Source of the DNA: Prorocentrum cordatum
Taxonomy: Eukaryota
Direction: 5' to 3'
Length of the DNA stretch: 64,000 nucleotides
Assembly: GCA_963575745.1 (NCBI GenBank)
Contig: CAUYUJ010000003.1
Span: 558,001 to 622,000 of the forward strand
Shown: positions 1 through 64,000 of the stretch, piece after piece
Layout of the letters: each line of letters opens with the position of its first letter
How positions within the stretch are numbered: position 1 is the stretch's first letter
Made by a program: the position numbers and the translations under genes
The notes under the pieces: generated by a model
What the model saw: only the letters and a program-made list of their open reading frames with translations
Databases searched by the model: none
What the model was told of the DNA's origin: nothing

Positions 1-2759
1 GCTTAGGCACGCCAGCACAAGCACGCCAGGCACACCACGATGCGCCACGACCCTCACGCACACCAGCAGCAGGCACACCACGCAACCGCGCACAACGCAC
101 ACGCCTGTCATCATTGCCAGATTCGGCTCCCAACTGTCTGTTGCCTCCTCCGTTCTCTCCTCTGCTTTCCTCCTCCATTGTGGTCCGTTCCCCCCTCCGT
201 TTTCCTGTCCTCAACCTTCCCACCCCGCCTTCTGCTTGTTCTCCTTGTCCTTCTCCCTCCTCCACCTTGTTCTCCTCCTCCTCCTCCTCCTCCTCCTCCT
301 CCTCCTCCTCCTCCTCCTCCTCCTCTCCCCCCTTTTCCTTCCGTGCTTCCGTTCATGCCTCCCTCCCCATCGCCGTCCCTTCCACCCATTCCACATCCCT
401 TCCATGGAAAACGGACGAAGGAGAAGTAAGGCTATCTCATCCTCCTCCTCCGCTGACTCATTCGTGGAAATTTCATGCCGCCTGATTGTTATCGCCTTGT
501 GGCCCTATGAGACCGCATTGCGGTCTTCTTGGGTCGGCCCTCTTGGCTGTCATGGGGCCCTACGGCTTCACCTTGTCTTCCTCCTATGGGACCCTGGCGG
601 CCTTTTGGGGTTATCTCGGAAACATGTTGGGAAAATATCGTGGGGACATGTTGGAACAGGCTTGGTGCCCTCTGGGCCAGTCGCGGGTACCCCAGGACGC
701 CCCCTTGGGCTCTCTCTGGGCAGGCCTGGGCCGTCTTGAACCCGATGCCCGAAACAAATCAAAGAATTTAGATATGTTATTGCCTAGCTTGGGCTACTCT
801 TGAAACCATCATGCAGCTCTCTTGGGGCCATGACGGACTTGTTTGGGAGCCTCTTTGGTTATCTGGTGGTCTCTCCTCTGGGGCCTTCGTTGGGACACCC
901 TTGCAGGCACCTGGGCTGTCTCAAAGCTACTCTTGGAACCCTCCGAACGGCCCGCGGCCCGCCCAGACGGGCCCGGAAACTCCCCCGACCCCCCTCCCTC
1001 GGGGGGGCCCTTTTCCCCATGGGGGGTCGGGGCCTACGATTCCGGAGAACGCGTATACTCGCGAAGCGCACGCGCTGCGGAATGAGGCCCGATAGGTGCA
1101 GAGGTGCGGGAAGAGGACAGAAAAGGGGGGGCATCCGAACGGAAAACATGGCGGGAGAGTGGGGTCACCATGCCACGGGCACTTCTGCATCTGACATGGC
1201 AGCGCTGCTGGACGCCTCAAACTCTGAAGGTTGAACCCCGCTTCTGCCGCCAGAAGATAGACGCACGTGGACAGTGCAGAAGACGACTCCGTGACAGACT
1301 GAGTCGTACAAGCAAAAGCGACGCCATGGTGTGTACATAAAAGGGGCAGGCCGAAGCAACCAAGACCCCGCCCGCAAATCAATACACAGGACTATTCATG
1401 TTGTCCGTCCTTCTGCTCATCTGATCGCCCCTCCTCCAGAAAAGAAAGGGGCAGCCGAGACACAACGGTGGTCGCGTGCAACTGTAAAGCATACTCGCGA
1501 AGAGCAGGCCGACTGCGACAATCGCGCGCATGGGTGTGTGAGCAGTTTGTTCTATGGTTCCTGCGGCGGCCTGCAAGTGCGCCAGGATTCCAATCAACCT
1601 AGTTTGGGTTTGCTCTGGTCACTCAAAGCCTTGCGTCTCATCCTTCTCATCCTCAGGTTCTCCTCCATCCCAATGTCCCCCTTCGTAAATTCCTACGCAA
1701 TGCGCCGTGGTACTGACCGTTACTAACCGATAAAGGTGCGCTGGCGCGCCTGCTGCCTGCACTGCCCAAGGTTGGGCGCGAACCGGTTGCGATACTGCCA
1801 AGCAAATGCGGCACATCTCTGGCAACGGCATCAATCATTGCGGGTCTTATGTCGTGGCAGCGCACATGAGCACCGCGATGGCACTGGTGCTCCAGGAGCA
1901 GACACCACAAGAAACCCTTCGAACTTGCTTCGAACATACTTTGGTGGACGTACAGTGCTTTGCCTTTTCAGATGGGCATCGCGCGGGGCATGTGCGGCAG
2001 GTTCATGCGCTCGCGAGTCCGGCATTTGGCCCATCATGAATTGATTGCGGGTGACCGCCATGGCCGTTCACATCACGGCCGTGGTTACATTGTTTTGGAC
2101 CGTCGAAGAGGTGGCGGTTATCGCAGTCCGTACTATGATGATTAGTACTGCCCTGGTGATGTGAACATGGTGGCTACCTGCATGATGATGGATCATGGCC
2201 ATCGTCGTGATGATGACGAGCCCCCCATCCCCTGTGGACTCCTAGCGAAGAGTCGTTGTTGCGGGATGGGATTGGATTCTATGCTCAAGAGCGGATGAAT
2301 CAAGTCCCGCCCATAAAATACGGTAATGCATGAGAATGGGATCACCTCCCAACTCACCCTACAAAGTCCCGTCCCGAGGTTGATCAGGTACTGGAAAATA
2401 TTTCCTCTGCAAGAAAGCAATCCTTCCACTAGTGTGCAGATGCATGTACATCATGTACGTATACATATATGGTCCAGCCCATAGCGCCTACTGCGTGGGG
2501 TTTCTGAATTGATTGTTCCAGTCGTCTTTGTCTCCTCGCCTCGCCCTGTCCTCGCCCTTCCTTGCCCGAGAAGAGGGGAAAGGAGAAAGAGGACGAGACG
2601 GCTTGGCGGAAGTAAAGGGGAGGCGAGACGGAAGGAGGGCAACTGTAGGGATGAGGGGGGAGACTCGACCTCGACCTCTGCGCTGTACCAATGGCCAACA
2701 AATTCTGCTATTTCCATGCATCCGATTGAACATGCAGCTCCATTATGATGTTGGAGATG

Positions 2760-3360
2760 TGCCCCACTTGCCCCGCCTGGTCCCGCTTGCCCACTTAGGG
2801 CAAGTGGGGGTCAAGTGGGGCCCTCAATTCCTTGCGAGGGGGGCCAAGTGCCCCCCCAATTCTTCGAGCCTGCGCGTAAGAGGGGAAAGTGGGGCACATT
2901 TCAAGGAGCGGTGCCCGCCCACGTCTCGCACAAGTGCCCGACCCCCCCCCCCCCCTTGGAGCACCTGTGGGTGCCGTGCCGCGCAGGTGAACCCCCCAGC
3001 GGTGACGAGCAGGAGGAGGAGGAGGAGGAGGAGGAGGAGGAGGAGGAGTCGGAGGAGGAGGAGCGTTTTGCCCGAGGAATCCTCGCAAACTAATGATGTT
3101 GCTGACGCCGTTGGGTGCAAGTGGGGCAAGCGGGACCACGTAGGGCAAATGGGGCACATGTCAAGCAGCGGTGCCGGCCCTCGTCTCGCACAAGTGCCCG
3201 ACCCCCCCCCTCCTCGAGCACCTATAGGGGTCGTGTCGCGCAGGTGCCCCCCACCCCCCAGCGGTGACGAGCAAGAGGAGGACGAGGAGGAGGAGGAGGA
3301 GCAGGAGGAGGAGGAAGAGGAATAGGAGGAATAGCGTTTCTCCTCAGGCATCCTCGCAAA
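2760..3360 (+). repeat. Imperfect ~260-bp tandem duplication ending in (GAG)n
   Basis: ggggcacat.tcaag.agcggtgcc..cgtctcgcacaagtgcccgacccc..cagcggtgacgagc occurs at ~2890 and ~3150. Confidence 0.8.
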
Positions 3361-3816
3361 CTGGGGATGTTGCCGACGACTCGCTCTAAGAAGCAGAGCT
3401 TTCGCTGGAGAGATCCTCAGAAAATGAACTGTTGAGATCGGACGTTGGACATCCAACATGGCGCGGGGGAGCCTTTCGCTTGAGACGTCCTCCCACCCAC
3501 AATGCAAGCCATAGCAACTTTGGCTCTAGCGCCCTGAAGGGTCAGGAGGCAGCGCTTGTACTGGCACCGAGGGCTGGTCGTGGCCTGCGACCAGGCTTCG
3601 GGCCCCGCCGAGCCTGGGCCGGCCAGGGCCTCCATCGCCGAAGCGCTGGGCTTCGCCGAGTCGATGGCCCCGCAATCGCCTCCAGCTGAGCACCCAGACC
3701 CCCTCGAGTAATGAGAAAGTCATGACGGGAGGTTTATCCCCAATTTCGCCATCTGGGGGCCCTTGCCGGGACTCGGGACCGTCAAAAAACTACCCGGGAT
3801 GAAAAACCGGTCCCAG

Positions 3817-5990
3817 GAATGGGTCGAGACTTCTGGGGTCGACGTCATGAAAAAATCATGACGTTGGGGGTCGGGGCAGGAGCGCGAGGCAGAGAAGCAC
3901 GAGGAGGAGAACATCGCCCCGTCTTCGCCGCGGGGGGCCGAGGGGCCGTTTTCGCCACCAGCGGAGCAAGACGATCCAGCGGAAGAGGCCTGGCTTATGG
4001 CGGAGATCGGGGAGTTCTGGGAGAACTCGATCGTGAAGACCGACGGGTTGCGCGCCGAGTTCGCGGGCATCTTGAACGGCACGGAGGGCGTAGTGCGCTG
4101 GTCTAGGCAACCGGAGTCCAAGGCAAGGTGGGACCGCGAAAGACTGCCGAGAATCCCCGTCCGCGTCGGGGACAACCTCTACGCGCTGAGCCGTTGCTTC
4201 CTGACATTGGCGCCACCGATGGGAGCGCAGGCAGCTGACCCCGGCATCCAGGGCTGGCGCGCTGTATCGGCGTGCACGTGGCAATCGGCCACGGGGCGTG
4301 GCCGCCCTGGCCGTGCCGCAGGCATTGGCGATTTCTGGGAGGGCACGGTGGTCAAGATCTTCGGCTTTCCAGGGTCAGCGGGGCTCAACGGCAAGGAGGG
4401 CGTCGTGCGCTGGTCTGAGCAGCCCTGCTCTGAAGCACCGGTGGGCGGCGATAGGGGTGCCGAAGACCTGCGTCCGCGTTAGGGAGAAGGTTTACGCGCT
4501 GGGACGTCATCACTTGACGGCGGTGCCAGGGGGGGCAGGCGACGCTGACGCTGAGCAGGCTATGGTGCCCGTCCTGACCCAGCCAGACCCCAGCGACCAG
4601 TCGCAGACCCAGCCAACCCCGATGCCGAGGACGCCTAGCGAAGGTCTCATCCCCGTGGCAGCGCACCCGCACTGGGGTTTCGGATTCTTCGACATTGCCC
4701 CAGTTGGCGCCGGCGCCGGACATGCAGGACCCCATGCCAAAGGTGTTGGAGCGGCTCAGCCAGATCGGGTCAGAGGAGGAGCTGATGCAGTACATCTACC
4801 CCGTAGACCTCTTCCACGGACCGTCGTTGCGAATGCGCGCGGGGGATCGTCGCGGGCCATTTTCCACAGGTGCTCAATCCCCTCCCCCCTGGAGCACCAA
4901 TGGGGGAAATTTCGTTGAAGCCGCCAGTGGGTTCGATGGGCGCACCGGCTGGCGGCACTTCCCAACTTTTTCTGTGCCCTCACAGGATTCGAGAGCGCGG
5001 AGAACGTCTACGAGGCGGTGCATAAGGCTTTGGCAACGATTGTCGCGGATGCCAGGACCCACGTGGACATCGGCAGCGACGCGTCGTTCTCTCTGACGAA
5101 GCTGACCACGCTGCCGCATCGCAAGGCCATTGCGGCGGTGGCGACAGCCAACTCCCAGCCGCCAGAGGCAGTGTATCAAGGCCTCTGCGGCATGATCGGG
5201 TGAACGGAGCACCATGGCACGCGCCTCAGCGACACCAAGGAGGCCCACCACGTCAGGGCTGCCACGGTCGGTGCTTCCTTCGCGGGGCCGCCGTCCACTC
5301 GCGAACCGAGCTGGCACCGGTTCGTCGGCGAGTACCTGCTGAGCCACCCCGAGGTGCCGGAGTTGCGGCGGGAGGGGCGGGCGTGCGCGGGCGACGCCAC
5401 GGTCAAAGGCCACAGGACTTTGGGGCGCGCTGAGGAAAAGGGCCTGAGGGTCAGCTTACCCTCAACATGGAGGGGCATCGGGGTAGGCCAAGGGCAGGCG
5501 TACTGGAAGGGCTCGGGCCTAAGTCTAGGGTAGGCTCACGGGAAGGGCTTCGGGGCAGGCTCGCAGTAAGCCTAGCGGGGAGGCCTAGGGGTCACTTTGC
5601 GGTCCTCGCGGGAATTTTTACACAGGTGCTCAATCCCCCCCTGGAAGCTCCTGTGGGGGAGATTCCGACTTGGCCCCCAATGGGTTCGAGGGAAACGCCG
5701 ACGGGCGGCGTTTCCCAAATGTTTCTGCGAGAGGTGCGGGGCCAGAGTAGGCGCAAGGCCGAGGGCAAGCAGGGTGGGCGCAGGGAGGGCCCCCCCGTCC
5801 CCAATCGATTTCCGCCAGCAGGATGAGCATCGCGAACCACGGCCGCAGCGGGCTTTCCACCGCGGTTCGCAGCATATGCTACGAGACGCCACAGTCGGAG
5901 AATACCAAGGACATCACCTTCACCAGCCGCCCCAAGATGCTGCAGCTGGTGAACGGCGAGCGCGACACCAGCGCCTGGAAACCTTAGGAA
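3817..5990 (+). pseudogene. Spliced pseudogene: two SH3/KOW-like 'GL..LNG..G.V' repeats followed by a DUF3987/YfjI-like P-loop ATPase region
   Basis: The repeats are IGEFWENSIVKTDGL..LNGTEGVVRWS and IGDFWEGTVVKIFGF..LNGKEGVVRWS. Removing GA-AG introns 4819-4985 and 5416-5821 joins frames: DLFHG/FESAEN..AVATANSQPPEAVYQGL..FAGPPSTREPS..GDATVKGHR/MSIANHGRSGLST..RPKMLQLVNGERD. There is an in-frame TGA at 5201-5203 and frameshifts near 4440-4700. Confidence 0.5.
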
Positions 5991-6208
5991 ACTTAGAGAA
6001 GCACAGTGTGGTGGCCCACGCTCTTCAGAATGTCTCGGACTCGAAAGGGATAGCAGTGTTTGGAGGAGGAGGGGGAGAAGGATCGGGAGCAGGCACAGCA
6101 CCGCTCCCGAGACCACCGAAAACCGCCAAAAACGGCCCCAAAGGCCCCCAAGGCCCACACAGATGGCCACAACAGGACTCCTGAGAGGGCTGCAAACAAC
6201 TTTTTCCC

Positions 6209-6412
6209 TAGGGCTGACCTGAACATCGTTCGCGAACATTTGTTTCCGCCCCGATTGCGAGCCAGTTGTTTTGAACATCTTTGTTTTTACTCAACCAAAC
6301 GGCCGTGGACAAGGCCCTTGAGCGCCTTGGAGTTCGAGAACAGATGTAGTTTGCGAACATCCGAACACGAACATGATGTTTCAACTCCCGAACACTTTAC
6401 AAGGCAACCCTA
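6209..6412. mobile_element. MITE, 204 bp, TAGGG...CCCTA termini
   Basis: TIR TAGGGCTGAC / GGCAACCCTA. Flanking duplication ACTTTTTCCC (6199-6208) / ACTGTTTCCC (6413-6422). Internal GAACA/TGTT repeats. Confidence 0.7.
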
Positions 6413-8997
6413 ACTGTTTCCCCGCGAACCACGACATCTACTATTCCCCTAGTGACGCGCGCACCGCGGCAACTACAGACACATCGAGCACTGTGGAATT
6501 ATCGGCCTTCGACAAGAGAGCCCTCACGGCAGACACTCGACAAGGAGGGCTCCACCCCACATCATTGACCCCCCTCAGAAGTGGTGGTGCTTTGAGCGTT
6601 TCGCCATTTCGGGCTTCCGGCACTCCAAGAAGGCCAAAGAGGCTCCCAATATCGCCCAAGAGCCCCGAAGCCACCCCAAGAGGGGCGGACGAGGGGGAAG
6701 TCGAACTGGCCTTGGGAGCATTTCAATAGAAGATTGCCCCAAAGACCCTCAGCATGCCATCAAGAGCCCCCAAGAAGCGCCCAGAAGGCCCCAAAAGGCC
6801 CCGCAGAGGCCCACACGCAAATGTAAAAGTTCCCGACAGTATCCTGGAGCACGCTCTGACCAGGGCTTGGAACAGGATCCAGCAACGGTAGCGATGGCCC
6901 CCCGACGTCGAAGGCGAACATCGACCGAACCCCCTGCAACTTTCGGATACCTCCCTCCTCCCACCTCGAAAACGGCGACGACGAAGCTGGCGACAACGAC
7001 GATGGCGACGACGACGACGATGGCGACAGCAACGTCGACGACGACGACGACGTCGACGGCGGCGGCGGCGGCCGCGGCCGGCAGGGGAGCCGAGTGGGCG
7101 AAGCGAGGAGGGAGGACATGGGGAGAGCATGAAGGCGGGGGGGGGGGAACACGAGGGAGGAGGCGAGGCGGCGGCGGAGAGGGGGGGGCGGAACAGGCAA
7201 CGCTCCGAGAAGAGGCCGAAGGCGATCGAACTACGGAGGAATTTGGGGAACTCCGCTCCGATCTGCAGGCTCGGCACCGCGCACCACGCGTGGCAGTGAC
7301 GGAAGGCCCCCCTTTCGGGCGAGGGGGAAGGGAGGGACGGGAGGGACGGGAGGGGAGAGGAGGGGAGGCAGGGTAGGGAGGGGAGGGGAGGGGAGGGAGG
7401 GGGGGGGTGAGGGGATGGGGAAGGAGGGAGGAGGGAGGGAGGGAGGGGAGGGGGAGGGGGGGAGGGAGGAGGAAGGAAGGAAGGGAGGGGAGGGAATGGA
7501 GGGAGGGATCGAGCGACTGAGAGGGATGGAGGGGGGGAGAAAGGGGGGAATGGATGGGAGGGGGGGGGAGGGGAGAAGGGGGGGGGAGGGGGGGGCGGCG
7601 GCGACGGCGGCGACGACCTCGGCGAGCTCCGCGGCGCCTCGGCGCCGCCGCCCCCGCCGGAGGCTGGCGTGTGCGCCGCCTCGTCGCGCTCCCGCAGCAG
7701 CTCCTCTCTGCGGGCGGGCGGGGTGGCGCGGGGCCGCGGGCGGGGCGGCCCAGGGAGGGGGAGGGGGAAGGGAGGGAAAGGTCGAGGAGGAGGGGGGGGA
7801 GAGGAGGAGCGGGGAAGGCGGCGACGACGATCGAGTCTGATGCCACCAGCGGCGGCGGGAGGAGCGGGCAGGCAGAGGAAATGGACAGAACGAGGAGGAG
7901 GCGAGAGTGATGGAAGCGCACGGCCTGAGGCAGCACATCCAACCATGAATGCAATCGCCCGGATGTAAAAACACGCATTCGCCCTGCAGCGCTGGGGAAT
8001 GGGGGGGGCGCGGGGCACTTACTTGGGCGGCGCTGGGAAGAGGGGGGGGCAGCGGGAGCAGAAATGAGCGACGGGAGCTGGCGAAGTAGGTGCGCTCCAT
8101 CCATATATGCCATCCTACCTCTCCCGCCCATCCCTTACAATTGCGTTTTTCCCTCCCCCCAATCCGCGGATGGGCATCGCAGCGGGCCTGGAAGCATGGC
8201 GCTTTTTGAGTCAAGGTGGTTCCCAAGAGTGAAGAGCAAGGGTGCAAGGCTTGACCATGAGGTAATAAGCTGAGAACCCGACTCTGAGGACGACGTCGGC
8301 GACGCACCAAGGCATCCCACAACTCATCCCCTGATGGCAAGCGAGACGATAAGTACGAAAGGAGCCATGGGGATGCAAGATGGATCATAGAAAGACGTGG
8401 CTTTTCTCCGCTGCTACGATCCCAACTGAGGCGCACAGAGTCGCGCGCACCTGGCGCATAGGACAGCGCAGTCTTGAGCCAAGACAGCGTCGGATATAGC
8501 GTTCGCTATACAGCCTCTCCTTAAACCTCGTATAAAGTCGGGAAGGGAGGGGCCGAGCGCTAGATCTTAGTCCTAACGAATTAGGTAGGGGAAAGAAGGG
8601 TGAGGATGATGTTTTCCACCATCCCGAGCAGCACACAATAATACGGCAAAGGGCAGGCTGCGCAGAGTATTAGGGCTAGGCATGGCACATGGCCACAGCC
8701 AGCGACAGACGATTATAGGTAATCAACGGCAAGACCGCGTGACTGCCCACATGGAAGTAGGGAGAAATCCAGCCAGTGGGCCGGACGTCAAAGCGCGCAG
8801 CATGCGAGGGGATATGACCAAGCGGTCAAACCCCCACCAAAAAAACTAAGAGGGAATAGTGCCCGCGTTCGGGGACTCATAGTAGCTGTGAAGCTATGGA
8901 AACATATGCCCGTGGCCAAGCGAAGATAACTAATTGTGGGTATACATGCCCGTGCCCGGGCAAGGAAAACTACTTGTCTGTGTTTGAGTAGTCGTCA

Positions 8998-9700
8998 TCA
9001 TTGGTGTCCGCTGGCCCTGAATAGGACGCCCCTATGCTGGCGCTGTCTTCTCTTCCTCGATAGGGTACGTGCCTCTTTTCTTCGTGCTTCAAACGTTGAA
9101 TTCCTTCCATCGCTCGCAGCAGCAACGAGCGGTCGATGCACCCCTCGGTCGTCCGCGGTCATATCACGTGCATCACACCATTGTACACAACGAACTATAC
9201 CTCGGTCCATCATCTGTCTTATCCACCTGATATGTCCCAGCAGGGTGCACTCGATCGGCTTCTTCAAATCTTACTTGACAAGGATTCGAATACCGACTCA
9301 GCGTCTATTGCCAGGATGGCCTTCATTTTGAGACCGCCTGACTCCAACATATTATTAAGTTGAGTTGGTGTTAGGGGTCCAGCATCAAGCTCATGTAGCG
9401 TAACTGTGGTGGGATAGCAATCCTCAGGATTATGAGCGGCTGCCAGCGCTGCAGTTGAGTAGCTGGGGCGCACCTGCAAGCGATGTGATTTGCAGCGTGC
9501 ATCAATCAGATGCACTACTGATTTGCCGTTAGGCGTGTGTCCACGCAGTAGAAGGTTGGCTCCTCGGATCCCATGTCCCTCTACTTCGTCATCTTGGTTC
9601 CCATCAAGCCGACGGTATCCTGAACGCCCCCTTCTCCTGTCGGAGTCATAAACTGATAGGCAATTTGCTCCGGACCTTGCTGAAACATTGCGTGTCACAG
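8998..9700 (-). pseudogene. Copia-type RNase H remnant
   Basis: HLIDARCKSHRLQVRPSYSTAALAA..LHEL..AIDAESVFESL, then ECTLLGHIRWIRQ..VQWCDARDMTAD (W..T..M.AD). Confidence 0.8.
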
Positions 9701-10029
9701 CGCTGAATCTTCGCACTTGGAGTTTTTTTGGGGTTCCTTTACACGCAATAAGAATACCACGCGCACCACTAACCATGCATGAGCGATCGGTGCGCATGCC
9801 AAGGCACCACGCTAACGGACGAACACGTCGGCGACTGTCGTTGCCTTGTCTTCTGCCACGGCGCCCGTGAGTTCTGGGTGCTGCATCGGGCGAAGCTGTT
9901 TGACGCGTTCATCCTGATCTAGCCGGGCGCGGCCGCCCTCGGTCTCAGTGCATCGCACGGCGCCACTAGTGTAACAGTGCTTGCTCCATTTTACACGCGC
10001 CGAACGTATCTTCTCCACATTTGACGCGC

Positions 10030-10660
10030 TTGTCAATGGGCCCCTCCGCTCCTGCCATGTCGATGTCGCCAACATGCTTGGCTGTCCTGAGGCATGGGCT
10101 TGTCAAGTTCTTCATCATATGGCGTGGGCTTCGGCCCGGAACCTCGCGCGATGGTTCTGAGCTTCAAGGAGAGCGCACTACGGGCGCCATTGGTGCCTGC
10201 GCCTCGTTTAAGGCACTGCAGACAGCGCTTTGACTCGTCATTCGTCGAGAAACCGGGCAGCGCACGCAGCGCCGAGGCTGGAACCGGTGGAAGAGTGAAG
10301 CATGCCATGCGCTCTTTCTCTCCAGCGGCCTCTGCCAGCACGCATTAAGTCAGACCCTTCAAGAAGTCTTGTCGGCGCCCCTGGATACCGCGATTCAATG
10401 TTTCTTGCGCGCGGCCGCGCTGGCGAGCAATTTCTGGCTTGCTCGCCGGGCTGTGTCTGGGGGAGTTTCTACGTCGAATGCTTCGACGCCCATGAAGCCA
10501 CGAAGAAAAAGGCATAGTCGCATTGGTCGTTCCATGTCGCCTGTCGTTATTGACAAGCTTCCGCTTGTGCGCGTATCTAGAGGCCATGCAACGGTAGCTG
10601 CCTTGATATGTTGCACCCCCAAGCATTTGCTTTCATGCCATAGTTTAAATTGAGTGTACA
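10030..10660 (-). pseudogene. Copia-type reverse transcriptase remnant
   Basis: RLCLFLRGFMG..TPPDTARRASQKLLASAAA (KARLVxRGF..SPTA), LQCLKRGAGTNGARSALSLKL (LxKxxYGxxDAP), KPTPYDEEL. Confidence 0.7.
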
Positions 10661-11479
10661 AAGCCTTAGATATCATTGTCGGATTGGTTGGTATTTCTAC
10701 CTTCGCTGGGAGGTCGTCCCCCTTGACAGTCGCAGCTCTTTTTGCAGCGGCCGAGACATGTGCGCAGCGGGGGAGGAGGCGGCGCAACGCCGCTTTCTTC
10801 TCGTCCGCGTCGCCCTGCGACACGCGGAGGGTCAGTGGAGCTGCCAGCCCCACAGCCACTGTGTGCGCCTCTTGACTTGTCGTAACTGCTGGCGCCCATT
10901 GTTGGGTCCTGGGGCGTTTCTACGTGAGGGTAAAAGTGCACGTGCCCGTACTTATCCCCAGGGTCTCTGTCGAGCAGGTGATAGCTCGGCTGGTGCAGGT
11001 ACTTCATAAAAAAGGTCGCCTGGTGCCGCTGCTGGCGCAGCGGCAGCAGGTGCCGGCGCCCCTTCCGCCAGCGCTGGCGCAGCCGGTGGAACTTGTCAGC
11101 GTTTGTCTGGCACCTGCCGGGCTGAGCAAATCTACGCTTGCCTGGCGTCGGCAGGAGGCCGCGCTTGTTTTTGTCATAGCCCTTTGTGCTACTTGGGCAT
11201 GCCCAGTGCTAGGGATCCTGGTCATACCAACGGCATCGACGTGGGTTTCGGTCGTGCGTCGGCGAGTTCATGTGAACGTTGTTGCGACAGCTGGGCAAAC
11301 ACATCCCCCCGATGGCGGTGGTTTGATGGATCCGTTCTCTTCTCGTGGCACCGCGGGGTCATCGAGATCGAATTCAACGCTGTTGACCACGCAGGTGTTT
11401 GCGTAAAAATGCCTGTCGGCAAAGGGGGCGTTGCCTCGTGCATGAAGGAAATTTGCAACCTGCACGAAATCTACGATCA

Positions 11480-12030
11480 GCGGTATCTTTGGAGTGCATT
11501 GGGCCGCCTGCGCCAGTTCTCGGTTGCGCGCTCGGGCGCGTTCACGATCACGGCAACATGCTTTCAAATGGCTTGAGAATTGCATGATGATTGGCCATCA
11601 TTTTTGCAGGTTTCCTGATGAGGGTGCCGCGTGAATCGCGTAGCCCTGTCGAGCATTGGTCTATCATATGCTTGCAAGTGGCCCTGGGCTTGACTTGCGT
11701 CGACCAGGGAGCAATCTCGCCCGCCCAGGCGCCAACCGGCCGTTCCCCAAGGAACATGCAGTGGAGGTCGTCTTGCATGACGGCTACCTTCCCGCAGAGG
11801 GCGACGCGGGGAAGGTCCTCCCTAGTGTTTGTACCGCGTGTCGTAGTTGACTGGGAGGTGAAAGTGCGCGGGCAAACCTGCGGCTCTGCAGTTGGGTTGT
11901 AGCCTAACTATTGCGACAAAGCGCGCATGCAGATAATTACTTTCAAAGGCAAGCTTTCTCTTGAGTGCTCTCTGTGGCATGCCAGCAGCGCCTCCACGTA
12001 GTTCTAACATATATACGCAGCTGCCCCTTC
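11480..12030 (-). pseudogene. Cytosine DNA methyltransferase-like domain in the Copia-like element
   Basis: MLELRGGAAGM (motif I), LQPNCR (PC), FLGERPVGAW (ExP), IDQCSTGLRDSRGTLIRKP..ILKPF, and terminal AAQCTPK. The motif series matches the Gypsy copy. Confidence 0.65.
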
Positions 12031-13899
12031 CATAACAGAGAGCAAGGGCAATGGTAAATGTCGGCACGCGCGCCCGCAGAGCCACGTGGGAGGGTTGAGA
12101 ATAGGCTGTCGTCATCGTCTGACTCCAGCTCTTCTACTAGAACGTCGGACAGTAGCTTGTGGCTTCTCCTGAGAATTTGAAGTCGTCGCCACAGTCGACG
12201 TTGCCATCTTCGACGTGTTTGGGTATCTTCTTCGGCATGATGCCAGCTTCCTTATCAATGTTTTGTTTTTCTTGTTGCTTTATCCGGGCATCGGTTGGCA
12301 AAGCTGTTCGCACGTTTGGTGCGTCCACCCATGCCGGAAAAATTGGAATGTCTGGTAGGCCCCCGTCGTCAAGACCAATCGAGAGGGGAGGACAACGATC
12401 ATCTTCGATGAACGCAACTCGTTCCTTGCGGCTTGGCGGCGCATGCCCGTGTCCGAGCGACGCTGAGGGCGCCGCGTCCCAATGCAGTCTCGTACATATG
12501 ATGCGGACTCCGTTGGTGACTGTGATTTCCACGTGTAACCGGCCGGTTGACCCTTGACTTTCATATATGTAGCCGCCTTCTTTGTGTCAAGGTCAAGTAT
12601 ATACCGGCCTAGAGTTTTGCTCTAGTGCGGTCTGCTGTCGCTGGGCTGTATGTAGCCATGTACGTTCGTATCGGTGCGAGTGAAGACTTGTAAATAGATG
12701 CGTGTTCTGTCCTTGTTTGTACCCTTGCAGAGTTGGCCATCCAGGTTTGCAGTAAGGACAGTCATTGTCTTGTTTCGCCATTCGACACGTTGCTGGTCGT
12801 GTCCGTACCAGTCCAGTTCGTGCTCCTCAATAATTTCGTGCACCATTTAGATATCTGTCTATAGGAGCCACTGGGCCTCCTGATTACACGATCGAACTTG
12901 ATGTCGGAGTGACATAGGCGCATTCGGATATCCTGAAGTTTAAAACTTTTGTGAGTTTCTTGTATTGGAGTTAGCTTCCAGAAGTATCCGGGCGTTTACG
13001 TATTTTGTCATAACGTGGCCCAGCCCGTTTGCTCAGCAACCTCGCGTACCAGTCAGCGGGCGTGGCTACCCAGAGCAGTGCGTAATATCCAGATCAGACT
13101 CCTCCGAGATATTGCGCCCCCATCGATGTCATTACCTCTGCGCGTGCGATTCGCTCGCACATGTGTCCTCGACGGCGTAGTTCGGCGGAAACCGTCCGGA
13201 TACCTTCGGTAACCAAAGCGCTGGAGCGATGTACTTCCGCGTTGGTTGTGGAGCGTGTGTCCGCGCCGTTCTTTTTGTCATGAGGCACGCGTCCGCGCCT
13301 CCGGCTCCATTGGGGCAGTAAGCAGGCTTGGCCAGAGGGCTCGCCTGCCCCCGTCAACAGCGGTCATCTAGGCGGGGTAGGACGCGCGGCGTCTCGTCAC
13401 TCGAGTACGTCCTGCCCCCGCTGGTGCCCTGCTCGGCGGCGTTGTGCGACGACGAACTAGGGTCTCCGATGTGGAAGACCTGTGGCCTGTCCTCCACAAT
13501 CAGGATAGTGCCCCAATAATCTCTGGGCGTGGCCACCTTCGACACAATGGGGCTACCTGTGAAACAGCCCCTTGCCTCCTCCAGGTGTGGATGGAGGAGG
13601 TTTGTCATTCGGTCTGGGCCCCGCTCGCCAGCTGCTTCTTTCACTTTGCGCTGGGCGCCCGCGAGCAGCATCCTGGTCATCTGAGAGCGACAGGGCGATT
13701 CAATCGATGCCAGTGGTCCGTTGTCGAGCTGTCCACAACGGTGATTGCGTCGTCCGCGGCCTGATCCATGAAGCGGTCCAACGTTTCATGATAGGACTCG
13801 CCAGTGTCCTGGCACGCCACGGAGGCCTGTCCACGGTCGGCCTCTGTTGCGCGCTGGGATGAGCTCCGAGCACTCATATGCGTGAAAATATCAGTCGCT

Positions 13900-14400
13900 G
13901 GCTCGCCATCTGTCCCGGGAGTGGCCTCCCCAAAATTTGAACATGGGATGGCCAGGTGTCCTGAGGGCAGTTTCCCCTGCATCAGAACTTGCGCGCCCTT
14001 GCCCAGCTGCGCCTTATATGTGCGCGGGCCTGGAAAGATAATGCGTTCTTTGCCCTCCTCCAGGATCAGGGTCGTTCTCATTGATTGCGTGGAGGCAAGG
14101 CCAAAGATGGCGGGCAAGTCTGAGCCAGATCCTTCTGCGATGTTGCCTACAAATGCATCCACCTATGCGGTCGGTGGTTTGTCGGCTGTTGGTAGCTGCG
14201 CTCAATCGAAAACGCCCCCAAGGCCCGGCATACGGCTGCGCCACGACCAACTCCGTTGACGTTGATCAGCCTCTCGCGGTCCATGACCTTCGACATGTGT
14301 CCATGCTGGCGGGACTGTTGGTCGAACTTTCGTGCTGCGCCAATGCCTATGATGTTGATAACCGAGCCAATGTCCACCCGCATTCTCAGTTTACCAGGGG
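13900..14400 (-). pseudogene. Copia-type aspartic protease
   Basis: MRVDIGSVINIIG (DxG), INVNGVGRGAAVC, DLPAIFGLAS..IIFPGP..LPSGHLAIPC. Confidence 0.7.
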
Positions 14401-16257
14401 TCAATGTTCTGAGCATGCCTTCTGAATGCGCCAAATGGATGCCGGCTGTGGTCGACATGGCACGCGTTTCCGTGCCCACTTGCATTCTGAGCCTCCTCTG
14501 GTGGACGATGAACTGGTTCCGCGTCAGGTTCATGGACGCAGGGCCCCAACTGGCCATGAAGGTGTTCGGTTCTTCCACCGTGGCAGGCTCACGCTCGTTC
14601 GCCCAATCGGCGTGCCATGTGGCATTGATAGGCTCGGGCAGCGCGTTCGTTTCTTCACTGGTGGCGCGGATCACGCTGCCCCGCAGCATGAAGCTGCGGA
14701 TCGCCCATGCATCGGCCTTTCTGCAGCCCCTGCCTGTCCTAAGGCTGCTTTGTTCGATGGGCAGTCCACCATCCTGCTCGTGGCCTAGCGAGGGCTTTCG
14801 TGGTGCCGTATACCCGCCTGCTGTTCGCGTTGTTCAAGGCGGTCAAGCTAGGTTGTTGGAAGGGTTCGGCGCTGCACGTGCTGCAGGCGCCCCCGCATCT
14901 GACACCTGGAGCCTCTACAACGGCCCCTGCCCTTCCCCTTGACACGTGCACCCGAGCGTTGCGGCCCCAGCATTCGGCGCGGCATTGGCGACCGCGCTGA
15001 AACCTCCACGTCTCTTCGCGCAAGGTAAAGGACTCAAGGCAAACAGCGCGCTGTGTGAAGGATATATCCGACGCCGCGGGCGTGTCGGAGCTCGGGCGCG
15101 CCCACCCTCGCCGCCGCCTCGCACGGGGGAGGCGGCGGTCCATCCCTGGAACTTTGATTGGACATCGCGGTCGGCGCGTGTCCGCGCTGAGCGTTGCGGT
15201 TGGCGATGTGTCGCGCCCGCCTCAAGTTCCGGTCACGCGCGGCCCTTCGGGCTTCTTCTGCTGCTTGCATGCGCGCATGCATCATCGCTTGGGTATCATG
15301 CAAATACCACGGCAAGGTGCTTACAGGTGGTTTAACCTCAAGCGCTGGTTGCTGCACTGTCGCGTCTGGGTCTGCAGGCGAAGGGCGATAACCCATGTGC
15401 GGATGCGTCTGCGATCCTGAGACACGCGCCGCTTGCAACCGATAGAAGTCATCCGCAATGTCCCGAGTCACTTGGTTCTGGGCCAATTGGCCCACCCTTT
15501 GTGTTACATTGGTCTCCGCGTAGTGCTCGGGGAGTAACGGATAGTCCATCTAGCGGTGACCGGGTCAGGATATCGGCGCAGCATGGCCATGCGCTGCGTG
15601 AGACCATCATTGTTTGTCGGTGCTGCGTGTAATCCATTGGGCGCGCCCACCCCTGACGCCAGGCTCGGCTCGGACCTCGGCTGACCAAGTGCCGCGGGCT
15701 CGAACCTAGTAGAGCCAGCATTTAACTGCGCCCTTGCCGGCCCGAAACTCACGGGCGGCCCTGCTGGCGCATTTCGCAGGGCATCGGCCCGCGGATCGAA
15801 CCTACCGAACACATCCGACAGAGTCGAGACGTCGTTGGATCGAGGCAACATCCATGAGGATGAGCCTGTGTCTGTTGGCAAGGCTGCCGGTGGCCAGGCA
15901 TATGTCGGCGTGGCTTCGACCGCAGCTACCCCCGCGTCCTTTAGTAGGCTGATGCGTGTCTTTTCAAGTTCCGATGACGAAAAGTCTGGGTCGAGAGCCC
16001 AACGGGACGCAGGCTCCTTGGCGGGTCCAGGTGCGAAGTGTTTCATGCCAAGATATCCCATGGGCGCGTCCACCCCAACGCCATGCGGCCTGTCGGGCTC
16101 GAACCAGCCGCCTCGGAGTTCAACGCCCATGGTTAGCGGCCAATCCCGCAGCTCATGATACTGGTCATAGAACTACCGGGGATTGTGCCAGACATGCTTC
16201 CGCTCGTCTCCAGGCTTCAGCGCGAGCTGGATGAAGCACTGGGTCGGGGTACTGCCA

Positions 16258-17012
16258 TCTAAAACCTGCATCGCCGATGCGAGGGCGTCGTCGTCGTTGC
16301 CGGCGGACGCGATCAACGCGGGCGCCATCGTTGGCCTCGCCGTCGCCATCGCCGCCATCGCCGCCATCATCGCCACTTGGATAATCGCGTCTACCGACGT
16401 CGGCGTCGCCATGATACCTCGCCCGCCCAAGTCGTCGGCCTCGCCACGATACCGATCCAGCGGTCCGCGCCACCGCTGCCGCGTGGATCGGGCCAAACTA
16501 GCGGGCCACTGCGCACGCGAGCGCGCGCGGCCGTAGAGATGCACCAGCCAACGCCATGCACTCATCGCAATCGCCGCCGCATGGGTTCTCCACGCCAAAT
16601 CGCAGGTGGGCGGGCGCGGGTCAGCACGAACACGGGAGGTGGTCACGCGCGAGGGACTGACAATGCATCTGCCCCCCACCCCCGGGATTATCCACCCCCC
16701 TTTGCGCGCAGCAATTTACATGTAATTCTCGCCCATCGCCCACCCTCAAAATTGAATCATGCCACCCCAGGCCAACCGGCATCGACCCCCCCCCCCCATC
16801 CTCTGCAACAAATGCTATGCGCGCGCTCTCGTTTATCAAAATCACCATGCCCCAAAGACCCCTTGCAAAACGTATGGCGAAATCCACGCGCGCGTGCCGT
16901 CGCGCGCGCATGTCGAAGTCAGTCAAAAACAGCGGGTTCCGCGCGGATTGCAAAACAAGGTATCCAACACACACGCGCATAAAAAACATAGGGTGTCGCA
17001 GTGCTGTTATAT

Positions 17013-17065
<53 letters not shown>

Positions 17066-18275
17066 TATATACATATATAGATATGTGCACCTATGAGTGT
17101 GTGACTATATATATATATACACACACGAGGCTGCAGTGGCGCTTCGCGCCATGGACCTTGGCCCTTGAAGATTGGCACGCAGGCGGAAATGGCTGGGTGG
17201 TCAAGCGGACAATTTAGCGATAACTCCTTGCTACCTTCTCTGGCATCGCCATTATAAGAATGTTGTTGGTCATCCTTCCTCCATGCTTGCTGTTCCTCAT
17301 TCTCGCCATGCCCTGGGCATTCTCCCCGTCCTCCTCCGCTCTTTTTTGGGGGCTCCTCCTTGGGGGGCCTCCGGGGGCCTCGCCAAAGTCCCCCGGCTGT
17401 CTCAAAGCCTTCTGGAGGCCTCCTGGGCGTGTTCCGGGGGCCCCTGGGGCGGCCCAAGGCCAACCTGCGTCTAACCGCGGCCCCCCTGACCGCCCGGGTC
17501 ACGATTTGGAATGCGTCGGAGGGTGTCTTGGGGCCATCTTGAGCCGCCATGGGGCTCTCCCAGGGCCATTCTGGACCCCTGCTGAACCGTTTTGGGGTTC
17601 TCTTGGACTGCCTGGAAACCCTTTCGGATGGTTGCGGGTCGATTTTGGGCCACCCCATGCGACTTCGGCCCCCCGGAAGACGGCTGTCCTGGAACGTCGG
17701 GAAGCCGAAATGAGGAGAATCCCAAATTCACAAAAACAAAAAAAAACCTATATTAAATCTACTATTCTCCCTCTTGGGGCCTACTCGGGGGTGCTCTCGG
17801 AGGCCTCTTGGTACGTTTTGGAGCGATCTTTCGGGGTATGACGGCTCCTAGGGACGCTCTTGCGCTGTCTTGGGGTTCTCTGGGGCGTCTCCGATGACCC
17901 CCCTGATCGCCCTAGGTGCGCTGCGAAGGAACGGCAAAACGCCCGGCGAGGCCCTGGGGGCCGCTTCGAGGCCCGTCCGGAGGGCCCCAGCGCCCCAGTT
18001 TTTTTTTGTTGTGCGTGGTGGTGGTGGTGGTGGTGGTGGTGTGGTGGTGGTGGTGGTGGTGGTGGGTGTGTGGGTGGGGTGGTGGTGGGGTGGTGGGTGG
18101 TGGGTGGTGGGTGGTGGGTGGTGGGTGGGTGGTGGGTGGGGTGGTGGGTGGTGGGTGGTGGGTGGTGGGTGGTGGGTGGTGGGGTGGTGGTGGGTGTGGT
18201 GTGGTGGGTGTGTGTGTGGTGTGTGGTGTGTGGTGTGTGTGTGTGTGTGTGTGTTGTGTGTGTGTGTGTGTGTGT

Positions 18276-18331
<56 letters not shown>

Positions 18332-20220
18332 TGTGTGTGTGTGTGTGTGTGTGCGTGTGCGTGTGCGTGTGCGTGTGCGTGTGTGTGTGTGTGTGGTGCG
18401 TGTGTGTGCGTGCGGGGGGGGGGGGGGGGGGGGGCGGGGGGGGGGTTTCCCGCCCGCCCAGGCCTGTAAAAATATTGGAAGAGGAATATGTGTAGATATA
18501 TACATATATATAAACATACATACATACATACAAACAAACATACATATATGTATATACATAGAAATCATGCGCACGCGCTCTTGCGAATCCATTAGAAACC
18601 ATCGATTGCTCAACATGTTCATGAGATGCGACCGAACGGGCCCTGCGCGAGCACGTCGGAATCGTTCGACCGCCCTTGCCCACGCGCTGTCGCGAGAACG
18701 AATTTTGCAGCGAGATAAAACGAAGTGCACGCGCGCGCGTCGGCGCGCGCGCAAGTCGAGATCCTTGAAACAAGCCGTAGGATTCGCAAGGATTTCAAAA
18801 TCGAGTGCCCCGAAGCCATATGAAAACATATGGCTTCGAAACATCAGTTTTCACATGCGCTCGAATTCTTGCGAGCCCTTGAGAAACCATGGTTGGTTCA
18901 ACATTTTCATGAAATTATGCCAAACGGGCCTCTCGCGAGGCGCGCCCGAATCTGCCGAGCGCCCTCGGGCGCGCGCGGGGGGGGGGGAGGGGCGAGAGCC
19001 GTGTGAATAATGCCACGCAGCCCACTCTCGCGCGTCGGCCGCGCGCGCGCGTCGAACTCCCCCCCTCGAAACCGCCGTCGCCGACGCGAGGGCGCCGTCG
19101 TCGTCGCCGGCGCGATCGGCATCGGCGCCGTCGCTGGCCGCGCCGTCGTCGTTGTCAACATCGCCGCCAGCGTCGCTGCTATCATCGTCGCGTCGGGGGC
19201 GTCGACAGCTTCAAGTTGAACATAGGTGAATTGCACCGCGTGGATTGCCCCGCGTAGAAGCAGCGCCTGTATTGCGCGGTTTTGTCGTTCGCGCGCGCGG
19301 TGCTCACTTTGGACTCGCAACATAAACGCTCCATTCTAAAAGATAGACCCTCCGGACTCGACGGCACCCCTTCGCGAATTGCGTTTCATGCGTATTCTGC
19401 GCACTCGCCAACTCCAACTATAAAATAACACCGCCCCAACTAACCCAGCACCCCCCCCGCCTTTCGCGCGGAATTATTACGCGCGCGCACCCGCTGATCA
19501 AAATTCATCAGTTTTCAAAAATCCCTGGCAACAGATGGGGCGAAGCGCACGCGCGCGCGTCGCCGCGCCCGCGCGCCGAAATCTTGCAAAAACATGTGTC
19601 CCCATGAAGAATTCATATTCGGGCGCCGCGACACGCGTGGGAATGTAAAATTTCGCAGCGAGAAATTCCACACCAACATTAAAGCTTCCGCCCGTGCTTT
19701 TGCGGATTGTTGTTTGGAATAACATGATGCGTTGTTGCGACGCTTGTTTTCCTTAAAATTCCAATGACATGCGACCGACCGGGCTTCTCGCGCGCGCGCG
19801 TCGAGATCGTCCGATCGCCCTCGCGCGCGCGTTGTCGTGGAAATCCCCCGCGACAAACGGGGCGAAGCGCACGCGCGCGCGCCGTCGCGCGCGCGCCCAA
19901 AACCTTCAAAAACCTTGAGATGCGCAAGGAATTCACAATCGACTGCCCCGAACACACACGAAAACGCACGGCTTTGCAACATCAGCTGTCAACCAAAGAA
20001 AACCCACGCACGCGATCCTGCAGTCTTTCCGGCCCGGCAAAAGTCGTCTAGGGCAGCAGGTTAAAACGTGTTTATTCAACTCGGCCGCGCGGGCCTCTGG
20101 CGCAGCACCGCGATAATCTGTTCCGCTCTATTTAGATAGGCGATCTAAATACTTCCGATCTATTTGGACCTCTACGATCTAAATAAACATTTCCAGTTTT
20201 CGGATCTGAATATATAGGTC
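16258..20220 (+). repeat. Same ~1.25-kb repeat family, interrupted by a ~1.55-kb TA/TG-microsatellite-rich insert (17007-18560)
   Basis: The marker occurs at ~16261 and ~19068. The spacing equals one unit plus the insert. Confidence 0.75.
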
Positions 20221-20995
20221 CTTTGTTCGCGTATTAAATCGACGCCCCTGAATTCAACGTCGCTTTTGAGGGGCCATCCAAAAAAAAAACAACCACTCCT
20301 AACATCGGCCCAACGCGAGTCGCAGAAAAGTCGAAACCGCATTCAACTTGATTTCTGAAGAAAAAAACAAGATTGCCGCTGACATCGGCCCAACATGCGA
20401 GGAAAAGGATGGCGGCGAGGGAGGCGAGGGAGACGAGGGAGCGAGGTAGGGCGGGAAGGAAGGGCGCGCCAACATCTAAATAAAATACGCAGCACCCCGC
20501 AGTTGCGGATAAGAGTGAGGGGGCGGGCGCGGGCGACGCGGGCGTCGTCGAGCCGGCGGACCTCGTGGCCCCCGCCTTCCCTGTCGATGGCGCTCTCCCC
20601 CTCCTCCTCCTCCTCCTCCTCCTCCTCCCCCTCCTCCTCCTCCTCCTCTTCCTCGTCCTCGTCCTCGTCCTCGTCGTCGTCGTCATCGTCGGCCTCTTCC
20701 TCCACCTCGCCCTCCTCCCCCTCTTCTCCCTCGCCCTCCCTCCCCCCCCCTCATCCTTCCATCGTCGCCCTCCCATTGTCGCCGTGTTCCTCCTCGTCGT
20801 CCCCCTCCTCCCCCCCCCCTCCCGATCCCCCCCTCCTCCTTTTCGTCGTCGTCGTCGCGCCCCCTTCCTCCTCCTCCCCCTCCTCCTCCTCCTCCTCCCC
20901 CTCCTCCTCCTCGTCCTCCTCTTTTCCCTCCTCTTCCTCCGCCTTCTCCCCCCCCCCCCCCCACCCCCCCCCCCCCCCCCCCCCCCCCCCGTCCG

Positions 20996-21044
<49 letters not shown>

Positions 21045-21542
21045 ACCTGTCTCTCTTCGGAGCCAGGCCAAACCGGCATCCCAGCGTCCAGCGCCCCTTC
21101 TCCTCCTCCTCCTCCTCCTCCTCCTCCTCCTCCTCCTCCTCCTCCTCCTCCTCCTCATCCAGCTGCCCCAGTGCCCCTCCTTCTCGTCGCCCCCTGCCGC
21201 CTCCCCCTCCTTTTCTTCGCCCTCGTCCCCGGCCCCGCGTTCGCCCTCGCGCTCGTCGTCGTCCTCCTCCTCCTCCCCCTGCTCGCCCCCCCCCCCCCGC
21301 CGCCGCGGAGCGCGCGCGCGCGCCGTGGTGGTGGGGGGGGGGGGGGGCGGCGCGGCGGCGGCGACGGCGACGGCGACGACGGCAGCGGCGACGGCGACGG
21401 CGACGGCGGCGACCGCGAAGGCGGCGGCGGCGGCGGGGGCAACGACGGCGACGACGAAAACGACGACGACGACGACGACGAACGCATGCGACAATGACGA
21501 CGACGACGACGACGACGACGACGAGGCAACTCGCCAGGGCAA

Positions 21543-21783
21543 TGTTGACGGAGGGTCCGCCTCTTCTGTTTTGATATCTGTCTTATCTTCCGAGTGGACT
21601 TTGCCTGAATCAACAGCTGCGATGTCGAACGAATGAATGCAACGAGGTAGATGAGGGATGTATGTTCTCAGGTCTATGCCGCAGTGGTCACGCTGCCAGT
21701 CCTCGAAGCGGCGCTTCTTGGCACGGCGTGCCTCTTCCTCGCCCTTGCGAGGCCCACGATCCCCCTTCTTACCAGTCGTGGTG

Positions 21784-21816
<33 letters not shown>

Positions 21817-22343
21817 TATATATGCAAAGGTTACCAGTGTGGCCAGTGAGTCTAAAGCGAGCGGAGCTCGCGCGCTAGCTCGGCTGGCTTGCCCGCCAGG
21901 CCTTGAGCCTTGAGCCAACATAGGCACGGATGGCAAGCGCGAGCGTTACTTACCGCATGCCGAGCAACTACTATATTATACAGAGCCTCCAGAGAGGCCC
22001 CAAACATAGTTAAAGCGCAGTTACCTTCATAGTGCACTTTGTGCACGTCTCCGAGAGCTTGCGCCGCAGCGGTTGCTCTCTGTCTCTCCCTGCGGCGGTT
22101 GACGACGCGCAGCTGTTGGCACGAGGCCTCCAGCACTCGGAATCAGAGAGCGGGCGGTCCAGAGTCTAGGAACACCCCCTATATAAATAAACTATACAAC
22201 GCGGTCCGGTATAAATCGGACATACAAGTCGGGCATTGTGCAACAAGTGCTCTGCGACATGCCATTTCTCTCTTCTCTGATGCTACTCTGCAGCGCGCGA
22301 AGTAGACGGGGGTCCAAAGTCGGGATCCCACGGGTCCTTCACA
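21543..22343 (-). repeat. 3' LTR of the Gypsy element (801 bp)
   Basis: Direct repeat of 33154-33933. It contains a (TACA)n(TA)n expansion at ~21785-21822 that is absent from the other LTR, and is preceded on minus by a G-rich PPT-like stretch GCGGGGACGGGCG. Confidence 0.95.
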
Positions 22344-22986
22344 ACGCCCGTCCCCGCGTCGTTTCATGACCACGCCTGCGCACTACGGACAGCAAAAGGG
22401 CAGTCAGCTGCTGCGGAGAGGTTCGCCCGGCGTGCCCGCCAAGAGCTCGCTGCAATCCGGCGCGCCCGCCGGGAGCTCAACGGGCCCCGGCGCGCCCGCC
22501 AGGAACTCTCTGCTACCCGGCGCGCCCGCCAGAAGCTTGCTGGAACGGGCGCGCCCGCCAGGCCCAGGCTCGCTCAGCGCAGCCAGCGGTAGTTGGTCTG
22601 CGCGAGGTCCATAAGCGCAGGCCCGGCGTCTGCAGGAGCGTCGTCCCAGCGAAAGTAGACACGCCCATCCACGCACTGGTTGACCATGGTCCCGCTCCGG
22701 CCATGGATCTGCGCGCGCGTCCGCGTCTCGCCGTCTGGCACTGACAGCAGCAGCGCTTCGATTGGAACCTACCTATCGGCACTGACCGGGCTGTGGAACC
22801 CCAAATCAGACCGCTTGCCTGTAGCCGCGTCTGCCACGACGTATGCGCGAGCATCGCCCTCTCGTCGGAGAACCTCCACGATCTGGTACAAATGATCATG
22901 GTGTTTCGTCTTATCCCGGCTCTGCTGAGAAGCTGGCCTCGCAATCAGAATAGTCCCCCACTCTTAAGAAATCTCCTCTGCCGTGT

Positions 22987-23800
22987 TCACGGAGTTGAAG
23001 CTCTCGTTGGCGGGGGCGAACTATATCGCGCTGCTGCAAGGCGAACTTGCGAACGTTCTGCACGTGTTCCACCAACTTCTTCACGCAGTCGGTGATGGGA
23101 ATCTGCTTCACAAATGCCGGCGTGGACAAGGTCGACCCCAAAAGCATCCTCGGCTTCATGCCTGCGATGATTTCGTAAGGGGGTGCACTGGGCGTTGTAG
23201 ATTTTCGCACTCGTGAGGGCAGACCGCTGGGAGATTGGTGCAACCGTATCCCAGTCTCTTCGTTCCCTCATGAATGCTCGTGCCAACGTGTTGTACTCCC
23301 TGTGTGGCCTCTCCACAGCAGACTGAGATTTTGCGTGAAAAGATGTTCCCAGACTCTGCTCGATGCCAAATGTCTTTGCCAAGTCCTTAACGATTGAATG
23401 GACGAAAGCTTGCCCCTGGCCGCTGCTGATTATGACCGGTATCCCGGCCAAGTCCATGATCACCCGCTCCGCCAATGTTCTGGCGGCCGTCTCGCTGGTG
23501 TCGTCCTGCGCAGGAATTGCCCAGTACCAACCAATGAAATTGCACACAGCCGTGCACAAATACAGGTGGCCTGTCGCTGTCAGAGGGTTCTGCGGCCCAA
23601 CGTAATCGATGGTCAGGAAGATCGTTGTCGCGAGATCGTCGGGGGCCAGATACCAAAGGCGAATTCTTATTCACCCGGCACGCCCAACAATTCCGAACGA
23701 CAGCGTTCACGTCACTCGACATATGCTGCCACCAGAGACCGCTGTCCAATATCATTGATAATGTTAGGTCCCCGTATCTGCGTGCCCCAGTGATCGCGCA
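22987..23800 (-). pseudogene. Gypsy integrase (HHCC zinc finger and DDE core, frameshifted)
   Basis: LGHADTGT..LWWQHMSSDVNAVVRNCWAC; core YWAIPAQDDTSETAARTL..GIPVIISSGQGQAF..FGIEQSLGTSFHAKSQSAVERPHRE. Confidence 0.9.
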
Positions 23801-25620
23801 GTGATCCGCAAGACAAACATATCGTCACAAAGACAGTCGACGCTCCGCCCCCTGAAATTCCACGGCGCGCCAAGCTCCCAGTGGAACAACAATGTGCCAC
23901 TCGTGGGTCCCAGAAGGCATATGGAACGCCAACCCTTGGAGCAATCCCCCGTAAACCGACACAGCCCAAGAACGCCGCGAACTTGATGAGGGCCCTTCAG
24001 ATCCAAGCCACTCCTCTTCGACAACTGGCGGAGTGCATTCTCGTCGATGTCGTTCGGCTCGCCGGTGATGTTTACATAGTCGATGCCCCCGCTGGCGCTC
24101 TGGCCGGGGCCCAGAAACAGCGTGGCGCCGTAGAGGCTGTAAACGTCGAGGTGCGATGTCGCGCACGTCGTTGCTGCCGCGCCACCAACCTCATACTTCT
24201 CCAACGTCAGGTTTTCGTCGGCGCCCCAGCAGAGGGCCACGCGAAAGCTGACGTCGCCCCACGTGGCCCCGCCAGTAGGGGGCACTCGGCATCGCCTGGG
24301 CCTTCGGGCCACGACCGCATCCAGCAGAGTAAGACAAGCATGCGGCTGAAGAGATTCAAGCTCGTCTTGTGAGAGCGCCCGCGCATCAGCACACAACGAA
24401 GCCTTAACGCGGACCTCACCCATCAAGGTGTTGTCACCGATCGGGTGCCACAGCGGCAGGGTGGACCCATCCGAGCCCTCGCCTTCGACCAGCCCGGCCA
24501 GAAAGAATAGGGGCAAAGCCCGTGCCCTCGCGTCTGGCCCGCTTTTGCACGTGGTCAACATTTTGCCCCTGTCACCCGCGAGCGCTGTCAAGGCTCCGCT
24601 GAATCCGACGATCCGCAAAGACGACAGCACTGGAAACCCCAGCCTCTCGAGCGCCTCCCGGTGATCACCGAAAACTTCGCCGTCCTCGCAGGTATACTCG
24701 ACGACCGCGTTGGCATTCCGAAAGACAACGCGCTGGCCCGGCTCGAAAATCACGATGCGTCATTCGCCTTGCAGCCAAGCGTCGCCTACATGATACTCGC
24801 CAGCGGTGCCGGATTCCAACTCCCACATCAAGAGACCGGTGCACTTGCAGGCGGACACGTCGAGCTGCTTGATGTCCCTGTACGCGGTGACGGCCCTGCT
24901 TGACTTCTGGTCCGCCCAATTGTCTCCTGACCAGAAATATCGCATAGCCAGGTTCAACAATTTCCCCTAGGTCTCCGATGGCTCCAGAAGGACTCCGGCC
25001 CGGTAACCGAAAAGGCGGCCAGACCGCAAACCGTCGCGCGCGTCGGCGGACTCGGTGAGGGCCTCGGCGTACTTCTCCACCTCGTCGCGCAAATCGTATA
25101 AGATCTCATCGCGACTCGCCCGTAGCCGCCCTGTCGAACCACCCGCGCAGGTAAGGATCTCGGGGTGCAACAGCTCCTGCTCGCCGACTGGGTGTCCAAG
25201 GCAACGGCGACGAGCAAGTCCAGGCTCTTCGCGCACCGCAATGGCGCCCCAACAATGGACGTCCCCGGGGGCAAATGTCACGAAATCGGGGCGCCGCGTC
25301 GCGAGAGAGCTCGCGCAGTCGACGTCCCAGACCTCGAACTCGTTCCGTGCGCCCCCGTGGTGCCCCGTAGGCTTCGCGATCCCAGGGCCGAACCTGCCGA
25401 GTCCACTACCTTCGCGCGTAGCCGCATAAGCGGTGAAAAAAAATCCGGCTGCTCTGCCTTTCCCCGAGATCTCCCGGCGGTGTTCCCCGTAAGCAATAAA
25501 ACGCATCGTCTGCTTTACTACGCCGCCGCGAATGTCGAAAACAGGATCTCGAAAATGAACGGCGTAGAACTCGCTGCCGTCCCGCGCGTACATATATGTA
25601 ACCTTCGTCGCCGGGATCTT
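23764..25620 (-). pseudogene. Unknown ~600-aa cargo region in pol, possibly tandem ASCH/PUA-like domains
   Basis: ORFs 24967-26226, 24760-24960 and 23764-24753 share one frame and are separated by single stops. The sequence is complex, not low-complexity. ASCH-reminiscent segments: HFRDPVFDIRGGVVKQTMR; FEPGQRVVF..FGDHREALERLGFPVL; GGIDYVNIT..VRGVLGLCRF..HWELGAPWNF. Confidence 0.35.
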
Positions 25621-25879
25621 TTGGACGGCGAGGTGTTCGCGCTGGCGTGCGTAGATCTCGTCCTCGTCGGCGCCCCGGTAGCGTTCTGCTCCGCGCGTGG
25701 GCGCCGCCCGTCTGGAGACGTCGAGCTCGCCAGCGGCCGCGCCCAAGGGCCAATCCGGATGCGTGCCGTCGAGCGCGCTGCGCCGCACCACCTGGACGTC
25801 CTGCTTCTGGCGGCGGCAGGGCGCGAGCGCGGCGCGGAGAGCGGTCAAGAACTCCGGGGCCTTAGCGAGGCACGCGGCG

Positions 25880-26480
25880 TAAGCGACACCAAATTGCCAG
25901 GGGTGCGTGGCCGTGGCCGCGGCCAGACGCCCCCCCCCCCCCTTCGCGTGCTCGTGGCCCCCCGCGCACCGCGCGGCCAGATACCATGACCAAGGCGCAT
26001 GGGTAAACCATCTCCAAGACTTCCGGGTCAACGTGTCCGTGGCTGTGGCCGCCATGCCGCACCTGCACCCGTCGAGGTCCACGAAGAAGAAACCAGGCGT
26101 CGCGTGAATCCGTGCGCGCGCCCTGAGACGGTACAACCATGCCCCCAAAGGATCTTCAATAGATACGAAAAGCTTCAAATATATTATGTAGAACGCCAAG
26201 TCTCCACAAGCCATTGCGAAACGCATCGTCGCACGATGCCGTGGATTGGGCCAGTCGCAAGGGCCATTCTACAATCGGGAGCGATATGGGCAATGAAGGG
26301 CCTCTCTTCCCTGATCATGGTGCGCAAACGCTGCATGCTAGAGCGGCGCGTCCAATCCCAGCCGGTCTTCTTGTCCACGGGGCCCGTCGCCGCGAGGCCC
26401 TTCTCGCGGACACACCGCGTCAAGATCTCGTCGCCGGACCCCACCTCCAAGAAATGTTTGCCGGACGCCCCGCCGATGTC
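25880..26480 (-). pseudogene. Cytosine DNA methyltransferase-like domain inside Gypsy pol (frameshifted near 26200)
   Basis: Motif I-like FLEVGSGDEILT, then GPVDKKTGWDW, motif IV-like HIAPDCR (PC), motif VI-like SIEDP (ENP), DGCRCGM..RKSWRWFT (DxCxxG..RKxT), RCAGGHEH and terminal THPWQF (YP). This resembles the retrotransposon-borne DNMTs known from dinoflagellates. Confidence 0.75.
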
Positions 26481-26639
26481 CACGAAGTCCCGGTCGCGCC
26501 GCCTGAGCTGCGCAACCGCGCGGCCCATGTGCCCCCCCATGCGCCCGGGGATGTCGGAGAGCCGCGTCTCCGTTGTAGTCGGTGAGCTCGGCGTAGACGG
26601 CGCTGGCACGTCGCGACCGCCAGGGCGGCCAGGCGCTTC

Positions 26640-26900
26640 CGCGGCAAGCTGTTGCACCTCGCCTGGCCCGGCGCGCCCGCCAGGCAGTCGAGGGGGCGCG
26701 TCGGCGGCCGGCCGCGCTCCGCCCATCCCGGCGCGCCCGCCGGGCGGTCGGAGGGGCGCCGCGGCGGCGGCCTGAACTCCGCCCACCCCGGCGTGCCCGC
26801 CAGGCGGTCGGAGGGGCGCTGCGGTAGCGGGCTGCGCCTCGCCCATCCCGGCGTGCCCACCAGGAGGTCGAGGGGGCGCTTGGTGGCCAGCTGGCGCCTG
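26640..26900 (+). repeat. 60-bp tandem repeat x~4 in the RNase H-DNMT linker (APLRPPGGxAG units)
   Basis: ccggcg(c/t)gcccgccaggcggtcggaggggcgc recurs every 60 nt. Confidence 0.85.
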
Positions 26901-27199
26901 CGGCGGCTCCTCCTCCACGACGGGAGCCGCGCGTGCGAGCCATGGAGGTTGTCGAGGCGCTGGCGGCGGCTCCGCAGGCTCTGGGGGCGAAGCTGGACAC
27001 CCGTCAAATGGCCCCGTGCCGAACTGGGCGTCGCCACGCTGCTGTGCTCCGCGGCCTGGCGGTGCAGCAGCCCAAGGTTCCAATCCCATGTCCCGTCTTC
27101 GCTGCTCGATTTTCTGCGGCAGGTCGTCCGGGTGGGCGAACGGCTTCTCGACGAAGTCCCGAACTGGCCGGGCCGACGACGCAGGGATAGCCAAGTGCG

Positions 27200-28490
27200 A
27201 ACCCACGCGCGATTGCCATGGCGCCCTGCTGCCGGCATCGGCGAGGACGTTCGCTTCCCCAGCGATCCACGCACGCGGCGCGTTCGCAAGCGTGTCCTGC
27301 GCCTCGGCAACCCAAGCCATCAGCTTCTTGGTCGCTCGGTTCTTCAACGCGCACTCAGCGCGTTCTATGTTCTCGTGGTCGAAGAAAGTGAATGCAACGA
27401 ATCCCTCGGTCCACTTTGACGTCGCGGCGACGCCCTCCTTCCACGTTGCTCAAAAGCTGACCACCTCGTGGCCGCGCCCTCGAACGAACGAGCGACCACC
27501 CCGATAACTCGCGGCGCGCCGCCGGGCGAGTCACGCTGACACAGAACAGCGGCCCGCGCGACATCCCTTGCGTCCAAATGCAACTCGAATGGTCTGCCGC
27601 TCTCGTAGGGCCGCGCTGCTGGGCGTGACCAAAACGACCTGCTCGAGCAGCGTCTCGATTAACCGCGCTCTGGCTGCCTGGGCCTCCGCGTCCGCGGCGT
27701 AGCCCGTGGAATCTGCACCCTCTTTGCTTGCATTTCTCTGGGAACTCTCGCAGGTACTCTCGCAGGTACTGACAAAATGCAAGGTTAGAGATAATGTCGC
27801 TGCCATTCCGGCACTCAGGCCACGCCCGTAATTGGTCAACTTTGGCAGGGTCAACGCGACGACCGTTCTCACCAACAATAAAACCTATGACAAACGTCTC
27901 GGTGAATCCAAATCGACGCTTGTCCAGTCGGTATTGCATGCCGTTCTCTCGTGCTCGTGCGAAGAGTCGAAGCATCGACGAAATATGCCCCTCCAAAGTC
28001 CAATCGGAGACGCGCGTGTCGTCGAAGAAGACGTCTGCCAGCTTCTCGCTTGTAGGTTTGTACTCCGATCCGATTGTGCTCTCTTGGATGTGCTGGTAGA
28101 TGGCCGGCGCCTGCTTCGGCCCTAACTGAAGGCGGCAAAAGATGCACATGCCGCAATGGCGATGATTGTCTGCCCCAGAGCTGTCTCTGAGTCGTTTTCA
28201 ACGCCACTGTGCCCCCAAACGCAATCGAGAGTCGCGTGGTATCCCTTGCCCATGGCGCGCTGGAGCACCGACTCCGCGTCTGGAGCTGGCCAAAAGACGT
28301 CCTCTGCGGCCTTGTTGTAGCACGTGCGATCACCAATCATACGCCCAAGTAAAGAACCCAGCCGTTCAACCCTGAAAACTGGTGTCACCATAGGCGGCAT
28401 AGGGTCATCACGGGTCCGCTCGCAGAGCTTGCCGTCTTTGATGTGCTCCTCGATGTGGTGCGAAATGCGGGCCTCGTTGGACTTGGACAT
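27200..28490 (-). pseudogene. Gypsy reverse transcriptase and RNase H (frameshifted)
   Basis: RT: PVFRVE..GRMIGDRTCYN..WPAP, TLDCVWGHSGV, LQLGPKQAPAIYQ, VFFDD (YxDD), RRFGFTETFVIGFIVGENGRRVDPAKV..W-P. RNase H: LHLDARDVARAAVLCQ..ARSFEGAATRWSAFE, FFDHEN, WIAGEANVLADAGSR. Confidence 0.92.
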
Positions 28491-28892
28491 CGCGTGCGTT
28501 TGCCTTGCCCATAGCTCCCGGCTTCATCTCGACGTGGGCCTGGTGCCCGCGGATTTTGGGCGTGGGGGCGCCTTCTGTCCATGGGCAATCAGACGCAGGC
28601 CTAATCACGCGCTCGCAGATCGCATCCAAGAGCTTGTCTGGGGCCAGCTTCTTGTCGCGGACAATCTGGCAATGAAGATCCCGATGCTCGCCAGAGGTCT
28701 GGTCGTACTCGGGCGCGTCGAACTTCCCCCTCTCGGTCTCGATCTCGGCCGTAAGCTCGCCGAAATGTTTCGCCTCGTCGGTCCGCAGTTTTGCCTTGTA
28801 CTTGGCAGTTGCGGCCCGTCGCCTGTCCAAGGGTAGAGCGTCGTAGTCCCCCAGGATGGAAGCTAGTTCCAACCGGTGTTCCATATTTGCCA

Positions 28893-29660
28893 TTACTTCC
28901 AGCTCTTCGTCTCCATCCGTCGCAATCTGCACGCAAATCTTCCGGGCACGGGCGCCAATGTCGTCTTGCCATGAAATTTGTTCATTGCCATAATCGTCGC
29001 ACCAAGTTCCCCACTGAAACTGATAGGAAGGACCGGACAGTTCAACGCGTGAGCCTCGTCATCAATTCCTTCGCACCACAATTGCCCGTGCATGCCCTGC
29101 GCTTCCACCTCGGCCCCGTCAAGGGCGACGGCGACCCCCGCCCAACCGGTGTCCGACATGTCGATTGGCGGTAACGGCCTGGATGCACTCGTCGGCCCGG
29201 CGCGCCCGCCAGGCCCTGCGCGCCCGCTCGAAACGCGCGAACGCAAAGAAGCAATGGCCTCGCGTCGGCCAGACCGCTGCGGTGGAAAGACTCGGCCCAG
29301 GAAACGGCCGAACAGGTGCACGCAAGAACGGCGAATATCGCAGCCGAAGTCGGACTCGATACTCGGCATGCCGAAGATGAACGGGTCACCTAAGACAGAA
29401 AACTCGTTGAACGTGATGAGCAGATCCAGCATGTCTGGCTTCCCGCCCTCCGTCTTGCGCCCCTTGACCGTCGCCGCCCAGTCGCTCTCGCACTCCGTGA
29501 CCTTCACTATGTCGTTCGTGAAGCCACCGATTTCCTCCTTGTCGATCGCCCGGCGCTCGCGGAACGAATGGCCCCCGCTCTGGCGCTGCAACCAAGACAG
29601 ATCTTTGTCGATGGCGCCCAAATCGCTGCCGCTATCCACAAGAGCGCGGACCTCTATAAT
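28893..29660 (-). pseudogene. Gypsy aspartic protease
   Basis: ALVDSGSDLGAID catalytic motif, with downstream FIFGMPSI (ILG-x-D/P-like). Confidence 0.8.
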
Positions 29661-29887
29661 GGCCCGAGGTGGACCGGAATCCGGCGCGGAGCCGGAAGAA
29701 GAGACTCTCCAAAGGGATACCCGTCACCTCCATCACTGAGCCCGTCTCCAGCAGCCTCTCGGCGACGGCGCGTAAGATCGCAGCTGGCGTCGGAATCACA
29801 ACCGCTGCAGTTGGCCGCGAACCAGTTCCCACCATTGCAATGCTGATCTCACTCACAAGTCGTACGCCGAAAAGCGCGTAGACGCAA

Positions 29888-30510
29888 CTAGGACATGCAA
29901 TGCCGGCTCGCGCCGGCCCGCCAATCGGAGTCGCAATGGATATTCTCTCCGATCACAGCAGCGCGTTTGGCGACTTGACTAACCCATTCGTTTCTCGGGC
30001 GACCAACCTTCTTCACGAATCTCTCCGCTGCCAAAACGTGCGTTCCAGGGATGAAAGCGCGCTTCTTCAATTCGTCCCCCTCCAACGCACGCACCACTCA
30101 TCTCTTCCATATCATAGCAGTTGTTGTTGCAGTAGTCTGCGTGAAACGTGTACCCGGCCTGCCTTCTCCAACGCTGTCTTGTTTGAAAGTCGCGAAATCA
30201 ATGATAATTTTATTCGTAAAATGACGCGCAAACGTCGGCAATAGAAGCCGTCGACTCGGCGAACGTCTGCTGCCCGCAGCCACGCGGAGCTCAGCCCATA
30301 CAAGAAACGGCTCATGATGACTGCTTCAAGGACTTCCACTTTCCGGGGAAGCGGCAGCTCCGTTCGCTTCCAGAAGATATTGAGCTTGCAGAACTCCCCC
30401 CAAGCGTGGCCGATCTTGCGGTGGCTCTCGCGACTCACATTCCCGTCGGGACGGATGTCGACTCCAAGGTGCTGCAAGGCTTCGCCTATAAGGATGGTGC
30501 CCCCAATTGG
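29888..30510 (-). mobile_element. 5'-truncated LINE (RTE/L2-like) RT thumb/3' fragment nested between gag and protease
   Basis: LQHLGVDIRPDG..IGHAWGEFCKLNIFW..RKVEVLEAVIMSRFLYG..RVDGFYCRRLRVILRI..SRLSN..QQLL, then KKVGRPRNEW. This is the typical C-terminus of a non-LTR RT. Confidence 0.8.
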
Positions 30511-30917
30511 AGTCTGTACTTGGCACACAACCACTGCGCACCCGCATGCCAATCAACTAACCCCAGCGCCTCCGCGTTGAGACTCCAAGCCGGTATCCGC
30601 GTAGAGGTTGGTCCGGTTGTCCATGATGAGCTCGTCCTCCCAGTCCGCCTGGATCGCCCCGTTGACGCGGGTGCTTGATCCAGCCACTGTACTGGTAGTG
30701 GTGGTAGCCGTGCTGGTAGACGTAGTAGCTGTAGAAGTAGAGGTAAAGAACGAGATGATGCTGTACATGATGAACACCAGCATGACGACAGCAACAAAAA
30801 CATGCAGAACAAGGTGGTGGCAACAAAGTGTGGCTCTCTCTCTCCCCCTGGGAGAACTGCAGCCACTGGTGCGACAAACGATCGTGCGGGCTCAGTCGCC
30901 GTTGGCTCAGTCACCGT

Positions 30918-31093
30918 GCTGCCGGGCAGCTCTGGTGGTCGTGCACATGGCTCTGTCGCCGGGCTGCCGGGCAGCTCTGGAAGTCGTGGACCTGGCTCTG
31001 TAGCCGGGCTGCCGGGCAGCTGCGGAGGTTGTGGACCTGGCTCTGTAACCGCGCTGCCGGGCAGCTGTGGAGGTCGTGGACCTGGCTCTGTAG
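30918..31093 (+). repeat. 45-bp tandem repeat x4 (encodes ATEPGPRPPQLPGSP-like units on minus)
   Basis: gctgccgggcagct..gg..gtcgtggacctggctctgt recurs every 45 nt. Confidence 0.9.
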
Positions 31094-31749
31094 CCATCTC
31101 GTTCAAACAGACCTCATCACAGAAAGAATGTATCAAAGATCCGGTCTGCTCCCGGTCCTTGTCATACTCTGGCGTGAAGATCTCTGGGTCGAACTCGCTG
31201 TCCTCGTAGTCCGAGTCGTGGGCGGCTGGGTAGTAGGTGCGCCACTGCTGCGCGCTGAGCACGCGCGCGCAAGACATCCGCCGGAGGCCACCTCCTGGAA
31301 GGCGCCTTTCGACGCCAACAGCACTGCGCATGGCCCCACCTCCGGTGGACGATGCCAGCCCCTGCTGAGACCACTGCCAAGCACGGTGCTGCTCGGGTGT
31401 CATCATGACTGGCACTGTCGGAGGCGCCGGTGGCGGAGCGCAGGCGCCTGCGGCCGGGGCCCGCCGCGCGGGCCACGACGGCGCCGCGTTGGCTGCAGCT
31501 GAAGATGCCGCTGGCCCCTGCGGCGGGGCCCGCGTCTCTGGCCAGGGCCCGGCCGGCGCGTAGCCTGCCCGAGCTGCTGCCGCCGCCGCCGCCTGCCCTG
31601 AGGGCTCCTGCTGTGGCTGCGCCTGCTGCTGTTGGCTCGGCGGCCCTGCTGGTTCTCCCGCCGGTGGCGGTTCCTGCTGCTGCCGGGGGTCTTGCCGCTG
31701 CCAAGGGCCCTGCTGTTGCCAGGGGTCCTCGCCGCCTTCGGCGCTGCAA

Positions 31750-33046
31750 GACTTCACCTGGCGCTGCGGCGGAGGCCGCCCGTGCTCCTCCTGGTGCCTC
31801 TGCGCGCGGTGTCGCGCCGAATGCTTTGCGCTGTCGCACCTGTACTTGCCGTAGACGAGGCGTCCGCACGCGCTGTTGGGCCCCGCTTTGGACTCGCTAG
31901 TGATCCGGGGGTCACTTCGTGCAAGGTCGTTCGGGCACTTCTTCGCGTCTGGGTGGTGGCAGCCACAGTCTGCGCACCGCGGTCCCGAGTTGCAGACCTG
32001 CGTCTTGGGCTTGGCTGGGCACTTTATGGGGCCTTTACCTCCGCGCTGTCCTGCCCCTCCTGCTCCGCCCCACGGCCGGCCATCTGGGCAGCGTCGGCCT
32101 GGTTCGACATGGCCGCGACGCGGTCCCTCTCCTGCTGGATGGCCGCAGACATGAAACCACCCTCGTCGGCAGGAACGGACGCAGTAGGGAAGGCTGGTGG
32201 TGCCTCCTGTGCTCCGCGGCTGTCGCAGGCCCCCTGGTTGCTGCTCTGCGCCTCGCCGCGCATGGCGTTCGCGCGCCCTCCAGGGCTCCGCCGGTGCGTC
32301 TCGATGCACAGATTCACCAACCCCATCGCGTGGCCCAGGTTCCGCACCTGCTGGCATCCAGTCTGCTGGACGATGAAGGCGTCGACAGACGGCGTCGCAC
32401 GGCGCTCCAGGAACTCATTCGCGTGCCAGCGCTCGTTGACAGCCAGGGGCGCCCCGACCGCTGCCTGCAATTCCGGACTCGTGCCCTCGGCGGCCATGGC
32501 GTGCATGATCGCGTCTGCCTGCGGGATCAAGCCGAACTTGTGCATCGCGCGCCGGCCCCGGCGCCACCTCTGGACCAAGTTCTCTGCCTCTTGCACGGAG
32601 TCGTGGTGCATCTTTGCCTCGGCGTAGATCCCCCCTGCGATCCGACCTTCCTAGCGTCGCTGAGGCGCAGCTCCGTCTGGACCGCGTGAATGAGGGCCTG
32701 GCACAGCTGTGCCCCCACCTGGTCGCGGTTCCCCTGGGGAACCCTGTTCTGAATCGCCCGCTGCAACTGCTGGAAAAGCAGCGCCCCGGCGGCCAGCGCC
32801 AGCTCGATGATGCCCCTTGCGTCGCCGGTGGCGCACGCCTGTAGCTGTCGAAAGTCGGCCTCCGAAGGGCCCGTCACACCGGCGTCGCCGAGGTCGATCT
32901 CGAACTGGATAACCTCCAAGAGCAACTGCTTCTGACTCGTAGCGGTAATCCTGGTGATCTCCCGCTTGTTGCCACTCCACACTCTGTGCCAAACGTTGGG
33001 CGCTGTCCGCCTGCTGCGTGACAGCCCACGTCATAGCCTGCGCCAT
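31750..33046 (-). pseudogene. gag-like ORF (frameshifted) with Cys/His-rich nucleocapsid-like region
   Basis: Overlapping ORFs 32651-33046, 32527-32982, 32024-32611 and 30486-32357 follow directly after the PBS. Motifs CADCGCHHPDAKKC and CGRLVYGKYRCDSAKHSARH are followed by a Pro/Gln/Ala-rich linker. Confidence 0.65.
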
Positions 33047-33133
33047 GCGTTCAAGGTTCGCAGTTTTTGCTACTGTCCAGTCGTAAGAAATACGAGTTCA
33101 AATCACTGGACAACGTCGTCGGTCTGATCCGCT

Positions 33134-33151
33134 TTTCCGGAGCAGCCCCCA
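33134..33151 (-). promoter_or_regulatory. Primer-binding site, probably tRNA-Pro
   Basis: TGGGGGCTGCTCCGGAAA begins 2 nt after the 5' LTR and resembles the known tRNA-Pro PBS TGGGGGCTCGTCCGGGAT. Confidence 0.75.
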
Positions 33152-33153
33152 GT

Positions 33154-33933
33154 TGTTGACGGAGGGTCCGTCTCTTTTGTTTTGGTAGATGTCTTATCAT
33201 TCGATTGGATTTCGTCTGGATCAACAGCTGTGATGTCGAACCAATGAATGCAACGAGGTGGATGAGGGATGTTTGTTCTCACGTCTATACGCCGCAGTGG
33301 TCACACTGCCAGTCCTCGAAGCGGCGCTTCTTGGCACGGCGTGCCTCTGCCTCGTCCTTGCGAGGCCCACGACATCCCTTCTTACGAGTCGTGGTTAAAA
33401 GGTATATGTACAAAGGTTGCCAGTGTGGCCAGCGAGTTTAAAGCGAGCGGAGCTCGCGCGGTAGCTCGGCCGGTGTGCCCGCCAGCCTTGAGCCTTGAGC
33501 CAACATTGGTGCGGATGGCAAACGTGAGCGTTACGTAACGTATGCCGTGCAATTACTATATTATACAGAGCCTCCAGAGAGGCCCCCAAAATAATTGAAA
33601 CGCATTTACCTTCATACTGCACTTTGTGAACGTCTCTGAGAGCTTGTGTCGCAACGGTTGCTCTCTGTCTCTCCCTGCGGCGGCTAAAGACGCACAAGGC
33701 CTCCAGCTGTTGGCGCGAGGCCTCCAGCACTCGGAATCAGAGAGCGGGCGGTCCAAAGTCTAGGAAAAATCCGTATATAAACTGTACAATGCGGTCCGGT
33801 ACAAATATGATATACAAGTCGGGCGTTGTACAACAAGTGCTCTGCGACAGGCCACGTCTCTCTCTTCTGATGCTACTCTGCAGCGTGTCATGTAGACGGG
33901 TGTCCAAAGTCCGGATTCCAGGGGTCCTTCACA
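33154..33933 (-). repeat. 5' LTR of the Gypsy element (780 bp)
   Basis: Aligns by eye along its full length with 21543-22343 (e.g. tgttgacggagggtccg..., ...gggtccttcaca). It has TG/CA termini and is followed by the PBS on minus. Confidence 0.95.
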
Positions 33934-34029
33934 GCAAAGTTGCTGGACGGGCTGGTGTGGATGCGCGGGGCTTGAAGAGGTCGTTGCGGGCTCAGACGGC
34001 ATGCAACAATCCGCCGCCGCGCTTGTGCG

Positions 34030-34860
34030 GCATTGGTTTGTTCACTGAATGTGGTTTAGGTCGCGGGTGGGTCGCGGGCTCTCCACCCCCACCTGGAAGG
34101 AATGCAAAAGCAGCCCGCCGCAGGCGCCGACAAAAATTCGTTTGTACACTGAACGTGGTTTGGGTCGCGGGTGGGCCGCGGGTTCTCCACCGGGAACGGA
34201 TGCAAAAGATGCCCGCCGCAGGCGCCGAAAAATATGGTTTGTACACTGAACGTGGTCGCGGGTGGGCCGCGGGCTCTCCATCTGAAACGAATGCAAAAGA
34301 TGCCCGCCGCAGGCGCCGAAAAATGTGGTTTGTACCCTGAACGTGGTTTGGGTCGCGAGTTGGTCACGGGGTGGGTCGCGGGCTCTCCATCTGAAACGAA
34401 ATCAAAAGATGCCCGCCGCAGGCGCCGAAAAATGTGGTTTGTACCCTGAACGTGGTTTGGGTCGCGAGTTGGTCATGGGGTGGGTCGCGGGCTCTCCACC
34501 TGGAAGGACTGCAAAAAACGCCCGCCGCAGGCGCCCGCCGCAGGCGCCGACGCGGTTTGGGTCGCGGGAGGGTCGCGGGTGGGTCGCGGGGTAGGTCGCG
34601 GTGGGTCGGGGTGGTCGCGGGTGGGTCGCGGGGTGGGTCGCGGGTGGGTCGCGGGTGGGTCGCGGGTGGGTCGCGGGGGTGGGGTCGCGGGTGGGTCGCG
34701 GGGTGGGTCGCGGGGTGGGTCGCGGGGTGGGTCGCGGGGTGGGTCGCGGGGTGGGTCGCGGGGTGGGTCGCGGGTGGGTCGCGGGTGGGTCGCGGGTGGG
34801 TCGCGGGGTGGGTCGCGGGGTGGGTCGCGGGTGGGTCGCGGGGCGGGTCGCGGGTGGGAC
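34030..34860 (+). repeat. ~100-120-bp tandem units x5 grading into an 11/12-bp GGGTCGCGG(G)GT minisatellite
   Basis: gtac(a/c)ctgaacgtgg..gcccgccgcaggcgccgaaaaat is repeated; pure gggtcgcgggt covers 34560-34857. Confidence 0.9.
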
Positions 34861-34969
34861 GACGACAACAAACAACAACAAACGACGACGAGAATCCGCA
34901 CCGCGGAATTCCACTTCAGCCACGCACCCAGGGACAGTGAATGACCGTTCGGCCCCCTCACTCTGATAA

Positions 34970-35655
34970 TATTTTATTCTATGGTTTACAAATAAAATAA
35001 ATTTAGTATGTGTTACTTGTGCTCGTAGGTTTACATTTAGAAACAATAAGAAGACATACGACCATACGTAAAAAACAAATATGTATCTGTGGTTGGGCCC
35101 TGGGGATCCACGTAACATAACATAACATATTTTATGTTATTTGTATTAATAGGTTTACGATTAAAACAAATAAGAAACATACGACCATACATAAACCAAA
35201 CTATTTTATTGTATCTGTGGTTGGGCCCTGGGCATCCACGTAAAATGAAATAAACTATGGTGTTCATTTGTGTTAGTAGGTTTAGACTTAAAACAATAAG
35301 AAAACATACGGTCATCAGTAACATAGCATGTTTTATGTTATCTCTGGTTGGGCCCTGAAATTCCACGTAACATGACATAACACATGGTTTTCATGTGTGC
35401 TAGTAGGTTTACACTTACAAACAATAAGAAAACATACGGTCATACATAAAAACACATAGTTCATTGTATCTGTGGTTGGGCCCTGGGGATCCACGAAAAA
35501 TAAAATACAATATATTTATATCATTTGTGTTGGTAGGTTTTCACTTTAAACCAATAAGAAAACATATGCCCATACATAAGATAACATATGTTATTTTATG
35601 TATGGGTGGGCCCTGGGGATCCACGTCAAATAAAATACCATGTTGTATTTTATGT
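34970..35655 (+). repeat. AT-rich ~125-bp tandem repeat x5
   Basis: gtatctgtggttgggccctggggatccacgtaa...taggttta..aaacaataagaaaacatacg recurs. Confidence 0.9.
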
Positions 35656-35809
35656 TTGGCGCGCCCTCCCCGCCCTCCCTACCTCGCTCCCTCCTCTCCC
35701 TCGCCTCCCTCACCACCCTCCCTCCCTTCTCCTCCCTCCACCTCCTCCCTACCCTGCCTCCCTCCCTCCCCTCTCTACCTCCCTTCCTCCCTCCCTCCCC
35801 TCCCTCCAT

Positions 35810-37160
35810 GCTGGGGGGTCCACCGGAGCGACGACCTACCCAGATCATCCCTGGGGGCCTTCGATCTGCGAAACCGTCGCCACGTTCGAGGGCTGCTGGG
35901 GTAACCAGCTGAATGACGCCATACCCAGGTTCAAGTTTAACCTCGCAATCCCTGGGGGGCTGCGACCTGCGAAACTGACGCCACTTTCGAAGGCTGCTGG
36001 GGGGTCCAGCTGAGTGACGTCCTTCCCAGGTTCAAATTCGACCTCGCCATCCCGGGTGGGGTTGCGATCTGCGGCGTTGTCACCACTTTCAAGGGCCGCT
36101 GGGGGGTCCTGCGGAGCGCCGCCCCACCGAGATCCAAAATCGACCTCGCCATCCTTGGGTGGCTGCGATCTGCGGAACTGTAGCCACTTTCGAAAGCTGC
36201 AGGGGGGTCCATTGGAGTGACGTCTTACCCAGATTCAACATATACCTCGCCAGACCTGGTGAGCTGCGATGTGCGGAAGTGTCGCCACTTTCGAGGGCAG
36301 CTGGGGGTCCAGCGGAGTGACGACTTACCCTGATTCGGATTCGACCTCGCCATCGCTGGGGGGCTGCGACCTGCGGCGCTGCCGCAACTTTCGAAGGCTG
36401 CTGGGGGGTCCAGCGGAGTGACGTCTTACCCATATTCAAGTTAGGACCTCTCCGTCCCTGGGGGGGTGCGACCTGCGAAACTGCCGCCGCTTTCGAAGGC
36501 TGCTGGGGGTTCAGCGGAGTGACGTCTTCTTCAAATTCAAACTTGACGTCGCGATCCCTGGGGGGGCTGCGATCTGCGAAAACGTCGCCACTTTCGAAGA
36601 CTGCTGGGGGGTCGGGCGGGGTGACGTCTTACCCAGATTCGGACTCAAGCTTGCCATCCCTGGGAAGCTGCGATCTGCGACATTGTCGCCACGCTCGGAG
36701 GCTTTGCGAGTCCGGCGGAGGGACGTCCTGCAAGGAGTCAGGCTGGACCTCGCCATCCCTGGGGAGCTGCGATCTGCGGCGTTGTCGCCACCCTCGAAGT
36801 CTGCTGGGGGGCCCAGCGGAGTAACGTCTGACCCAGACTCAAGTTAGACCTCGCCATCCCTGGGGGGTCCAGCGGAGTGACGTCTTACCCAAATCCAGAT
36901 GAGACCTAGCCATCCCTGGGGAGCTGCGATCTGCAAAAGTGTAGTTTTTTTCGAAGGCTGCTGGGGGGTCCAGCGGGGTGACGTCTTACCCAAATGTGAT
37001 CTAAACCACGCTGTCCCTGGGGGGCTGCGAGCTGCGAAACTGTCGCCATTTTCGGAGGCTGCTCAGGGGTCCAGCGGAGCGAAATCTTACCCAAGTTCAA
37101 ATGCGACCTCGCCATCCCTGGGGGGCACTTCCGAAGGCTGCTGGGGGGTCCAGCGGGGCG
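35810..37160 (+). repeat. ~97-bp tandem satellite, ~14 copies
   Basis: ctggggggtccagcggagtgacgtcttaccc..gacctcgccatccctgggg..ctgcgatctgcg..ccactttcgaaggctg. Confidence 0.92.
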
Positions 37161-37354
37161 CTGTCGCGGGCCGCCCGCAGACCTGGCGGCGCGCCTTGGA
37201 GCATTTACCCCCCGCGCCGAAAAGTGCCGGAAGGATTCAGGAAAGCTGGCGGGCGAGCTAAGCATCGCTCGCTGCTTGCACTAACTACCAGCTGGCTTAA
37301 TAATTTTGCCAAACGCCGCGGCGAAATGGCACGGGCAACGCTGCATCTCCACGG

Positions 37355-37570
37355 CGAACCGAGAACCGAGAACCGTGACCGCACCGAACCGAACCGAACC
37401 AAAACAAGAAACATGTAAAACCGAACCGGACCGAACCGAATTCGTTCAGAACCAAACTGGGGGGGCCGAGCTGGGGGGACCGAGCCGGACCGAACCGAAT
37501 TCATTCAGAACCGGGACCGAACCGGAACCGGGTGGCCCTCCGAACCGAACCGACGTGAACCGAACCGGAC
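37355..37570 (+). repeat. (AACCG)n-rich repeat
   Basis: Dense accgaaccg/gaaccgg pentamers. Confidence 0.85.
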
Positions 37571-37869
37571 GTCCCAGGCCGACGACCCCCTGTACCCCAA
37601 CCACCCTGGAAGACGACGACGCTCGAGGCAGCCAGTGCCGAGGCTTGAGCCAATCTGTACAAGCAGTGACGATGATGACCATGACGGATATGAGGACGCC
37701 GGGGCGGGCCGGGGCGGGTCGGCGCAGGTCGGGCGGGTCGTCCGCGGCGGACCGCGCAGAGGGCGGGCCCCTGGCAGGGCGGGCCCCTTCGGCGCCCCCC
37801 CCCCGCGGCCGCCGCCGCGGTGCCAGGGTTCCCGCGGGAACCGCCCCGCCAGCACTCAACTGCGCGCCC

Positions 37870-38450
37870 CCCCCGTCGCGACCCTCCCCGTCGCGACCCC
37901 CCTGTCGCGACCGGCACCGTCGTGACGCCCCCCCGTCGCGTCGCGACCTCCTCCGTCGCGACCCCCCCGTCGCGACCCCCCCGTCGCGGCCCTCCCCGCG
38001 ATCGCGACCAGCCCCGTCGCGACCTCCCCCGTCGCGACCCGCCCCGTCGCGACCGGCCCCGTCGCGACCCCTCCGCCGGGACCACCGTCGCGACCCTTCC
38101 GTCGCGACCCCCGTCGCGACGGGGGGGGGGGATCGCGACCCCCCCCCCCGGTCGCGAACCCCGCGCCATCGCGACGCCCCCGTCCCGAACCCTTCCGTCG
38201 CAACCGGCCCCGTCGCGACCCCCCCTCGTCGCGATCGCCGTCGCACCCCCCCGTCGCGACTGGCCCAATCGCGACCGGCCCCGTCGCGACCGGCTCCGTC
38301 GCGAACGGCCCCGTCGCGACCAGGCCCCGTCGTGACCCCCCCCGTCACGACCCCCCCCCGTCGAGACCCTAGCAACCCCGCCTGCGGCGACCCCCCGTCG
38401 CGACCGGCCTCGTCGCGACCCCCCCATCGCGACCACCCCCGTCGCGACCT
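37870..38450 (+). repeat. ~15-bp minisatellite with palindromic GTCGCGAC core
   Basis: ccccgtcgcgacc recurs more than 20 times. Confidence 0.9.
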
Positions 38451-38769
38451 GATGCTGAGCGCGCGCGTCTTGCACAGATCCGCGAGCGGTGGGAGATCGC
38501 CCGCGCACTTGGCCCTGGGGCAATCGCGCCAGCTAGGATCCGCGGCGGCGACCGCGGCGGGGCAAGGGCGCGCGGCGCGCGGTGCGCGAGCGCTAAGATG
38601 AGTCGAGCCTAACTGTGCATCGGATCCGCAAACAGCCGCGGCGACATGCCCCCCCTCCCTCCCCCCTCGCGCCGAGGGGCTCCTTAGACGAGGAGCCCCT
38701 GGCCGCTGCCTCATGTATGCGAGGAGCCCCTGGCCGCTGCCTCGTGTAGACGATGTTGACCCTTGTGAA

Positions 38770-41553
38770 TCGGAAAAAAATCAAGATTTCTCAGAACACC
38801 AGTTCGGCCTTTTCGGACACCCATGTTGGGCCTCTTGGAAAATCAACCGAGCCGATCTAAATAGATAGGGTTTTTGCTTACAGCAAAAACCTATCTCAAT
38901 ATATCGGCTCTACAAAACATGTTCTTTTTAGACCACCAAGATCTAATTAGATAGGCGGATCTAGATAGATCGGCGCCGCTCTAAATAGATAAGAAGTCTA
39001 AAAACATCGGAACAGATTCTCATGGCATGTCGAAATCGCGCAAACGATCCTGCGCGCGCTCTGGGGGGGCAGGGGCAATCCGCGTCGAATAATATCGCGC
39101 GGGCCGGTCTCGCGCGTCGGCCGCGCGCGCGTCGAACTCCTTCCGGAACCTTCATCGCCGACGCGAGGGCGCCGTCGTCGTCCTCGGGGCGATCGGAATC
39201 GGCGCCGTTGCTGGCCGCAACTTCGCCGTTTTCGCCGTCGTCACAAGCGTCGCCGCCATCGTCGCCGCGTCTACCGCTGTCGACGTCGAAGCGGCACCGC
39301 GCCCGCCCAAGCGGTCGTCTCGCGCTGCAGCGCCCGCCGGGAAGCGCCGGGAAATCGGCGCCACTGCGGTCGCGCCGGTCGCGCCAGACTAGCTGGCCGC
39401 AGCGCGCGCGAGCAAGCGCAGCCTAGCGCGGCCGCAGAGATGCACCAGCCAACGCCAACCGCCCATCGCAATCGCCGCCGCGTGTGTTTTGCAGAACAAG
39501 TTGCGGGCGGGCGAGCGGGGCGATTGCGCGAGCAGCGGAGTTGGCAACTGCAAGTTCCGCAAATGCATTCCCTGCACTCAAGGAACATTGGCATCTCCCC
39601 CCCCGCCCCCTCCTGGATTCAACCGCCCCCATTTTCGCGTTGCAGTTGACGCGCGATTCCGCCCCATCGCCCACCCCAAGCATGAGCGCGCGCCGCCCCA
39701 GCCAGGCCGGCAACGCCCCCCCCCCCCCCCCCCCTCACTTTTTGCAACAGAAAACTACGCGCACGCACCCGCTAATCAAAACTCATCAGTTGCCCAGAAT
39801 CCCTCGCAGCAGATGGGACGAAGCGCGCGCGCGTCGTCGCGCGCGCATGCCGGAACCCTCGAAAAACACATTCGGCTTCATGGGGATTCCAACGTCGAGC
39901 GCCCACGCACTTGATAAAACATGATATCGCAACATCAGCGCTCAAAACCAATCGCGCCCGGGCTCTTGCAAAACCCCTAGAAAACAAGGAGGTTCAACTT
40001 GCTACCAAGCAGGCCCCTCGCGCGCGCACGTCGGAATCGCTCGAACGCCTTCTCGCGCGCGCTGTCGCCAGAAGCCCCTGCAAACACATGGGCGAAGCGC
40101 GCGCGCGCGTCGTCGCGGGCGCGCGCCGAAACCATTCGAAAACATCCGGTGTTGCATAGATTTCAACGACGAGCGCCCCGAAAACATAAAACACATGGTT
40201 CTGCAACAACAATGCTCAAAAATGCCCGCGCTCGCGCTCCAGCGAATTCTCGAGAACACAGAATTGCTGTTCAGCGAAATTCAGCCAGGCGGGCCCCTCG
40301 CGCCGCGCGTCGAAATCGCTCGATCGATCTCGCGCGCCCTGGGGGGGGGGCGCGACCCGCGTCGAATAATGCCGCGCGGGCCGCTCTCGCGCCTCGGCCG
40401 CGCGCGCGCGTCGAACTCCCCTCCGAAACCTTCGTCGCCGGCGCGGGGGCGCCGCCGTCGTCGCCGGCGCGGTCGGCGTCGGCGCCGTCGCTGGCCTTGC
40501 CGTCGCCGTTGTTTCCGTCGTCGCCAACATCGCCGCCATCACCATCGCGTCTACCGCCGTCGACGATGCCACTGTACCGCGCCCGCCCACGTCGCCGACT
40601 CGCACTGAAGTGCCCGCTGGGAACTGCCCGGCTGCCAGCGCCACCGCGGCCGCGCCGGTCGCGCCAAACTATCCGCCCGCTGCGAGCGCGAGCGCGCGCG
40701 GTCCAGCGCGGCCGCAGAGATGCACCAGCCAACGCCAAGCACCCATCGCAATCGCCGCTGCATGTGTTCTGCAAACCAGGTCGCGGGTGCGTGGGCGACC
40801 CATTGCGAACTGCGAGCAGAAATCGATTGCTCTACATAAACTTGCATTTCTACAGAAATTCTACGATCTCTGCCACCCCCGCCCCCCCCGCGTCAACGGC
40901 CCCCCTTCTCGCGTTGCAACTCGCGCGTGGTTCTGCCCCATCGTTCATCGCAGATATGAGCGCGCGCCATCCCAGGCCCGCCCGCATCGACCCCGGCCCC
41001 CCCCCCCCCCTCATCCTCTGCAACAAACCTCAACAAGTTTCGAGTGCCCATTGCGGCAGATTGGGCGAAGTGCACGCACGCGCGTCGTCGCGCGCGCAGA
41101 AATCCTTCGAGGACGTCTGGCTTCCTGAGGGAGTCAAAACCGAGTGGCGTCACGAAAATATGCACAACGAAAAACATAAGGGTTCACAACTTGCATGTTC
41201 AAAAAAAGCTCGCGCTCGGGCGCTTGAGAATTCGTGCGAACATTTTATTTTTCATACCCAAAAACCATAAGATGCTACCGAATGGGCCTCTCGCGCGCGC
41301 AGGTCAAAATCATTCGAGCTTGCGCGCGTGCTGGCGCAAGAACCCCGATGTGAAAGATGAGGCGACGTGCACGCGCGCGCGTCGTCGCGCGCGCATGACG
41401 GAATCTCATAGAAAACCGAGGTTCCGCAAGGGTTTCAAAATCGAGTGCCCCCGATGCAGATAAGGCGCTAGTTATGCAACATCACTACTGAAAACAGCCT
41501 GCACCGGGCCTCTCGCGCCGCATGCCGAAATCATTCAAACGACCTTGCGCGCT

Positions 41554-41597
<44 letters not shown>

Positions 41598-42100
41598 CGT
41601 GACCCGTTTCAAATGGCACCGTGCGGGCCACTCTCGCGCTTCGGCCGCGCGCGCATGTCGAACTCCACCCAAAACCTTCATCGCCGACGCGAGGGCGCCG
41701 ACATCGTCGTCGGCGTGATCAGCGGTCGACGTCGCTGGTCGCGCCGTCGTATAAGTCACCATCGTCACCGACATCGCTACATTCATCACCGCGTCTACCT
41801 TAGACGACGTTGCCATTGTACCGCGCGCGTCCAAGTCGCCGACTCGCACTGAAGTGCCCGCCTAGCGGCCAGCGCCACCGCGGCCGCGCCGGTCGCGCCA
41901 AACTATCTGGCCGCTGCGAGCGCGAACGCGCGCGGGCTAGCGCGGCCGCAGAGATGCACCAGCCAATCCCAAGCACTTATCGCAATCGCCGCCGCATGAG
42001 TTTTGCAAACCAAGTCGCGGGTGGGTGGGTGGGATGATTGCGCGAGCAGTGGAGTGGGCAACCCACCGCGAACTGCGAACAGAAATCTGTTGCACTACAT
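38770..42100 (+). repeat. Tandem array of ~1.25-kb GCGCGCGC-rich units (about 2.5 copies)
   Basis: The marker aaaccttc(a/g)tcgccg(a/g)cgcg(a/g)gggcgccg occurs at ~39147, ~40425 and ~41671. The ggccgcagagatgcaccagccaa block is repeated. Confidence 0.85.
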
Positions 42101-43597
42101 CGATTCTTTTTCAAGCGAATAATCGTGCAAACCATGTTGTGGGCGGGTGGGTGGGATGATAGCGCGAGCAATGGACTTGACAACTTCAAGTTCGACAGGG
42201 CGAATTACATCACATAGGTTCCACCATGATTGTTGCATAAACGATAACTCGCGACACAAATTCTACCACATATATTGCACAACCGCATATTTTGCATAAC
42301 ATAGATTGTACCACATAGGTTGAACTGCGTATATTGCACAACGTATATAGCACCACTTAGGACCTCGACTGCTAGAAACACACTGTTTGGGGCCCACGCT
42401 GGCTAGCATTCAGGTTCTCGCCTGTTCGGGTTTTCTCCTGTTTGTATTTTCGACCGCCCACGACGGCCCAAGAGGCCTCCAAAAGGCCTCCAAGATAGCT
42501 CCCCGATAACCGAGGAGGCCTCCAATAGGGCCCCAAATCAGCGAAAGAGGATTCAAATCTTGCCCAAAAGGCTCCCAAGAGGGTCGCAAGACGGCCATGA
42601 AGCGCTCAAAGAAGGCACCATGACGGCACAGAGGGGCCCCCAAGACGGCATCCGAAGGCGTCAGACGGGCCAAGGATTCCCCAAGACGACCAAAGGAGCC
42701 CCAACAGGCCCCAAAACCCCCTAGGAGGTCCCCCAGGAGGCCCAAGAGAGCCTAAAAGAAGCCGCCCCCTCCTCGTCCTCATTTTCTCCATGTCCTCCTC
42801 CTCCTCCTCCTCCTCCTCTTCCTCCTCCCTACCGCGCGGACGAGGACGAGGTCGAGATCACGACCCTCCCCAGGCCAGACCAATCGCAAAATTGGCGCAA
42901 GGCGTGAACTCGACAACCTTCCTACCGCGCGGACGAAGACGAGGTCGAGTTCACGACCCGTCCAAATTCAGACCACTCGTCGGAATATGGCTGTTCCTAC
43001 ACTCAGCCTCTTTCCTGCTGCGCTGTTGCACAGGTTCGGTGGCAGGGTTTGCCGTCGGCAGCTGGATAGCGGCATAGCCACAACGACGAGCGCGCTCACG
43101 ACGAGCAACGAGCCCGCGAACAAATCGACGATGCTGCATCACCGCGACTTACCCGGATGCGGCGCACACCATGACGCGACAACAAGGGCTTGCGCGGTGC
43201 CCCTCCGGGCACGTGACGTGGGTCAAAGTGGCCACTGACAGGAAGGATACGCAACAGTGGCCACATTTCTGCTGACAGCCCAGACATCCGACGACGTGGT
43301 TCTTTCGATACGCGGCCCGAAAGAGGTACAAATCCCTTTACGACCCAACGATTTCCTGCTCGGAGGCGCACTAAGCCGGTCAGCACAAACAGAGGTCGGA
43401 CAGGGCCCCGTCGCGAAGCCCAGCCAGCCGCTCAGTAGTTCCCAAACCCGGGTCAGCGGAGGGCGGAAACGGGGAATCGGCCCCGCATGGCTCCCAAACC
43501 CGGGTCAGCCAGGGTGGAATGGCTGACCCTCGTTAGCGCTGACCTTGGTTACATGAGCCCCAACCCCTGTGTCAGCATCGGAGCTGGGGAGTGCGTC

Positions 43598-46500
43598 CTG
43601 GTACGCCTCCCTCAGGGTCGACAGCTGCTCCCTCAGCATCTCGTTCTCCATGGAGGGCTCTCCGCCGTGGGGCTGGGCCGATGTGAGCGCCTGCGGCCAG
43701 ACGCGCCTCCTCCTCCTCCTCCTCCTTCTCCGACTCCTCCTGCTCCTCCTCCTCCTCTTCCTCCTCCTGCTCCTCCTGCTCCTCCTCCTCCTCCTCCTCC
43801 TCCTCCTCCTCCTCCTCCTCCTTCTCCTCCTCCTCCTCCCCCCCGCCATGCTCCTCATCTTCCTCCTCGCCATTCTCGCAATCCTCCCCTCAGAACCTTC
43901 TCCTCGCCAAGCTCCTCATCCTCCTCCCCCTGCTCCTCCCTCGCTCACCTCCTCTGGGCGCCCTTTTCGCTGCTCCTGGCGCCTGGCCGCTCCGTTGCCT
44001 CACCTGGGCCCCTCCTCAGTCCTGATTTCGTCTTCTCGCGGTGCCCTGAGGGCAGACATGAAGCACGAGGGCACGGAGTGCAAACGATGAGAAAGCTCGC
44101 AGGATGATGAGGAGGCGGCGGCGGGAAGGAAGGGCTGTGGATCGTCGTCGTCCTCCTCCTCCTCCTCCTCCTCCTCCTCCTCCTCCTCCTCCTCCTCCTC
44201 CTCCTCTGGGGAAGGGGCGGGCGAGGCCCTGGAGCTGCACCTCAACAGCAGCGGGGGCTGCTGGGCTGCGACCCACCCGAGATGCTGAGCCCTGGCAGGT
44301 CAGGCTAGTGAGTAGGCTCCGATAGCAGGGGACATGTCGACCCATATCTCGGGAGCGGTCAAGAGGGGGGTCTCCAAGAGGGGGGGATGCAAATCATGAC
44401 CGGCGGCATGTGCGCGGCCCAGCGGGGGGGCCAGGAACGTAATGAAATAAGAAGGGACGCCATGACATCTGGGGAAATTTCATGGCCCCCGCCATGATAT
44501 CAACCCCCGTCTAGACATCACCCCCCTCTTTCCCGCCCCCGAATGTCCCAGGCTTCGTGGGGCTTTCGAATGGGCCGGAAATTTGAGGCCCCACCCTGCG
44601 AATTACGATGGGGGGGCGTCCATCCTCCATAGGGGTGCGTCCGAATGGGCCCTTGGGGTGTATCTCAGTGTTTCCATTCTTTTCTGAGCGGCTTCATTTT
44701 TCGTCGAAAAGTCGGGACCTGGGGGAGAAACATCGCCTGCGATCCGAACCCCTGGCTGGCGCTCTGGCCAAGCACTCCGCAAACTCCGAGCCCGAATCAC
44801 GTGCACGCCGAGGACGAGTCGCCGAAGCGTGCTGGCCGATCAGGAGTGACCTGGGCAGACGTACCAGCTACCGACGGCCGTCGAGGGCGAGTCTTCCGGG
44901 CCTCTTGAGGCCCCTTGAGCGCCTCTTGTGCCTTTTTTCTCTTGAGTCCGAAAAATTGTACAGCCCGCAGGGAGCACGTCATCGCCTGTCGCCACCGTAG
45001 GTGCGCTTGCGGCAGGACGCGCCACCGTAGGTGCGCCTGCGGCAGGACGCGCACATCCCCAGCCCAGCGACGCCCCAACTGCTGTCCCCCCCCCGCCCTC
45101 AGTCCAACTCCTGGAGCGGTGCCGTGCTCACTTCGACATGTCGGCCTGGGGCAGGATGAACTGCAAGCCCAAGAAGGCGATAATGGGCCCCACGAGGACC
45201 GCCACGAGCGCGACCAGCTTGAAGATGGTGTCCACCGGGTCGAAAGCCTTGGCCGCATGCGCCGCTGTTGGCACGGCGGCCGCCGCCACCCCGAGCAGCG
45301 CAGCGTGCTGCACCGGAGGCAAGTCGGAGGGCGGCGCCCGAGGTGCTGCAGCGGGCGGGGGCACGAAGGTGGTCGCCACAAAGGCGCCCGCAGCCAGGAG
45401 GACAGCGACGGAGAGCAGCCTGGAGCGAGCGGCCACCATCGCGCTCGAATGTGCCGGAGGAGCTCGGTGAGCTTGCCGGGGCACGGGTGGAGCGAGCGGG
45501 TCCAGGCGTCAGCAAGGACGGCTTGAGCCAAAATGACTACGGAGCGCCTCTTGCGACTTCTTGGTGTCTCTTGAAGGCGTCTTTACAGTCTCTTGAGGGC
45601 CTCTTGGGGCCACTTTGAAGCCTCGGAAGCGCATCTCAGGCGAAAAAGCTGGAAAGGCAATATGTAACGGTTTTCCATCGGTTGTTGAAGGATTTCAGCT
45701 TCTTGGGCTCATCCCCGGGGGCGTTTTGAGAATATCTTGGGCACTCTTGGGAGCACGTTCGGCCGTTTTGTGAGCATCTGGGGCCGTATTGGAAAAGTCT
45801 TGGGCCGCCTCGGGGGCTCCCTGGACCGTCATGGAGGTTCTTTGGGCTCTCTGAGGCCATGTCCGAACGTTTTTTTGCAGTCTCGGAGGGGTCCAAGATC
45901 CCCGCCACCGACATGGGGATCTGCTGTCTGCCCTTAGGGCCCCCGGCCCTGGACACCCGGTATATGTACATAGTGAAATCGGTAGATACATACAAGCATA
46001 CATAACCTCCACCGTGCCCTCGAGGCACGAAATGGAATCCTCAGGTCATTTGCCGGATGCCGTAAACCTCAGTCCTTCATCCTGGGTGTCCTTGCAAGGG
46101 CCCAGAACGCAAATTGCGAAATCTTCTCGGGCGCGTCGCGTGGCCCCTGGGGCTTGGGGTGTCTTGTCGCGTTACTTTTTCGGGCCCGAAAGGGCCCCAA
46201 GATGAGCCCAGACGGCCCCAAGTGGCCGCCCAGACGGTCCAAGAGGGCCCAGAATCGCCGCACGACCGGTTGAATACGCCCAAGATGGCCCCAAGACAGC
46301 CCACATGCCTTCGAGGTGCCTCAAGAGAGCCCCAAGAGCCTTCTCAAGAGGGCCCTGAGAGGCCAAGATCATTAATTTTACTGTAGTTGTTCAATGTTGT
46401 TTCAGGTCACCCACTTTTCGAGCTTCCGATGCTCCAAGACGGGCCAAGAAGCCCCCAAGACCGCCTCAAGGCCCCCGAGAAGGCCCCCAGGCGGCCCAAG

Positions 46501-47000
46501 AGCGCTCCAATACGGCCTCAGGGGCGCCCAGGACGGCCCAGGAAAGCCCAAGGGCAGCCCCAAGAAGGGCCCAAGAGGAGGAACACGATCGGAAAATCCA
46601 AGTCATCCGCGCCAAGAGGCTCCTAGAAAGCCCAGAAAGGAGGCGCAAGGATGCCCTCAAGTGGCCTCCAAGAGACCCCCAAGAGGCCCCCAAGACGCCG
46701 ACAGAAGCTCCAAAACAGCGCTCAAACCGCCCCCCAGAGACCCCAGAGAGACCCCCCGCGACATCCTAAGGAACACCCTATAGGCAGACGATCCTATACT
46801 CAGGCACAGGGCGGGAGGAGCCGAAGGCCATTAGATATAGTGAGAACGTCAGATCGTGAGATCGATAGATGGATAGTGAGGCGGGTAGATCGTGAGACCG
46901 ATTGGGGTTGCTCGATGGATGGGGAAGATTGTCCCGATGGTTGTCCCGTCATTGGCTCCATCCCCCACGACCCAACCTCTTTATCGGCTTCTGGCCGGTC

Positions 47001-47058
<58 letters not shown>

Positions 47059-50000
47059 GTCGGAGGATGGTTTTCCAAGCTGGTGTTCCCGCTGCAATTT
47101 TGACATAATTTCAGGATCCGCACTTTGCTCCCATCGTTCAGGATGGCGATCTTGCCCCATAGCGGGCCACATTTCTGAATCCGAAACGATCCTCGTCGCT
47201 GTCGCCCCCCTCCTTTCCTCTCCTCAGCTTTCCCCTGGTCCTGCTGCTCTTCCCGTTCATCTTACTCCTGCTGCTCCTTCTCCTCCTCCTCCTCCTCCTG
47301 CTCATCCTCCTGCGCATCCACCACATCCTCCTCCCTCCCCATTGCGCACACATGCCATTGCTATTTTTCCCGTGCAAGAATCGCCTGCAAGTTCGCTCGC
47401 TTTGCCAGTTCTCTGTGCGGTGACAAATGCAAAAACAAAAACTGCACTGGCCCCGGACTCGGGTTAAAACAGCCGGTGCGATTGACAATCGCTTTTGCCA
47501 ACCACGCTGCTCAACTCCGCTTCCAATCAAGAGGGCTATCATCACACCCCACGAAGCTCACGGCCGCAGGCACGTACCCGCCTGAAGCTCGACAGCGGCG
47601 ACGCAGTACACTGAAGGGCCGGCTGGGTAGACGTCACGAATGCAGGGAGGAGGAGCAGAGGAGAGGAGGAGGCGGCGACAGAAGGGAGGAGCCAAGCGCG
47701 CGCGTAGACCCGACTCCACGGCCAGTGCCGGAGAGGGTACCCGCACAGAGGACCCACACGAGCTGAAAGCATCTAAGCTGGGGCAAAGCCTCATGCCTAG
47801 GTAGAGGGGCTACGCAAAGTGGCGAGTTGAAACGTGAAAGATGTGCTCAAATGGATCAAAGGAAAAAGGAGGAGGAAAAATGTGAATGGATGTGTTCACA
47901 TGCCAACGGGCATAACGGCATAACACAGTGTGGCCATGCTGGGGATTCTGGGTCCGCTATGGAGCACATCGGTGGATGTGTAAGAACCCTCTCAGTAAGA
48001 AGGCATGCGCGGGCGGGGTAGGAAGTCGGATATGGCACGACCGCACCTAGCACGTCCTCCTCCCCTCCTCTTTCTCGTTCTTTCTCCTCTTACTCCTCCT
48101 CTTCCCCTCCTCCTCCTCCTCCTCCTCCTCCTGCTCCTCATCCTCCTCCTCTTCATGTCTCTTCCCTTCTCGTCCTCCTCATCATCCTCCTCTCCTCATT
48201 TTGTCTACGCCTCCCCATCTCTTCTAAATCCTGGTCCTCATGTTCTACTCCTTCTCCTCCTCCTCGTCCTCCTCCTCCTCGCCCTCCTCGTTATCCGCCT
48301 CGTTCTTTTCTTATTCGGCGAAGAGAAAGCATCAACAACATTATTCTCCTACGCCACAGTGCCCTTCTTCCTCCTCCTCCTCCACTCTCTCTTTCTTCGG
48401 CAAGCTGCAAGGAGCCTCTCCGCCTGAAGAAGCGCCTGCGAGCAGGCAGGAAAACATCTACAGGGCTCGCCGCCTGAGGAGGGCACCGTCTATACACCTT
48501 ACACAGGTTCTGGACAGGCCCAATCCAGGGCCACAGGGTTGTCGTGAGCTGGGCATCGGTGCAGGCGCACAGCTGACGCCCTCAGACGTCTCGTCGTTGT
48601 CAATATAGTCCTCATCTTCCTCGCCGTCCCCATCCTCGTCTCCCTCCTCCCCCTCGTCCTCGCCGTCCCTTGTCCTCGTCTCCTTCCGCCTCTTGTGGCC
48701 GCTGGTGCTGCTCCCGTCGACTGCTGCTCCTCATCATCGGAAGAAATTGGCGGAGCAACTGAAACCACCCCAATTGCAACTGGGACTGCCCCGGTGGCGC
48801 AGAGGGGGCCGGAGGCGGGAGGAGCAACTGAGAAGGGTGGGCGGCGCAACTGGGCCAGCAACTGACCCAACTGCCCCACACTGCCCCAACTGACCAAACT
48901 GCCCTGCCTCAGACTGCCCCAAACTGCTCCAGAATGCCCCAACTGCCCCAGACTGCCCCAACTGCCCCGCAGTGCCCCAACTGCCCCAGACTGCCCCAGA
49001 CTGCCCCGACTGCCCCACACTGCCCCAACTGCCGCAGACTGCCGCAGACTGCCCCAGACTGCCCCAACTGCCCCAAACTGCCCCAACTGCTCCAAACTGC
49101 CCCAACTGCCCCAGACTGCCCCACACTGCCCCAAATGCCCCAGACTGCCCCAGATGCCCCAAGTGCCCCAGACTGCCCCAACTGCCCCAATTGCCCCAGA
49201 CTGTCCCGGAGTGCCCCAGACTGCCCCAGACTGTCCCGGACTGCCCCAGACTGCCCCAACTGCCAAGGGGGCCGGAGGCGGGCGGAGCAACTGAGACGGG
49301 TGGGCGGAGCAACAGGGCCAGCAACTGACCCAACTTCCCCAGACTGCCCTAACTGTCCCAGACTGCCCCAGACTGCCCCAGACTGCCCCAACTGCCCCGA
49401 CTGTCCCCAGACTGCCCCAGACTGCCCCAGACTGCCCAGACTGCCCCAACTGCCCCAACTGCCCCAGACTGCCCAACTGCCCCAGACTGCCCCGACTGCC
49501 CCAGACCGCCTCACTGCGCCAACTGCCCCACAGCCCCAGACTGCCCCAGACTGCTCCAGACTGCCCCAAGTGCCCCAGACTGCCCCAACTGCTCCAGACT
49601 GCCCCAACTGCCCCAGACTGCCCCAGACTGCCCCAACTACCCCAAGCTGCCCCAACTGCCCCAGACTGCCCGAGACTGGCCCACACTGCCCCCCAGACTG
49701 CCCCAACTGCCCCAGACTGCCCCAGATTGCCCCAGACTGCCCCAACTGCCCCAGACTGCCCCAACTGTTTCAGATTGCCCCAACTGCTTCAAACTGCCTC
49801 CACTGCCCCAGACTGCCACAGACTGCCCAGACTGCCCCAGACTGCCCCAACTGACCCAGACTGCCCCAACTGCCCCAGACTGCTCCAACTGCCCCAGACT
49901 GCCCCAACTTACCCATACTGCCCCAACTGCCCCAGATTGCCCCAGACTGCCCGAACTGCCCCAGAATGCCCCAACGGCCTTACACTTCCCCAGCTGCTGC

Positions 50001-53000
50001 ACCAGACTGCCCCAACTGCCCCAAACTGCCCCAGACTGCTCCAAACTGCCCCAAACTGCCCCAACTGCCCCAGACTGCCCCGACTGCCGCAGACTGCCCC
50101 AACTGCCAGAGACTGCCCCAGACTGCCCCAACTGCCCCAGACTGTTACAAACTGCCCCAGACTGTTACAAACTGCCCCAGACTGCCCCAACTGCCCCAAC
50201 TGCCCCAGACTGCCCCAGACTGCCCCAGACTGCCCCAACTACCAAGGGGGCCGGAGGCGGGCGGAGCAACTGAGACGGGTGGGTGGAGCAACAGGGCCAG
50301 CAACTGACCCAGACCGCCTCAACTGCCCCAGACTGCCCAGACTGCCCCAGACTGCCCCAGACTGCTCCATAATGCCCCAAGTGCCCAAGACTGCCCCAAC
50401 TGCTCCAGACTGCCCCAACTGCGACTGACTGCCCCAGATGCCCCAGACTGCCCCACACTGGCCCAACTACCCCAGACTGCCCCAACTGCCCCAGCCTGCC
50501 CCAACTGCCTCTGGCCGCCTAACTGCGCCAGACTGCCCAAGACTGCCCCAGACTGCCCAAGACTGCCCCAGACTCCCCCAAGTGCCCCAGACTGCCCCAA
50601 CTGTTCCAGATTGCCCCAACTGCTTCAGACTGCCTCCACTGCCCCAGACTGCCCCAGACTGCCCCGGACTGCCCCAACTGACCCAGACTGCCCCAACTGC
50701 CCCAGACTGCCCCAGACTGCTCCAACTGCCCCAAACTGCCCCACACTGCCCCAGACTGCCCCAACTGCCCCAGGTTGCCCCAACTGCCCCAGACTGCCCC
50801 AGACTGCTCCAACGGCCTTACACTGCCCCAACTGCTGCAGACTGCCGCAGATTGCCCCAGACTGCCCCAACTGCCCCAACTGCTCCAGACTGCCCCAACT
50901 GCCCCAGACTGCCCCAGACTGCCCCAACTGCTCCAGACTGTCTCAACTGCCCGAGACTGCTCCAGACTGCCCTAACTGCCCCAGACTGCCCCAGACTGTC
51001 ACAGACTGCTTCAGACTGCCCCAGACTGCCCCAACTGCCCTAACTGCCCCAGACTGCCCCAAACTGCCCCAGACTGTCCCAGACTGCCCCAGACTGCCCC
51101 AACTGCCCCAACTGCCAAGGGGGCCGGAGGCGGGCGGAGCAACTGAGACGAGTGGGTGGATCAACTGGGCCAGCAACTGCCCCAACTGCCCCAGACTGCC
51201 CCAACTGCCCCAGACTGCCCCACACTGCCCCAGACTGCCCCAACTGCCCCACAGTGCCCCCCTGCCCCAGACTGCCCCAGAGTGCCCCAGAGTGCCCCAA
51301 CTGCCCCCCAGACTGCCCCAACTGCCCCAGACTGCCCCAACTGCCCAAGACCGCCCCAGACTGCCCCCGACTGCCCCAGACTGCCCCAGACTGCTCCACA
51401 TTGCCCCAGACTGCCCCCCAACTGCCCCAGACTCCCCCAACTGCCCCAGACTTCCCCGACTGCCCCCGACTGCCCCAGATTGCCCCAACTGCTCCAGACC
51501 GCCCCAGACTGCTCCAACTGCCCCAGACTGCCCCAGATTGCCCCAACTGCTTCAGACTCCCCCAGACTGCCCCAGACTGCCCCGACTGCCCCAGACGGCT
51601 CCAACTGCCCCAGACTGCCCCAACTGCCCCAGAGTGCCCCACTCAGTCTGTCCCAACTGCCCCAGACTGCCCCACACTGCCCCAGACTGCCCCAGACTGC
51701 TCCAACTGCCCCAGACTGCCCCAGACTGCCCCAAACTGTCCCAGACAGCCCAAACGGCCCCAGACTGCCCCGACTGCCCCAGCCTGCCCCAACTGCCCCA
51801 GACTGCCCCAGACTGCCCCAGACTGCCCCAACTGCCCCAGACTGCCCCAGACTGCCCCAAACTGTCCCAGACAGCCCAAACGGCCCCAGACTGCCCCGAC
51901 TGCCCCAGCCTGCCCCAACTGCTCCAGACTGCCCCGGACTGCCCCAGACTGCTCCACATTGCCCCAGACTGCTCCCCAACTGCCCCAGACTCCCCCAACT
52001 GCCCCAGACTGCCCCAACTGCCGCAGACTGCCCCAAACTGCCCCAGACTGTCCAACTGCTTCAGACTGCCCCAACTGCCCCAGATTGCCCCAACCTGCCC
52101 CAGACTGCCCCAACCGCCCCAGACTGCCCCAATTTCCCACAAGGAGCTCAAGAAGAGACCAAGAGGGCAGAGGGCCCCACGAGAATGGCGCCCAAAATGG
52201 CGGCTTTGGGTGGGGGGGGGGCAAGAATGCGCCAAGACGGCTCCAAGAGTGCCCCAAGAGGATCCAAGAAGGCCCGGAGAGGCCCAAGGAAGCACTTAGA
52301 TGTCACGCTTGGCTTTTAGCCAAACACCTTCTGGATTACAGAGCCACAGAGTTCGTCTTGGGGCTCTCTTGGCGCCGTCATGGGGCCCTGTTGGGGCTGT
52401 CTTGGGGCTCTAAAAAGGGTCCAAGAAGGGCTGCGAGGGCTCCGAGTGGGGCCCAAGGGGGCACTGAGATGACTCACTTGGTCTCTAATCAAACACCTTT
52501 TTGACTAGAGACCCACAGAGTTCGTCTTGGGGCCATCTTGGAGCCCTCTTGGAGCCGTCTTGGGGCATTCTTGGGGCTGCCCGGGGCCTTACGAGGGGTC
52601 CGAAAAGGCTCCGGGATGGGGCCCCAAGAGGGGCCCTAGGAAACACTTAGATGGCTCACGTGGTCTCTAGTCAAAAACCTTTTTGACTACAGATCCACAG
52701 CTTTGGTCTTGGGGCCTTCTTGGAAGCGTCTTGGGGCCCTGTTGAGGCTGTCCTGGGCCCTAACAGGGGTCCAAGAAAGCCCGAAAAGGGCTCCAAGTGG
52801 GGCCCCGAGAGGACAATGCCAAGCGTCGGGAAACAATCCCAAGCCATCAGCATGTTCATGTTATCTTTGCTGCCGAAATCTCGTCAGGTACGGCGAGACC
52901 CCAATCTTCTTCCATGCCCGAAAACGACCTAGTCAACGAACCTTTCATCCCGAGGTACGGGAAGGGGTACACGACGAGGTTCAAACCTCGAGCCTCTAGG

Positions 53001-56000
53001 TTAACCTTTGGAGAGCATTCCCATCGCCACGGCTGGGCAGCACAAGAACCAGCAACACCAGCAGCAGGACCAGCAGCAGTAGCAGCACCACCACCGTCAA
53101 CAGAAACAATGACACCATCAGCAGGACCAGCAGCAGCACCAACAGCGCAATAACCAACACCATCACCAGCACCAGTAGCAGAGGCATCATCACCACCAAC
53201 AGTACCAGCAACAACAACAGCACCAACAGCAGCACCCACACCCTTCGCTACCAGAGATCTCCCAATTCACCGTTGTTGCCCGCGTTGTTTCACTATGTAC
53301 GTCTCTTCCGCCGTCCCGGAAGAGATCGCCCGCCGGCGCCCCTCCTCCTACTGCTCCTCCCGCTCCTCCTCATCCTCCTCCTTGCGAACGAGACGTAACG
53401 GCCGCCACCCTGCCGATGCAGATCACAATCCACCTCCGCCAAATCTTTCTCATCATCCGTCCTCCTCCTCCTCCTCCTCCTCCTCCTCCTCCTCCTCCTC
53501 CTCCTCCTCCTCCTCCTCCTCCTCCTCCTCCTCCTCCTCCTCCTCCTCCTCCTCCTCTCCCTTCCAGTCCTCCGCCTCCTCCCCCTCCTCCTCGCCCTTC
53601 GCCGCTTGGGTTCAGTTGCTCCGCCGCTCCTCCGTTTGGTTTCAGTTGCTCCGCCGCTTGGTTTCAGTTGCTCCGCGGCCTCGGTCCAGTTGCTCCGCCG
53701 GGGTAAGCCTTTCTAACCTCGAGAAGTTGCGAGCGTCGTCCTTACCATGTTTCGAGCAAGTGTTCCCTTGTTTGGATCATAGGGTAACCAAGCCGCAGAA
53801 TTCACGCTAGGACAGTAGGCTTAGCAGACTCGTCCCGTGTCCCGTTTAATGCGATGCATAATCACGATGCTCTCTCCTGCTCCCTGCGCACCCGCTGGGG
53901 ATCTCCCATGGCTGTGGCAGATGATGCACATGTTCCTGCTGCTGCTGCCGTTGCTAATCCGTGCTAGTCTTTCTCTCCCTCTCTACATGTACGTTTAAAG
54001 AAACCTACGTGTACATACATAAATATATGGATGTAAACGTGCCGCGCAACACTATGTCTCGGCAGCCGTGGCCAGGCACCACCACCCCTCCTCTTGCATT
54101 TCTATTATACATCGCCTCTCTCTCTCTCTCTCCTTGTGACTTCCTTTCTTTCGCCTCTCTCTCGCTCTAACTCCCCTTCCCTGTCTATCTGTCATCTCTC
54201 TCTCTCTCTCTCTCCCTCTCTCTCCCCCATCTCTCTCACATTCTTTCTCACTCTCGCGGCCTTCTGCGGGGCAGCTGCGCCGAACTTGTTGAAAACGCCG
54301 GCGAAAGTGTCCCCTGCAACAGAATTCTGAAACGACATCGACTACGACCTGGGTGCGACAATCAACTCGGTCGGACGCGTGAAGAAATCTGGCACTTCAA
54401 CAATACGGCCGACATTTCTGTCACTCCCGAGGCCATCGCTACCGTCGATTGCAGCAGCCACAGACCTCGTCGCTGCCACTGCCACTGCTGCAGTCGCGGC
54501 TGTCACGGCTGTACTAGTTGCCCTGGCGGTCGTTACTGTTGACTTGTGTTGTTCTGGATACGGCTCCAAAATATGCCGCATTCTCTTCGACATCAACGAA
54601 CTCCAAAAAACTTCCAGAAAGTATCCGTCAGAGCTCGCCAGCGTGACAATAGGAATCATCTTCCTTCTTCCGTACCAGGGCAAAGCACCAACGAAGCTGC
54701 AGGAAAAACATGCCAATCTTCCCCACAATCTCTCTGCACTTGCGAATCATCGGCACCGCTCCCAATGTCCGAAGATTAATGTATCGAATGTCAGAACATG
54801 GCGGGGAGAAAGACATGCGAGAAACAATGCATCCAGGACGCGGAAACCAAACATCCACTCTGAAATTTGGAGCCTCCAAGCCCTCCCCCAATCGTCGTCG
54901 CTGCGCCAGCCTATTGCTGTGGCGGCTTTGGTGTCACTGCGGGAGGCGGCCACCATGTCCAGGAGTTTCTCTTTCTCCAGGGCGAGAGCCCTTGCCTCGT
55001 GACGCGAGGAGCTCACCTTGAGAAGCAAGAGGAAAAAGAGACGGAGAGATGATTGACTACCCCTCTCACCTCGTAGTCATCGTCGTTGGCATCATCGTCG
55101 GCAGTATCTTCACCGTCGTTATGCGCCGTCTGCACATCTGCCAGTTCTGGACGTCTTTCCATGTTCCCTTCTGCAGCGCTGAGAAAAATGTCGCCCTTTA
55201 CTGCAGCCCAGGAGGAATCCGGCCCTTCAAAGGCAGTTGTTCCTCCCATCTCCACCTCGTCTCCTCTGTGGCCCGGAGAGATGGCTATGGCAGGCGCTTC
55301 GGGTGTTCTGGGTTGTCCCCGGAACATCTCTAACGCACTGAATCTCTGAGAGGCCGCCCGAAACCTCTCGAGAAGTTCTGTCATGGGACCCTCCCCCTGG
55401 GCTTGCAGCAATGTGAGGCTGCGGATCGCTCAACTAGAACCGGAAGGAGAGGTGCGCAACGGAAATAGCTAGCCAGACCGTGTCAGAGCTTCCTGGGGAC
55501 CTCGAACCGAACAGATTACAAAAGTGGCCGTCGACCTCGAGCGGTGGATGTAGCAACCCGACGTGCCTGGCGGTCCGTAACGCATGATTCCGCAGCAAGC
55601 TAAAGGATGCCACAATGCGGCTCAGCCTGGGAGGCTGGCAGCAAAAGGCGCAGTCTTTCGACACCTGCTAGGCAAGGGTGAAAATGCATGTGGGATGATT
55701 GGCTTTAGCCCCTCCCCTTTCCTCCTCCCCAGGGTCCAAACTTGCGTTCGAGGGGGAGGGGGGCGGGCGGGGTCACGAATTCACCGGCGCTGCTTCTGGG
55801 CCCCCGGAGAAGCAGGTTTCCAAGACGAGCCAAGAGAACCTCAGGAAGCCCCCATGACAGGCAAAGAGAGCTCGGAGACGGTCCAAGAGCGCTCCTAAAC
55901 GCTCAAGATGGTCTCGAGCAACTCAGGAGACCTCCAAGACAGACCAAGAGCGTTCCAAGAGGCCCCACAAGAGGCCAACATCACAAAGCTGTGCCAATGT

Positions 56001-59000
56001 TTTGACCGAACTGTGGATACTTGCCCTTTTGGGTATCCGACGCTCCAATACGGCCCAAGACCGCCCCGTTATCTGCCTAAAACGGCCCAAGATGCACTCA
56101 AGAGGGCCTCCAGAGAGCCCACAGAGCTGTCAAACAGCCCCAAAGGCTCCCAACACGGCCCAGGACGGCCCCAAGAGTGCCCCAAGTGGGGAAGCAGGTT
56201 TCGACATGTCGAGCTATCCGCTCAAGGATGACCCACGAGACCGCCAGCAGGCCCCCAAGAGGCCTCCCTGCAGCCCCACGAGGCCCCCAAGAGAGCCTCC
56301 AGACAGCCCAAGAGGGGCCCAAGACGGCCCCAAAGGCCCCCAATGCAGTCCCCTCGGCCCCAAGAGAGCCCCAAGAGGGGGACGCGAAACGACGTCTCGA
56401 GCCACTCGCCCCAAGATGACTCCCGAGACCACACGCAGGCCCTTCAGGTACCACGAAGATCATCCTCCGCGCTCTCCTCATCCTCGCCCCCATCTGCAGT
56501 CCCCGTCATTGTCCTCGGCTCGACCTGATCCTCCGCATCTGCCTCCTCCTCCTCCTCCTCCTCCTCCTCCGTCTCCAGGAAGAAGAAGAGGAGGAGAGGA
56601 GACGGTGGTGGGAGGATTGGGGGGCGGGTGGAGAAGGATCTTCCTCCTTCCTCCTCGTCCCCCTCCTCGTCCTCTTCCTCATCCTTTTCGCCCCCCACCT
56701 TCTCCCCCTGCTCGTTTCTTCGGCTGTCTACCCACACTTCCGAGCCTCTCCCCCCCCCCCTCCCCCTGCCCCCCTGTTCCTGCCGGCCGATTCTCCGCCC
56801 GCCCCCTCTCTCCCAAGTGCCATCTCGTATGCTGTTCCCCTCCTCCATCCCCATGCTCCTCACCCTCCGGTGGCAACCCCACTTCCCAAACGTGCCCCTC
56901 CATTCCAATATTCCCCATATGCCATATGCTCGCAGGAGTCAACGTCTATGCGTGTCTGTGGCTATTTTGCCCTTCCTGACCTTCCCCTGAGACCTCCCCC
57001 ATCAAGCGCGGCCTAACCGACCCCTTCATTGACGAGCCCTTTTCGTGACGAGGCGAAGGGGTCCTCACGGAAGAGATCGGTTAGCCAGGGGGTCGGTCAG
57101 GCTGCTCCCCCGACCCCCCTGGGAGCACCCATGGCCCCTGCAGGGAACACCACGTTCTGCGGCAACTCACGGGAGCCTCTCATATTATCTTGCTGGCTCC
57201 TGCCAACCGACGTTGATCGACTCCAGTCGGCGCTAATCGACGACACATTGACGCTCATCGACGCTGAATCGGTACTGTCTCGTCGACTACCAGACGCTAG
57301 TCGACGCTAGCGCACCCTCAATACGGAGTTAGGGTGGTATACAAGGCTGCCGTGATTTGTTACCGAATCATCCTGCTCCTGCTCGTCCCTCTCCTCCGCA
57401 TTCTCCTACCCGTCCCCCTGGGGAGGAGGGTTCTCCATGGAAGAACGACGTGCCTGAATATCGACCCCGTCCCGACCGTTATTGGACATCACGACTGCAC
57501 CGAAAACCAGCTCCCTGTCTTGGTCGACGACTGATACGATCTGATGGCACACAACGGTGACCTAAAATCTCGGACACGTCGCCCCACGTAAAATAGCGCT
57601 ACCGAGAAATACAGGCCCACTCCATGATACATGTGTGATGGCAGCGGAGGGCGCTGAAGAAATGCTGGCGCATGTCTGTTTGGCTACTTGGCGTTGTCCC
57701 AGCCCCCCGACTTCCGCTCGCCGGGAGTGCAAAGGCGTGTGCGAGCCTTGAATGTTCCCGTCTCAGACATGTGTCAATCAAGCATGGCTGAAACCCGTGC
57801 CGCCGTGTACGACATTCTATCCCAGACCTCGCTGTAGCAGCTTCCATGGGCTGCTACCTTCGGCCCTTCGGCTAGGGGTCGGAAGAATAGCGTAAGTCTC
57901 GTGAATAAACATGCGAGCGTAGATGCAATTTGGAGCGCCATACGTACGCTGCCGCCGAGGCCTTGGACGCGGAAACCGGACATCGCCCCTGGACTACGTT
58001 TGAGGTTCTCCGGATCCAACAGGTTGAAACATATCCTTCCTACTATGCTACTCCCAGTTAATCCGTTTCTCCTGCTCCGTTCAAAGCCTGGCCTCACCTC
58101 CAGCCAGCCTTCTCGATCACCCTCCCAGGCCTCCTCCCTTCCATTGCTGTGGCCTCCCCCCGGGATCAGAAAGTACCCGTGCCCTCACCCCTCTGTCCGT
58201 GCTCCGGGTAAGATGGATAGAGGATGGGAGACAGGACATGGAATGGAGGGGAACTGAGGGGAACGTGAGTGAAAGGGAAGGATCATGAAAAGAAGGCGGG
58301 GAGGAGTACGTGAGAAGGCTTTCGCGAAAACTCCTCTAGACTGCCCTGTGTAATGAAAGAGCCCGCGGTACCATGTCCACCAACTTCTCGTTCTGGAGCT
58401 CGAGCTCCTGCATGCGTCTCCGCATTCGCTCGAAGGCGTCCTCATCGGAGCCTGATCCGGGACGCCAGCCATGTTTTTGCCGACCCCGTGCTACAAATGT
58501 GCCGAAACCCATAGCAGAGCTCACCGGCTATTTCGAAGGCAACGTGGCATGGATAAAAGGTTCGAAGGCAACTGGACGCCACTGAACCAAGTCGAATGAC
58601 ACACTGGCGACTGTTGCGATGGTTCGCCGCTGCAGATACAAGACCTCATGTCTGACACTACGGGCTTGTAATACTTGTTGATCCCACAGGACTGTGCAAC
58701 ATATCGCCTTAACCGAAATGGTCAACGCACTATCAGCTACCCAGACCTGGTTATACAGAAACACTGCAAGCTGGTATGAGACGAGTCGTCTCCTGCACCA
58801 AGGTGGATCAACTTGCATGTGAGACCGATTCGATGCAACTGACGAGCCGTCTGTCCGAAAAGGCATCTCTTGTCCAACTTCCGCTGTCGCCGACCCACCT
58901 TCCTGCCTCAATCCACCCTCCACTACGACTCACGCCGAAGATGTTGATGCAGCCTGCGCACTGCCGTTCCCGCGCAGGTGCGAGGCAACTTATTTGATTG

Positions 59001-60563
59001 TGTTGGAATCTGGCCCGGTCGCGGAGAAGGAAGTCGATTCAGACGAGCGCGGCACCTGCCAGCTCGATGCCAGGCATGTATCCCCAGAACAGGTACTCAG
59101 GACGCCCCAGGCGCCCCCTCGATATTCCAGGACTTTGACGAGCGGCGGAAGGGCCGTGGCAGGAGAACCCAACACCTGGAGGTGCCGCACAGCAGTGCGC
59201 AGAGGTGCATGCAGAGGAGAGCACGCGTGAGCCGCGGACGCCGACGTGAAGCGGCCACGCCTGCTCTGGGAGTTGGCGCTCCTGTGCACCGTCTCCTGCA
59301 GGGTAGGCCGTAGGCCCGCAGAACGTGGGCACGTCCTAGCCGCTTCCTTGGCACACGCGTCCTGCACTCGGAAAGGCAAAAGCATACACCAAGTCGTCTG
59401 GTCGGCCACGAAGCTCTGCGTATAGATGCCTCGGCTTCCCAAGCTGCGAGAGGCTGGAGCGCATATGCACCGAACTCATTCGCCAAATCCCTCGGCCCCT
59501 TGGTCGACCAAACGACGTGGGGTATACGTCGACCCCCTCCGATGCACCCGCGCCTGGCACACGGGTGGCTCTTCCCGCCGCGGTGCACGAATCGGGCACT
59601 GCCGACGACTCTGGCGCCCGTCGAGGGCGCAGACCGAGACGAGATATCGGGAAACGAGCAGGGCTCGAATGTTGATGTGAGGCTGGCGCGTGAGTCGGGC
59701 ACAAGCTAAAATCGATTAGGGGATCGTGGATCTGGCGCGTGGGCGCCAGGCCCACGGATCGGGGAAGGCCCCTCCCGAAAACAGAATGCCCAAACCGCCT
59801 GATCTGGCGAAGGAGAGAGCCGATTCTGTACCGAAGCGGGGCCCGTCGCTAGTCCATGCGCCTAAACCCATGTTCGCGCTTCCTCGAGTGGACCTCAGAC
59901 GGTGGAGCAGCAAGGCCGAGCGCAGCAAATCCCCCTGGCTGCCGGGTTTGCAGTAAAGAGCAACTGAACCCGCCGGGGACCCCACACTGGGGTGACCGCC
60001 AGGGTGACTCAGCAGAGGGATATATCTGGCGAGAACCGGGTTACAAGTGCCCTAAGTGGCTTGGGTGGGTTCGATAACTACGCCAAGTGGGCGCAGGCGC
60101 AGCCCACTTAAACTAGATTGCAAGCAATTCAGGGCACGTCTAACCCACGTACGAGCTATACCACGCCAGATATAAGCCACCTTCGCACCCGCGTATGAAC
60201 TCCGGACGCGGTCGCAAGAAACCCTTGCAAGAAACCTAGCCCTGAACATTTGAGCGCAATGTGCGATTTGGGGGGGAAGCGAGAGCATCCCCCACGCAGC
60301 AGCTTCTTTGACGGCCGCGGGAAGTCACCGCGCAGCGCGCGGAGCAAAGAGAAAACCGGGGCACCCTCACGAAGCGCACTTGGTTTCTTGATGCGCGTCG
60401 TCACTGTACCCCCTGAGCAACAAACCCCGCGGTCATCCCAGCAATAGAAGGCCGTCGACCGCTCAGAGCGATTTCCGAGCTTGCCGCCTGATTTCGCGGA
60501 GCGCGACGTGCGACTCCATTCAGACCGCGGCGATGCCGACAGCGGCGACGCCGACAGCGAATC
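43598..60563 (-). CDS. Candidate short exons of a host coiled-coil protein gene (60488-60563, 58372-58451, 54954-55016, 43598-43690); gene model incomplete
   Basis: Each segment is flanked by an AG|G acceptor and a GC, GT or GA donor, with compatible phases: DSLSASPLSASPRSEWSRTSRSAKS(G); SDEDAFERMRRRMQELELQNEKLVDM; VSSSRHEARALALEKEKLLDM (strong pyrimidine tract); ALTSAQPHGGEPSMENEMLREQLSTLREAYQ. Confidence 0.45.
44349..44542. mobile_element. MITE, ~194 bp, 22-bp imperfect TIR
   Basis: TCGGGAGCGGTCAAGAGGGGGG versus the reverse complement of CCCCCCTCTTTCCCGCCCCCGA (19/22). Flanks are ATATC / ATGTC. Confidence 0.7.
45128..45439 (-). CDS. Intronless retrocopy encoding a 103-aa plastid/thylakoid-targeted small single-TM protein (Psb30/Ycf12-like resemblance only)
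   Basis: MVAARSRLLSVAVLLAAGAFVATT (signal peptide), FVPP (dinoflagellate transit-peptide start), AALLGVAAAAVPTAAHA (thylakoid-transfer domain, AxA site), then mature AKAFDPVDTIFKLVALVAVLVGPIIAFLGLQFILPQADMSK. The ORF is intact and the SL ends ~82 nt upstream. Confidence 0.85.
   Translation of the reverse strand: MVAARSRLLSVAVLLAAGAFVATTFVPPPAAAPRAPPSDLPPVQHAALLGVAAAAVPTAAHAAKAFDPVDTIFKLVALVAVLVGPIIAFLGLQFILPQADMSK
45522..45543 (-). other. Genomic DinoSL spliced-leader relic
   Basis: TCCGTAGTCATTTTGGCTCAAG versus DinoSL DCCGTAGCCATTTTGGCTCAAG, 21/22 identical. Confidence 0.95.
48860..52133 (+). repeat. 3.3-kb 9/10-bp satellite ACTGCCCCA(G) with recurring ~60-bp spacers
   Basis: Continuous actgcccca/actgccccag units. 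The spacer gggggccggaggcgggcggagcaactgagacgggtggg occurs at ~48802, 49265, 50244 and 51117. Confidence 0.97.
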
Positions 60564-61320
60564 CTGCTCAGAATGGGCTTGAACTGCAGTGGATCTTCGT
60601 CTTCGTTCTCTCCGTGCCCATATTGCTCGTACGGAATCAGGGTCTGTCAGGCCTGAGCCTGCCAGGCCCCCCACTAGACGAGGTGAGCGGGCGGGAACGG
60701 GGGGGAGGGGGAACTGAACTGAAGTGAACTCGGAGGGTCCGTCCGGCCCCAACCTGCCGGGGCAGTCCACGAGACGAGAGGAGCGGGCAGCAGGGCAGAG
60801 CCCGGCGGCCTGGCGGGCCGCTGCCGCCGGCGCCCGCCACCGCGCCCCGCAGCCCCGAGAGCATGGCCGGGCACCCTGGGGCGCCACGGGCACTGGCAGG
60901 TCCTTTTCCTCCTCCAGTTCCTCCTCCTGCCCTTCTCTCCTTCGCTCCCGCTCTCCCTCCCTCCCTCCTTCCGTCCGTCCATCCATCATCCTCCCTCTCC
61001 TCCTCCTCCTCCTCCTCCTCCTCCTCCTCCCCCTCCTCCTCCTCCTCCTCCTCCTCCTCCTCCTCCTCCTCCTCCTCCTCCTCCTCCTCCTCCTCCTCCT
61101 CCTCTTCCCCTGGCATTCATCAGCCCTGTGCTCGCGCCTTTCGATTCTCCTACACAAAGACCTAGCGCCAGTATTGCCGCGACTAATGATAATCACAAAA
61201 ATGGCAGTCGCAGTTACGGATCTAAGAATAGTAATAATAATAATCGTAAGCATGATGGTCGTGCGAATAATAATAATGATAATAATACTAGTAGTAGTCG
61301 TCGTAAAAAAGAAGTGGCAT

Positions 61321-64000
<2,680 letters not shown>

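Follow-up and report, generated by a model that had tools for sequence, protein, structure and literature searches.

Both long terminal repeats (LTRs) of an old Gypsy-type retrotransposon hold, encoded in their DNA, a copy of the dinoflagellate spliced leader (SL; DinoSL, DCCGTAGCCATTTTGGCTCAAG) that is in decay, and the likeness to the leader is beyond chance. The element lies in the 64-kb stretch of DNA analysed here, referred to as the window. An SL relic within an LTR is apparently unreported; a search of the literature other than subscription journals and supplements found no paper describing a leader inside an LTR. From this arrangement it would seem that an RNA capped with the leader was at one time copied by the element into its repeat.

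A decaying spliced leader in both LTRs of a Gypsy element

The 5' LTR reads TCCGCACCAATGTTGGCTCAAG (33515->33494) and the 3' LTR TCCGTGCCTATGTTGGCTCAAG (21930->21909), both on the minus strand. Each 22-mer aligns with DinoSL without gaps and with 4 mismatches, and each is directly followed by GCTCAAGG (Table 1). The coordinates and counts that the first-pass annotation had given for these two 22-mers were correct on re-reading. Both are sense to the element, upstream of its frames and full length from SL position 1. With 18/22 positions identical in each LTR, and 19/22 in the majority of three copies described below, the motif has the high identity and the full length of a relict DinoSL. The stacked form of such relics, SL followed by CCATTTTGGCTCAAG, is absent at the LTR motif, where GCTCAAG alone stands behind the 22-mer; stacking is not obligatory for a first-generation relic.

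Table 1. Features of the element, of its leader-like motif and of a neighbouring encoded leader (positions in the window)
Feature	Position	Strand	Details
SL-like 22-mer, 5' LTR	33494..33515	-	18/22 to DinoSL; LTR position 419-440 of 780
SL-like 22-mer, 3' LTR	21909..21930	-	18/22 to DinoSL
Second GCTCAAG	33487..33493 (5' LTR); 21902-21908 (3' LTR)	-	directly behind the SL-like 22-mer; from sequence
AT-rich box TATAATATAG	33556..33565 (5' LTR); 21971-21980 (3' LTR)	-	from sequence
5' LTR	33154..33933	-	780 nt; starts TGTGAAGG, ends CCGTCAACA; direct-repeat blocks, alignment, blastn
3' LTR	21543..22343	-	801 nt; same TGTGAAGG/CCGTCAACA ends as 5' LTR
Target-site duplication TTGC, 4 bp	33934..33937 (upstream copy); 21539-21542 (downstream copy)	-	flanks ...aactttgc / ttgcc...
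Candidate primer-binding site (PBS) TGGGGGCTGCTCCGG	33137..33151	-	TGG..., starts 2 nt past 5' LTR; from sequence
Purine-rich tract GGGGACGGGCG, candidate polypurine tract (PPT)	22345..22355	-	1 nt ahead of 3' LTR; from sequence
Aspartic-protease-like frame	28893..29723	-	LVDSGS at ~29636; motif scan
Reverse-transcriptase (RT) frame	27355..28197	-	FFDD at ~28029; motif scan and relatives
RNase H part	27365-27658	-	RT_RNaseH_2 E 3.4e-7; RT_RNaseH E 2.3e-6
Integrase	22987..23824	-	zinc-binding part 23387-23824, core 22987-23670; different frames
Encoded leader TCCGTAGTCATTTTGGCTCAAG	45543->45522	-	21/22; 83 nt (SL end to ATG) upstream of 103-codon ORF
103-codon ORF	45439->45128	-	Ala-rich N-terminus, hydrophobic C-terminal stretch

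How often would a match of this quality be met by chance? Under a model that uses the base composition of the window, identity to DinoSL of at least 18/22 has a probability of ~8e-8 per position, which amounts to ~0.005 expected matches on each strand of the 64-kb window and to 6e-5 on one strand of a 780-nt LTR. In 300 dinucleotide-preserving shuffles of the window the mean was 0.013 matches, and any match at all occurred in 4/300 shuffles, against four observed in the window. The four comprise the two LTR copies, which count as one event and not as two, the encoded leader at 45543->45522, and a leader-like site at 3508-3529 (+; 18/22). At 19/22 and above, which is where the inferred ancestor lies, the 300 shuffles yielded no match. 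A further leader-like site, 8473-8494 (-), reaches 17/22, a level at which 0.107 matches are expected per shuffle; it keeps TCCG and TTGGCTCAAG, has AT-rich stretches in the 50 nt upstream, and is unrelated to the LTR by blastn.

The encoded leader at 45543->45522 and the ORF behind it (45128-45543 together) look like a retrogene relic; the 103-aa product has no Pfam family at E<=0.1. Given its 21/22 match, this genome makes true SL relics, one of them 12 kb from the LTR motif, and the relic also identifies the window as DNA of a dinoflagellate.

The carrier of the motif is a Gypsy-type LTR retrotransposon, as had been proposed from the first reading. Its LTRs have TG..CA ends, as Ty3/Gypsy terminal repeats do, are flanked by the TTGC duplication, and are 88.7% identical, 87 out of 769 aligned pairs being mismatched (JC distance 0.123); a (TATG)n microsatellite insert is present in the 3' LTR and absent from the 5' LTR. 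The window holds no third copy, blastn of the LTR matching these two only. The minus-strand order of protease, RT, RNase H and integrase is likewise that of Ty3/Gypsy. The protease-like frame has no Pfam match, and the RT frame has three relatives at E<=1e-3, two of them with PF00078. Integrase is recognised by Integrase_H2C2 (23387-23824, E 3.9e-6) and by rve (22987-23670, E 1.6e-7), the latter at 31.9 bits, which is 0.7 bit below the 32.6-bit cut-off. Pfam found nothing at E<=0.1 in the 642-aa frame at 30486-32414. An intact gag-pol frame is absent, the domains being in different short frames, and between RNase H and integrase lie tandem repeats and ~3.5 kb. The broken frames, the internal tandem repeats and the divergence of the LTRs indicate an old, dead copy of 12.4 kb. 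Its tandem repeats (22397-22562, 26593-26879 and 30903-31127; units of 30, 60 and 45 nt) lie in the putative gag frame and in the stretch that separates RNase H from integrase, and the 30- and 60-nt units have a CCGGCGCGCCCGCC core in common.

Outside the element there are 237 ORFs with a length of 110 aa or more, and Pfam was applied to 135 of them, taken from the part up to 48.6 kb without the satellite at 34-38.8 kb; these contained no other retroelement, and so the window offers no second LTR family to compare. Distant relatives of the RT, at 20-30% identity, come from 48 loci in genome contigs and 15 in IMG/VR. These 63 loci (396,654 bases) contain no SL-like sequence at <=5 mismatches; being non-dinoflagellate, they serve as a negative control only.

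Upstream of the motif, the AT-rich box TATAATATAG occupies -50..-41 from the first T of the SL-like sequence in both LTRs, inside a 33-nt block that is identical between them. The first-pass annotation had placed a TATA-like box there in both LTRs, and the position stands (33556-33565; 21971-21980); its significance, taken alone, does not. The 5' LTR contains four clusters of 10-mers with at least 9 A/T (17/771 windows), so that by our estimate one would lie 20-60 nt upstream of any point by chance in about 1 case in 5, and on its own the box is weak evidence. Dinoflagellate promoters are poorly known.

An LTR frame runs behind the motif at 33288-33437 (-) and 21543-21830 (-), reading ...RGPRKDEAEARRAKKRRFEDWQCDHCG; it has no in-frame ATG, and a GTAAGA donor-like site stands just upstream of it. 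We take this frame to be reminiscent of the start of a RanBP2-type zinc finger. The two LTR frames gave no Pfam match at E<=0.001, and when the 96-aa frame of the 3' LTR was compared with longer proteins only, none of 57 candidates scored.

Further copies and the decay of the motif

Are the two LTRs in the window the only witnesses of the motif? Contigs from a DNA run, X1, reach a summed depth of ~10-38 over the LTR against ~3.5 on the single-copy side, which implies that a few more copies exist. Two X1 contigs cover the motif. One is 3' LTR-like, including the extra G behind 33484, and the other is a third sequence. Both (2/2) read A at 33511 and A at 33507, which are minus-strand T at SL positions 5 and 9; C at 33510 is found only in the 3' LTR-like contig, and the other keeps A at SL position 6. 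The differences of the third copy are those among the rows listed, low-depth ones possibly adding to them, and as this copy could be an allele or a segmental duplicate, the comparison concerns one family with ~three copies. Of the other runs, X3 yielded nothing, X4 has one contig of 31 nt over the motif with 4 differences, too short for interpretation, and in X2 coverage is confined to the satellite next to the LTR.

By majority, the three copies read TCCGTACCTATGTTGGCTCAAG, which matches DinoSL at 19/22 and restores TCCGTA. A family consensus lacking the 5' half of the SL, which the first reading had asked about, is therefore not what we see. The private change of each LTR (SL position 5 or 6) goes away from DinoSL, and the majority is closer to DinoSL than either LTR, indicating that the copies decayed from a more SL-like ancestor. 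The divergence of the motif between the LTRs, 3/22, matches that of the LTR as a whole, 87/769, and drift since insertion has thus been neutral. The LTR copies share non-canonical bases at SL positions 7, 9 and 12 (C7, T9, G12), whereas the neighbouring retrogene relic keeps G7, C9 and T12; these shared bases indicate that the motif was inherited in cis and not renewed in each cycle. The first-pass annotation had offered two explanations, a leader mimic encoded in cis and a one-time capture fixed in the LTR. Inheritance in cis is borne out by the shared bases, and the two explanations fit them equally well.

The surroundings of the element are repetitive. A satellite of GGGTCGCGGG-type units, with periods of 109 nt and 11 nt, adjoins the 5' LTR at 33934-34860. 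Its summed contig depth runs to thousands in both X1 and X2, while the LTR is at ~10-38 in X1 and absent from X2; at 33934 the contigs of both runs stop matching and continue into one and the same unrelated sequence. At 39138-42062 there are about three tandem units of ~1280 bp, 73-84% alike. Across the retrotransposon from them, at a distance of 20-23 kb, the stretches 16323-16745 and 19061-19194 partly resemble these units, whose frames contain no Pfam family.

Origin of the leader in the LTR

How did a spliced leader come to lie inside an LTR? The answer that we tentatively prefer, and that may well be right, is that the 22-mer is an SL copy captured by a Ty3/Gypsy LTR via reverse-transcribed SL-capped RNA and inherited in cis from then on. 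It would have joined the LTR of a Ty3/Gypsy family before the present copies were made. The likely route is reverse transcription of an SL-capped RNA, and the simplest candidate, we infer, is the genomic RNA of the element itself, after trans-splicing. As is established for LTR reverse transcription, the 5' end of the RNA has its counterpart in the LTR at the U3/R junction and nowhere else. Minus-strand strong-stop DNA ends in the complement of that 5' end and, after the first transfer, is joined to U3; a leader present on the RNA would in this way be deposited at the U3/R junction and copied into both LTRs. From the replication mechanism alone, the mechanistically most natural reading is that the motif marks the U3/R border. 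A motif that begins with SL position 1, is complete and has the sense orientation is what would be expected of a copied RNA 5' end, and a border at its start, position 419 of 780, would divide the LTR plausibly into 418 nt of U3 and 362 nt of R-U5. Strong-stop DNA whose 3' end is the complement of a 22-nt leader, left unpaired, should be hard to extend after the transfer, so that capture must be rare; once suffices. After a single capture the leader would have been inherited in cis, and in the dead 12.4-kb copy it would have drifted with the rest of the LTR.

The capture model does not account for the extra GCTCAAG; it could stem from a slipped strand transfer, which is one possibility. In retrogene relics the internal AG is the normal site of re-splicing, as described in the accessible part of one report (PMC3229502). 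The G-to-C change at SL position 7, common to the LTR copies, removes this AG, and its loss could be due to selection or to drift. Beyond a past capture, dinoflagellate LTR retrotransposons might use an LTR-encoded SL as the first 22 nt of R, a proposition that we hold to be distinctly doubtful. RNA with a leader 5' end would then either be started at the leader from the AT-rich promoter of the LTR or be trans-spliced at the AG of the encoded leader, and the encoded copy in the 3' LTR would present strong-stop DNA with a perfectly matching landing site. The loss of the internal AG through C7, together with a GCTCAAG possibly left by slipped transfer, would fit such a use of the leader in R.

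A capture from the element's own RNA has to be weighed against an origin in a host mRNA. The SL relic and the sequence behind it might have been retroposed into the LTR of an active ancestor, or might have entered via template switching from a co-packaged SL-mRNA; later transposition would have spread them to both LTRs, and the position of the motif would be unrelated to the transcription start of the element. Several observations speak for this rather unlikely origin. Relict SLs of retroposed mRNAs are common in dinoflagellates, to judge from the accessible parts of three reports (PMC3229502, PMC7245778, PMC6050394), and one retrogene relic sits 12 kb away in the window. In the metagenome contig L002, described below, TCCGTAGCTATGTTGGCTCAAGGCTCAAGG precedes an open frame of 346 codons to which the element bears no relation. 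Within the LTR, a frame reading ...RRAKKRRFEDWQCDHCG passes through the segment behind the motif, and the A-rich run CCAAAACAAAAGAGA near the 3' end could be a poly(A) remnant. However, the few LTRs of an active element are a tiny target in a very large genome, and the LTR would have had to stay functional after the insertion. The segment behind the motif has neither a Pfam match (E<=0.001) nor a protein match (0/57, longer proteins), and both of these are weak negatives.

It is very improbable that the LTR carries or has captured, in this motif, a fragment of an SL RNA gene, the donor of the leader; the element would then own a leader gene. The exon-like 22-mer is indeed full length, and a G follows the second GCTCAAG; GC donors are used in some dinoflagellate introns. 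Yet none of the marks of such a gene, a GT donor, AUUUUGG and a short gene in arrays, is found at the LTR motif: neither AAG is followed by GT, GC standing there in both LTRs, the exon stretch reads AUGUUGG in place of AUUUUGG, and a tandem array is lacking. Folding of the 120 nt from the motif is no better than that of shuffles (z -0.88 and -0.31), and Rfam gave 0 matches at threshold in the window, though it may have no model of dinoflagellate SL RNA. Finally, one could suppose that repeat-rich, GC-rich sequence resembles the leader by chance, an idea to which we give hardly any credence. The whole window was searched after the fact, and simple repeats of GCTCAAG are present in unrelated contigs of bacteria and phages (L001, L003, L123-L132). 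But matches of at least 18/22 arose in only 4/300 shuffles, against the 4 observed, and in 0/300 at 19/22 or better; the TCCGTA 5' half is recovered in the majority of the copies, and true SL relics are demonstrably present in the genome.

Encoded leaders elsewhere and comparison with known systems

Scanning metagenomes with the LTR 21-mer gave three loci (L001, L002 and L003). L001 and L003 are (GCTCAAG)n in GC-rich contigs without a leader. L002, a contig of 1570 nt with 47% GC, has TCCGTAGCTATGTTGGCTCAAGGCTCAAGG ahead of its 346-codon open frame: at 1209-1239 (-) the leader variant TCCGTAGCTATGTTGGCTCAAG is followed by GCTCAAGG and then by GT, and two copies of a ~45-nt motif stand upstream of it. 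With the LTR motif it has T9, G12 and the 7-nt repeat in common, nearly the same 30-mer; as the search pattern forced G12 and the repeat, the independent agreements are the 5' part of the leader and T9 only. L002 showed no other likeness to the LTR or the element, and its 346-codon frame has nothing in Pfam at E<=0.1. Thus, a sequence like the LTR motif can head an ordinary gene, or arise at an ordinary retrogene.

In IMG/VR, a scan with the canonical 21-mer found 119 loci (L004-L122), mostly in giant-virus bins, with 143 distinct leader sites, 130 of which are without mismatch. GCTCAAG stands behind the encoded leader at none of the 143 sites, and GT at three. At the 132 sites with 70 nt of upstream sequence, a AAAAATTGA-type motif is found at -50..-41, before an exact encoded ACCGTAGCCATTTTGGCTCAAG, and 94% of them have A throughout -49..-46. 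Encoded leaders in these bins number up to 7 per 12 kb, some in 50-nt tandem units (L027). Genomes that parasitise dinoflagellates therefore encode the host leader in cis, behind an upstream motif of their own. Our literature search found no paper on these cassettes of promoter and leader in giant-virus bins. Scans of IMG/VR with the 18-mer TTGGCTCAAGGCTCAAGG gave 10 loci (L123-L132), all of them coding sequence without an SL upstream, and with the L002-variant 21-mer 0 loci; the integrase domain PF00665 was found in neither of the two giant-virus records searched.

What would a leader in an LTR mean? Fixed in Gypsy LTRs, it is physical evidence that an RNA end capped with the SL took part in the replication of such an element. 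Should the motif mark the U3/R border, it would show how LTR elements manage in a host where almost every mRNA is trans-spliced, and would provide a sequence tag for the transcription starts of LTR elements where promoters are hardly known. If the leader does serve as the start of R, it would tie the reverse transcription of LTR elements to the recycling of mRNAs that fills these genomes with retrogenes. The mediator of dinoflagellate mRNA retroposition is given as unknown, with LTR elements suspected, in the accessible text of two papers (PMC6050394, PMC12014239).

The closest known case is that of the relict leaders at retroposed dinoflagellate genes, explained by the model of Slamovits and Keeling, as far as the accessible parts of the reports go (PMC3229502, PMC7245778, PMC6050394, 10.1101/783902). 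As these sources describe them, retrogene relics are like the LTR motif in being a DNA-encoded 22-nt leader, in sense and upstream of coding sequence, that decays with age; reverse transcription of a trans-spliced RNA is the explanation given for them, and would be the same for the LTR motif. On the other hand, the LTR motif lies in both LTRs of a retrotransposon whereas a retrogene relic, in the same accounts, heads a host retrogene, and behind the LTR motif comes the 7-nt GCTCAAG repeat whereas the usual retrogene relic is truncated after nucleotide 7. Retroposition and retrotransposition are treated as independent processes in what is accessible of one of these reports (10.1101/783902).

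Cer1, a Gypsy/Ty3 element of C. elegans, meets the problem of trans-splicing from the other side. In the accessible part of its description, the 8-kb gag-pol RNA of Cer1 is not trans-spliced and SL1 is found only on a 2.4-kb spliced mRNA (PMC3315495). Like the element studied here, Cer1 is Gypsy-type, lives in a host with a 22-nt trans-spliced leader, and faces a conflict between trans-splicing and a full-length genomic RNA; unlike it, Cer1 is not reported, in that same part, to encode a leader in its LTR (PMC3315495). In Symbiodinium, copia elements activated by heat have been described in a paper that makes no mention of the leader. An association of retroelements with the spliced leader is also known from SLACS, CZAR and NeSL-1, non-LTR retrotransposons that insert site-specifically into SL RNA genes, and there, unlike here, the leader is not within a terminal repeat.

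The giant-virus cassettes resemble the LTR in having the host leader in cis behind an AT-rich motif at -50..-41. The LTR motif does not belong to their type: the spacing is the same, and the upstream motif, the exactness of the leader and the gene behind it differ. The viral motif is of the AAAAATTGA type and that of the LTR is TATAATATAG; the viral leader is exact (130/143) and that of the LTR matches at 18-19/22; and a gene directly follows the viral leader, whereas in the element 340 nt of LTR and the PBS precede any coding frame. The polymerases would differ as well, viral for the cassettes and presumably host Pol II for the LTR. The equal spacing of the box and the viral motif is a lead and not evidence; by analogy, the LTR arrangement may work like a giant-virus cassette. 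If the encoded leader does form the start of R, the element would be the retrotransposon counterpart of the promoter and DinoSL cassettes of giant viruses, in the same hosts.
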